64,000 bases of DNA from Phoronis australis (taxonomy: Eukaryota > Animalia > Phoronida): NCBI GenBank assembly GCA_002633005.1, contig NMRA01000090.1, forward strand, positions 571,986-635,985, read 5' to 3'. Positions 1 to 64,000 of the stretch are shown here, piece after piece. The position numbers were made by a program, and so were the translations under genes. The notes under the pieces are model-generated. The model was given only the letters and a program-made list of their open reading frames with translations. It ran no database searches and was not told the origin of the DNA. Position 1 is the stretch's first letter; every line of letters begins with the position of its first letter.

Positions 1-2770
1 CGATTATATAATTGTCCAAATCTCGTGTGAAAAAGGCGACATACCGCTCATGGGATGGATGTTATAACAGTTGCTGCTAGCAGTAATCGCTTAAAGAATC
101 ATTATGCGAATTTGAAGATGTGTCCCTGATGAGAAGGCCATGATTGAGGTTGACTTTTGGACGGGAATGACTACTGTTTATTTCGTCTGCGGTGAATCTG
201 CTTAAAGCTAAGCGTACATCGACAAGGCAGACTCGGCACATGTCAATTTCTAACCACGCGTACACAGGTAATTTAGCGATTGTGAGAAACTAGGCAGTCT
301 CATCAGTCACGTTTGTGCACTCATCGAAAGGGACTGGCAGTGAATGAGTTGCAACCATTGAAGAGTAGGCTAGGAGGCATTTGTAATCACGTGACAAGCA
401 TACAAAAATGTGAGTATTTGCCACTTAGATATTTGGGTAGTAATATACTTTCCATCAATATTCCTTTTTATGCAATTGACCGTCCAGTTTTCTTTTAATA
501 CAGTCCTTAAAGTCCTTATCTCAAAGGGCATTCTAGTTCAAAAACTTAGAAATATATACCAATAATTAAGTAATATGTAACATAGCATAATGTTCAATCC
601 TTTCTGTTATCAAACTAAAAGCCTTTTTAGCACAGTTTTGTACCTCTGCCGAAATCGAAAAATCATCGACTATTCCTGTCTATTTCCGTGACCTGAATTC
701 CTGTGTGTCAGTTCAGGAACGATTCCTGAATACACCATGTTGTCCTTTGAAAACGTATTGATATCACCGTGAGCGTAAATGCGTTGTTACTTTGTTTGGT
801 TGTTTTCAATTCCCATTTTTAGTTCTTTTTACACTAACTTGATTATTTATTGTCCTAACTTTACCTGGTCTTTACATATGACAAATGGTATTTAATGCAT
901 AATCGTAAGTTTGAAGTACCTTCGCAAAGTCTTCCGCGTAGCCAACGCTCGGCTACTTAGGTCAGCCCTGACTCATCGCGAGGGTAGGATACGTCAAATT
1001 TCAGCAACATTACCTCTTTAGGCAATAAATTAGAGGAAAAAAATCTTCATGTCTTATCTTCATAGCCATATCAAGAAATTGATGCAAAGTACCAGCCTGA
1101 AGTGAGCAATTGTCGTGTCACGGTGACTACCCGGACGTGTGAGCGCAGGGCGTAATTGCAGGGCAGCAAATCGGTACCGGCTTTACTGGCCGTTTTAAAG
1201 TGTAAAATAGAAAAAAGACATCCACATACGGCGATGTGTCGACAAACAAGTTTCATCTCAAAACTGACAGTGTGACGGTGCTCCACATCTGTGCTTGATT
1301 TTGCTGCCAGGACACAGTCACGGCGACTGCAGGCCTTGGAATTACAACGCCGGGAAAATATCACTTGCTAAACTTGCTTTGAAGTTCAACTATCAGGTAC
1401 AATATATTTTTCAAACCTCACAAAAACAAACTTGCATGTACCTGATTATAAAAATTCCGCGCCGTAAACCGGACTGGCGGGGGGAGTGTAGTGGATTTTA
1501 ATCAATGAGCTGAATGTCGGCGATGGGAAAATATTGGAGTATTAGGAGCATGACGCAGTCTTTTTTAATCTCTTTGTCACAGGAATTTCTCTTATTCAGG
1601 GCCGGGTAGCTAATTAATGTCTTCATCTTGCCTCGCGGAGCACAGATGTTCGACCACACACTGCATGCCAGGCGGCTAGCAGCGTATACGAATGTTTCTG
1701 GCTAAGTGGGAATATTCCTTTTAATTATATTATACCATTTGGCACCATAGCAATTTTTGTATCTGAAATTATTTCGCCGCCAAAGGGTATTCTCTTGGCG
1801 GTCAGCCGCCCGGCTGTAGGCGAAGTCGCGTCTAAGTTGATTTTTCGCAAGTTTAACTGTCAGGATAGTCTAACTGTATAGCAATTTTTATTCAATAATT
1901 TGATGTTGCATGTTCGTTGTTCTGTTTATGCTGCTTGTTTACCAGAGGTAGTTAAACCTAGTAAAACACGCTTAGCCTAGTCCGCCATAGTTGCCCCGTT
2001 GTTATTCAATCGTTGCCACAGGACTGTGACTAGTCAGTAATTTTATACAAGTGTCGGAAACTATCGTTGTATGTATACGGCATGTATCTTTGTTTGTATA
2101 CGGCATTCATGTTTGAACAATTTATTCCGATAAAACAGCAGGGGACGACATGCCTTCGTCTTTTGTCAGTGGAGTGGTCTCCATCGGTTTGCATGCCGTG
2201 GGTCATCTGCTACGCGTCCCAGTCCAGCAAAACAATTTCTGTTAAAATTAATTTTGCCCCATTTTGTCACCATTGTCAGTACAAAGTGTCCCTACTTTGG
2301 TTTTATTTGAGTTAAGTTCCGCTGTCGATTACTTTATCCGCGTTTGTAGGCTGGTAACAGACACTGCTCCAGTCGCACAGACGGCGTATACTAAGCCTGT
2401 GTTCCTGAATGAATTGTACTTCCGGGTTCGCGGTTAGTTCAAAATGGCGATTTGATGTTCGGGTCGAAATCGTGAGTGACGCGTTTATTTAAACTTTCTT
2501 TGACTACGGATTGTGTATTGGTTATGAGTTAGGTACTGTGTGGGTCCTTATAATATCTTCTAAGCATTCAATAAGTGTTGAAAACGTGTGCTTCTAGAAC
2601 TTAACGATCAAATTTTTAGTAAATACATTTCAACGAGAGCATCGTCCGCAGAATCGGTCCAAGCCATAGACATGTCTATGGTGCAGGCATTCGCCATTTT
2701 GTCGTATTTTAGTGTAAAATTAAGTCCGTCACATAGTCGCTAAAAGGTCACCACCACTGAGTTGTAGTGA

Positions 2771-2992
2771 GGCGTACATCGGGGTAGATCAGCGAAACTG
2801 AGTGGAACCACTTGCGAGAAAGTAGAACAAGTGAAACTGACGACAACCGGGCGATCAGTTGTACGCCATCAGTGGTAAGAAGACGCACATCGGCCAAACT
2901 TGCAAACCGTTCAGTTTCCGTCAGTTGCTCTCAGTTGTCGCTAACTTGTTTACAACTGGTTGTGTCCAGTTTTATAAGGCCGATGTACGCTA
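2771..2992. repeat. Short palindromic MITE-like element
   Basis: GCGTACATCGG at ~2772 and CCGATGTACGC at ~2980 are inverted. Internal inverted motifs are also present (GAAACTGA/TCAGTTTC, GACAAC/GTTGTC). Confidence 0.5.
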
Positions 2993-2994
2993 GG

Positions 2995-4110
2995 CTTAAC
3001 CCTTTGAAGGAGCTTTGGGAAATTTGAAAGGTGTATTCCTAATGAGTCGTCGACAAACTGTAACTAGTATCGAACTGATCCAAATACCACCGTGCTCGTT
3101 AGTGGAAAAGTTTTTTTAACGTTTGCCTCTGTATCTTCGTTGTTCAGTAATGCATGTTCATGAAATTCGACAAATAAATTTCTATCAAGGAGATGACAAC
3201 GATTTCCCGTATTCGGAAAGACTTGATGTTTTCTGCGCCACCTGGAGGCCATTTTTGCGTCCGTTCTCTGGCGTCCAGCTCACTATCTGCCTTTCCAATT
3301 AAATGATCATTATGAGAACTTGCGGATGTGTCCCTGATGGCCATGACCGAAGTTGACTTTTGGACGGGTCTGACTTCTTCGTCGCCCCCTAGTGGTGATG
3401 TTGTTTTTGGTTGCGTCTGCGGCCGAATCTGCTTAACACTTTGAAGGAGCTTTGTGGAATTTGAAAGATGCTGTTCCTATGAATCCGACGACAAATTGTA
3501 ACAAATGTAGAACGAATCCAAATACCACTCTGCCCCTAGGAGCAAAATGTTTTCTTACCGTTAACCTATGTATCTTTGGAGTTCACGGATGTATTTTCAT
3601 GAAATTCGGCAAATAGCTTTCGATTAAGGGGACGACAACTGAACGCCTTCCCGGACGTGTTTTATGTTTTCTGCACCATCTGGTGGTCAATTAAAAATGT
3701 TCGCCACTGTTGTTGATGTATGCCTCTCTATCTGCCAAACCACTCAAAGGACGATTGTAGGAGAGCCCTGTCTGCAATTGATTTTCGGATGTTTTTTACT
3801 ATTCTGGCGCCCCTTTCGGGCAATTTTGCTTTTTTGTGTCTACGGCTGTTTCACTTTAGCCCTTTGAAAGATCTTTGCGAAATTTGGCAGATGGTTTTCT
3901 ATCGAGATGGCAATTGAAGACGATCAGTTTCAAACCAAGCAGACTATAGCTATGCCCCCTAGTGTCAATTGTTTTTTTACATTTGCCTCTATATCTTAAG
4001 AATTCCTTGGCTTATTTTCTTGAAATTTGGCAAATAGTTGTGTTCTACAGAGACGACGACCTTCCCAATTCGGATGGGTTTGACGCATCCTGGGCCATCT
4101 ATTGGCCATT
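2995..4110 (+). repeat. Diverged ~430-bp tandem repeat (about 2.5 units) carrying CTCF-like motifs; a fragment of the same unit lies at ~100-210
   Basis: Units start with C(C/A)CTTTGAA(G/A)GA(G/T)CTTTG..AATTTG at ~2999, ~3437 and ~3860. The segment GATGTGTCCCTGATG..GCCATGA..GTTGACTTTTGGACGGG is shared between ~118-165 and ~3325-3368. Confidence 0.7.
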
Positions 4111-4341
4111 TTTATGATAATAAAAACACCCATATAAGTACTCTCTTTGCGGTGCTATCATTGGCGCATTTCAACGCTCCACGTTGCTTTTGTAAACTGA
4201 GTTTATGTCTCTCAAGGTTTGAGGCATGGATAATAAAGTAATAACTGTGGAAGTCATTAAGTTTTCTTCTTCCGAAAGCAAATAACGTCATAATGAAATG
4301 ACGAAGAAATAATTACACTGAAGGATTATAGTCAGTAAAAA

Positions 4342-4920
4342 ATGACACATCAACGGTACGCAAGCATTTCCAACCTCAGTATTTTCATTGTCGACTACAT
4401 ATTTTACGCCTATGCACTTTCCACTTTAAGCTTAGGTTTTGTGTTGATTCAAAACAAAAGTGACACTGTTGTGCTATCTATGCAAAATAACACTCTCGAA
4501 GTGTCGAAAATCTCCCTGAAGACAAATTTCAACCAGGAAAGAAGACACGATATTAAATTGAACAATGTGCTGTACTTGGATGCCGCGAAGTTTTTGAAGA
4601 ATAATGGCGAACAGGCAGATTACCCATCGCGCACGAAAAGATCAGACTATGAAACAATGCCAAGAAATCCCACGTGGCTCAGAAGACTGCCCATAAAAAC
4701 CAAGAAATGGCTTGCCATTAGCCTAATATTGCTTGTAGCTCTGACCTATTGCCTATGTACCCTTGCTCTCAAAGGTCACTTTAATATAGCTTTATTCCTT
4801 TTTGGTGTAGTGAAGGCTTCTTGGGCGTTTTGTCTATATCGTCGCGAGCAGTTCATTCAGTGTCTTTGTTGCACACAGCCGACTGAGACAAAACCGCTGG
4901 TGCAGACGACTCAATCCTAA
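4342..4920 (+). CDS. Candidate single-exon membrane protein, 192 aa, family not recognised
   Basis: Longest ATG-initiated ORF outside the recognised genes, with AAAATGA start context. It has a hydrophobic N-terminus, N-X-S/T sites, a furin-type RTKR/S site, two hydrophobic segments (WLAISLILLVALTYCLCTLAL, FNIALFLFGVVKASWAFCLY) and a CLCC cluster. Confidence 0.5.
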   Translation: MTHQRYASISNLSIFIVDYIFYAYALSTLSLGFVLIQNKSDTVVLSMQNNTLEVSKISLKTNFNQERRHDIKLNNVLYLDAAKFLKNNGEQADYPSRTKRSDYETMPRNPTWLRRLPIKTKKWLAISLILLVALTYCLCTLALKGHFNIALFLFGVVKASWAFCLYRREQFIQCLCCTQPTETKPLVQTTQS

Positions 4921-6947
4921 CTGGCCGGCCAACTCGCACTTCTCAGAAGAGAATGACTGAAGAAAAGGCTCGTTTCTGTAGGCGTGTTGATGGAAAGATA
5001 AATCTAAGGTGTATGTCGTTTGGCGAGTTGATGTAGGTCGTGTGACGAAAAATAGAGTGCACATTCCGTTTGGCGAATGCTGGACATCATGTTTTAATTG
5101 TTCGCAGCGTACTGATGATTAATGGCACACCAATAAAATCGCATCCTATAGGATCGTGCGAGACAAGAACTGCTAAACAAAACAAATTCTATGTGAAATC
5201 CTCCAGGTGCTGCTATAGGGACCTCTACACTCCTATAGAAGTCCGTACCCTTGAGTGTCCTATAAGATATTTGCGCAACTGAAGGCAGCTGCTTTTGTCA
5301 GAACTGTCCATTGGCTTAAAGAAAGTTGTAACGATGTTGAATACATGAGAGTAACTGCACGAGGCAAAATGAGTGACCACATACTGGTAGCGCAAGCCCA
5401 TATCTGTGACGCAACGTTTAGTTCAAATTACTGGCAACAGTGTTTGTGGCTACATTTTATACATTACGTAACACTGCAAACAGGTGGAAAACGAGCTCGT
5501 TGCTGGTCTCAACTTAAACTTACTTCATTTCATTGCTGCCCGCACACGATCCGGACTAAATGTCTAAGTGACACGTAAACTGTTTTCGTAAATGTAGTCA
5601 GCGGGATAGATTGATGTCAGGTGACATGATCATTTAATCTTTCACTTGTTCCATATGCAATCATCCCTGCACGTGGCTGAATGACTGCGTTCACGAGGAT
5701 TCACCTTCAGTCTCCAAGTTCGGTTGAATGCAACAGACGAGTTATTCGCTTCACCGCTTGGCAAGTCCTCACAGTTCAATAAGAGCAAATTTAAATCTAT
5801 TATTCAACACCTGTCGCCACAAACTATGGAAGTTCCAGTTTTAGCAATCAACGACCCTTCCCAACCCTCCATGACGGTCATTTCTTCTTCAATTTGTGTA
5901 CCTCTAATCAAGGAATAAAAAAATATGTGACGTCATTAATGGATCTGGTCTCCGCCATTGTGTTGTTCTAGACCAGCCGCGAGCCGTAGCGGTCTCGAAT
6001 AGTGAGTTCGACTGAGTATTATTATGAAAAGTTACATGTGGGGAAGACGCTGCGATAGCAATCGGAAACACGGGCAATATTTCAGTTTTTGTGTTTCCAA
6101 TATAAGGTCGCCCAGGAATAGCACAGGTTCGCCCGTCGGACACGGGCTTGACAGTACACGATGAAGCAAGCGTTCAGTTCTTAGGCTACGGTGTGCTCAG
6201 CCCATTTTGAAGAATCATACTTCGATTCGTCGAAAAAAGGAGATGTGATGAAGGTTTCTCTAACGTCAAAAGTTAATGGTGTTGCACATTGCTGGGAACG
6301 GAGTTGTCAGGCACACATTGAGTATGTCCCCTCAGCCTCTAATTTTGGCTGACAAAATGAATGTGATTGCATTAGTTGCCATCGATTCTATTTTTATTCA
6401 AGCCGGCACAAAGGCAGGAGTCGGACACTGGACCGAAATAACCGACCAGTCATAACGGTACAAACTTTCAGAATTTTGGACCATACATGACAGAAACTAT
6501 TATCATTCACCAGAAATAAAATCCACTTAGCATCACTGCAATTAGATATGATTGGCATTCAGTTTGAAGAAATGAAATCATTGTCCGCTAGGCTTTGACA
6601 GTCATGGTAAAAAACGGTTAGATTTACAGATCGAGACACATATTAGTCGGCACTAAAGTCTTTAGAAAATTAAATCACGATCCAATAAAAGGCTTAATTA
6701 CCACTCTGAAATCAAGACTGTCCGCAGAAGACGCCGGTGCTATACTATACACGATCTAAAACCTGAAGAAGTGTAAAAACTGTGGGAACGCTTTAAAGAC
6801 GAATTCCGAATATTGTGATGACTTATCTTATGGCCAGCACAGAGGGAATGCAATGAGCTGAGCTTAGTGCCTCCAGCAAAATTTACCCGATGTCTCTGCT
6901 AACCGCAAACAACGAGTTAAAATGCTCGCACGTATGGAAGCGCATAG

Positions 6948-7140
6948 GTGCCACAACACCCTACAAATAAGTAAACACCCTAAAAATGTCACAACACCCA
7001 CCATATTGACCACTACTAAACCTGTCTACAACATCCCCAGTCACCACAACGACCCAGAATCCATACAACACTTTCCCTAGATTGTGGCAACTCCACTCCT
7101 ACACAATGCACAACACTTCGAAACCCACAACACAACGGAA
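6948..7140 (+). repeat. CA-rich degenerate minisatellite (CACAACAC motif)
   Basis: Recurring CACAACACC/ACAACA motifs at roughly 25-40 bp spacing. Confidence 0.55.
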
Positions 7141-7539
7141 ACAGAAGTCGCTGACTGTACTTTCCATCTCACCAGCATTTTCACGAAAGACGTCGTTCTA
7201 GTCGGTTGGCGACAGTCTTTCACGTATTGCACTTCACTTTCGCAGAATATTTAAAAAACGGGTGCTGAGGCGACATGGTATTGGTTCATATCCAAATAAA
7301 CCGAGGAAAAACGGTTCTTTATCGTTGTTAGTTGAAAGAAGGTAACAGTTAAAGTTATGTTTTATTACATCAAGTAAGTTTTAGCGAAAAATTACAGAAT
7401 ATATGGGAAATAAAATGAATTTTGAAGAGGGGTCGACTCGTGCCGAGGTCGTGGGTATACACTGAACTTAGTGAAACATCTCGTTAACCTTAACTTAAGA
7501 CTAAATTAATTTCCAATTCTTCCGAACGCAACCGAAATA

Positions 7540-7746
7540 AATTTTGACAAACAGACAGGTTGTTTGGTTTATTTTCGACAAACAGACAGGCTACTTAGCG
7601 AACGAACAAGTTAGTTGCGCCGAACAGACAGGTTATTGTCGAACGAACTGGTCACTTCTATCAAACAGACAGGTTAGTCAAGTCGAATGAACATGTTGGT
7701 CTTGCCAAACAGACGAAGTAGTCGAACAGACAGGACAGAGGGCGCT
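7540..7746 (+). repeat. Repeat element with ~20-24 bp subunits (CGAACAGACAGGTT) ending in CAGAGGGCGC
   Basis: About 9 copies of (C/G)AACAGACAGG. The reverse complement of the same family lies at 15915-16200. Confidence 0.7.
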
Positions 7747-10597
7747 GTCCCAACTGTAGAAATAGTTGACGTCACGAAGTCATGAGCCCCGCAATGAGCA
7801 CAAAAATTCCAAAATGTTGGTTTGGTGGTCTGAAGAATTTCTTTCATAGGACTGTTCTCAATTTGTCATCGACCATTCTTAAATAAATTTATGGAATCGT
7901 GATGCGTTTGCTTGTTTAAACCAAGCTGCCAAATGGTAGATTGAACTGCTTCACGACCACGTATGTAAACAGGTATTCAAAGCTTGGTTCGGCCACCAAG
8001 CCAATTAATCGTTATGCCATAATTTGAGGTCAAACCGTTAATATTATGACATGCAATCATGTGTGATCAGGTTTGTTACTTTGTTATTACATATCACTGG
8101 GTTATCCTCATCTTTGACGAAAGTTGAAATTGATGTGGTCCTGTATTCGCCGTACTAACGAAGTTAGTTTTGCATTTACACAACATACTTTTGTTTTAAA
8201 GTTTGAAGAACACTGTTTATGTCACTTTCTTCAATCATGTTTCTCCAAATATCGTTGGAAATGAAACACCTCGGTAGCTTCGGAATTATTTTGAGTTACC
8301 TTTATTTGCTCCAACTGCAAATAGAAAAATGGTTGTGGTACGTACGGTACAACCATTTTTCCTCTTTGCGTCAGTAACACTATGCATTACATACATGTAC
8401 TGAGGGTCACTGTTGTCAAAATTACAACAATCAGGTTCAATGCTGTGGCATTATACTGGCACAGACATTATATTATTTCGTTTCATATGAAATTATCATC
8501 ATCTAACGAGTCTCCTTGTTGACGGTGGGACTGAAATATCTGTCACATGGTTTTCAGCACCTTGCATGATTAATTGCCAACACTTGACATAGTTTATCTG
8601 TATGGATCTCATCTTTCAAATACGATTTCGAGGCCAGACCATTACCCAGAGTTACAAAACTGCGGGGAAGCAAAGATTAGTATTTTTGGGGAAAGGGACC
8701 TCGAAACCGGCTGCTAAAAACTTCTGATAATTTGCCGCGGACAATAAAACACGCCGCCACATAGGCAAGCGACACTTTTGTAATTTTACGGTTAAAGTTC
8801 GTGCTCTTTTGCACTTGAGGAGGTTACGTCAACTTTAACTTTAAAGGGTAAGTGTGCTTTTTCATTTTGGAACGCATTTTTGATTTGGTGCATTGTGATC
8901 CCCTCTTTTGATATCCTCATATATAAGTATAATTCTGAATAAACAAATTAAGTGCAGAATTCAAACTAGTAAGTCAGCATTTATCACGCCCAGTTCAATT
9001 AATATTTATCTGCCATGTTTGATTTATTTTATTTTGTCATTCCTTCTTATATGAGTAGCATTTTCTAAAATGGAAATCATTAATAGTACGTGAAAGCTGC
9101 ACAACTGCAAGACGACAAACCTAGTATTTAAAATGCACTTCAGAAAAAAGGAATTCTTTATTTACGGGCTATGTGAAGTGTATTGTAAGAGCGTCAGGCT
9201 GCAAACCGGGGTGGAAAATTAAAAACCAGTTAACGTCCATTAAAAAAACAGTGATACTCAGCACGACTGAAAGCGAGATTAAGATTACGTAGGATCCGAC
9301 TCAAGTGTCCAAGCTTGGTTAATTTCCTAACATCATATCTCAGGAATGGCTGATCGGATTTATATGAAACTCAAGGCATTATGAAGTTCTCCCAAACGAT
9401 GGTGATTATAGCAGTATAAGGACAATGCCGTATGTTTTGCTTATTATGTCACTCAGTTAGACCATACTGCCGTCACATGTTTGGTTGAACATATGGCGGA
9501 ATGTTTTGTATACAGAGAGTGTAACCTGTGTGAGGAGGTCCGCTTGACCTGAAACGTTATTTTCTTAGCAATTAAAGTTGTCAACAGTCATCATGATTCT
9601 TTCGGCGTTAATTAGGTTCTGTCTTCACGTCAGAATTAAACTTTAAGCCGATTTGTCACGGAAGATAAATACCTCAATAACTCCCTAAAGATCATTTCGT
9701 AAGGGGGCACAGAACAGTTTTCACTGGGGACTTGCCTATCAGAACACACGTCAATGGACTCTCCGGCAACCTTTCGTCAAAAACTGCATGCAAAGAAAGA
9801 AACTTTTTGAGTCATTTCACACCACAAGCCCTACATATAAGCACAGAAACTTTATTCTGTTTTGTATTTTTGACCCTTTCACACCCCACTGAAAACCAAG
9901 TTAGACTAGGAAAAATAAGGGCAAAAACGCAAATTCGGCACTTTTCATCCCAAAACCACCACTTCCCTCCCGATGCTCGATGAAAGCCAACATTAGATTC
10001 CGAAAGAAAATTTCCTACCGTAACCAAAAATGTGGTCTAAAACTACTGTCAATCAACTTGTTTTTCTGCAAATCTGGCTTGTTTGAGGGCTACATGAAAT
10101 CGCGGCCAATTTCTCAGTTGCTACCCAGATATGCAACAGGAGGCCACCATCTTGAAGAACATTGCAGCTACAGCCGAGCAAGTGATCTATTTTCAATCTT
10201 AACATGTTCTCAAATTCAAACAAACCATATTCACTTGATCTACATACAATACCTAACTAAAATCCCCATAGATTTTAGCGGCCTGATTCTAACAGTTCAG
10301 TACCACCTAACCTTCCGTGATGAACCGGCAATTGTCGCCCATCAGTAACTCATCGTATAACTCCTTACCAATTCGCGTGGCACACTATTGACCACTGAGC
10401 TATATTTATCTCATTGGTTATAACAGTACGCATCGGCATTTTGGGGACGATCAGAAGCTGAGGTTCCCTGTGGGCAATATATGTCAGCACCAATGATTAA
10501 ATGATTAACTATAGTGCAACCTGTATTGATCACAAACATAGTTTGCTCTTAAAATATTCCACTTTTACATGTCGGCCTATCAAAAACACGACACCTT

Positions 10598-10840
10598 GTG
10601 GTGTGGTGTCTTAGACACAGGGTTAGATGTGTAGTTAGTGTAGCTAAGTGTAGTTAGTGCTTGCACTTTCTAGCTTTCAGCTTCTACGACCACCTAGTCC
10701 TCTGAGACGAATTAGGAAGGCATGTGTAAGACCCGCCTTGGTGGCCTTTAACTACCTCTAATCAAGACTCTTGCAGTACCTCCTCATGGTACACCATGGT
10801 AACTGGGCACCCTGCGGCCCCAGGCTAAATTTTGCAAGGG
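10598..10840 (+). ncRNA. HDV-like (delta-like) self-cleaving ribozyme fold at the 5' end of a non-LTR retroelement
   Basis: P1 GUGGUGU (10598-604, alternative 10603-609)/ACACCAU (10791-97). P2 CUCUUGCA(GU) (10768-77)/(AU..)UGCAAGGG (10829-40). P3 ACC/GGU with L3 UCCUCAU (10778-90). P1.1 GG (10798-99). P4 CUGGG/CCCAG (10803-23). J4/2 GCUAA with candidate catalytic C10825. Confidence 0.8.
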
Positions 10841-12350
10841 ATCTCGGAAGAGGTTAGGCTCTTAAAGGTGCAACGTGGATGACCCATCGGTGTATGGATA
10901 TGCTCTGGCGTTCACCAAGTCCCAGCTATGGGCATTGGTTGGGCTCAAGACTTACTACCTTGTCCTGTAAAATACTAGCTTTTGTGGCTGAGCGGACGTG
11001 GTGCCTTCAGATGCTCTCCACATCCCTGGCACTCAACGATCAGAAGAACTGCAGAAAGCTTCAGGTGGAGCCGACCCCCCATCAGAGCGTACGAAGTGTC
11101 TATTGGATACCTTACTTTTCCTACGCACTCAACGTTCAGAAGGGCAGGAGACGACGTATTGTCTTCTTGGTCAGGGGTCCGGGAGAGGTCACTCCCGGCT
11201 GCCACATTGTGTCAGTGAACATATCCGTGCGTGGCAGTTTACCCTTATTGGTCAGTTGCCGCCCGCCTTAAGCCTGGCAGCCCCAGGCCAGTAGGGAACT
11301 GACGCGCCGCGGTTAGCCTGCCCCTTTCGGCGTAGGGGGCTTAGAGGTTGTTACAACCTCGACAGGCTTATCGTTACTCCATCGCCTGCTTAAAGACTTA
11401 TTACAAAAGTAAACGTCTATACGGATGCTGGACGGCGCGAATGGGAAAGTGCAGCCGGACAAAACATCCGCCGTGGCGCCAGAAAGCGCGGACCTAGAAA
11501 GAAACACAGAGGTAAAAGAGCAGGCAAACCTGCCCGACAACTCAAGTACGAAAGACTTCAACTCAACCGTCTCAGGATTGGTTACTGTAATATACGTGGC
11601 ATATGTGGCAGCAGGCATATACTGGATAAAATCTCTGCGGACTACGACATTCTCCTGTTCCAAGAAACCAAATTCAAGGACCTAACAAACTTTGAACTCG
11701 AAGGTTTCATTTTTCCTAGAGAGGGCATCACCAATGGTCTAGCGTACGCAATCAACAAAAAGACAGCCACACTATGGTAGTGCTTGTGGATACTCACAGT
11801 TTCACTACCACTGACAGGCAACTACAGATTATAAGTGTCAATGATTCTGGTTTCCGCGTCCCATTCACACTAGTCAATCTGTATATACGGGGAAACTCCT
11901 CCCCTAGTTGCGACCATTAGAATTTTCTTCTCAATCTGCTTCACATCTATCCCGACATTCTCATTGTTGGTGACTTTAATGCTCGTCATTCCAGCTGGGA
12001 TGTCTACGGTGTGAACCGAAATGGTAAAGGTATCGCCGAATGCCTTCCAGAACTATATTTATATATTCTCAACTCTGGTGAACCCACAAGGATGGCTGAG
12101 AGACCGGGTGACAAGGACTCGTGCATTGGCCTTACTCTGAGCAGCGACAATCTTCGCGACCGTGCTGAGTGGCGTAGGAGTTGTCAAGCTGGAAGCGATC
12201 ACTACTTGTGTGAAGTTCAACTACACCACCAATTAAAGGCTCCAGTAACAACTTAAAAACGGCCCTACAAATGCTGGTTTTGAACTGCTCATCATCGCCA
12301 GTGGTTCGCGCTCCAAATTACAGGTTGTCCACAGCGAATAGTGTGGTGTG
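10598..12350 (+). mobile_element. 3'-truncated or internally deleted APE-type non-LTR retrotransposon (possibly I/Ingi-like), with a degraded endonuclease and no RT
   Basis: Translation of ~11460-12250 gives a basic leader RGPRKKHRGKRAG, then APE motifs IGYCNIRG, DILLFQET, LVNLY, ILIVGDFNARHSSW, LNSGEPTR and GSDH, interrupted by stops and frameshifts. A GC-richer structured 5' UTR precedes it. Confidence 0.85.
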
Positions 12351-13599
12351 GACAAACTGAAACAGTTGGGTGGTGGTCGAATTTACAGTAGACCTATTTA
12401 ATGATGCCTCAGGAAGATACAGCCCCGTGAAGCGGACGAGGACAGAAAAAAACGCGTCAAATGTCAGCAACTTTACTAACAATACGGTAGAACTAGTATA
12501 GCGGAACTTGATGTCACCCGTTAGGTTGTTCTCAATATAGATCGATATAGTGCAATAATATTTTAGTTCTTTATTCGTCGTTTCCATTGTTTAGATAAAA
12601 GCAAAATATTATTTTCTAGCACCAAGCACAAATTTTCAAAAAGCCTTAAACATTAAAAACAATGGACACACATGGACACCGACATCGTAGCCCCTGAACT
12701 GTGTTGAGAAAAAGTCTAGTTACCAACGTTTATGCACATTTGCGCAGAAACAGCTGTACAAAGGACGCAAAACGCCTGTAGAGAGAGCGCCATCCAAACA
12801 ATAGTTTTCAAGTTTGTAAAGTTTCCAAAAACGCCAATAATATAAACGTGTTTTGCATCTGATAAATTTGCCCTGCCCATAACGGGGCTTTCTTAGGGGT
12901 ATTAACAATTTTTGTCATTTTATCTGACAACGGATAGGTTTTTGCGTGTTTTTCGGCATGCAAATGTGTCGCAATCACAGGCTTTCCTTACTAACTCGCT
13001 CGGTACTCGAAGTTCACAAAAATACGATTTGAATTTCTTTTTTATGGATGAAATACAATGGTAAAGCTCAAAATATCACTGGATATTAATTAATACAAGG
13101 GTTAAAGTTATTTTTTGCAAACTGGGTCAAATTATTCCGTCGAAGGTGTATTGAGTAAGACGCTCGTACTACACATGCGTACACAGTAGTTCATAAAAAA
13201 ATGTCACCGTCGAAATTCGACAAAATTTGCGGTTAAAAATTTGACGTTCAAAATTTTGACTAATTTGTTTCAATGCTGGATGAATCTCCTGTTGCTCTAC
13301 GCACTCTAGCGACGCATCTGTAAATGATTTGCGTGCCCTTGTAAACACATCCTCAGTAAGAAGTACGTTGAAAAATCCAACTGAGTTTCCAAGTGTCGAA
13401 CTGTGACAGTTTTAACAATTCAAGCATTTTTCAAATGCACTTTCTTTGAACAAGTTAAGTTAAATGAAAGCAACAAAGTGAACTTGTTGAAATTCTTGTC
13501 TTATGAGCAGACTTTGAAAACGCAATGTAAAAACTGTAGTTTGAAAAACGGCTGCATTTCCCCGTTTAGCGTTCTAAAAATCGAATATTTCTTTCTTCT

Positions 13600-13760
13600 G
13601 ATTCCATTTCTGTTACCAGCTGAAATTAAGTAGGATGCACAGGCTTACACGCGCCATGTTCGAAATAGGAATGACCAAATACAGTAAACTATGAAGTGCT
13701 ACTTGAGTAGCTGATGGTTTCGATATTCTTGTTGGTAATGGAAATGAAATCCTGTATAAA
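13600..13760. repeat. MITE-like family with an inverted GTAACGGAAATAG motif (other copies at ~39045-39210, ~41780-41820 and ~62350-62390)
   Basis: TTCCATTTCTGTTACCA...TGGTAATGGAAATGAAA is inverted here, and CTATTTCCGTTACTA...CTAACGGAAATAG is inverted at 39046-39188. Confidence 0.55.
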
Positions 13761-13961
13761 AAGGCGCATTGTAATACCGATTTAATAAAATAAATAATTA
13801 TTTTAAATTAATTCGTCAGGGCAAAATGTAGATCGAAGAAGTATACTTTAAAATCTTGGTGCCCAGGTTAAAAATTAGAAACGAAAGCGAAGAATTGCAT
13901 GTGATCGGTCGTTCTGATATTTTGTATCTTTAAAGCATACCTCTGATAGAGTTTAAGACAT

Positions 13962-14013
13962 TTCATAGCCTTGATCACTGTTCGAAACATTCCATAGCCT
14001 TGATCACTGTTCG
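13962..14013 (+). repeat. Short tandem duplication (period 30 bp)
   Basis: CATAGCCTTGATCACTGTTCG occurs twice. Confidence 0.8.
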
Positions 14014-15914
14014 CTTTGTCTAACATGTTAATACATAGTTTGGCTTCGCTAATGGACGTGTCTCTCACTAATGCATTCTTCGACGCCCGTGAAAAAACCC
14101 CAAGTTGCGGTGTTTCAAGCAAGAAATATTACAGTACAAGAAACAACAAAATCTTCATACAATATAATGTATTCGAGGCTATATGTCGAGTCTGGCTGCC
14201 AATGCACAACAAAAGTACATGTACATTGTGCGGTTCCAAGGTGGTTCTGTTAAATCTTATTTTTTCTAGCTAGCAGTGTATATTTTGTATTTGAAGTACC
14301 CCGAGAATGAATGTAAGGTATCTTGCTAGACACACGTGAAATATTGTAAAAATGGCCAATTTTTGTGAATAAGGTTGGAGATTTCCTTAATGGAATGACT
14401 TCTACATGTATCTGGTCATTCAACAACACCATCTGTTCTTCCGTTAGGGGACTTTGAATACTCTGTACAACTACACCTTCTTCATTATTATGTGGCGCAG
14501 GCGGTGTAGTAGCCTCGATACCAAATTCTGAGACTCCAGCCTGTCAAGAAATAAAGTGACCAAATCAAACTCACTAAGGCAAAATTCATGGGAAGTACCA
14601 AAAACGACAGTCACAGTGTTTATTAAGCTGACGCACAAGCTTCATCGTTAGTCGTAAGCGTTCATTTATGTAAAAAGTACTAAAGTGCAAACGTAGATAC
14701 GACACCATTGCTGGCATACTGACACCGTGAAAGATGTCTGCAAGGAATTTGTGTTGTCTAAAATGCCACAGAAAAATAAAGTTGTTGCACTATTATGGAG
14801 TGAACGAAAAAACCAAATGAAGCCACTCTTTTAGCTACAGAGCGAGTAATTCTGAACACATCTGCAACAATTAAAAATATAGGTCACGATGGCTTTTACT
14901 CTCACCTCAGTGAACGTTTCAAAGTACTCATTTGGGATCAGGTAGTTGACTTATCTCATTCTATGCAGACTACTCATAAACATTTGAGTTGGAGATTTAT
15001 TGTTTTCCGTTCGAATGCTGTAATTGTTCCAAGAATCAGCGAATCAGGGCAGCGCACGACTGAATGGTCTCCACGAAACAATGATGTACTACTATTCGGT
15101 CTCATCATCCGGTTTCCGTGGATTCGGCTACTGGCCGGGTGTTCCAAAGTTTTTCTCTGATAGCCTTAATTAATTCCATCACAAAATGGTCGGACACACT
15201 AGCGTCTTCAATTGTTCTGTAACTGGTATTCAACTCTGAATTGCATAGCAAAGGCTATTTTCTGAAATACAACTTAACACGAAGGCAAGTAACGGCTATA
15301 TTCTTTCATTTTCAAAAGCCTGACTACATATACATATACATGAATACATACACGCATAAATATTACCATGAACCGGACGGCCCGCCTTGTACAAAACCCC
15401 GGACCTGAGACGGAAACTCGCGCATGCAGAACTTGAAGTATATTGTGCTACCTCCAATATAACACAACCGTTGTCCTCACTTGTTGGTCTGAGGTTAGGA
15501 ATGGAAAACTTAAGTTCGACAAGATGGCTAAATACGACTGTAAAACAGATACCCCGCGTCATTTATCATTTAATCTCACAAAATGAACATAAACTGTATT
15601 ATCTGATTCAGGTTGATGTCTGCCAAAACAAAAAACAAAATATGAAAGATGTTGTTTCTTAACAATTAAGCAGTTGTTTTACTATATTTTATTGATTGCA
15701 ATGCAAATTCTCGAGAATAAAGTAGAAATAGTCATGATCTTACCTTTCAGCTACAGCTTCAAAGCGTCCAATGGCGCAAAGCAGTTGGTTTACGTAGTAA
15801 ATACGCAGCAAAGCCTCACCAGTGTTATCCCATCCTAAGGGAAATAACAATAACATAATGCAGGTTTGGGGATCAGTCAGATTGAGACTCCGTGACGTCA
15901 TTCGTTTTCAAGTG

Positions 15915-16200
15915 GCGCCCTCTGTTCGTTTGCCGTGTTTGTCTTGTTCGTTTAACAGATGACTTGTCTGTTCGACAAGTTTAGCCTACAAGGTTACTTG
16001 TCTGTTTGGTAACCTACTCAATCATTTGGCAACTTACTTGTTTGTTCAACAGTAGGCACTTGTTTATCCGACAAAATCTGCAAAGTTGACTTGTCTGTTT
16101 GGAAAACCATAGCATTCTTGACCTGTTTATTTGACGATTCACTTGTCTGTTTAGCAAACCACTTGTCTGTTTGTCAAACCACTTGTTTATTTGGCAGTGT
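15915..16200 (-). repeat. Second, inverted copy of the 7540-7746 subunit repeat
   Basis: Begins GCGCCCTCTGT and is followed by many CTTGTCTGTTT(G/C) subunits. Confidence 0.7.
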
Positions 16201-16255
16201 TGTCTATTTTGAACTTTTTCGCTGCCCATACATAGTCTCTAACGACCACGTTCAA

Positions 16256-16273
16256 AAAGTAGGTCATGTTTAC
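16256..16273 (+). promoter_or_regulatory. Candidate RORE (AAAGTAGGTCA) abutting a Fox motif (TGTTTAC) upstream of GDAP1-like A
   Basis: Perfect match to WAWNTRGGTCA, conserved in position in paralog B. Confidence 0.45.
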
Positions 16274-16353
16274 AGCTTATCGGGCTTTTGTCGTATCCTA
16301 CTTAGTTTTATCTTCTTCAGTGAGCTTGCTTTGGAAGTGGCAGGTTCACCGCC

Positions 16354-19300
16354 ATGTTCTCACAAAACGAGACTAAATTGACGGTTTATTTCTTCAGAGA
16401 ATCATCTTGTTCGCAACGGGTGAGTTAATTACATGACGGCGTTCTGCCGTTCAACAACTTTTCTAGACATGAGGGATTCTGAGCGTGCGATATTTGTTAA
16501 CTGCCCAGCACAGTCTTTTGTCCCGTATGACAATAAGTAGGCCAATTATTTTCAAAGGGTTACTTAAAGCTGGCAGAATGTATTGCCTTAACTTCTGTTG
16601 TAGTAGGGCGATTTTGATGATTCACCACACTAAACATGATCAGCATTTGACAAGGGATTCAGAAATGCTATTGGTTTATGTTCAAATATGTTACAACTTA
16701 ACTTTTAGCAGCACAGCCTAGTCAGGCCAATACGATCTGATCGGAGATTAGAGCAATTATCGTACAAAACAGAGCCGGTCCTCCAACCATAGGCTAAATA
16801 CCAGAGTGGAGTTAATCAGTCGTGTAAGATATTGGCTACAGGGGTGATCTTCCCAACTTTAATTGTTGTTGGGCTATAGAATCGGGCAAGATGGGAGCAA
16901 CGGGAAAACGTCGTAATAAGGAAAACATGAGACCTCTGGTACAACTTACATGTATGTGTTACATAGGCTATATACATATAGACCTCGGGCAATACTGCGT
17001 TAATCACGATGTCAAGTTAATGTTGATCTGATTTTATTGTATGTGTATTTATGGATACAAGAAAATAGCCCGCATAGCTACTAGTGACACGTACAACGCT
17101 AAACAGCCGTCGCTAAACAGCTTCAGCTGTATCAAACTACAAGCGTATAATCGTAACCCAATTTACTGTAGTGAATCCTTAGCAACAGATGTCGCTGTGT
17201 AACCTAAAAACCAGCACATCTTAGGCCTGGCTGTCCACACGCTACCGGTTATCGTGTACCACTTTTTGACCCCTGTCTCTACATACTCCCCTTTTATTCG
17301 GGAATAACCCACTACTACGAAGGTTCACTACTCCGTAGGTTAACCATTCCGAGGTTTCATTGCTCTGAAGGATCACTGCTCCAAAAATAATTGAAATTTC
17401 TGTCTCTGGCAGATGCAACTTTTTATTTCTAGATGAAAAAGTACTGTAATTGGAGTGATGCGCTTGCCGAAAACAAAATCCTGGTACCAGTACACTTTGT
17501 TTATGTTTCCTGCGTATGCAAGATTAGGCTTCAAGTTCAAAACATAAATTTATCAGTAGGAGCAAGTGTTTTCATTTTTAAACTAGCCCCACGTTTGACT
17601 TAACCCGTAAAAGATCCACATTTCCAAAATTCGAGCTCTCCTATATTATAGGCCGCGTGCGCGCATGCCAAATCAACCATAATTTTAATACAATTGTCTT
17701 TGTCAATATTAAAAGACATAACATTTTCCATCTAAAATTAAACGTTTTAATTAATCGCAAGAACGGATCAAATGAATGGGTCAATTCGGGTATTCTTCTG
17801 TCGATAAAATTTAAACTTTAAATTGGTTACATACCCCTACTCCAAATAACACCCAATTGCACCATACATTAACTATTAAACATCCAAGATATACTAAAAC
17901 ATTTTGAAAAGCATCACCACGTCTGCCAAACAAACGCACTTCCATAATTATTCCAGGGAATACCTAAACAGTATGAGATAAACATGGCAGGCATTACGAG
18001 CTACGCTAAAACAACAATTCAAACAACATTTTCCACCATCAATTGTCTAACAGCGGAAACAACACGAAAATTGACGGTGTATCGTAGGCAGTGTGATAGT
18101 ATAGAATCATGCTGCGTCACGGAGGACTTGTTTGGCAGATTCTACAACCACATACAGCTGCTCTCATTAAGGTTCCTTTACTTTTTTCAAGCGCTAAACT
18201 GAAATAGTAAGTTTACGACATTTTAGTACAAAAAGTGCAGCTAAAACATTTTCATTTGAAAGGTACTGGCATGTTTGATTGAAAAAGACATCCCGTATAC
18301 TGGAGTAGAGGTGAACATCTGGGCTCTGGAACAATATGAGCCGTGGTACGCTCGGATCAATCCGCGAATGGAGGTGCCAACATTGAAGCACGGTGACAAG
18401 ATTATCACAGACTCAGCAAGGATCATAGACTACCTGGAGCAGCAATTCCGTACGTAAAGTTAATGGGAGTTGATCTGATGTTTTAATTACTTGATCACAT
18501 GATACCAATAGCTACAGAAGATGGGCCGTACATGCACTTCTTGTAGGCAAGGTATATTGTGAGATCTGTCAGGCGCCTTCTCTTTGTAATGAATTTGACA
18601 TAACGATTCAAAATTAAAAGAATGCATGCTGTACTTCTATTTCATTCATACCGTGCTACTTGAAATGTCCCCTCAAATGGGACATCTGTTGTCGGTTGCA
18701 CGAAAATTCCTAATTAGGTTCTCCAAATCTTGGGTACCCATGTTTCTTTGTTAACTCAAAAACGTTATGTATTTCTCTTAAGTTTTTTGCTACAAGTTTC
18801 CATAGACTAATGAAATTATCTTATGTTATATATGAAACCTGAGTTCTTATTTCAATGAAAATGAATGGTGACTCACTCCTTAAATTAGGATCGGCTGCAT
18901 GAAAAAGTCTCTATTTTTATAACATTTGAGAATTCCAAGTAGACTTCACATCGGTGTGTATTCAGCTAAAATTGACTTAGTAACGCAGATAAAAACCAAT
19001 TTAGAAAGAGAAATCACTGTTTGCACAAGTCCGCAAAAGTGGTGAAAAGTTAAGGAACTTGGATGAGTCCCTGTTTGGGATTGTTTCATGCAACCGGACA
19101 CTGATGTACATGTACGTGTAGAAAAATTGATTACTATAATTCAACACCAGTCTGACAACCTGAATCATCTATTACAGCGAATCACCCAATGAAAGAAGTT
19201 TCAGAAACCTACGACCGAATGTTGAAACTTCTAACTGAACCGGACAAAGTGAGCAAATGGCCGTTCATTGGAGCCTTGACTATCGGCTCGTTCGTTTACC

Positions 19301-22300
19301 CTGAATATACGGAGAACTGTCAGATGTCGTCCCTAGTGTTGCGACTCAAACGAGGTGAGCACGACTCCGTTAAATGTATCTTCACGCGTAGCGCAATCGT
19401 TGCCTTATGGACTAGTGTTGCTTTTGCCATTTGGGCCAGGTCATTGGCTCCAAATAAGACTTATTAAAAAAATGGAATTGGCACTTTCCATTTTAGGAAT
19501 CATTGAAGAGCAACGTTCACGTAAGAATCGTTTCTATGGGAGACATGAGGCTTGAGTGAATCAAAATTACCAGAAATTGCTCAGACTATCTTTACCTACT
19601 ACATTAATTAATGTTATTAGGATTGATGTAACATTGTTGGAAGAATCTTACGAATGTTTCTGTGAGAAAGAAATCTTGAATGGAAAACTGTTCTCAAGAT
19701 AAAAACATTCAATCCAAGCCATTTGCAACTAAAAGAATGTAAAATGAAACTTTGCGAGAATGTTCCCGCCAGAGGAATTGCGATGATTACTGTAAAAACG
19801 CTTTTGTTCAAAAACGCGGTCACGTGATATTTTATTTGTACAAATACCTTTCCAAGATTTAAGCGCGGCTATAATGCCGCTCTTCGTTACAAAAATATAC
19901 TTTTGATTTAGATCACTTACCATAATTATGAAATTGTTCATTAATTTTGTCAAATACGATGCAATAAATTCATTGTTGTCTAGCACACTTAGTTGTGAAC
20001 ATTTGTTAGGTAAGTCATCCTTTGAGCCACTAACTGTAAAGCTGCTGTGTGTTTCGTAGACGCCAGAACCTCGTGAAAACGCAATATCAGGCAAAACATC
20101 ACGTGATATCACCTTGAATTAAGCAAAAGACGTGATCCAACTAGCTCCGTCTCGAGAATCAAGTTAGAGTTCAACAACGCTAGGGCCTACGCTAGGACCT
20201 CGCGAAAATCTAATCAACACCAGGGGTTCTCATATAAAATACACGGCAATATATCACGTAATCTCGCGAAGTCTTACTTTTTAACGAGGTCCTAGCGTTA
20301 CTGAACCCTGGGGTCTATGGAAGTCATCGAGTGACGAGTGACACTGACACACTCTCTTAATTTCTGCTCAATAACGAGTGAAGATAATTGCTACTATGCC
20401 TGTGTTCAATAGCCATAGATAACACCTTGCTACCCTCTCAATCTTTGTTCCATAGCAAGTGTCCATACATTGTTTCTCTCTAAATCTCTCCTCTATAGCT
20501 ATTTACGACACACTGCTACAGTTTCAGTCTCTGCTTAAAGACGCTACGTCTCATTGAGACTTTGAATATTCCAATTTGTAACAAGCGCCACCTAGTGACT
20601 TGCTGGAGAATTGCGTGTACAAGGGGCCTCCGTTAATAATCTGTATAATTTATTCGATTACTAGTGATCAACATGATTTTTACAAACAAAAATTCCCTGT
20701 ACTGTAACATTGATTGCTTAGAAATATTTCTTAACAATCATAATACCGATTTCTGTTTGCTCAGCGTAAATATTTACTCTCTGCATTCTAAATTTGACCA
20801 GCTTCAGGCTATTTTACGAAATTTAAAAAAACGTTTGATGTTTGACAGCATCTGCTTACAAGAAACGTGGCTGGATTTTGATGACGATTACGGATTTTAC
20901 AAATTAGAAGGTTAGAGTGTGACAAAAAATAGTTAGAAACCGTCTGTTCCAAACATGGGGTCCTGGTTATTTACGTCAGAGATACGATTAATATAACGAA
21001 TGTTGAAACAATTAATAAGGCATGAAGATTTAATAATTAAAGTGAAGTTGAGCACTGGTAAATAATTTACCATATTTAACATATACAGATGCCCGTCAAA
21101 TGTTCAGAGAAACCTTGATGACTTCATGTTAGACTTTATTCCAACAATTTCAAATTTCATTGTTAAAGAGGGAGGCTTTTTGATAGCTGGTGACTTCTAA
21201 GTCAATTTACTACAAACTATCAATAGTACAAAATTTTGTAAGTTTTTTGACCATATGTCAAACTTGTCTCCTCTTTCTAAGAGAACATTTCCTACTCGTC
21301 TCACCAACAACACGTGTGCTCCAACCACGAACATGTCGGAGGTTGATATACTGTTACTGTTACTTAATTTATCCGACCATTTCCCCATATTTTATCTTTC
21401 AATATTAATAACAAAAGCAAACCTCATCGACCTAAATTTATTTCGCTAAAGTCAGTCAAAAAATCTCATGCCAATGTTAAATCTGATTTGGCTTCAATTG
21501 ACTTTGATTTGTCTCAAAATCCTAACAACAAATGTAATCACTTTAGAACAATTATTTTAGATTTCCTAAATGAACATTTTCACTCCAAAACCAAACGCTT
21601 TAACAAATATAAACATAAACTCAACGACGGTATTACATTGGGCATATTAAAAGCAATAAAAGTGCGAGACAAAATCTATAAAAAGATGAAAACCACACCT
21701 CCTGATTCTATTTTTGTCGCATTTACTTATTAAAACTGCGAAGTTATAACAATATGCGTAAATATGTAATAAAAGAAACTAAACGCCAGTGCTATGAAGA
21801 ACAGTTCAAACAGCGCAAACAGTAAATAGCTGATCAGTTCAAAAGCTATTTTATTAACATTGGAAAGAATTTGGCTTCTCAAATACCGATACGCAATGAA
21901 CGTTTCCAATGACGAGTTTTATTGGTTTCAAAGCTACCTTGAAAATAGAAAACAGCTTGTCTGCCTTGATACTGTCACTTCGTTACAACTTGACATTTAT
22001 ACAGGTGTACCACGGGAATCCATTCTAGGACCACTCCTATTTTCAGTTATGCAAATGACATCACTTTCTCCAGCAAGTCACAATTCATTGTGCTTGTTAT
22101 GTCCTTTCCACGTTAACAATAATCATAGCCTCAGCGATCAAACCATCAGAATAAATAATGCTCTACAAGATGTTCTTGATATCAATATATTATCCCTCAA
22201 CACAAGTAAAACTAAATTTATTGTACTTCCATAAAAAATCAGCAACTCTGACATCCCTCTAATCAAAATCAACAATTAATAGACTTGAAAATTTCAAATT

Positions 22301-25300
22301 TTTAAGGTATTTTTGTAGATAGTCATCTTTCCTGGAACAAGCATGTTGAGTAACTTTCTAACAAAGGTGCCAAAACTGTGGGCTTCCTCTTCGTGTTGAA
22401 ACATTATTTTCCCAAACACACACTCCCGATGATATGCGATGCTCTTATTCCATCACATCTATATTTTGGTATAACACTATGGGGGTTCAATAATTGTACG
22501 AGATTAAAACTTCTGCCGAAAAAAGATTTGAAAAGTGTTACCAGTTCTTCGTTTTTTTCATGCACAGAACCAATTTGCAGGGAAATCAACACTTTTTCTT
22601 GACGACATACTTAACCAAGCTTGCCTTAAATTCTTTTATGAATTCAAACATAATCAACTTTTTGATAACATTTTTTTCCAATTCCAGTCACCAAGAGATC
22701 TTCCTAGAATATGCAGTCAACAACCCATCCTAAAACTGGTCACCTAAAACGAGAAAAGTTGAGAAAATTCATTAATCTCACAATACCAAATTTAATAAAC
22801 AACAGTATCCTTCCGAGATATGTAACAGACAAAATCGACACGTATAGCTTACATGGGTTCTCCTTGTATTTGAAAATTACATATTAAGCACTTACAGCTC
22901 TCAATGTAACGCTCTACATTGTTATGTATGTTCTAATTGAAGTAACCGCGATCACCTGTCTTACATTGTGGATGTAACTTTTTCTGTTGTTATCTATATT
23001 GTTCTTCTTAATTTTTAATATCTATTTTATTTATTGTTACTCAGTGGTAAGTTTTTTATGATTTAAAGAATAAAAGTTTCTCTCTCTAAAAAGAAAACAA
23101 AACAATTTGTAAATAAATTGCAGTTTTAAAGAAGCACCACAACTGATACACTTAAAAACAAGTGTTAACGTATAAAAAACCTATTAATTCCAAGTAATAC
23201 GCAATTGCTATTTGATAGTGAAATAAATAATAAAATCTTTGCCTTGTTTAATTAGGGTAACGATGAAATATTGCCATATATTAATTAATTCATGAGAAGA
23301 AATTGGCGCGAAATTCTTGCCTCCCAAAACGGCACTTCAGGAGTAGAGAACGAATGCTTAATTAAATTACGAAAAGCTTTAATTAAGTGGAAAATATGTC
23401 TGGGATAATCAACAAAAGTTATTTTTTGCTAAATCTGACATGAAAAAGGCTGGCTTTGCCTTTAAGACCACCACAATACGATCGATGCTGAACGATGGTT
23501 CGACCGCGACATAGTTATTTGGTGGTTATACCATCAACAAACTCACGAGTTAAAAGTTCTGTATCCGTGTTCGTTAAAAACGAAATGTAGAACGAGTATA
23601 TTGGAGCGAGTGAATTTTACAAACTACAGATACGTTAAAACGCGCCGGAGGACTCGATTGTGCTTTTCCTGAACCTTTCTGTAGATACTGGGTTAACTGA
23701 ACAGACTTATCGAAAAAGTGCTGTACTGCATGCGCGGTGTTATTGAGTCGTAAGTTTGGCCGTCGAAAAAAGTTCCACTTATGAATGTTGTGTTGATGTT
23801 CAAGGCATCTCACTATTCACTTAAAAGTAGTTCCATTGCCAGACAAGGCGTAAGTACCATGTTTATTGCCCTCACAGCCGTGTGGGTAATGAACTATTGA
23901 AATCGCTGATGAAAGCGTGTCGAGTTTATAGTCCCTGTAACCCATGAGATTCCATCACGATCATTTTACGTTATGCTCTGGTGTGCGCATGAGGTGTACA
24001 GGTACGCTATGGTAATTGAAATTCATTGTGAAGACGTTGTACTATTGGATAGTAAAGGCATATTGTCTGAAAAATTGTTTCATTTCCGTTTTAAGCGCAA
24101 AGTAGATCCTTGAGACTCTCCAAACCTGGACGGCTAGCACAGATGGTAGAGAAGTTGGTTGAGGCCAATCCAGACCTGAGGGGTGTGTACCAAGAGAAGG
24201 TGGAATGCATTCAGTCTAGGATAGATGTGGTAGCAACTGACAGCGACAGTGACAACTTTCTGACACGAGCATTAGATACCGCTGACAGTCTGTTGCTGGA
24301 ATGCGAAACACACCTTAGGAACAGTGAATACGGTAATACTAAGTCTACAAGAGGCCGATGTATCAAGATTTGTTTTCCTCTAAACCCAGTATCCGATTTG
24401 CATGTATTCGGTGGAGCACCCAGACATTCACTTTAAAGGTCCCGTATGCTTTCACTGACACATGCACTAGTGACACTGAACCCGGGGGATTGTTTCTCGT
24501 TGCGTCGTTCTTACATAATAGATGTAACCTATTGGGAATGCCCAAAGTTAAATTAGTTGTACTTTACCTTGCTTTATGTTTGACAGAATCTTATGAAATC
24601 TAGGGTTTTTATTTGCGTTTGGAAACAGCTCGACAGAAAGAATAATTCAAGCAGCCAGTTTTTCCAGTGATCGGACAGATGTTTGAAGGGCTATATTTTG
24701 TCTTTTGAAGACCTAAAGTGGATTCACGAATGACTGAATGAACTTCATTTAATGATGGTGACGTGTGTTAAATACGTTATAACATTTTAACCTTGTTTGA
24801 AATATATCATCAATGCTAAAGGGCTTAAAAGTCATTTTTGTACCCATGTCTTGTTTTACAAGTTGCCGTTTCATGGCTGGTTATTTCATGCGCCGAACTG
24901 TCAACATTTCATTACCACCACAATTTGACCAGTCCTTTATATCACTCGAGTAATTTCTCATGTTGGACACCACACATGTAAACTCGACTGAAAGCAGTCG
25001 CAAAATATTGACTATTCTCCGATTTTCGACAGCGTGACATCCAATAATTGCTCAGTGAAACATGGAGCACTCTTCGGAAATTCCTCGAAAATGTCACCTA
25101 CTTGAAAAAGGTACATTTACTCAGTTTATAGTACAATCCTTAAGTTCACAAATTGCAACCATCATGAATAAATACAAAAGTACGTACTTTGCACTTTGTC
25201 GACGACAACTATCTTACTGAAAACCCGTTTTAATAACACGATGCCCGTTAATGAGACTGTGTCGTATTTCTGTTTATCAGGCCAGCGTCAAGACGAACAG

Positions 25301-25591
25301 TGGTTGTGCGGTCCAGCATTTACATTGGTAGATATATACTTGGTTACCATTATTTCGCGACTCAATAAGTGTGGCCTCTATAACAGATTGATGAAGGAGC
25401 GCCCTTTATTGAGGGAGTACTTCAACGAATTCCTACACAGGAAGTCTGCATCGGTGTACAAGCAGCCTCTTCTTGGCGTCATGGCACGATCACTAGCTAA
25501 GCGCTTCATCAGATCGTATGGACTAACCATTGCAGTATCGACTGCTATATTGTTTGGAGCCTATTATGTAGCTAAAACCTACACGGAATAA
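16354..25591 (+). CDS. GDAP1: GDAP1-like tail-anchored glutathione S-transferase, copy A (~325 aa, 5 exons)
   Basis: Exons 16354-16419, 18263-18449, 19178-19354, 24096-24332 (alternative donor 24323) and 25281-25591 are all GT-AG with consistent phases and total 978 nt. Motifs: SQRV..LIEK, YEPWYARINPRMEVPTLKHGDKIITDSARIIDYLE (GST-N), WLCGPAFTLVDI (GST-C), and a C-terminal TM YGLTIAVSTAILFGAYYVA. Confidence 0.9.
17310..17385 (+). repeat. ~15-bp tandem subunits (CTCCGAAGGTTCACTA-like)
   Basis: 4-5 degenerate copies in intron 1 of copy A. Confidence 0.55.
20166..20310. mobile_element. MITE-like insertion specific to copy A intron 3
   Basis: The ends are inverted (GTTCA..AACGCTAGG..ACCTCG / CGAGGTCCTAGCGTTACTGAAC). 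The paralogous site in copy B reads GAGAATCTGGGGTCTA without the insert (~36650). Confidence 0.7.
20348..20540 (+). repeat. Degenerate ~41-44 bp minisatellite (copy A version)
   Basis: Units are bounded by CTCTC(T)AA..ACACTGCTA and are homologous to 36676-37030. Confidence 0.6.
20630..23090 (+). mobile_element. Degraded, internally deleted CR1/L2-group (Crack/Daphne-like) LINE in intron 3 of copy A
   Basis: APE motifs SVNIYSL, DSICLQETWL, NIYRCP, IAGDF and LSDHFPIF. RT motifs WFQSYLENRKQ, GVPRESILGPLLF, a degraded YADD region and LSLNTSKTKF. C-terminal C..CYVC, then AATAAA at ~23069. Many stops and frameshifts; absent from copy B. Confidence 0.9.
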
Positions 25592-26692
25592 CGAGGATTG
25601 AGGATCCTTTCCAGCAACGATGTCATTTGCTACAAGCTCATAGGACTTGAGCAAAATTATTTTCACTCTCTCAAACTAGAGATTGTTTAGCGATCGCTCA
25701 GATTTGTCACAGTTACACAAAAGTAGCACCCTCCTCTTGACGAAAGGTTTCTCTGAGAATGAATTTCTATAGTGACGAATAACTAATGATGTTTGGTCGA
25801 GAAATAATCTACTGTAAGAAGTAATGAGAAACTACATATTGAATACCAGGTCTGTATGGTGGGTAGTAGATCAATCGTGTCTTCCCAGTTGGTACTAAGT
25901 CAACATCAGTATTAACTCGTTGTTCGATGCCGCTAAACGAGAGGAAATTTAAGCTGGGTTTCCACAGACATACATGTACATCGTATCTGTATCAATGCTA
26001 CTGATACAATTTACGGATTTTTGCACCAAGCAAATTATTAACTTGCACGTCCCCTGAAATAAGCGATTCTCCACGCAAGTACACATTTGTCACGTTGATT
26101 TATTATCACCTATTATGAATGTGGAAGTCGTCAACATATTACTTCCGGAGAGCGCCCAATTCACAGCCATTTTTTCCACCTATAGAGACAAGAGTCCTCG
26201 CGAGCTTGTGGGTAAATGTGAGGTGCATTACTTGAACACTTCCATACGATTCCCGGCTAGTCAGTAGTATTCAACTGTTTCAATTGGCTCGTGGCTGCCA
26301 TTGCTTGAAAAAAAACGATGACTGGTTGCGAAAGATCATTTTTGACTGTTTAAAATACAGTGACAAAATGTGTGTATTAAGAAATATATTTTTGCTGTCA
26401 ACGAAGTGGGATTTATTGGAATATCTGCGCTTCTGCTTATTTGTTACTCGTTCCACGTTTAAATCTTGGATATGCAAATAACTATGCAACAGTACCTGTG
26501 ACCAAAGCAATTTGGGTTGAAGTTACTAAAACGGGTGTCAGTATGTAAAGTGTATTGCGGAATTTGCATTCATTATTTTATTGTTACTCAAGTAGATGAA
26601 AATACATTAAATACAAATATTTAGCCCAAAAGGCGAACCATTTTATCCAGGCTTGTAACTTACTTAAGCAAAATATTATAAAGTTTATCATC

Positions 26693-27336
26693 TCAGACTA
26701 AACGAAAACGATTGTATTCCTACCGGTCGGATAGTAACTGTCTTATCAACAGACTAAATAATAACGATTGTATTCGTACCTGTCGGTCAACTGTTTGATC
26801 ATTATAGACTTTTAAGTACAGTTATTCCCGAGGGGAATTTCAACTTAAAAAAATCTATGTTCACATTTTGAACATATTCCCTGCCTAGTTAGAAATGCAA
26901 ATACGAAACTTTATTTTCATGGGACTATATCGCGATGTCACAAGTGTCCTTGCTGGGTAGTTTCTTTACGCAGTTTGCGGTCTGTTTTAATCTTGATCCC
27001 CGTTCCTCACAATCATATCTTGTTAAGTATCCCTTAATCTTCCCCAGTGTGTCTCACTATCACAAGTGAGATGACATTGAGAAACACAGAAGTACGGACG
27101 GATACGATACGGGATGACATGAAGTAACAGATAAACATTGACGAATACAACAGGGAGACATGGAGTGACAGAAGGGTGTGGATAGACACGATATAGGATG
27201 TCATGATGTGATAGAGAAGTATGGGTGAATAGGACACAACAGACAGAAACACTGATCTGGAGGGAAAGAGATGGGAGGGTGACATATGTAAAGGGTAGTA
27301 AGGACGGTGCATGTGATTGGTCACGTAATAAGAACG
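26693..27336 (+). repeat. Segment homologous to the last intron of the adhesion GPCR (42847-42990 and 43763-44150); the last ~270 bp are inverted
   Basis: Near-identical run CAGTTTGCG.TCTGTTTTAATCTTGATCCCCGTTC.TCACAAT.ATATCTTGTTAAGTATCCCTT at ~26971 and ~43826. Confidence 0.85.
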
Positions 27337-30300
27337 CCGAAGTTTTTTCGACTGAGGTAAAAGCAGGAACAGTTTACCTCTTGACATGTTTACACAATCA
27401 CGCGTTTGGATTAATTGTTTCGGTTACACCCAATGTTTGAAGTGTTAAGATTAACCGGAGTCCACAGCCCTGACATAACTTTCAAAACAGTACTATGTAA
27501 ATGTGACAGTTATTCTCTTTTAATTTTCTGATTTTAATTTTTACTTCACTGGTTCCTGAAACGTCAAAATGATGTCATTAAACAAGCGATTAGCGGCCAG
27601 ATTTCTTCGGAGCAATAGGCCTAGCTGGATATAATGTGCCCACATTTTGAAAACCATTTCAATTCCCATTATTCAGTGGAGAAAACTTGTTTTGAAAACG
27701 CTGCACATTGCTGTATGATATCTGACCATTACCATCTTTAGCCCTAAAGAATACTGAGAAACCCCTCGAAATGTTACAGCATAAGGACATTCCCAGCTGG
27801 TAAAAAGTCTTCTTGAAACCTTAACAGCTCTTTTTTAAATCCAGCATTACCTGTGACTTTACATCTCGTTGTTAAATCAAGCACTACTGCAGCAGACTTG
27901 CCACCTAGTCTCACATAATTTACGATAAGGAGGCGAAGAACGGTTGGGTTGAAGCATGATTTAGTCCCTTATTTAAAAACTGTCATATAATCACCTTGAC
28001 GATTTTGTGTCCATGGTTAGCAACGGACTCTTCTCTTATGGAACCATTCAGCTCACGCAGAAACAGTAATTAAGAAGGAATGGTGTAAGTGCAGCAAATT
28101 TCCCTCAATCCCTACACTTCTGCTGCACCGGAAGGGAGATGCCAAGCCTAGATAGAAAGATCGAAGTTAGGAAATCACAGGAACAACACTGAACTTAGCA
28201 CAAGTATAAATTATTGTTTAATTCATTTCATCCTGAAGGCATATTCACGTGCTAGCATGATTCAGTTAAAGTCGAGTCATGCCCTTAAATTAGTGTTTGT
28301 GGTGTATATATCCTTTGTTTATTTTAGTACTTATAATTTAGATGTACAATTGAAAGAAAAGTTGCATGTCAACATAAATTGCCTTTTATACAAACAAGTC
28401 AAAGTACAAACTTGTCTATGTGCAGCTTGTCTCTACATCAAAAGAAATATGATTCACATATTGCTCTATTGCAAAGCTACTCATGGATATTGTTTTGCTT
28501 TCAATCAGAAACTCACCTGCTTTGCAATGAGGGTCATTAGAGTGAACTCTGAAAAGTTAACAACCACTCAGAGTTTTGACAATCAAACGAATTGGTAAGA
28601 ATCCGTTGCAGCGTCACGTGATCACTGATACAAAACAAGACATAAATAATTTTTAACTCCGAATCCAATGTTTTTATTCCCAGGAAATCAAAATAAGTCC
28701 TACCTCTTTTTTAATCTGCACCCGGAATTTTTCTTTTGAGATTGCATGATGTAACACCACTGTTTTTCTTGTATGTACGAAACATCCCTCGAATACAACC
28801 ACCTGCCAGTACACTGTAATTGGAATGGGGCCGGGGAAAAGATTCCGTCTACTTCCGGCACTGATGCTGTAGGTCCTTGTCACATACAGTGTATTGGCTG
28901 TACTACTGGTATTAGTAGCAGCTGAGGACACGGTGACAGAGCTAGAAGACACAGGATACATATATAAACAGCAGCATTGCACACTGCATTGCTGACGCAT
29001 CACAAGTCAGTGTAATGTTTAATCCTTAACCCAATTGTGGCAGCAGAGAATTTATCTATCCGAATAAAATTTCCGTAAACATTTTCTCACGTAGAGTAAG
29101 ACCTCACTAAGAGAGAAACAGTACGTCGACCTCGCTCTTATTCACCCTTTTCAAAGCTATTCGATCCGCAATATTCCGCTTTAGTTCTCGGAAGAGGCCA
29201 GACGACTCCTCAAATGTTGCTTCTCTAAACGGAGCCGAAATACATGTATACAGTACGATTCCCACAGAACGTTTCTTTCTGAATAAAGTCCGTCACAATG
29301 CGACTCTTTTGTCACTTTACCTATTACAGACTCACGTAGGCCTAACGACACCATTTCGATATAACAACTGACGAGAATCACGAAAACTCAATTGCAACAT
29401 GGGAATTTGATATAGACCTAATTCACGCGACAGTCATTAAATCCCAAAGCGAGGCTCACTACGATAAACAAAGCGGAAGTTGACATTGCGTGAGTTAAAT
29501 GGCCGGTCTTTCGAGTACAACCTGGATATCAAATCTTAAAAATGTGTCGATAATTAACCACAGAGACGCAGAAAAATACATTAAAGAACAAGTCAATGCA
29601 CCAAAGAGTTGTCTGACGAAAGTGTATAAGTTTTTTTTTCCGAAAAACTAGGTTCGAAACATGAAAAGTAAATGTGACCAAATTACAACGATCGGTGGTT
29701 ACGTATTAGGTATTATGCTGAATGCAGGGTTGCGTTTCTTCTTGTGATTTGTTGATAAATATGCCTTCTACACGAACCAGCTTGTCCGCTCTTATTGTTG
29801 ACGAGTTGAAGATATATTCGGCAGCATCGCATTTTGCTGTGATGATAACTATCTGGTTAAATTTGTTAATCAAGAACATTAACATCAAGAATTGCCTAGG
29901 TCCTGGGACGAGCAGTTGATTTGTCATTGATCTGAAAAAATAATTGATGTTATTAAATACATTTTTATTAAAATAAAAAGCTCGTAATTGAAAATAAAAT
30001 TTATTTGACCGTCAATTATGCTTTGTTGGTTTTAATAATTAAGTTACGTCTATTGCATGTGTTCGGTTTCAAATATCAATCTGGACCAAGTTGAATTTGA
30101 AAATTAAAACACCTAATTTGTTCGCCCGAAGCATAACTTCGTTTTAGAGCTCAGTTTCAGTTAACTGGGAAGAGCAAGCATAGTTATCATGTTTCTTCAG
30201 GGGCCTCGTTCATCGGGAGAGGGAAAGATGCCTGTGCCTTCTGAGAGAGGGGAATTTTTTTCACCGAGTGAGGGGAAAATCTAGCTCCCGATCACCATCA

Positions 30301-33300
30301 ATAGTACCCCGCCCTGTTGCAAGCTCTCATAGAAAATGTCTCAAGTATTATTTTGGGCTCTTTCAAATTGTCACTTGTGTGGTTACAGCCGATTTGAACT
30401 TCGGAGAAAATTTTCAATCACTAGGGAATTTTTAGGCCTGAATCGTCCGGTGAATTTTGCGTGATATTTTAATATTTTTAGAGGGGAATAGAGCCCGGTT
30501 ATTCGGCCCCAAAATCGAGGGCTTGAGGGCTCTGTCCTTTTTGGAAAAAAAGATGCATCATGTTTCAACCCGTAGTAATCAAAACACAACCTCTGGCTGG
30601 CCGAAGATTCTGCGGTCCCGGCGTGGCAACCGAGATGCGACAGAATACGACTTAACTTTTCGAAAGCATTTATAAACTTTACACGGACATATTTTCCTCC
30701 TTCGCAGCCTATGGCAATGACCCAACGCTTCCAAATCTCAGCGTCCTTAGCCGGAGATTGTAAAACAGACAGTTGAGTGTTCGTATTTTTCCTAGCCGTT
30801 CGATCAACTATGCCGATAAACCAACAGAGCTATCGTAGTGAGCCTCGTTTTGGAACTCGCCTCCTGTCGGCGTGAATTACGTCTATTCTCTTGAGAGAGT
30901 AGTTGACTACTGCGCCATCTACACATCGACGGAAAAACGTAAATACCAGTAACTGTGACTGCGTTTGGGAAACTGCGATTGCGTGTGCTAAAATCGATAT
31001 TTTCAAAGTACAATTATAGTGCTGTTTAATGTTGGTGTACTTCTGTAAAAAATGCTTTACCCTTTCTGATTATACCATCTGTTTCCTTTTAAGGAATAAC
31101 TGCAAGCCATTTGAAAGATTTTTAGAATAAGAGCCCATTAACGATGAGAAACTGTTTTGTCACTCCACCAACACAAAAACCAGTCAATGGTACGCACTAT
31201 GACATTTTTTTGTTTCAACATAACACCTTAATCGTAACTTGAAGCGAAAAAGAAACAATTCAGTCTAAAAGTTCAGAATTTTGGGTTATGACAAGCCAAA
31301 TTATCGATCGCAGTCTCAAGCAATCACTGAACTGAGAAATCTTCCCAAGCACAGCAATATCTAAATCCAATGAAGAAGCGGTCATTACGTTTATAGCGGT
31401 AAGTGCTCTTAATCGGCAAAGTTTGATTTTGACAGACGGCGGGCTCACAATCGCTCAAATGTTGTTTATATTTCAGACATCAGACAACTCCTACGCTAAC
31501 GTTTGAGGTTTTGTTACCCCAACGCCTAAGCCACACTGTGACTATCCCGTCCTAAACAATCACATTAATTAATGCTCATAGCTTAGCCGGGATGCTGAAG
31601 AAAACCTATTCGCTTTTCTCTTATCAAAAAGCATTAATTTGAAAAATTCAAAGACAGCTACTATTTACTTTTCCATTATAAAAACAGCCATGCTGCTCTT
31701 TGGCCTTACTAAGTGTTCGTTTCCGGAGATTGAAACTCGTACGCTAAACAGGCGCGATGGTTTTTTTGACAGCGATACAGGATCAGTCAAGCGTACGTTA
31801 TAGCGACTACACTGTAGCTCACTTCAATCTATGCCTTTCATGTGCTAGTAGAATGCTGACCTACATGGACTAGACTATAACTCGGTCGAATTGGACGCTC
31901 TGTTTGTCACTTTTGAAGTTTTAGTAAGCCTACAAAGCTGGGACCGAACAGGTCGGCCTATGGTGGTAATTCAGTTCAGTAGCAATCTGTGTTATTTAAA
32001 ACGTAAATTCATTTTCAATGTGTACAAATATCGAATGGATTGAACTGTAGGCCTAGACAAATAGGGTATCTTGTTCAAACAGGAAAGTTTTGACTATCAG
32101 CCCTCGATCGGGTTATCGGCCCTTAATGCCCAGATACATGTGCGGCGTAGCACTGAAAAACGTGGGGGTTATAGCCCCCCAGCCCCCTATGGTGCGTTGC
32201 CCATGAGATAACTTGTTGGCGGTGGCGCGACTCCACTACAACGACTCACAGGGGTCGACGACGATTACTGACGTCGGGCCAACGTGATTTTGTCCATCGG
32301 TTGAACGTCGTCAGGACGTTGCACTCGGGCTGTCGGTGAAACGACGTTGGTCCGACACAGGGCACTGACGACTAATAACCGACGACGAGCCGACCTTAGA
32401 GTTTTCAGCCACCTGCGCGTCTCGCCTGCTCTCAAACACGAGACACTGCCACGCAATCAATGGGTAGTGACGAACAATGTTCAATTGAATGAACACGGTA
32501 TGCAAACGGCAAATTGTTGACAGAATGCAAATATTCTACGTAAAGGCATTTTTGTGTTCTTTTAGTATTTTATTATGCCATATCACAATATCGAAAACGA
32601 AAAGTAAACTAGAAAACATATAAAAAATGAGACTATTGGCACTCAAGCTATTTTTTAAAGACGCATATCTCATTAGAGCCTAGAATATGCAAATTTGTAG
32701 CAAGCGCCATCTAGTTACTTCGAAGAGAACTGTGCGTAAAATTATAATAAGAAACATTTCACCCATAAACAGTGCATTCTATCATAACTTAACAAATACT
32801 ACAACTGAAAAAAGTGATTACACAGATTTAGTTATGATATCAAAAACTCAATAAAATTGATCATTGCTCTGTTAGTGGAAGGCTCTCAAAGTGGAGGTTT
32901 GGCAGTAATTACTGTTTCACTGCAAAACAGTAAACATACAGAGAGAGAAATGAGCAAATTAGTTTTGACGATCAGTCCTCAATCAGCTATTGTCCCTCAT
33001 CGGCTCATCGAACCAATGGCCCTGTCAACGGACTATCGAACCGATTTAACTAATTTTTGGTTTTTATGTGCGCAAAATGGTCTACTACGACCTCGAAATA
33101 GTGTTTTGAGGCTAGGAATATTGAATATGTTTACCTTATTTAATTATGCGTCGTCCGGACGCAACTACGCCCAGACAGTGAACTACAAAATCACTCGTTT
33201 TTTGCGTAAGCAGGGGTTGAGTCATCCTGATCAAGGATATTCATGAATTGTTATTAAGAATAAGATGTATGCGGCGGACATTTGCCTACAACTGGAGTTG

Positions 33301-33521
33301 GACCAGGGCAGTTCTAAGTGACCCGCTTTTTGTCATCAAATCACTGAATGTGCTAGCGTACAATTTACCTGTCAGCCGACAAGCCCAACTCAAATGGGAG
33401 TGAACTGTGCACCCGGGATTAAAATCGCAGCTTCGAGTGTAGCTTTTTCAGTTATCGATTCCGCCTTCAAGTTCCCGGATGCGAAAATATTTTGGAACAA
33501 CAATAGGTTACAATGACGTTA

Positions 33522-33539
33522 AAATTAGGTCATGTTTAC
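33522..33539 (+). promoter_or_regulatory. Candidate RORE (AAATTAGGTCA) plus Fox motif (TGTTTAC) upstream of GDAP1-like B
   Basis: Matches WAWNTRGGTCA; the differences from copy A leave the consensus intact. Confidence 0.45.
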
Positions 33540-33596
33540 AGACTACCGGGCTTTTCTCATCTGTAAGCTTTCTTTGGAAGTGGCAGGCCTACTACC

Positions 33597-36500
33597 ATGT
33601 CATTCTCACAAGACGAGACTAATTTGACGCTTTATTTCTTCAGAGAATCATCTTGTTCGCAAAGGGTGAGTTGATTATATGAAAACTTGAGTGCTGCGGT
33701 AAAGTAACTTACTAAATATGGCATATTAGTGTTCCACGTATATACATCTCGGCAATGCTGCATTAATCACAATACGAAGGTAATGTTGAATCAGTTTTAT
33801 AGTACGCATATTTACGGATACAACTTGTATGAAGAAAACAGGCATAGCACAATTTCGCACGAACAGATTAGTGTGTCGTCTTGTTTCAAACGTCACATAA
33901 TATGCTCCTCGTGAAGAAAGTTTTCAAATCTCCTTTAGGAAAACGGACAGACGTTTCCATTTGTTGCCATGCACTATATGTTGTAGGCATGTAACAGTGC
34001 CATTCAGTAGGTTGCTCCTTAGCCTATAAAAAGCTGGGTAAGGGGCATACTATGACCACAATTTTAGAATCTAAAGTGTGCGAGAGCATTCTGAATCTAT
34101 AGTTGGATTTTTCCTAGCACTTGCAAGAGCAAAACTGAAAAAAAAAGAAAATGTACGATTTTTTCAAACACTTTATTACAAAAAGTGCTGCTAACACATT
34201 TTCATTTGAAAGGTACTGGCATGTTTGATTGAAAAAGACATCCCGTATACTGGAGTAGAGGTGAACATCTGGGCTCTGGAGAACTATGAGCCATGGTACG
34301 CCCGGATCAATCCGCGAATGGAGGTGCCAGCTTTGAAGCACGGCGACAAGATTATCATAGACTCAGCAAGGATCATAGACTACCTGGAGCAGCAATTCCG
34401 TACGTAAAGTTCATGGGAGTCGATCTCTGGTTTTGAAATTATGTGATCACGGGATGCCAATAGCTATTGTAGACGGGGCGTACTTACACTTCTTATATAG
34501 GCAGGAAATATTGTGGGCTGTCAGACGCTTCCTCTTTGTAACAACGATTCAAAATTGAAAGAATGCATGCCCGGCGTACTTTCAACTCATTCATCTCGCG
34601 CTACTTAAAATGACACTACAAGTCATCAAATTGCAAACCAATGGCGTCTTGTAGGTATTTGTTGTCTGTTGGATGAAACAGTCCTAAATAGGTAGGCCTA
34701 CTCGACTAAGTTCTCCAAGTCTTCGGTACGCTTGTGCCTCTGTTAGCTCAAAAAAGAGTTCCCCATAGACTAATGACATTTTCTTATAATAAATTTGAAA
34801 ACTGAGTCCTTATTTCAATGGAAATGAATGGTGACTCACTCCTTAAATTAGGGGTGGCTGCATGAAAAGTCTCTATTTTTATAACATCTGAGAATTCCAA
34901 GTGGACTTTGCCCTCGGTGTGTATTCTGCTAAAGTTGACTTAGTCAAGCAGATATAACCAATTTAGAAAGAAAAATCTCAGTGATTGCACAAGTCCGCAA
35001 AGGTAGTGAAAAGTTAAGGAACTTGGATGAGTCCCGAGTTTGGGATTGTTTCATGCAACCGGACGATCGTGTGAAAATTGATTACATAACTGTAATTCAA
35101 CGCCACTCTAACAATACGAATCATCCATTACAGCAAATCACCCAATGAAAGAAGTTTCAGAAAACTACGATCGAATGTTGAAAATTCTAACTGAACCGGA
35201 CAAACGGGTGAGCAAACTGCCGTTCATTGTAGCCTTGACATACGGCGCGTTCGCCTACCCGGAATATACGGAGAACTGTCAGATGTCGTTCCTAGTGTTG
35301 CGATTCAAACGAGGTGAGCACGACTCCGTTATTTGTAGAACTAAAGCAATCGTTGTCTGGTGCTTCTGCCATTTGAGCCAGGTCATTGGCTCCAACAATG
35401 ACGGTGCACCATAGGGGGTTAGGGGTGCTCAATCCTCCCCTTATTTCAATGCTGGACCACGCATTGGCGTGGACGGCGCGCACCACAGCGTGCTGTGGGC
35501 TTTTGCCCCCACTTATTTCAGTGGTGTGCCCCCCAAACAAATATTTAAAAAAACGGAATTGACACTTTCCATTCTAGGACTCAATGAAGAGCAACGTTCA
35601 TGGAAGAATCGTTTGTATGGGAGACATATGGCTTGAGTTAATCAAAATTACCAGAAATTGCTTAGACTATCTTTATTTACTCGATTAATTAATGTTTGAT
35701 GATTGCTGTAACATTGAGGCAAGAATATTACGAATGTTTTTGTGAAAAAGAAGTCTTTTCACTGAATGGAAAAGTGCTTTCAAGATCAAAACATTCAATC
35801 CATTAGCCATTTGTAACTAACAGAATGTAACAACAAAGTTTGTGAGAATATTCCTACCACTATGTTCATTTGTCAAAAAAGATGCAATTACTTCATTACT
35901 ATGCCGAGTGAGATCTCGATTCGTTACTGCTTAACTAGACCAGGCTCTACACGTCGGTTTGACACGGCCTATTGACAAATCTGCCGGGCATGGTCGATTG
36001 TTAGTAGCAAATTTGAGATCAGCTTATGAACGGTAGAGTGGTCGAAATGAAAAGTTAGATCCATTGAGATAGGTTAGTAGGCACCCATGCTTGAAGGAAG
36101 ACATTCTTAAAAGGATACCAAACCCGGTTTTGGCCTAAAAATGGATAATAAAAAGCGACAATCCCATCCAATTCCCTGAAAGAAAATAACCTTAGACAAT
36201 CCTTAATAGTTTGAAGAAAATTTTGAAAACTCCTTTTGAAGTCTGCTAAACGGGAAATCGTGACCTACAATTTTAGCGAATTATAAGGCAACTTTGGATA
36301 AAGACAACTCACCAAAAACCATAATAGCAAATCTGTGACGCAGGAAGCACAAGTTTTTAGTTATTTCCTGCTTTTATCTGTCAACATTGGCATCAATAAT
36401 CATTAGCAGGTGACAACGAGGAGTGGCTAATATCATCAGAACAGGGTTTAGTATCGCCTTCAAAAACTTTGTCTAGCGCATTTAGTTGTGGACATTTATC

Positions 36501-39500
36501 AGATAAATCATCCCTTCAGCCATTAAATGTAAGCTGCTGTGCCTTTCGTGGACGCTAGAATCTGGTGAACACCCAGAATGGGGCAAGACGTTGCGAGATA
36601 TCACCTTGAATTACAAGCAAAGGGCGTGATCAAACTAGCTGCCGTCGCGAGAATCTGGGGTCTACGGAAGTCATTCTCTCAATTTCTGCTCAATAACGGG
36701 AGAAGATATACTGCTACTCTCGCTGACTGTATTAAATAGTGATAAGTGACACATTTTTACCCTCTCAGTCGGTCTTCCATAGCTATTGACGATACATTGG
36801 TTTCCTCTAAATTTATCCTCCATAACTTTTGACGATAGACTACTACTCTCTCAGGGTCTGCTTCAGAATTAGTGGTAATACATCGCTACCTTCCAAGTCT
36901 CTAAACAAGATCAAGTGGCAGTACACTGCTACTGTCTAACTCTCTGCTCAGTAGCCAACGACGAAACACTGTTACTCTCTAAGTCTGGCCTCAATAATGA
37001 GTGCCGCGACAGACAATACACAGCCACTTTCTCTCATGCGCGCAACCGGGACGGAGGTGCTCGGGGAACTCCAACGAGCCCCCCATTTGGCAAAGTGGGC
37101 GAAAATGTCACCCTCGAAGAAACAAAAAAGTAGAAAACGAGACAAAAGACAGAAGTCTACTAAATGACAGGAACTATAAAAATTCGGCGAGTGCACAATT
37201 CATAGCTCTCAACGTGCCCCGTATATTTTAGTAAAAGGACCAGATTCCCAAAAATTCGAGCCCCCATTTTTAAGCTGGGTGGGCGCATGTCTGTGTATCG
37301 AGACGAGTTCCTCTTTCTGCTCAGGGTTACCGCAAACGGATATCCACGAACTCAACTTTCTGTCATACGTAAACGATAACTGATATTGCAGCTCGTACTA
37401 AGACATGAAAATTTGGCCAAAGGTGTATGAACTACATGTAATCGCTAGCTGCGTTCAAATGTTCTCACTCTGACTTAAGCTGACAACTCAGCTCAGTGTT
37501 GGAGGAGACACCTGAGGTCGCTATTTCCTCAGGCATACACCATGACCATGGGTATTCAACAGTAAAGGCATGTTCTCTCAAAAGTTGTTTCGTTTCCGTT
37601 TTAAGCGCAAGGTAGAGCATTGAGACGCTCCAAAACTGGATGGCTAGCACAAAAGGTAAAGAAGTTCATGGAGACCAATCCAGACTTGAGAGGTGTGTAC
37701 CAAGAGAGGATGGAATGTATTCAGTCTAGGATGGATGTGGTAGCAACTAGCAGTGACAGCGATAACTTTCTGACACAAGCATTAGATACGGCCGACAAAC
37801 TATTGCTGGAATGCGAAACACATCTTAGGAGCAGTGAATACGTAATGCCAAGTCCACTGTGGCACCTCTTAGTGGCAGTTATGTTTTTTGCGCCTAATTC
37901 CTCCTAGTGGCAATTCCATTTTTTGTTTTCCTTGGTTTCTCTGGAGTACCTTGACAGATTTTTATGAAATTTAGTCAAGATCTTTGATGACACATACCAG
38001 TTTTTGGATGGATTCGACAAATTTTGTGCCATATAGTGGCCATTTTTATGTTCCAAATAAACACTCGTAGAAGCACATCGTCTGCGGTGCATTCGTGGGC
38101 GCATTTCCACTCTCCGTGTTGCCCTTGTTTATTTACAGAAAGAATAATTCAAAGGACCAGTTTTTCACTGATTGTACACACGTTTGAAGGGCAATGCTTT
38201 ATCTTTTGAAGACCTAACGGAGATTCATGAACGACCGGAAGAATTCCATTAAATGATCGTGACGTGTATTATAATATTTTAACCTTGGTTGAAATGTTAT
38301 AATAAGTCATTTGTGCACTCATCCCTTGTTTTACAAGTTGCCATTTCACGGCTGGACAGGTTATTTCATGCACCGTACAGTCGGTGTTTTCCATTACCCG
38401 GACCCGCGACAAGCACACCATGGCCAGTGCCTTATATCAGTCGAGTCATTTCTCGTGTTGGATACCACACATGTGCACTGGAGTAAATTCTGAGTAATTC
38501 TCAATAATTGCTGAGTAAGTCATGGAGCACTATTGGAAACATTTTTCGTAAATGTCAAGACTGCTACGTAACGTATTTGAAAAAAGTACATTTACTCAGA
38601 TTTATGTGAATCCTTAAGTTCACATATTGCAACCAGTTTGAATGAATAGAATTTGGTTTACAAAGTACATACAATGTAGCTTTCACTTTGTCGACGACAA
38701 CTAGCTTTCTTACTCAAAACCTCAAATTCCTCGATTGGATTGCTACTAATAGTAGGTTTCAAAATGCGCTTCTTTTTAACAGTTTGGTTTTATCGCGCCA
38801 AAGACTTCAATAGCATCTAAAACTAGTTCTCGAGCCTGAGTCAGTCTTGAAGGGATTTGGGTACAGAGTTGATGGTCGCCAATTCACGAGCTGTACTGGA
38901 ATAAGTATAGTTTGACGTAAAAGTCTCAGCAATCTGTTTTATAGATGCAAGTGGTCTGAAATAAAGCTGCATCTCGCTTTGCTTAGGTAGCTAAAACGAA
39001 AATCTACTTAGGCCTTTAACCCTCACTTATTCGCAATATAGACTTCTATTTCCGTTACTAAGAACACCTAAACCATAAGTTACTCTAGAAAATGTTTCAG
39101 CTTGTTAGGGTTGACTAACTAAAATTTCTAAATAAGGAAATGGCCCAGGCACTAATTACCTGCCACTTTAGTTGCTAACGGAAATAGAGTCCTGTCAGTG
39201 TAAGAAATAACAGGAAATCGATTTTATGAGAGTAATATGTCTATTTCGATTTTCATTTTCAGCCACTTGTACAGGTCAAAATTCAACTATTACGATTTCT
39301 TGGATGGAACGTGGCTTCTAAGCCGCTTTAGTAACACGATGCTCCTTACTTACACTATCTTGTATTTCTACTCATCAGGCCAGCGTCAAGACCAGCAGTG
39401 GTTGTGCGGTCCAGCATTTACATTGGTAGATATTTACTTGGTTACCATTATTTCACGACTCAATAAGTGCGGCCTCTATAACAGATTAATGAAGGAGCGT

Positions 39501-39689
39501 CCTTTGTTAAGGGAATACTTCAATGAATTCCTACACAGGAGGTCTGCATCAGTGTACAAGCAGCCTCTTCTTGGCGTCATGGCACGATCGGCAGCTAGGC
39601 ACTTCATCAGAACGTATGGACTAACCATTGCAGTATCGACTGCTGTATTGTTTGGAGCATATTATGTAGCTAAAGTCTACAAGGATTAA
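33597..39689 (+). CDS. GDAP1: GDAP1-like tail-anchored glutathione S-transferase, copy B (~324 aa, 5 exons)
   Basis: Exons 33597-33665, 34213-34399, 35134-35313, 37606-37833 and 39379-39689 total 975 nt in frame using the GTGAAT donor at 37834. Collinear with and highly similar to copy A, including intron flanks. Confidence 0.85.
35400..35545. mobile_element. Short GC-rich insertion specific to copy B intron 3
   Basis: Interrupts the A/B alignment between TTGGCTCCAA and AAAAAA.GGAATTG; G-runs at the left end and C-runs at the right end. Confidence 0.55.
36676..37030 (+). repeat. Degenerate ~41-44 bp minisatellite, about 8 units
   Basis: Units such as CTCTCAATTTCTGCTCAATAACGGGAGAAGATATACTGCTA, CTCTAAATTTATCCTCCATAACTTTTGACGATAGACTACTA and CTGTCTAACTCTCTGCTCAGTAGCCAACGACGAAACACTGTTA. 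Confidence 0.65.
37035..37289. mobile_element. Non-autonomous DNA transposon (MITE) with CATGCGC termini; relatives at ~57045-57295 and ~17580-17668
   Basis: Terminal inverted repeats CATGCGCGCAACC...GGGTGGGCGCATG. The 3' end TTCGAGCCCCC...GTG(C/G)GCGCATG is shared by three loci. Confidence 0.7.
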
Positions 39690-40541
39690 CGAGAAGAATT
39701 GAGGATCCATTCCAGTAACGATGGGTAGGGACGGAAAGTGATTACGTCACACCCCTATTCCAAATTGTAGACAAGCAATATGGCCGCGGTCTATTTGCCG
39801 TTGCACCTACACATTTGTTCCAACCGGCAAAATTCAGCAAAACAAAATTAAGACAAGTGGCAAGGGTTATCACCAAGATGACTTCCCCATTAAAGTGACG
39901 TCATTATTTCCGTACGACATTGTAGGCACATTCCATGTCCAGGACTTGATTGTTTTAGTGATGTTGTTTCAAGATGTATGCAGGCTAACAAATCTTTGCT
40001 TGCTTTAGTTTTCACTGCCACGTTTGCGCTTTATCCTGCTAAGGAATAATTAAACTTAGTTTGTTGGGGCAAAATAATACTCCGATTGCGAACACCGAAA
40101 TTCCGGACAGCTAAAATTGGTGGTAATTCCAAACAGAAAATAAGCGCGGGAAGGATTCCGCCGAAGAAATATAAGAGCGAATAGAAAACGGACAACAAAA
40201 CTGAAGGAATATTTATTAAAATCAAAGCATATGCAAGTCAACAGCTGTTAAGGTTTTTGTGTATTTTGTTGAACATTAATGGAATATTTTACTTGCTGCC
40301 TGATGCCTTCTTCCGTGTGTTTAGGTCACGTACGCCATTTACTCGAGTAGCGACACGCTCCGGTCCATGGGAAAATTGAAAGCTTTCGCGTAAATACTCT
40401 CTTGTTCAAATGAATTATCAATACCAATGGCTTTGTTAGACTTGTTGTAAAGCTATGAAGATGCGCAACCAGCCCCCGCCTCCACGCACGTAGTAACCTG
40501 TGGTACTGGGGAAACCAAACCTGCCTGCTTTTCAAGGCATA

Positions 40542-40545
40542 TGTT

Positions 40546-40590
<45 letters not shown>
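40542..40590. repeat. (GT)n microsatellite
   Basis: About 49 bp of GT dinucleotides with two interruptions. Confidence 0.95.
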
Positions 40591-40592
<2 letters not shown>

Positions 40593-42545
40593 AAAATGTC
40601 CACAAAATATTTTAATGACTTAGGGAAGGTGCAGAAACAAATGTGTCAGTGGTTAGCTTTTTCAGTATAAGAGAGAAATTGAAGGAATGTAGCTCTGTAC
40701 ACCACTAGAGGGGGTTAAACACAAGCCAAAGGAGTGAGATGAAATGCAATAAAGTCTCAAATGCATGAACGGGTAAATACGAATTGATAACTCACTGGTC
40801 ATCAAAATTGATCCATATGCTTGACGCCGATAGACATATTTTTAAATGAACCCTGTACAATTGTTAACAAAGTAAAAACTTTCCTCCAAAGTTAACATGT
40901 ATGTACATCCCAAAAACACAACTATGCTCATAATAAAACAGTAATTGGATGTTGTTTCTGACCACATTGACCAAGATGATGGTCAATAATGCCATATCTA
41001 AGACAACAATATCTTCGACAGAGAAATACAAAACGGAATGAAGTGAGTAAATAATATCACAATAGGTAGTATATGAAATTTCAACAAAGCACTTTAAAAT
41101 AAAGTCTGCATATCAGGCCTTCCACAATTGCGTGCATTATCTCACACGTAAGCGTTATGTCGCCATTTACATGCAAGTCGCTGGCGTCAAAAAGTGTCCA
41201 GTAATGACCTGCTCCATACATGTACAACGTAACTTATGTTGTTGAACTGCCATAGCAATACATTACTACATCATACGCTATCGCATTTGTGTTAACAAAA
41301 ACTGCCACTAACACAGTAAACACCGCATTCAAAATATTTCTGAGGCCTAAGGGCCTGCGCATACCGAAACCGTCGTATAGAAGAGTGAACATATTGCGCT
41401 ACCAAGGATACGTTCGGATGAAGATAGAGAGGTCAGCTTTATAGCTTGTAATGCTTTAGCATATTTTGTGAGGACTAACGCGAGAGAAACTAGGTTTGCG
41501 GTGCGAAGCCTACATAAGTCCCTCCCACCGTGCTGTTTTCGTACCTCCGTTCTAGGAACGAAGATGCAGGTTATATGATCGACAACGATTGTTTTTTGTT
41601 TGGTCTTGTTTAACCTGCATTTCGGTTCTGTTTAGCTGTCAGTGTTGAATTATCCGAGCCGCCAATCTTTATTTTTTTTGTATGCGCCGGCAACCCGGGT
41701 CACATGCCAGGCGTACTTGCGCCATTTTAAATAGGCAAATTTAGGGTTGACTTGAGTCCTGGACGATTTCATCATTCTTGTTGGTAACGGAAATAGAAAT
41801 CTATCACGGTAGGAAATATTACGAGACCGAGTATATTACACCTAACCCGTTTTAATTTTGTGTATCCAGGTATACATTGCGAAATACAATTACGTAGGGC
41901 TTGTTGGCAAGCCTGCATATTGAGTAAAATATCTAAAAACTACAGATTTTAACTCAGCAAAAACATAAAATTTCTGAAGGCAGAGCATGTTAAATTTGAT
42001 TTTGACTTTTTTAAATCTTGCATTGTTGGATCACATGACCACTTTGTTTTTGTAAACTACGAAAAAGTTGCATTAATTGCAAATGCTATCAACAACACGA
42101 TCAACAACTACATGTATTTGATATAAATTTCCAAGACCAGTTTTTTAAGATACATGTATCATATCGTTTTCATTCTGTACAACTTTATTTTGTTGCATGG
42201 AAATCATGAAAGTCCTACTTAATTTGGTAGGTTCTGGTGTAAAATTTAACATTTTTAAGACATCTCTGGACAGTGTTTCGGGGAAGAGTCAATAATGCAT
42301 GACACCGGAAAGTTTCAAATAAATCCGATCAGCCATTTCTGAGATATCATATGACGTTATGAAATCAGCTTAAATTTAGACAAGGGTCCAACATATCATT
42401 TTAAGTAAAAATATCCGAGCTGTGGTCCTGAGAAGAACGCGCGTTTGCCAGTGAGTGATCATGACATTGTTATTCCTCCAGTAGTATGCAGAATTATTGC
42501 ATCATCACCTTTATATCCGTTATTGTGAGATATCACTACTCTACT

Positions 42546-45500
42546 CTAGTTGTCTCCAATGGCAAGCCGCCTGTTGATCGGAGAATTAGTGTCCTGACGG
42601 TTGTCTACCGAGGTTCCAGCATGAGTGTGCACACCACCAGGGAACACTCGATTGTTGAACACATTGGCTGTTCGTTGTGGTTTCCTTCTCTTGATGTACT
42701 TATTTTTCACGTCTTCATTTCCAACACAATGGAAAAGAAAGATAAGAAGACCCTACAATTGAAAAAAGAGAATTAACAGTGAGGCCAATATTGTACAATC
42801 TCAGGCTAAATGAATACGATCGTGTTTATATGAGTCGAATAACTCATCAGACTAAACGATAACATTTGTATTCGTACCTGTCAGTTAACTGTTTTATCAT
42901 CAGAAACTTTTTAGTGCAGTTACGTCACGAAGGGAATTTCAGTGTAAAAATCTATTACCCGCCTAGGTAGTATTGCAAATACGAAAATATACTACAATAT
43001 TAGCCTCGAATGGCAGATTCAACCGTGTAATAACACATAAAGTTATCTCACTAGTGAGATAACATTTTGGCGAGAAACCGAAGCCGTTTTCGAACCCGGG
43101 CCTCAAGCGTTGCGAGTCGCCGACTTTACCACTACACCACTCAGCAGCTGACGTCATCGAACGTGAAAATAGAATACTTAAATGAGCACGCGCAACAATC
43201 GCATGTTCAGCAAAGGGCATTGCACCGACATTTATACGCTATGAAAAATAAAACGCATAATTTCCATAAAAACGATATTTTAACTCAGTGAAATTTTTCT
43301 CTTGTGTTCTCTCACGTGTAAATCACCGATCTCCAATTTGAATGCGGGTATCGTGCCGTCGGGATCCTTTGACTTGATCATTATACTCAGTTACTATTGG
43401 TAACCTACTTTAGCAGACGATATTTTCCCTGTCGAAGCTTAGCGTGATAAATGTGTAGTAAGCTATGATAGTTGCTAAGCCTTAATTTATATATTCACTT
43501 TATTTATATTTTGTTTAAAAATTTCAATAGGTTTTGAGTATAAGCATTATTTGACAAAAATAGCTCGGCTTTTCTTAAAACTAAAGGTCACAACCTCCGA
43601 CGCCGGGCCTCTGACATAGAAAGTAGTTACAAAGCCGAGGCGAGTCGAGAAAGTTAGATCGATTCATTGCAATGTTTCTCGTCGCCCCTCGGGCGATAAT
43701 CCTCCAAAATCCAGTCGGGCTCTAGATAACGGGGGATAACGACTTCGCCATGTAATAATCTATATTTATTTCAACGTGGCTATATCATGATGTCACCAGT
43801 GTCCTTGCTCTGCAGTTTCTTCACGCAGTTTGCGTTCTGTTTTAATCTTGATCCCCGTTCTTCACAATTATATCTTGTTAAGTATCCCTTGGTCGTCCCC
43901 TGTGTGTCTCTCAACAACAAGTTTCTCATCACGTGACCAATCACTTGCATCGTCCTTACTACCAGTTACATATGTCACCCTCCGATCTCTTTGCGCCCAA
44001 GTAGACGTTTATCAGATCAGAGTTTCTGTCTGTTCTTTCCAGTTCACCCATATTTCTCTATCACTCCATGTCATCCTATGTCGTGTCCGTCCACAATTTT
44101 CTGTCACTCCATGTCACTGTCTATTCTTACCTGTTACTTCATATCATTCCGCGTGGTATNATCGAGTTATTATTTCACAACAGCTACAGGGCTAGACATT
44201 AACTTTTGTTTTAACTTGTTCAGTCGGACGAGTAGAATTAAAATTTACTTGTCCTGACCTATAAAACACTTGTCCAAAGGTAATTAAAGTCAAATTATAC
44301 TTTTCAAACGCATGAATGTCGCACATTATACCTGTTAGCACAAGCTCAATAAACATAATTATGTAACAGCATACATTACACATTTAAATTATGCACAAGT
44401 TTATTAAAGTGGGTATTTGTATTTGTATTTGCATTTAACCAGTGAACACGCTACAAGTTTACCCTGGCGTTTCAATTCAGTTAAATGTTTTCTATTAGCT
44501 GCTGGGTGCGCCGTCTACTGTTTGTGACTTTTCAAAGATTTGATCCTGAACGCATACCGTACTCGTCCGCGTTACCGCCCAGGGCACTTAAGTTAGAAAT
44601 CCAAAAAACACAGGGTGGGCGGTAAGCCGAGCATGGGCGGTTAAATTCAAATTTTTTTTAAAAAGTCGGGAGTTGTTGCGTACCGCAGGGAGGACCGATT
44701 TTACCCGAACGGAGCTACATGTACATTGACGTCGGACTTCAAGCAAATCAGTTAAAATGTAGGTCGGAGGATTGAAGTAACGGACTTCGACGGCCTGCGC
44801 ACACGATACAGTGAGGTCGTGATCCTGAGCGTGATTGGGTTTTTTTACCTACCTCGGTCGCTGCTGGTCATCGCTAAGAACTAATTCCTACAAGTAGGCG
44901 TGTGTTCAGTAGGAAGAGTCTCTTGAGAGAAAAGACAGATCAATGAAGACACCGCTAGTTCGAGGTGTATTTTTAAGTGAAACACTTGATTGTGTAAAGA
45001 CTTGCTTCCCGCTGGACACTTAGGGGCGTGAAAAGTGTTATTACCTGCGTAATTGGCGAGCGTAATTTACGAAGAATAAATCCCACACCCTGCGGACTTA
45101 AAATAATACTTTGTCCATCGATAAAGTAGGACAATGGTTTGTCAGTAACCAGGCTTTTGATAAATCAACAATTTTCAGATAAACACAGAAAAATGAGGAA
45201 CCTGAACTGAGAATCGAACCACATGTATCTAGGTTGCCGGTCCAGTGCTTTTACCACTGGCCTACTGATGACCCGATATCTGTACAATTACTGTTTGCGG
45301 CCAAGACGAATTGCCGCTCATGGGATGGCTGCATTTATTTGATATATTTCAATATTGGCCAACCTCAGCGTCTATGGGTTTGGTATCACAATTCTTAGTG
45401 TTTTGAATAGTAAAAAAGGCATCCAGTTTGTGACATGTAACTTATGCAAAACACAGCATCACCAAAGATGAAGGCGGATGCATGATACATTGGCCTTGTT

Positions 45501-48500
45501 CCCCTTTAATAGTGATTTTCAAGACTACGCATTTACATGGGGAGGAGTGTGTACTGACCTGGAGAGAGTTGAGAACTGCAAAGATGTACTGGAACACCAT
45601 AGTGTTGTTATCAACCGCAAAGAAACCAAAAATCCATGTAGTCCCCAGGATAGGGAATAGAATGACTGAAGCTCTTATGGCTGACCTGAAATAGGCAGAC
45701 AAACGATGTTGTTGCTGTACTCCGCAATAATGTTGTGGATTGCTACGCATGTTCACATTGTTACCTAGTTACAACATCTTCGTAAAGGAAAGGGGAATAC
45801 GACCGATTTAACGGCATTTTGGTTAAAATGCACACACAGTTTTCTGGTTCTCCTAGACAAACTTTGAAGGTCGTCAAATTTGCCCAGAGTTCTAATTAAT
45901 TACTCATCCGTCACCCAGGAAGTGCCGTTTGCGGCGCAGATCATTGCCCGCTAGAATTGTCTACATGCGCACATCATATGCGTTATTGTGCTCGTCAACT
46001 TGTGAGAACTGAGACCGTGATTTTCCTTTCTCCGAGTCTCACCTAGGTTGCCTGGAGGTTTTTAAATACCGGAATCCCCGCACTATAAGCTAGCGCTGAG
46101 TACAGGCGTTCCGTTTAACCGACTTCCATTGACTTTACAGGATCCGTCAGAGTTGACTCCATCGTGCCAAGAACGCAACAGTACGCGGTGCGAAAGATCT
46201 CGTGTGTGAAACACATCTCTTTCCATCGGATTGCGAAAAGAGCGTGTACATGTATACGAGACCATGAAGGTACATCTAAAGCATTTTCAGAAGGACTATG
46301 CCATGGAATCTGCATTTCCCTTCTTCACTCGGTCGACACCTGCTGCGAGTACCTCTTGAAACTCAAACTCCAGCCACTGTTGTTACTCAAGGCCACGATG
46401 ATGGTATTACATGTGGTTCTAAACCGTCATAGCAGCGTCACAGACCGGCAAACATCACATTTTCCCCTGTAGCTGGTAGTGTCTCCTGCCCATAACTTAT
46501 GAGCTACCTCTCATTTTCTAGCATTGTTTTAGTCTTGTTCTAGCAACAACAATTAGATTTCACCGAGGCTACCAAGACAATACACATTGAGAATTTGCAT
46601 TAAATGCTCGAGTATATATATTTTCGAGGACTTTTTCACTCAGATCGAACGCTGTCTGAACCGCTGCGAATTCAGCCTTGGTGTTCAAAACCTCCGATCC
46701 TGCTCACGGAAGAATCAGTTTCCACTGCACCTGTCTACCATGTGTCTCTCACTTGCTCGCAAAACGTGTTCATCGACTCCAGCAATTTCTCTCAATATTG
46801 CAGTTCCTAGTTCAACGTAGGACTGTTCGATAAACTGGGAGAAGACAAATAATTACACCACCTTAAGGAAAATACTATGCAATCAACAGAGGATCGCAAT
46901 GAATCGCCACACAAACACAGATGACTGGAAATGATCTGGGCTGTACACATCAGTTTCTAAGTGTCGGATCTACTGACATAATCATTTAGATTCCAGGGAA
47001 ATTCAACCTCAAAATTTCTCTAGAGCATAACCAGAAAATTGTATTTAAACCACATTGAAGCTGAAAACGGTAATACATTAACTGTGGTTGCCCTGAAGTA
47101 TTATTTGTTTTGCGCTCTTTACAGGCATGGTGTAAGTCGGCCATTCATTTCGCTGTAGAGCCACTATGAATCAAGTACCTAGCAACGGGATAAAAGGTGT
47201 ATGATGAGAACCTTCTAAACGTTACAATGCAATTTTTCTTAGCAAACTCACACTCCGTTCTATGCCGTTGAACTTACAAACATGACAGTGATATGTAAAC
47301 CGTTTAACAATATTCTCATAAACTATTCTTACCCTGTTTTTTGAATCTTTGTTTTCTTGGAGGCTGCTTTCAGAGACAAGTAAGACTTAAGAACTATTGC
47401 CAAAACTGTCACATTGGCAATTATTATGGCGAGTGCGGGGCCAGTGAAAGCCCAAATGAAGCCGTTGCTGATCTGTAACCAGCAGCTGCAACAATATTGT
47501 TTGTGTAGATTACAAATACAAGTGTAGAGAAACAGTTTTGTTGAAAAGAAAAGTATTTATAACAGACGTCTATACCTTAAGTGTAAGCAGTGGACCTACA
47601 GCAAAACATAAGCCGATAAGAAGCCCAGAAACATCCGGACATCAAGTAATATCCACATCGCAGTTGATTATCATCGAAATAAGATGGAAACAGCGTTGTA
47701 ACTTACTATTTTTCTGTTCCATAACCGGCATAGTTGAAAGCTACGGAAATCCCAGTTATAATCAATGGTATTCCTGAAATGACACACAAAATTATGTCAC
47801 TGGAGATTCCATGCATGCGACGCGACGCAGCGGACATACTTTTCTTGACAGCATATGAACACGATTGCCGACAAGCAGGTGAATTGTTAACCAATCAGCT
47901 GCTGTTAAGCATTACTTTTGAATTCGCTCATTCGTTTCCTTTTATTGGCGACTGTATTGTTGTGATGTTGCATACTCCCCAACGTTTGAGATGTTCACTT
48001 AAGTAATCTTACCCCAGGCGGCGACGAAAAAGTAGCGTGTCCTGTTTCTCTTGGTAAACACACAGACAACTTTGAGCCACAGTTGGATGGCTTCCACCAA
48101 CATCCACATGAATGACGTCAAGAACAACAGGTGGAGCACTATAGCAATGATGCGGCATAACAGCTGAGTAAAGGGATATTGAGAATTGTTAGATACTCTC
48201 AATAAGCAAGTCATGTAAGTAACGACAAAATCCAACCAACCAACGTTAGGTCTCCTGTGTTTTCGCGAACGGTCAAGCGCATATTATGCATCACATTTAC
48301 AAACATAGATTAAAAGCTGAAGTTTATTGGGTTAACTTGTGTCCAATCCGAGACACAAGATAATTTGTAAAATTCTGTCCTTAGCCATCAATTGCGTAAA
48401 TATAATTTGGATTATCAAGTATCGAGAAGCATGTGCTCCACTTAGCTAATACGCTATACTATACGATAACTTCCACTGTGATGTAATATTGACCAGCTAG

Positions 48501-51500
48501 CCACAGAATATTATTTTTCATTCATGCCTCCGAAAATCAGATGACATCGTTCGCGATCTGACCAATCAAGAACCTTAAACATTAAACACTGGACAATAAA
48601 GCGAGCAAGTAATGTCAATACTTCAAAGCAAGAAAAAATATGTCAATCTAAAAAGAAGCGTAAAATGATAGGAAATGGACATTATTGGCTTTATAACAAA
48701 TATACCATGTTTATCAGAATCTATGGACCTCGGACGAGCAACGCTGTGTTTGGCTTCCAGCGACATTACTCTCGCTCGATACATAGGACCTGATTTACAT
48801 GTATCCCTTGGGATTGTTCAACATTTGCATATTATAAATTTCGCACCTGTGTTATCTATATTATGATCTGTATTTTATCCAAATTGTGCGTTGCCATGGT
48901 GATCGTTAATTCAATCAATAGAGTTAACGACGTCTCGCCAGAACAGATAAGTGGTGTGACAACGAGCGCGCCGGGGTCATAACACATTAATTGAACGTTT
49001 CACCAAAGACAACTGAACGAGCCCAACCAAGAAAAAAAACCTTCGGAATCTTTCGGAAACAAGTTTCAAAATGCTTTGCATGTTCGGTACAAATGGAAAG
49101 TGGTATAGTATCTAACTTTTTGACATTTTGGAGAACCGTTATGAATTTTCTTCGACACACTACTCAGTACCACAACGAGCTCACCTATTCTAAACTCGCT
49201 TCTTTTTGTGAGGATAATTCTGTTACTACTGTTTAATTACAGAAAACGTTAAACCCTGTACGCGAATAAAGATTGGCTGTACCTTATTTTCTGTTTGGTG
49301 AGTTCCTAACAGAAATACCACCTGAGCTAATAGCAAGGCCGCCGACAGATTCATAAGGATGTCGGTTCTCTCGTTCCTCAAATGCCTGAAAGTAAGCAAC
49401 GCCGTTTGACAGAAATATGACTGTGTTCCATGAAGCATTAAAAGAATATTTTGCATCACTTAATCACATTCGTTTAGCAAATCATGCGTTATGAATATAG
49501 GCCCACGTGTAACATGAAACTTACCCGAGGGATAGAAGAACAACAAACGTACAGAGAAGCCCACAGATTGACAGACCACAGCCGACGTAGGTTATGACGG
49601 AGAGAGCTACAGTGTCCGAGTAAGGAATCTGTGTAAACAGCAGAGAGGAGAGCTAAAATTGAAGGCCATTGTTTTTGTATTTAAATCTCTTTCAAATGTT
49701 TGACTAAAATACAGAGAGGCGATTTCTTGTCGTCAGCCCATATCGTCACACTATGCGTGCAAGACGATCTGTCGCTTCTTTGTTCTCTGGCATATCTGTC
49801 AAATGAAATTTAAGTGTTCTCTCGCGTGGCATTAATCAACCGAGTATTTCCATGCTGTTGCGTTTTAGTAGCACGAGGTTGTGCTTGCGAATGAGAAAGG
49901 TTAATCTGCAAGCGAAACTTCTCTGAAAATAATAGGATTTAAAAGAGAAGCTTCGGAACTCACCGAAACTTCGATGTAGTGGGAAAGGTCAGAGCGAAAC
50001 TTCGCGGAAGTTATCGGTAGAAGTCGCGGCAACGATATACAATCACGCAAGAATCGCAAAACGTGTTCTTTATTATTGTTGCGCAGCTGCATGACGTCGT
50101 GCTCTCAACAGGCACACGCAAATTTATAAATAAAGAAAACATATCCGATGAAGAATGACATATTTTTGTAAACACACAGGAAGATACCTTTCAGTTAGCC
50201 TCGAAACCACTACTTAATATTCGTTTGAGAGTACGAATGAACTGCGTCATCTGGTATCTTAGCAATATCTTCGCTATCGCCGTCTAGTGGGAAAGGTAGA
50301 AGAAGCAAGAAGAGGAAAACAAAAACGAAGCAAGAGTGCAGAATGAAAGCGACGTTTCTATAACAGGCATACATCATCCTAGCATTCGTTATACACAACA
50401 GAACAAAACATTTCGTAATAGAATGCTCACTTCACATCACAATGCAAGACATAAGATCTGTCAACTAAGGACAGCGCAACTCCAGTCTCTATGCTCAAAC
50501 ACACCTATTGAGTGACCTCTCAGCATAGAGGGCTTGTGCATTGTATGTGAAAAGCCTCATGGATTAAGAGTTTGACAGATTGTTCCAGGAAACCATATAG
50601 TTTGGCCAGTGGTGATGGAATGAATTTTTCTTTGGCATGGCCATTCGAATTTTGCACCAAGGACCTGATGCAGACAAGGAGGATGTCCACTTTGTCATGC
50701 GTAGTCATTCTATTAACACTGGCCACATTATAGGATTTCCGGAGGTATAGGATCGTGATCATGACAATAACTGTGCCATACCTGGTCTATATATAATCCG
50801 TGAGGTTAGAGAATACGGGCTGGTGTTGTGGTAGAGTACTTAAATGACAGATCTTATATCAGGCACTGTGATGTGAGATGATCATTTTGTTACGATATGT
50901 TTCACTCTATTCTGCTCACTTTTGTTTTCATGCTACACTCTGGCGTCAGTTTTGTTTACAACATCTTCGCTTTAATTACGCATGCCTGCTGAGCATGTGA
51001 CAAGAGAAAGAGGAATGCTTCATTGAAAAGGGTTAATACAGGACCAACCTCGAAGTTGACGGTCTGCATCAGGATTGCAAAGTTTGTCAGGTGATTGCAG
51101 ATGCACCGTGTGTATGAGTTATTCGTCGTCTCCACCCTACAACCATGAGTTGACCAGGAAGTCGTGTTGGTGAATCTGAGGTATACAGTAGACTAATTAG
51201 CTTGGCAATTCTGACTTGTAAAATACTACTCCTTGAAGGAAGTCATTTTCATTAAAGCATTTAAAACTCGACTTTTCTAGACTACGGGAGACAGTCCTGT
51301 TTAAGGAGTAATATTAAATTTTCAAATCATCAGCAGCTATGACGCCAGGGCAAAATTACAAGACATACTCCACAGGTCCTGTTGAATTCGTGAAATTACT
51401 TACTCGGCCGAAAAATTCCAAAATCCACAAATCGGATCAGTCCTGTTGTCAACCTACAAGTAGAGTAAACCCCAAGGATTTGCACGTGAAATGCTGAATA

Positions 51501-54500
51501 ATTCATATAACTTGCATATCAAATAATGCTTAAACACACCGCAATTTACTGGCAGAACTATCCGTTACGATTTCAGTAAATACCGAGTATAGCTCCACTT
51601 TTAAAAATAATGCACTTTGTCTTTCTGTGTTCATGGCAGGAAACTCGTTCAGAAATATTATTAACTATTCTTGAAACAAATTACCTGAATGTGTTCCATT
51701 GTAATGCTGACAATATGTTGATGGTCTTGCCACAGTGGCGGTCTGACAGACGCGGATGTCACGTGCGAGTTTACTTCGTGGGGATCGCCGTTCCTGGACA
51801 GAGCGACAGTAAATACGACAAAGTTATGGAGCGTGCCAAAATGTGCATCTTTCCAGCAAATCGCGATATCCAGATAAACCGTTCTGCTTTGCGTTATGAT
51901 ACAATAACACAACCGGACAATTTCCACAACGACAGATGTGTGCATACATAATTTAAAGGTTTAGGACAATTTATAGCTGTCATTACATGACTGACGAACA
52001 TACATAATCAACAAGTACAAGTAGTTGCTTGGCCGCGGAAAAAGCTTTAGATCTTTCTCACCAATAAGAAATAAACATAAGCCTGATGTTCACAGTTGTT
52101 TGCGACAAGAGTGCAGACGAACACTATACAAAATACTCGCGACATATATTATTACTTGACACACCTTGCCGCCCGGGCGGAAATATATATCAAAACAAAC
52201 GCGCGACATTAAAAATTTGATGAAGCACTTCCCGCTGCCCATCACTTAATAAGCAGAAAAGTGAATATTTCTGAGCGAATACTAGGTTTGGAAACACCTG
52301 TAGATAAAGCACGTTCTCAGTTTGTCACTAAAGAGTCATAATTTTTAACTACACTGTATTTATTGGTTTGTTTATTGAATTTTGCTTTTGCTGGTGCTAT
52401 ATGGCTGTGTAGGCCTGTCGCGAATGAATCTGTCAAGCCCCATGGATTTTTTGATTACCGTTTCAATAAATACCTCAGTAACTTGTTTTCTGTATTAAGC
52501 ACATGTAGAGTTCTATACATAACAGAGACCAGTGATGTTGGGCGAATCTTTCCGTCTGAAAGTAAATGACCATTTTAAGATCTACAAACTACACGTATTA
52601 CGTTAGTCTTCAAAAACACAAAGCGACTTGTTTGAATTCGAGATCTCGATTTAAGGTTTAGTAATCGAGTTTGGAGATGACTGCCTTAGCGTATCGCTGT
52701 GCAAGCTTTCATTCTCATGCACTGTGTGATACAAACAGTACATCACACTCAAGGTCTAATAGTGCGGTGATCTTTAGTCATTCCGATTGTCACACCAACA
52801 CACGTGTGCTTGTTTAAAAGTCAGATGCAAAATGCTAAAATCATGCTGGATGCCGTCGTATTTTACTTACCTTGGCCAACGAAGACCGTTGGCTGGAAAA
52901 CAACTCGACTTGCATCGTTTGTAATTTTCATAGTGAAGGGATTGGATTGGTTAGGGAGTTGTACTGCAAGAATTCCTGCAAAAAAGCAATGTATGTAGGT
53001 GGAATAGATCACGTATAGACTGTACGACATGTGTTGGTGGAGTGGGCCTGCTATAAAATTGTACAATGCACTGCGTCCACCCATCAGAAACATGTTTTGG
53101 CTACACGAGTAACTAAACCCGTATGTACTTGTGCAATTGAACGTGATTCAGCTTGTCAGATGAAGAGCAAAACAATGTTTTCTTTAAATAGTTTAACATT
53201 TTGATGAGTAAAGTGGACCTTAAGAGTCTTCATATTCGGGCCGACCTCACTTCAGTCCTCACTCGTACTTAGGTTCTCTGACTTTAATTCCTTTACAGTT
53301 GGTTTTCCGTCTGCCGAAAATAGGTAACTGCATCTGTTCGTCAGAAATCCTATTTCGTCAACTAGAGTTGAAATTCCCATCACATTTGGACTATCCTGAA
53401 ATGAAGTACAATAATAGTAGACACATTGGTTTTTTTATCTCCAGTTCAAATGCGGTAAAAAGTGGGACATTCTTGCTGTGTAACTGGTTACGTGTGTTGC
53501 GTACTCTTATGCTTTGTATCACGCAAACTCAAAGCTTAAAGTTTTACGTTGGTACACGTCAATACTTGCTGTCCTTCACATTGTTATCTGTCACCACTAG
53601 AGTGCTCAAAATGTCGAAACAAGATTACCTTCTGTATTTCCAGCCACTTTTCCTTGTGTTTCACATCCAGAATGATGCTTGTGATATCAACCAACAACTG
53701 ACTCAAACCTAACCAAGGATCACAAAGCACCGCCTCATCCATGGCGGTCATCCTGCTCAGCATGTCTTCCAGAATGGCTTTCACAGTCAGAACGTCGCCA
53801 TTGTGCCACACCAAGCTGGTGTTGGATACAAGTTGACGTGTTTCGGAGGAAAGTCTGACTATGTCTGTGATTGTTAACGTCTTCTCCTTCCGTAAAATCT
53901 AAAGAATCAAATGCAACAACCGGTGATAAATTGTTAATTAAACATGTAGCTAAAGCAAATTTAACATATGTCTTTGAAATAGTATCTTGTTCATCGCTGC
54001 TTTATAGGCGTATCCAATTAAGTAGTTAAATAACTGACGTATGGTATCGACATGTTATTGCAACTGTTACCGAACTCTTGTGAAGAGAGGACACAAAAGA
54101 CAAAAGCATGCGCTACAACATTCAGATTTTAAAACTATCTCGTTGCAAGGCATGTTTACCTCCCTGTGTATATCGTCGAGTTCAAACAGTCTACACTGCA
54201 CAATTTCACTCGACACCCACCGACCATCCGGTCCGCATTTGCTAATAATACCGCCCACGTGGCCATTTTTGCATTTATTCATTTCTGTACTGTGGTACCC
54301 CGTAGGCGCCAACGTAATATTACTAGGTCTGGTGGAACACGGAGTTTGACTGTCGTTAGTTGGATGAACGGAAGTAGTGGGGATATCTTGCACTGTTGAC
54401 GGAGTAGGCGACGTTAAGACAGTGGCCGCCATTGTTGTTTGACTATGGTTTGACTCATGGTTCCTCCATTTGGTAGACATGTAATATTCTGACGTTGAAG

Positions 54501-57500
54501 TACTCAGCTCCGATGGTGTAATGTGCTCGGAAGTTGAGAGATATTGAGACTTGGACTCTTTCTGCTGTGATGTAGAGTCTGGTAAAATTGTAGTTGTTCT
54601 TGACAACGCCATTGCACTGGGCATTTCATTAGTATTCAACTCCGTTGGTGAATGAGACGTGGGATCACTGTACGTGACTTGGGGCCCTATGAATATATGT
54701 CGACTTAAGTAGTCCGCAGATAATACCAAACAATGTCAAAGCGTAACAGTAATAATTGAAGTTGTTAATACAAAAAGCAACCTTATCGATGACAAGGTTC
54801 TGTATTTGAGATCAGATTCAAGGGGGATCAGAATCCCAGCGGCTGCAGTCCGACACTTCACTTTCATAACAAAAATCAATTTGAAAAGTCTCCGAGTGTT
54901 GCCTATTTAACTAATGAGGTCATTTGCTTCGATTTTGTAACTTCCACCAAAGGACTGGAGCCAACGTTTGGAATCGTTCATTTGTAACAAAATCACAGAC
55001 ATGCTAATACTGATTAATAACTTTAAGAAATCTGCCTACCCAATAACAGCAATCTGAAAACGCGGGTACATCCCTAAGCCCGATTGCGTCCCTTAAATTA
55101 TTGCTAGTTCATGTTTTAAACTATTAACATAACAACAGACGTTGTGCTTGTACTGTATTTATGATAATTTCATTCCACTGTCCTGTGACACTCAGTATGT
55201 CGCACCAGCCAAAGCGTACAAATAGGTAACAGCTCTAGAGAGCCTATTTTTATTGACTTCAATAAACTTTCAGTGTTTTTAAGATACTCACGCCTGGGTA
55301 GTTCACACAAAAAGTTGTATGGCATAGCACAGTTCTCGTCATACCAATTCTTTCCGTCTTGTTTAATTACAATCATGACACAGTCTTGCCCATTGCCATC
55401 TTTTGTAGAGTTTGGTCCCTGGTCGTTAACTGTCACAAAACAAACGGTATACTATGAAATTTTACAAACTAACACTGGTCTATATTTGCCTCTGGTACGT
55501 TTGGCAGTAAAGTTCCTTCATGACTGAGGAGTTCTACATTCTTGTAGTTTTATCAGAAATACAGAATTAATAACAATTCAGACGAACCAGCTTCACCTAA
55601 ACTACCAAAATCGTACTTTCGCAATAACATGTTGAATTTTGCTTCAAACTCAGGTGCAAGAAAAATGAAACTAAAAGGAACATGCCGCTCATGGTTTAAA
55701 TAAAGTTACTTCCTGTTTTAAGTCATTGACCGTGTGATAAATAATTAAATTAAATTTAAATGTCCTTGTTATATTCTATCACTGGAATGCACTATATTTC
55801 ACTATATCATCAGTGAGGCCTTTAGTGAAGCTCGATCCAGTTGTGTTCGTAATCACAACCCAACGTTAGGTGGCACTTATGGACTTCAACACGACACTTC
55901 GGCTAGATTCTACATAACTAAGTTGTGTTATTTCAAAGAGGTTTCTTCAAAAGGTGTTTTGCATTCTTGACGAGGGACTGCATATAGTTTGTTTTTCGGC
56001 ACTCGGAAACTCTGAAAAATATCAGTTCGAGCACCACTTTTAACAATTGAAGTTGTTTGTGCAGCAAGAAGCATATCCACTCTATGCCAATGCCATAAAA
56101 CACATTAACTAGACAAGCTCCTTGCTGAGCTGTCATACAGAGGTGGAGTGGTGTGGACTAATGCACAGACAACTCACGAAAGAGCATGCCTAACCATCAA
56201 CTTACCCGTGAAAGTAAAAGCGCACCAACGATGAACCTTTAATGGGAATGCTTTTAAGCATTCGCTAAAAGTGATTTACTTTTATAATTGATGAAATAAA
56301 GTATAGTAAAAGTAGTGTGCAAAAACAGTCTCTTGTTAGTGATGGATTAGTTAAATTTACACTGAAAAAATCACGTTGTACCAATTTCAATGTATTGTTA
56401 TTAACATGCAAATTGGATTGGTCAGTTGCCAAAAATGAGCTGTTACAACTGAACACGAACGTTATTTAATATGTGGCCAATATTCATCTCTAGTAGTGTG
56501 ATCGGCTTTAATTTCATTGCAAGTATAACGCATCAAAACGCCATCACAAAACCACAGCTCATTGACAGACACAGTGTAAATGCAAGTCTGGATATGTATA
56601 TTTTCATTCTAAACTTATCGTAGGTTTTGTTGATAACCATTGCCTGGCAAAAGTCCCGGGAGGATCACTAGAGCTGCCCATAAGGCAACGCTGGTGAACC
56701 AACCACAGTCTGCATGTGCTGTACTCTTCACGATATATGCGGAATGCCCGTTTCACGCCCATACCCCAAGCGCCATTGTACGTGTTCCTCAGTCCATTCG
56801 GATACGTGTATCGACCCTCTTCTATTCTGTCATTCAATCCGAACCAGGCCTCCCTGTAATATAAATATGAAGTATTTAACAATCGTGCGTATATATATAC
56901 ATGTACAGACAGGTTTCAAAGATTCAAGCTACTTGTCGACAGACGTACGTCCAGGCAGACGACCACTTCAAGTAGGCTAACGGCTGGCAAACAGAACTGC
57001 CACAGAAATGATAATGATATCAAACACTGGTGACTCTCACTTTCAAGCATGGGTGCACGAGCCCCCCCCCCACCAATTTGGCGAATTGGGCAAAAAGGTC
57101 TGCCTCAGTAAAACAAAAAGTCTGAGTAAAGGAGACAAAAGACCACTAAGTCCACAGGACTTCGGCGCGGGTGCACGATTGGCAGGTCTGAACTTACTGG
57201 CCCCGATTTTTAGTCCCCGTTGATTGTTTTTCAGTAAAACGTCCGCATACCGAAGAATTCGAGCCCCCCGACGTTTTAGGCAGGGTGCGCGCATGTCAAG
57301 TGCAATTGACTTGAGCACAATATATATACTGAGAATATTCTGATTTTGTTTTCTTAAGACAAGATTTTTAAAGTGGTTACAAATCTGCATTCCCTTGAAA
57401 AAGCGAATTTTTCATTTAGCCCACTTACCGTTATATAATTGGTCCCAGTTTGTTCCTTATTCAGATAAGAATTGCTTTCAGAGCTTGAAAAAATCACAAC

Positions 57501-59522
57501 CAATAATTTTTTGACTAAGACCAATGTCAGCGCGTAAAATGACAAGCTGTGACAAACGGCAATTAGACGAACTTGGTATGAAGCAACAACAAACGATCAT
57601 TTTTTCGAACTCGTGGAATCGCCTTCAGTTGAACTACAGAACTAATCTAGACCAAGTGATCTATTTCTAATGTTGCTTTTTGTGTTTATAGTCCTGATTT
57701 CTGAAATCATCTCAGAATTGCACGTAAATGTGATCCTATTTTGTTAAAGTTATTATCAACTAATAACGTACCAATCCCGTAGGTATCACGCCCATACACG
57801 GCGTTTCCTTGAGATCCTTCTATCCACAGTCTTTGCTCATTCTCTTTAGTTAACATACAACATATGTACAAGCACTTTTCTGAGACTCCGTAGCCGAAAC
57901 AGGCAAGTGTTGAATAAAATCAGTATGAAAGAATGACTGCTACCTGCACAAACTTTCACATAAATGTGCATCCAGGGGGGATCCAGGATTTTGAGTTAGG
58001 AGCGAGCAGGGCAGAGTACGAACCAGGGTTTTGCCATCAGATATTCGCACCCCTAAACTCCCAAATGGAATCTGACATAATGTTAGGGGGTCATGGCCCT
58101 CTTGCTTCTCTCAAACGCTAAATACACCACTTGCATCTATATTTCAAGCTCAGAACTTTGAGTTTTATAACTACAAATACATGTATTAAGGGTCATTTGA
58201 ATATAATGCCGGGTTTGTGCGTATGACTGAACATTTGAGTACATTAAAAGTATTGGCGACAGGAAAGGCGAAGAGGCTAGTTCTGCGAATTAACACTTAA
58301 CTGTCTTGTGATTAAGCGATGTGACTGAGGGGATTTTTAGCTCTCCAATGGCTAGCCGTGCTTAGAAAGAAAACCCTAACAGTTTTTTTTAGAAAGTTTA
58401 CATGTATTGTGCGGGTAAGAAACATTGACTAAAACGAATCTTTGACTTAACTCACTCCACATCCTCGTTCAATGCAAGAACCTCAGCAATAAACTTTTGA
58501 GTCTGGGCGCTTTCGATAAATGCAAGATCTCCACCATCTTTCCGACAGCGATCGCGTGCTTGCAGCCATGGTCTTTGATCGTTCGTGCCACCAAATAGCT
58601 TAATGCATCTGTCTTGATGTTGTCTGTAGCCACCTTTACATTTTAACTTGGCTGAATACAAACATCGTTCAAATGAAGAAATATTTCATTTTACATACAT
58701 GTACATTTAAGAATTAAATGCTTTATTCAGTTGTATGCTTTATGCCGACTATTTTCTTAACCGGTGTGCAGGCATAGCCGTATTTGGACTATGGTGTGTC
58801 GTTTGGGAGGCAGAAGACATAAATTTGCCCGAATTTTATCAGTCCGTGCCAAAATACTGGGAAACATCGATTTCTTAATCAGGAAGATAAGAATTAGTGG
58901 CACAAAACACCAAGTGTATTGTGAGAAATACCAGAATAGACTATGCTTTTGAAAATCGAAAATATTCAAATGAAAATATTCAATACCAATGGTAACTACA
59001 TGGAATAATAAAAATGCGTCAGCTACACTTGTGCCATCAACTTCACAACGCCAACAGTGGAGCCCAAAAAAGGCAGAAATCATAGCACATATGTGTGTTT
59101 CAATAAATTTAAAGCGCGATTTAATTGAGAAAATATAGACATTTGCTCAAGTCTTAAATTTTCAGAGAAATGAATTCTCATTCTTCGATGCGTCATTAAA
59201 GAGTTCCTTTAGTCTGAGACGAGCTCATAATAAAGATAAAGTGATAGAAAATAAAACATTTTTATTAACAAACATATAAACACGTAGATCGTTTAGGAAA
59301 CTTAGTTCAGTCCCTAACTGGTACCAAGCACTTGAGCCCAAAATTTCGTATATAGATTTACACGTTTCTATTTGATTTCTGTGTGAGTTTGCTGATAACT
59401 GTTGCGATTGACAGCGGTGCAAGTTGTTACTTCTTCACCCACGGCCATATTGAAGCACATGACTTTATACGTCACTCACCAGAGTCAATGATCATCAAAG
59501 CACTCAGCTGCAACACAATTAC
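42546..59522 (-). CDS. Adhesion GPCR: C-type lectin, Ser/Thr stalk, HormR, GAIN/GPS and 7TM (at least 924 aa over these 19 exons; start exon listed separately)
   Basis: Phase-consistent GT-AG exons on -: 59480-59522, 58456-58651, 56765-56853, 55292-55429, 54160-54686, 53629-53898, 53269(or 53263)-53395, 52871-52975, 52474-52555, 51685-51793, 51404-51453, 51049-51175, 49525-49628, 49283-49385, 48013-48163, 47707-47773, 47333-47485, 45559-45685 and 42546-42752. Motifs: [92 protein letters not shown]. Confidence 0.92.
43078..43146 (-). mobile_element. tRNA-derived SINE-like head, not a functional tRNA
   Basis: The minus strand has an A-box TGGTGTAGTGG and a B-box GGTTCGAAA, with imperfect cloverleaf stems. 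It lies in the ~770-bp insertion that is absent from the homologous segment at ~26900. Confidence 0.6.
45198..45268 (-). mobile_element. tRNA-derived SINE-like head
   Basis: Minus strand TAGGCCAGTGGTAAAAGCACTGG...GGTTCGATTCTC contains A and B boxes. Confidence 0.55.
57045..57295. mobile_element. MITE of the same family as 37035-37289
   Basis: Shared CGAGCCCCCC..ATTTGGC.AA.TGGGC and terminal TTCGAGCCCCCC..GGGTGCGCGCATG. Confidence 0.65.
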
Positions 59523-60484
59523 CTGTCAAGTATAAAAGGGTTACATTAAATAATTAACGTAGATAAAAATAAACTACAAATTAAGCACCATTAATCTTTG
59601 TCTACGCTCATCTTTGATAATTGGTATACTCCACTTACAACGGTGAAATTGATTTCTTGTTCTGTAAACTGGACTTAAATATGTAGGTTCATAAAATCAC
59701 ACCCAGTGCATTGATAGAGGCAGCGCAGTTTTGTTTGTCACCGCAAATAGTTATATCTGCATTTCGCTCTCTCCAACTGTCTACAAACGAAACTTAGGGT
59801 TTTATTTATTGTTATCAGTCCCGCAATATTCGTTACCACGTTAGCAATTCACTTCGTTTACTGACAAGAACATTGGAACTATCAGCGACCCAAGAAAACA
59901 TTTCAGGGATTGGCCTGCGAACTTCAAAATAGCTTATGCACGCATCGCCTGTGCCTTGAGTTGCTAATAATAACCGAATCCTATCGTGGTAAAGAGTACT
60001 ATGAGACCAATTTTAAGATAGTAAATGTCTCAAACCAATAGTCGTAACTTAGGCAACTAAACGGGATGAAATGCCTACTTATTTTTGAAATATACGGCTG
60101 GACATGGGTAGTGGCTAAGTTGATTGGGAGAAGGCACGGAAACGCTTAATGAAAAATCATAAACGGAGGAGATCTAACCAATGCACTTGGGCTTACAGAA
60201 TAAAAGAGTCTTACATTGAGCTAATGCGCACTTATATTCCTTTCCGTATGGTACATGACATTATAAATTGCTGCAGGGATGTGTACAAAACTTCAGTGAA
60301 TAAAGAACGTCCTGCTCAAGAAATTCTTACATTAATAAGACAAGTCGTTGAACTAACACAATGACTAATTGGAGATAAGTCATTCAATTGGTTTTGTTAC
60401 TAATTGCGATTACATTGAAGGTGGTCTGTTGTACATAGAAAAACTTACCACCGACACGCTGACGAACACCGACATCACTTGTAC

Positions 60485-60601
60485 CTGGAACAAAAGGAAG
60501 TCTGAGTCAAGAAAAAGGAACCGACTATGCTTATTCTCTCCAAATGGATCGACCGTCGATGAACCACAACCGTAACCAATATGTTTGGTTTCCTTCATAG
60601 A
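60485..60601 (-). CDS. Candidate 5' exon of the adhesion GPCR (phase 0/0, own ATG at 60598)
   Basis: Strong acceptor CTTTTTATTTTCTTGTCAG and donor CAG/GTACAA; in frame with 59480-59522. Confidence 0.4.
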
Positions 60602-61050
60602 CTGACAAGAAAATAAAAAGGGACTATCACGAGCAATACATACACGTAGCTTACTTTATGGATCAGCTAGATAAATACGACCTGAAGGGTGTTATCGTCC
60701 AGTTTTCGCAATAATTAGCCTATCGTTTTAACGCGTAAACAAAATGTATCATAATGAGGTCTGACGCACATACCAACTAAATTCACGTGCACTCCTTTGT
60801 GTTTATGGACTCCGTAAAGAACTGTTTTCCACGTTTCTAGTTACTGCTTCAATGCCTGTCAAGTGGACAGATGCATTAACGTGGTCCATGTTTTGACAGA
60901 TTATCAGCCAAGTTTATGTTGTTTTCATTAATAAACAGGGATTAATTCTCTAGGCATAAACTTGCGATAAAATAAGACGAACGCATGACACGCACTCTAT
61001 CATAATCAACAACTTAGAACTAAAGCTTACCGCACTAGTGTCACAGATAC

Positions 61051-61107
61051 CTTGATGTATGTTATAAGCGGATGTAATTTTGTTCCAGAATGGTCATAGC
61101 CAGCCAT
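61051..61107 (-). CDS. Candidate first coding exon of the adhesion GPCR (MAGYDHSGTKLHPLITYIK)
   Basis: AAAATGG start context. Phase-0 donor AAG/GTATCT is in frame with the signal-peptide-like exon [16 protein letters not shown] second donor (GTAAGC) lies at 61030. Confidence 0.45.
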
Positions 61108-63659
61108 TTTGTGTAGGGTGCATAAGACACATAGTTGCTGTGGCTCACATCTTGACTGCATTTTTGGTGCGCACTATTTTATGATGTTTTGAAAAATTAA
61201 AGAGGTCTTGAACGTGATAATCAGACAAAATTGCAATATCGAAACTGGTTCTCCGCCACTGAAACAGAATCCACCCTGCTCACTAGGTATTCTTAGGGTT
61301 TGTTCGTAACGATTTCTAATTTCCCTGGATTACAGGGCACTTTAATTTAGTTTTAATTTGCAAAAGAACGAAAGATGTGTCAACTGCTCGTCAGTTTGTC
61401 GATTTTTCACCCACAAAGCAAAGCAAGTCACCTTATTTGGTATGGCAAGACATAGACCTAACACTTTTCCCTTATATGGAAAATGTGATCTTTGACATGC
61501 GCGCATTTATCATAATTGGGAGGGAGATTAGAAACTCTTTGGTAACCACTCAATTTTTCCTTCGCGCGTATTTCAAAATCGTGGATTTTATTTCATGTAG
61601 TGAGTAACCTAATGCTGAGTTACAAATAGCTCGTCGGCCATTAGCAACATTATACGTTGTATATGATTCACATAACTATACAAGACAGTCTATTCTTCGC
61701 AGCGTCACATATGGCATTCACAGCATTTTCATGGCTCGTCAGCCGGTATTGGTAGTATATAACGTGCCCGAATTTGGAGAGCCACTTATCTCCAGTGAAT
61801 AACGGGCATCAGCTGATTCCCAAAGTACGGACACGTGATATTCGACTATTACCCATCAACCTGTAAAATGTATTTCTTTATTTTTTACCTGTCTGTCACA
61901 CAACAATTTTTAGTAAAGTTTTGTAAACAAGAAAGGTACATTGATAACAGCAGCGGTATCAATGGCATGGTCGATTCGTTTGATATTCATTTGCAAGATG
62001 AAATATCAAAATCGTTGCTACAGTTTTGTAAATTATCAATTCGTTTTCGTGTTTTGCTTCGTTTGAGTTGTTCGGGAAAATTGTAAAAGTCCTATTTTGA
62101 TGCAAATATTGAACATTTCAAAAAATTATTTTTAACAGCATTTTAAAAATCCGTGCATAAAGCGTAGTGTGTGGAACTTAATGGAATTAACTAAATTAGG
62201 GTTTTACATAATATTGATCATTTTACTCTGATCTCATACCTACTATAGTATTCAATTCCATGACCAGCTCAAGTCAGAGCATCGCGTACATTTTTTGAAA
62301 TGTCCATAAACTCCGAAACGTTTTGAGAAACATTGGTGGTTTCGTTACTCTTGTTGGTAGCGAAAAGAGAATTCTGTCACGGTAAGGAATGTTATGAAGA
62401 TCAATGAGAACTCGAGAACGGAAGATGCCCGTCCCTTATAAAAATATATACAAATTCATGATCGGATGAATAAACGCCTCGATCAACCATAGACTATTAC
62501 CGAGTATCTACTGGAGAACAAACAAAAAGTGAAAGAAAACACCTCCATATTGGTTCACAAATATGTCTTATTTTTTTACTTTATAATACTTGATGTGAAT
62601 TAACAATTAAACATGGAACATAGGCGGGTGTCAGCGTGACGTATCGACACGTGACCTACAACTGAGAAGCCAGGAACTTAACACTAGACAACTAGTGAAC
62701 ACAGAGAGAGACTTGGCAAAGGTAACTTGATAATAAGCGTGACCTAACTGCGTTTATCGGAACTGTCCGTTCCTCGTTGTTCATTAAGTTACTTGTCACG
62801 GCGGGTTAGTTTCAGTTTCTGAAGAAGGACGGTATTTAGGGGAATTCCAGGCGTTTTACAATGACCATTTCGATTTCCAACAGAACATGTAAATGCATAT
62901 GAAGAGCAGTACACCTGTGGAGATTAGTTATTTTATACAACAACATCGGGACTCTCCAATGTCTGTGCTCGACATTCGATTAGAAATTTGACCAAATGCA
63001 TGTTACGCTTCGACTCAGTTGATACATTTGTACTGAAATCATAAGTTGCGACTTGTTAAATTTCGAACCTGAATTTGAGAACAGACATAGCAGATATGAA
63101 ATAATTTACAGCAGATTTCACAGCTACGGTACAGAGAATGGTGAAGATTAATCCGGTGCTGGGGTAACAACACGGTGTATAGCGGCTTTAAGCAAACGTT
63201 TAATGTATCTGAACTAAAAAATCACCTACAATAATGCAGATAAATGACAACGTAACTGGCACTGCCTCCAGTCTTTGTGTTATAGCACCTGTTAACTGTT
63301 GTCACGATTCCCACCCAATGAAAGTTGTCCAAAAACAACAAAAAGGAATCTGTATTGCTGTATATACATGGTCGTCTAACAACAACAACTATCAGCTGAC
63401 AGAATTCATGTTTTTATGTAAAACCTAATTTATATTGTTGTTACATTTAACTAGACAACACAATCCGAAAATAACTTAGATCGACAATCTTCAGTAATGC
63501 ACAGGATATCCTCCATTCACACAACTCTGGCTTCGCCACCTTTGGTCTGTGTCGAGGAAACTAATGGATGACAGATGGATGTTTTCTGTGGATTTTTGTC
63601 ACACAAGACACAGAGCTCTGCAAAAGTATTGCAGCACCTCTTGACTGTTCTCTTCACTG

Positions 63660-63805
63660 TCAATGGGATGATGGCGATGATATTGCTGACCACGGCACTT
63701 GGCCAAATACACTCATGTTTTCAGAGAGACAGGAACTTCGTCTTCTGCTTGGAACTTTCACCTCACTATCGAACTTCCTTGGCACCATGTTGCTGGGAGA
63801 GTCCC
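63660..63805 (-). CDS. Possible terminal exon of a neighbouring gene extending beyond the window
   Basis: Acceptor CATTTCAG, then DSPSNMVPRKFDSEVKVPSRRRSSCLSENMSVFGQVPWSAISSPSSH*, which is Ser-rich and tail-like. No family recognised. Confidence 0.2.
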
Positions 63806-64000
63806 CTGAAATGAGTCGAGCCTATCTTATCACCATAACAATTGGGATTTTGTCATCTTTGGCAGGCTGGCCCAGTGAAGTTGCAATCAACTGGATAACA
63901 CTTGAAAATGGCAGTTGCGATACAAGTAACACACTGTTTCAAAATGGCTGAAAATCTGACGATGAAGAACGTTTAGTGCCCAAGGTAATTCCTATGACTG

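What the first reader, a model, noticed from the sequence alone, without database searches (positions are those of the whole stretch)
10598..10840. HDV-like self-cleaving ribozyme heading a non-LTR retroelement
Seen: every element of the nested double pseudoknot is present in order. P1 is GUGGUGU/ACACCAU with the G1-U wobble, followed by a ~160-nt J1/2, P2 CUCUUGCA/UGCAAGGG, P3-L3 ACC-UCCUCAU-GGU, P1.1 GG, P4 CUGGG/CCCAG and J4/2 GCUAA. Known: antigenomic HDV has ACC-UCCUCGC-GGU and GGCUAA, and HDV-like ribozymes with long J1/2 process the 5' ends of R2, RTE and L1Tc/Ingi retrotransposons. Inference: this is the 5'-processing ribozyme of a retroelement family in this animal, with cleavage 5' of G10598 or G10603. 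The class is known, but this family may be undescribed.
Basis: partly seen in the sequence, partly recalled or inferred. Interest (0 to 1): 0.88.

Follow-up and report, generated by a model that had tools for sequence, protein, structure and literature searches.

The report
Self-cutting RNA heading a marine LINE
These 243 bases have every paired segment of a hepatitis-delta-type self-cutting RNA and form the front end of a broken jumping gene; the family likely uses this RNA to cut its transcript free, this copy carries a change predicted to cripple cutting, and the arrangement is a new example of a known kind.

Summary
Observation confirmed. All five HDV-like helices are present; my descriptor hits only here (0 full hits in 200 shuffles). 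An element-free contig leaves the window exactly at T10597|G10598 and another copy starts at 10599, so the element begins at the predicted cut, favouring G10598 over G10603. Downstream lies a broken APE endonuclease frame ending at 12270. A relative with an APE-RT-RNase H protein (L004/P0170, 43% identity) carries the same core with compensatory P2 and P3 changes. Correction: this copy has A at the G25 position (10786), where most other copies read G; that change impairs tested ribozymes, so this copy is probably crippled. The element is neither R2 nor RTE but an I-group-type lineage matching no clade reference motif I could search; Ingi membership is untested. Extras: two sister insertions start with a different HDV-like fold, and a second covarying RNA domain (11243-11346) sits where the frame, lacking a conserved AUG, opens. 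Cleavage and P1 covariation are not shown. The scan noted this kind of 5' ribozyme before on other DNA (43 notes, at least 11 genomes), none like this sequence. New member of a known kind.

The parts
10598..12270 (+). 5' fragment of an APE-type non-LTR retrotransposon (3' part, RT and RNase H missing in this copy)
   Evidence: 5' boundary; reads and contigs continue with other letters after 12270; translated homology ends 12268-12271
10598..10604 (+). P1 5' strand; predicted cleavage 5' of G10598; first bases of the element
   Evidence: 7 of 7 pairs; element-free contig diverges after 10597, other copy starts 10599
10603..10609 (+). alternative P1 5' strand (repeat of the same 7 letters)
   Evidence: 7 of 7 pairs; not favoured by boundaries
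10605..10767 (+). J1/2, 163 nt, not unusually structured; one contig skips 10640-10746
   Evidence: fold z -0.40; joint table
10755..10777 (+). P2 5' strand (10768-10777) with two outer extensions (10765-10767, 10755-10759)
   Evidence: same extensions in L004
10778..10790 (+). P3-L3-P3; A10786 stands at the G25 position
   Evidence: G read in other copies; G in L004
10791..10799 (+). P1 3' strand (10791-10797) and the two P1.1 guanines
10803..10823 (+). P4 hairpin
   Evidence: nearly identical in L004
10824..10828 (+). J4/2 with predicted catalytic C10825
   Evidence: unchanged in L004 and no variant of 10825 listed
10829..10853 (+). P2 3' strand (10829-10840) and extension partners (10842-10844, 10849-10853)
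   Evidence: a 2-nt deletion in another copy removes the bulge
10920..10932 (+). start of a motif shared with RTE 5' UTRs and the Ceph-domain of SINEs
   Evidence: same letters in PMC5786205 supplement; other copies carry 14 more letters here that extend the match; also in L004, L007, L013, L016
11243..11346 (+). second conserved structured RNA domain, with a possible pseudoknot 11260-11264/11328-11332, at the point where the reading frame opens
   Evidence: 77-89% identity in relatives; 6 of 28 pairs with double changes, 0 of 500 shuffles; model R1 finds it in 15 of 28 loci
11394..12270 (+). basic N-terminal stretch and APE endonuclease, broken by a frame change near 11757 and stops at 11918 and 12254
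   Evidence: (Exo_endo_phos_2 E 6.6e-15)

Best explanation
The motif has the full HDV-like double-pseudoknot pairing and begins at the first base of an APE-type LINE, so the family likely uses it to cut its RNA out of read-through transcripts 5' of G10598, while this decayed copy is predicted to cut poorly or not at all. Shown: the pairings, the coincidence of P1's first base with the insertion boundary, the APE frame, a relative with the same core and compensatory P2/P3 changes. Inferred from the known HDV mechanism: C10825 acts as general acid and a Mg2+ ion near U20.G25 activates the 2'-OH; cleavage leaves an uncapped 5'-OH RNA whose first base becomes the first base of each new full-length insertion. 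Inferred, weaker: because the RNA is uncapped and the frame has no conserved AUG, the second structured domain at 11243-11346 would serve translation initiation (or protein binding).
For: Pairings. Boundary: X3 record 9 matches the upstream flank and 10531-10597 and then reads other letters; X1 record 1 also stops at 10597; X1 record 7 starts at 10599 behind another flank. Covariation: L004 (encodes residues 1-829 of P0170 at 99.9%; P0170 has APE, RT, RNase H) aligns to the core with score 86, 0 of 300 shuffles; its P2 keeps 8 of 10 pairs with largely different letters, P3's first pair is G-C instead of A-U, P1.1 and P4 intact; its core aligns in register with Rfam RF02682 although below threshold (12.4 bits, E 2.3). 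A variant contig in two samples keeps P3 by U.G, restores G25 and loses the P2 bulge. Two sister insertions with unrelated flanks (28 of 100 identical) start exactly at the P1 strand of another HDV-like fold. G25A impairs or abolishes cleavage in tested ribozymes (PMC3774820 section 12; PMC13635239 passages).
Against: No cleavage data. P1 covariation not obtained: in L004 the best P1 5' partners pair only 6 of 7 (3 candidates), and the variant contig with three changes in the P1 3' strand has no visible partner. One contig (X3 record 12, depth 5) has five changes in the P2 5' strand and one in P1.1 with no compensation listed. Core covariation rests on one distant relative. The strict descriptor found 0 full hits in 20 relative loci scanned. 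No Rfam hit at threshold. X1 record 1 has depth 2, and the element-free contigs could be paralogous host repeats.
Confidence: 0.85

Rival explanations
1. The fold is real but no longer catalytic in the family; the 5' end is set by an internal promoter, and the pseudoknot protects the RNA end, binds the element's protein or helps translation.
For: L1Tc combines promoter and ribozyme in its first 77 nt (PMC3383444 passages); non-cleaving roles of the fold are described for R2 (PMC6765202 passages; PMC13708176 passages). P4 letters are conserved far beyond pairing needs between the window and L004.
Against: Catalytic C, J4/2 and G25 are kept in L004 and in most other copies; the boundary coincides with the P1 start in this family and in the sister family.
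Confidence: 0.1
2. The ribozyme is real but cuts at G10603 (or at both sites), the second copy of the P1 strand.
For: 10603-10609 pairs 7 of 7 as well; either of two duplicated P1 strands is proposed to be usable in R2 (PMC3774820 passage); X1 record 7 lacks G10598.
Against: Two independent insertions keep 10599-10602, which cleavage at 10603 would remove; 10606-10610 can be tied up in a hairpin with 10614-10618.
Confidence: 0.12
3. This very copy still self-cleaves at a useful rate despite A10786.
For: The same substitution does not fully eliminate cleavage in HDV (PMC3774820 section 12); all helices are intact.
Against: No cleavage in the Nasonia R2 variant, none seen in 60 s for C. briggsae G25A; weakly structured 163-nt J1/2, and long unstructured J1/2 slows such ribozymes (PMC4908430 passages).
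Confidence: 0.2
4. Chance resemblance in the UTR of a decayed repeat.
For: No Rfam hit at threshold; the descriptor was tailored.
Against: 0 of 200 shuffles, exact boundary, compensatory changes in L004.
Confidence: 0.02

Closest known systems
HDV-like ribozyme of L1Tc/ingi retrotransposons (L1TcRz; PMC3185411 listing, PMC3383444 and PMC6765202 passages)
   Same: HDV-like fold starting at the first base of a single-ORF APE-RT-RNase H LINE without a fixed target
   Different: L1TcRz fits in 77 nt; here J1/2 is 163 nt and P2 is extended; no 2A-like NPGP motif seen in the upstream translations; RT motif of the relatives differs from the Ingi and Vingi references read
R2 5' ribozymes (PMC3774820, passages and section 12)
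   Same: long J1/2 (216-498 nt in silkmoths), same core, G25A-type change in dead copies, duplicated P1 strand
   Different: R2 has a restriction-like endonuclease and an rDNA target; this element has an APE and no rDNA around it
RTE LINEs and their 5' UTR / Ceph-domain (PMC5786205, passages and supplement passages)
   Same: ribozymes reported at RTE 5' ends; the start of the RTE/Ceph UTR motif occurs in this lineage
   Different: relatives carry RNase H and group with I-type RTs; that RTE lacks RNase H is recalled
Rfam RF02682 HDV-F-prausnitzii
   Same: P3-L3, P4 and J4/2 of L004 align in register
   Different: 12.4 bits against a threshold of 44; no hit for the window copy

Membership tests
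HDV-like ribozymes | five helices P1, P1.1, P2, P3, P4 in nested double-pseudoknot order | tested here: met
HDV-like ribozymes | 7-bp P1 starting with G at the cleavage site | tested here: met
   7 of 7, G.U first; coincides with insertion boundary
HDV-like ribozymes | catalytic C75 equivalent and following adenines in J4/2 | tested here: met
   C10825, same in L004
HDV-like ribozymes | U20.G25 reverse wobble in L3 - this copy | tested here: not met
   A10786; also read as A in 6 of 6 X8 reads, so not an assembly slip. This copy is therefore filed as a degenerate copy, not as a working member
HDV-like ribozymes | U20.G25 reverse wobble in L3 - family | tested here: met
   G in 3 of 3 X3 contigs, 2 of 2 X1 contigs, 5 of 5 X7 and 2 of 2 X6 reads, and in L004; no change listed for the one X5 contig
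HDV-like ribozymes | covariation in P2 and P3 | tested here: met
   L004 and variant contig; one decayed contig breaks P2
HDV-like ribozymes | covariation in P1 | tested here: inconclusive
   L004 best partner 6 of 7; partner of the variant contig not visible
HDV-like ribozymes | Rfam model match at gathering score | tested here: not met
   sub-threshold RF02682 alignment for L004; the long J1/2 falls outside the models' span
HDV-like ribozymes | Mg2+-dependent self-cleavage needing the catalytic C | not testable with these tools
   bench assay needed
APE-type non-LTR retrotransposon | APE endonuclease domain | tested here: met
   PF14529 E 6.6e-15
APE-type non-LTR retrotransposon | reverse transcriptase downstream of APE | tested here: inconclusive
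   absent from this truncated copy; present in the closest relatives at 43-51% APE identity
APE-type non-LTR retrotransposon | dispersed copies and empty sites | tested here: met
APE-type non-LTR retrotransposon | target-site duplication and 3' tail | tested here: inconclusive
   3' end lost; no duplication longer than a chance 7-mer
R2 clade | restriction-like endonuclease and 28S rDNA target | tested here: not met
   APE domain, no rRNA match in the window
RTE clade | no RNase H, RTE-type RT (definition recalled) | tested here: not met
   relatives have PF00075 and I-type RT
Ingi clade | single ORF with APE, RT and RNase H | tested here: met
   relatives P0166-P0172; no ORF1 between ribozyme and APE
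Ingi clade | N-terminal 2A-like peptide (PMC3708506) | tested here: not met
   no NPGP motif in the translations read
Ingi clade | RT groups with Ingi references in a tree | not tested
   no Ingi reference was among stored proteins; only motif comparison by eye

The most novel reading that the evidence does not exclude
An unnamed, RNase H-bearing LINE lineage of invertebrates, outside the six clades known to carry 5' ribozymes, starts its RNA with an HDV-like ribozyme, has exchanged one ribozyme architecture (long J1/2, short P4) for another (2-nt J1/2, about 90-nt P4) between sister families, and uses a separate conserved pseudoknotted domain to start translation without AUG.
Probability: 0.25. 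Interest if true: 0.62.

Novelty: new member of a known kind. Interest (0 to 1): 0.42.

Why it matters
HDV-like ribozymes at LINE 5' ends are established (six clades listed in PMC5786205). This case adds a lineage that matches no clade reference motif I could search, gives natural pairs for testing (G25 and A25 copies; two ribozyme architectures in sister families), and points to a compact covarying RNA domain at the AUG-less start of the frame. How uncapped, ribozyme-cut retrotransposon RNAs are translated is still argued; that domain is a directly testable candidate. Small 5' modules of this kind are also used in RNA-based gene insertion systems (PMC13708176 passages).

Tried and rejected
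No own genome is held, so no copy census. Rfam gave nothing at threshold for the ribozyme or the second domain. Pattern scans: 0 matches in metagenome contigs with this copy's core, 0 in viral contigs; 17 matches in prokaryote genomes, printed and judged by eye to be chance hits in GC-rich DNA without P2/P4/J4-2 order. Word-based protein search for longer relatives of the APE piece: 0 of 217 candidates; the HMMER search then worked. No RNA holder listed by the run search; RNA reads laid gave depth 0-7 on the element and no pile-up of starts or ends, which says nothing for or against cleavage. Idea that the window and L004 keep a vestige of the sister family's long P4: weak, 13, 14, 41 and 210 of 300 shuffles reached the scores; not adopted. 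The 14 letters that follow the empty site were not found exactly downstream in the window. First pair count on the second domain used a mis-registered structure and was replaced. The ESM Atlas only confirmed an RT domain. No host gene identified around the insertion (28 frames scanned, one GST hit at 25 kb). Earlier notes by place and by sequence: nothing.

Full report
1. Observation. Pair by pair: P1 10598-10604/10791-10797 7 of 7 with a first G.U; the same seven letters recur at 10603-10609 and pair equally; P2 7 of 7 (10768-10774/10834-10840) plus three pairs across a 2-nt bulge; P3 3 of 3; P1.1 2 of 2; P4 5 of 5; J4/2 with C10825. P2 continues outward in two short helices. My descriptor, written with the sequence in view, hits once in 64 kb on both strands and gives 0 full hits (10 without P1) in 200 dinucleotide shuffles. 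Rfam has no hit at threshold. J1/2 (163 nt) folds no better than its shuffles (z -0.40).

2. It is the front end of a LINE. Downstream are a basic stretch and an APE endonuclease (PF14529, E 6.6e-15), broken by a frame change near 11757 and stops at 11918 and 12254. Translated homology ends at 12268-12271, and reads and contigs of other copies run on with other letters after 12270, so RT and the 3' end are lost here; no target duplication could be found. Six public runs were laid (6 of the 9 listed). In one search, X3 record 9 (depth 16) matches the upstream flank and 10531-10597 and then reads unrelated letters; X1 record 1 (depth 2) also stops at 10597; X1 record 7 (depth 30) begins at 10599 behind a different flank; X3 record 10 begins at 10597. 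The element thus starts at G10598, the predicted cut. Two insertions keep 10599-10602, which argues against G10603. Caveats: only 17 of 65 records were shown, both DNA samples come from one study, and the empty-site contigs could be paralogous host repeats.

3. Other copies and relatives. Position 10786 is G in 3 of 3 X3 contigs, 2 of 2 X1 contigs, 5 of 5 X7 reads and 2 of 2 X6 reads, but A in 6 of 6 X8 reads and unchanged in the one X5 contig. This is the G25 position (register confirmed by the RF02682 alignment of L004). G-to-A there abolished cleavage of a Nasonia R2 ribozyme, though not fully of HDV (PMC3774820 section 12), and left no product in 60 s for a C. briggsae ribozyme (PMC13635239 passages). 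A variant contig seen in two samples keeps P3 through U.G, lacks the P2 bulge, has loop changes in P4 and three changes in the P1 3' strand whose partner I could not see; in X1 it skips 107 nt of J1/2. Against the reading: X3 record 12 (depth 5) has five changes in the P2 5' strand and one in P1.1 with no compensation listed. A metagenome scan with an APE alignment gave 28 loci. My strict descriptor found 0 full hits upstream of the match in the 20 best loci; a looser motif found 1 of 28, L004. L004 encodes residues 1-829 of P0170 (99.9%), a 1264-aa APE-RT-RNase H protein 43% identical to this APE. Its core aligns to the window with score 86 (0 of 300 shuffles): P3's first pair is G-C for A-U, L3 has G25, P2 keeps 8 of 10 pairs with largely different letters, both P2 extensions, P1.1, P4 and J4/2 are kept. 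Its P1 5' strand is not clear: three candidates pair 6 of 7, none 7 of 7; the copy may be cut short at the 5' end. By eye, of six distinct insertions that reach the UTR, three (L001 group, L007, L010 group) are 5'-truncated before the ribozyme region.

4. Sister families start with a different fold. L013 and L016 are separate insertions (flanks 28 of 100 identical) whose similarity begins at L013 1266 / L016 606. That base opens a strand that pairs with the segment after a P3-L3-P3 unit: P1 7 of 8 in each, P2 7 of 7 and 6 of 7, P3 3 of 3 and 2 of 3, a possible P1.1 of U-A/U.G and A-U pairs, about 90 nt of P4 (fold; my fixed P4 register was off and is not evidence) and a J4/2 with a C. This is a weaker, non-canonical call on decayed copies, but the boundary again sits on P1. 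It shows no sequence similarity to the window's core (258 of 300 shuffles).

5. A second RNA domain. Window 11243-11341 is 77-89% identical in relatives whose endonucleases are only 41-51% identical. On six sequences, a structure taken from RNAalifold plus a hand-drawn pseudoknot has 93.5% of cells paired and 6 of 28 pairs with double changes (0 of 500 shuffles; slid controls at most 2). The sequences are related and the structure was derived from them, so this is support, not proof; the pseudoknot helix itself has no double change and competes with another pairing. Other copies read C at 11304 and G at 11328, each restoring a pair. The model finds it in 15 of 28 loci and Rfam does not know it. 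The APE frame opens at about this domain, and no AUG is conserved across the eight sequences translated. The UTR also holds the start of the RTE/Ceph-domain motif; PMC5786205 reports that domain in Ingi-3_AC and an R4 element too.

6. Which clade. The closest full-length proteins have one ORF of about 1150-1260 aa with APE, RT and RNase H. Named relatives at 33-45% identity come from a land snail, a sea slug and a barnacle. In a midpoint-rooted RT tree of 135 of 210 stored domains (the rest removed as 80% redundant) they form one clade (support 1.00) with the motif D[LF][EQ]DAYN, apart from sequences with Nimb-like, I-like and fungal Tad1-like motifs (labels are mine, from motifs). The motif has 0 occurrences in the RTclass1 file of PMC3708506 (supplement file 2 searched, parts 3-5 of 51 read; file 1 could not be searched). 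No Ingi reference was in the tree, so Ingi membership is open.

7. Mechanism. Shown: pairing, boundary, APE frame, covariation in P2 and P3. Inferred from the HDV mechanism (PMC13635239 passages): general acid catalysis by C10825 with a metal ion near G25, cutting 5' of G10598 and freeing the element RNA from read-through transcripts. Inferred: this copy is crippled. More speculative: the second domain starts translation of the uncapped RNA.

8. What is known. [quoted passage not shown] Seven searches showed no paper on this lineage; (HDV-like + ribozyme + Nimb + retrotransposon) returned 0. Ruminski 2011, Webb 2009, Webb and Luptak 2011 and Kojima 2011 were not held and not seen, and Repbase was not searchable; they may already list this family. 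Other papers seen as passages only: PMC3383444, PMC4035085, PMC6765202, PMC8256844, PMC13708176, PMC11203168. Earlier scan notes hold 43 findings of this general kind in at least 11 genomes, none similar in sequence.

9. Verdict. A real, decayed copy of an HDV-like 5' ribozyme of a LINE: a new member of a known kind. The unplaced clade, the alternative ribozyme in sister families and the second RNA domain raise it above routine. Interest 0.42.

Noticed in passing
L013 1266-1410; L016 606-749: Sister elements of the same APE lineage start with a different HDV-like fold (2-nt J1/2, about 90-nt P4, non-canonical P1.1, first base C or a preceding G); boundary coincides with P1.
   Followed up: partly
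window 11243-11346: Conserved covarying RNA domain with a possible pseudoknot at the opening of a frame without a conserved AUG; not in Rfam.
   Followed up: partly
window 10920-10932: Start of the RTE 5' UTR / Ceph-domain motif in an RNase H-bearing, non-RTE element; this copy lacks 14 letters that other copies have.
   Followed up: partly
window 10441-10473 and 10549-10586: Two short high-copy repeats just upstream of the insertion, with many different flanks in reads and contigs.
   Followed up: no
window 12275-12506: Another repeated piece joined to the broken 3' end; no match to the relatives' DNA or proteins.
   Followed up: partly
window 18218-27334 and 34168-44159: Segmental duplication (68-89% identity) carrying two glutathione S-transferase C-terminal exons at about 25172-25588 and 39204-39686.
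   Followed up: no
L016 894-993: Long near-perfect inverted duplication inside the 5' UTR of this copy, which scores weakly against miRNA precursor models.
   Followed up: no
proteins P0166-P0235, P0333-P0350: A widespread RT clade with the motif D[LF][EQ]DAYN, absent from the RTclass1 reference file searched; one member is labelled as from a bacterial MAG (P0341), probably animal DNA in the bin.
   Followed up: partly
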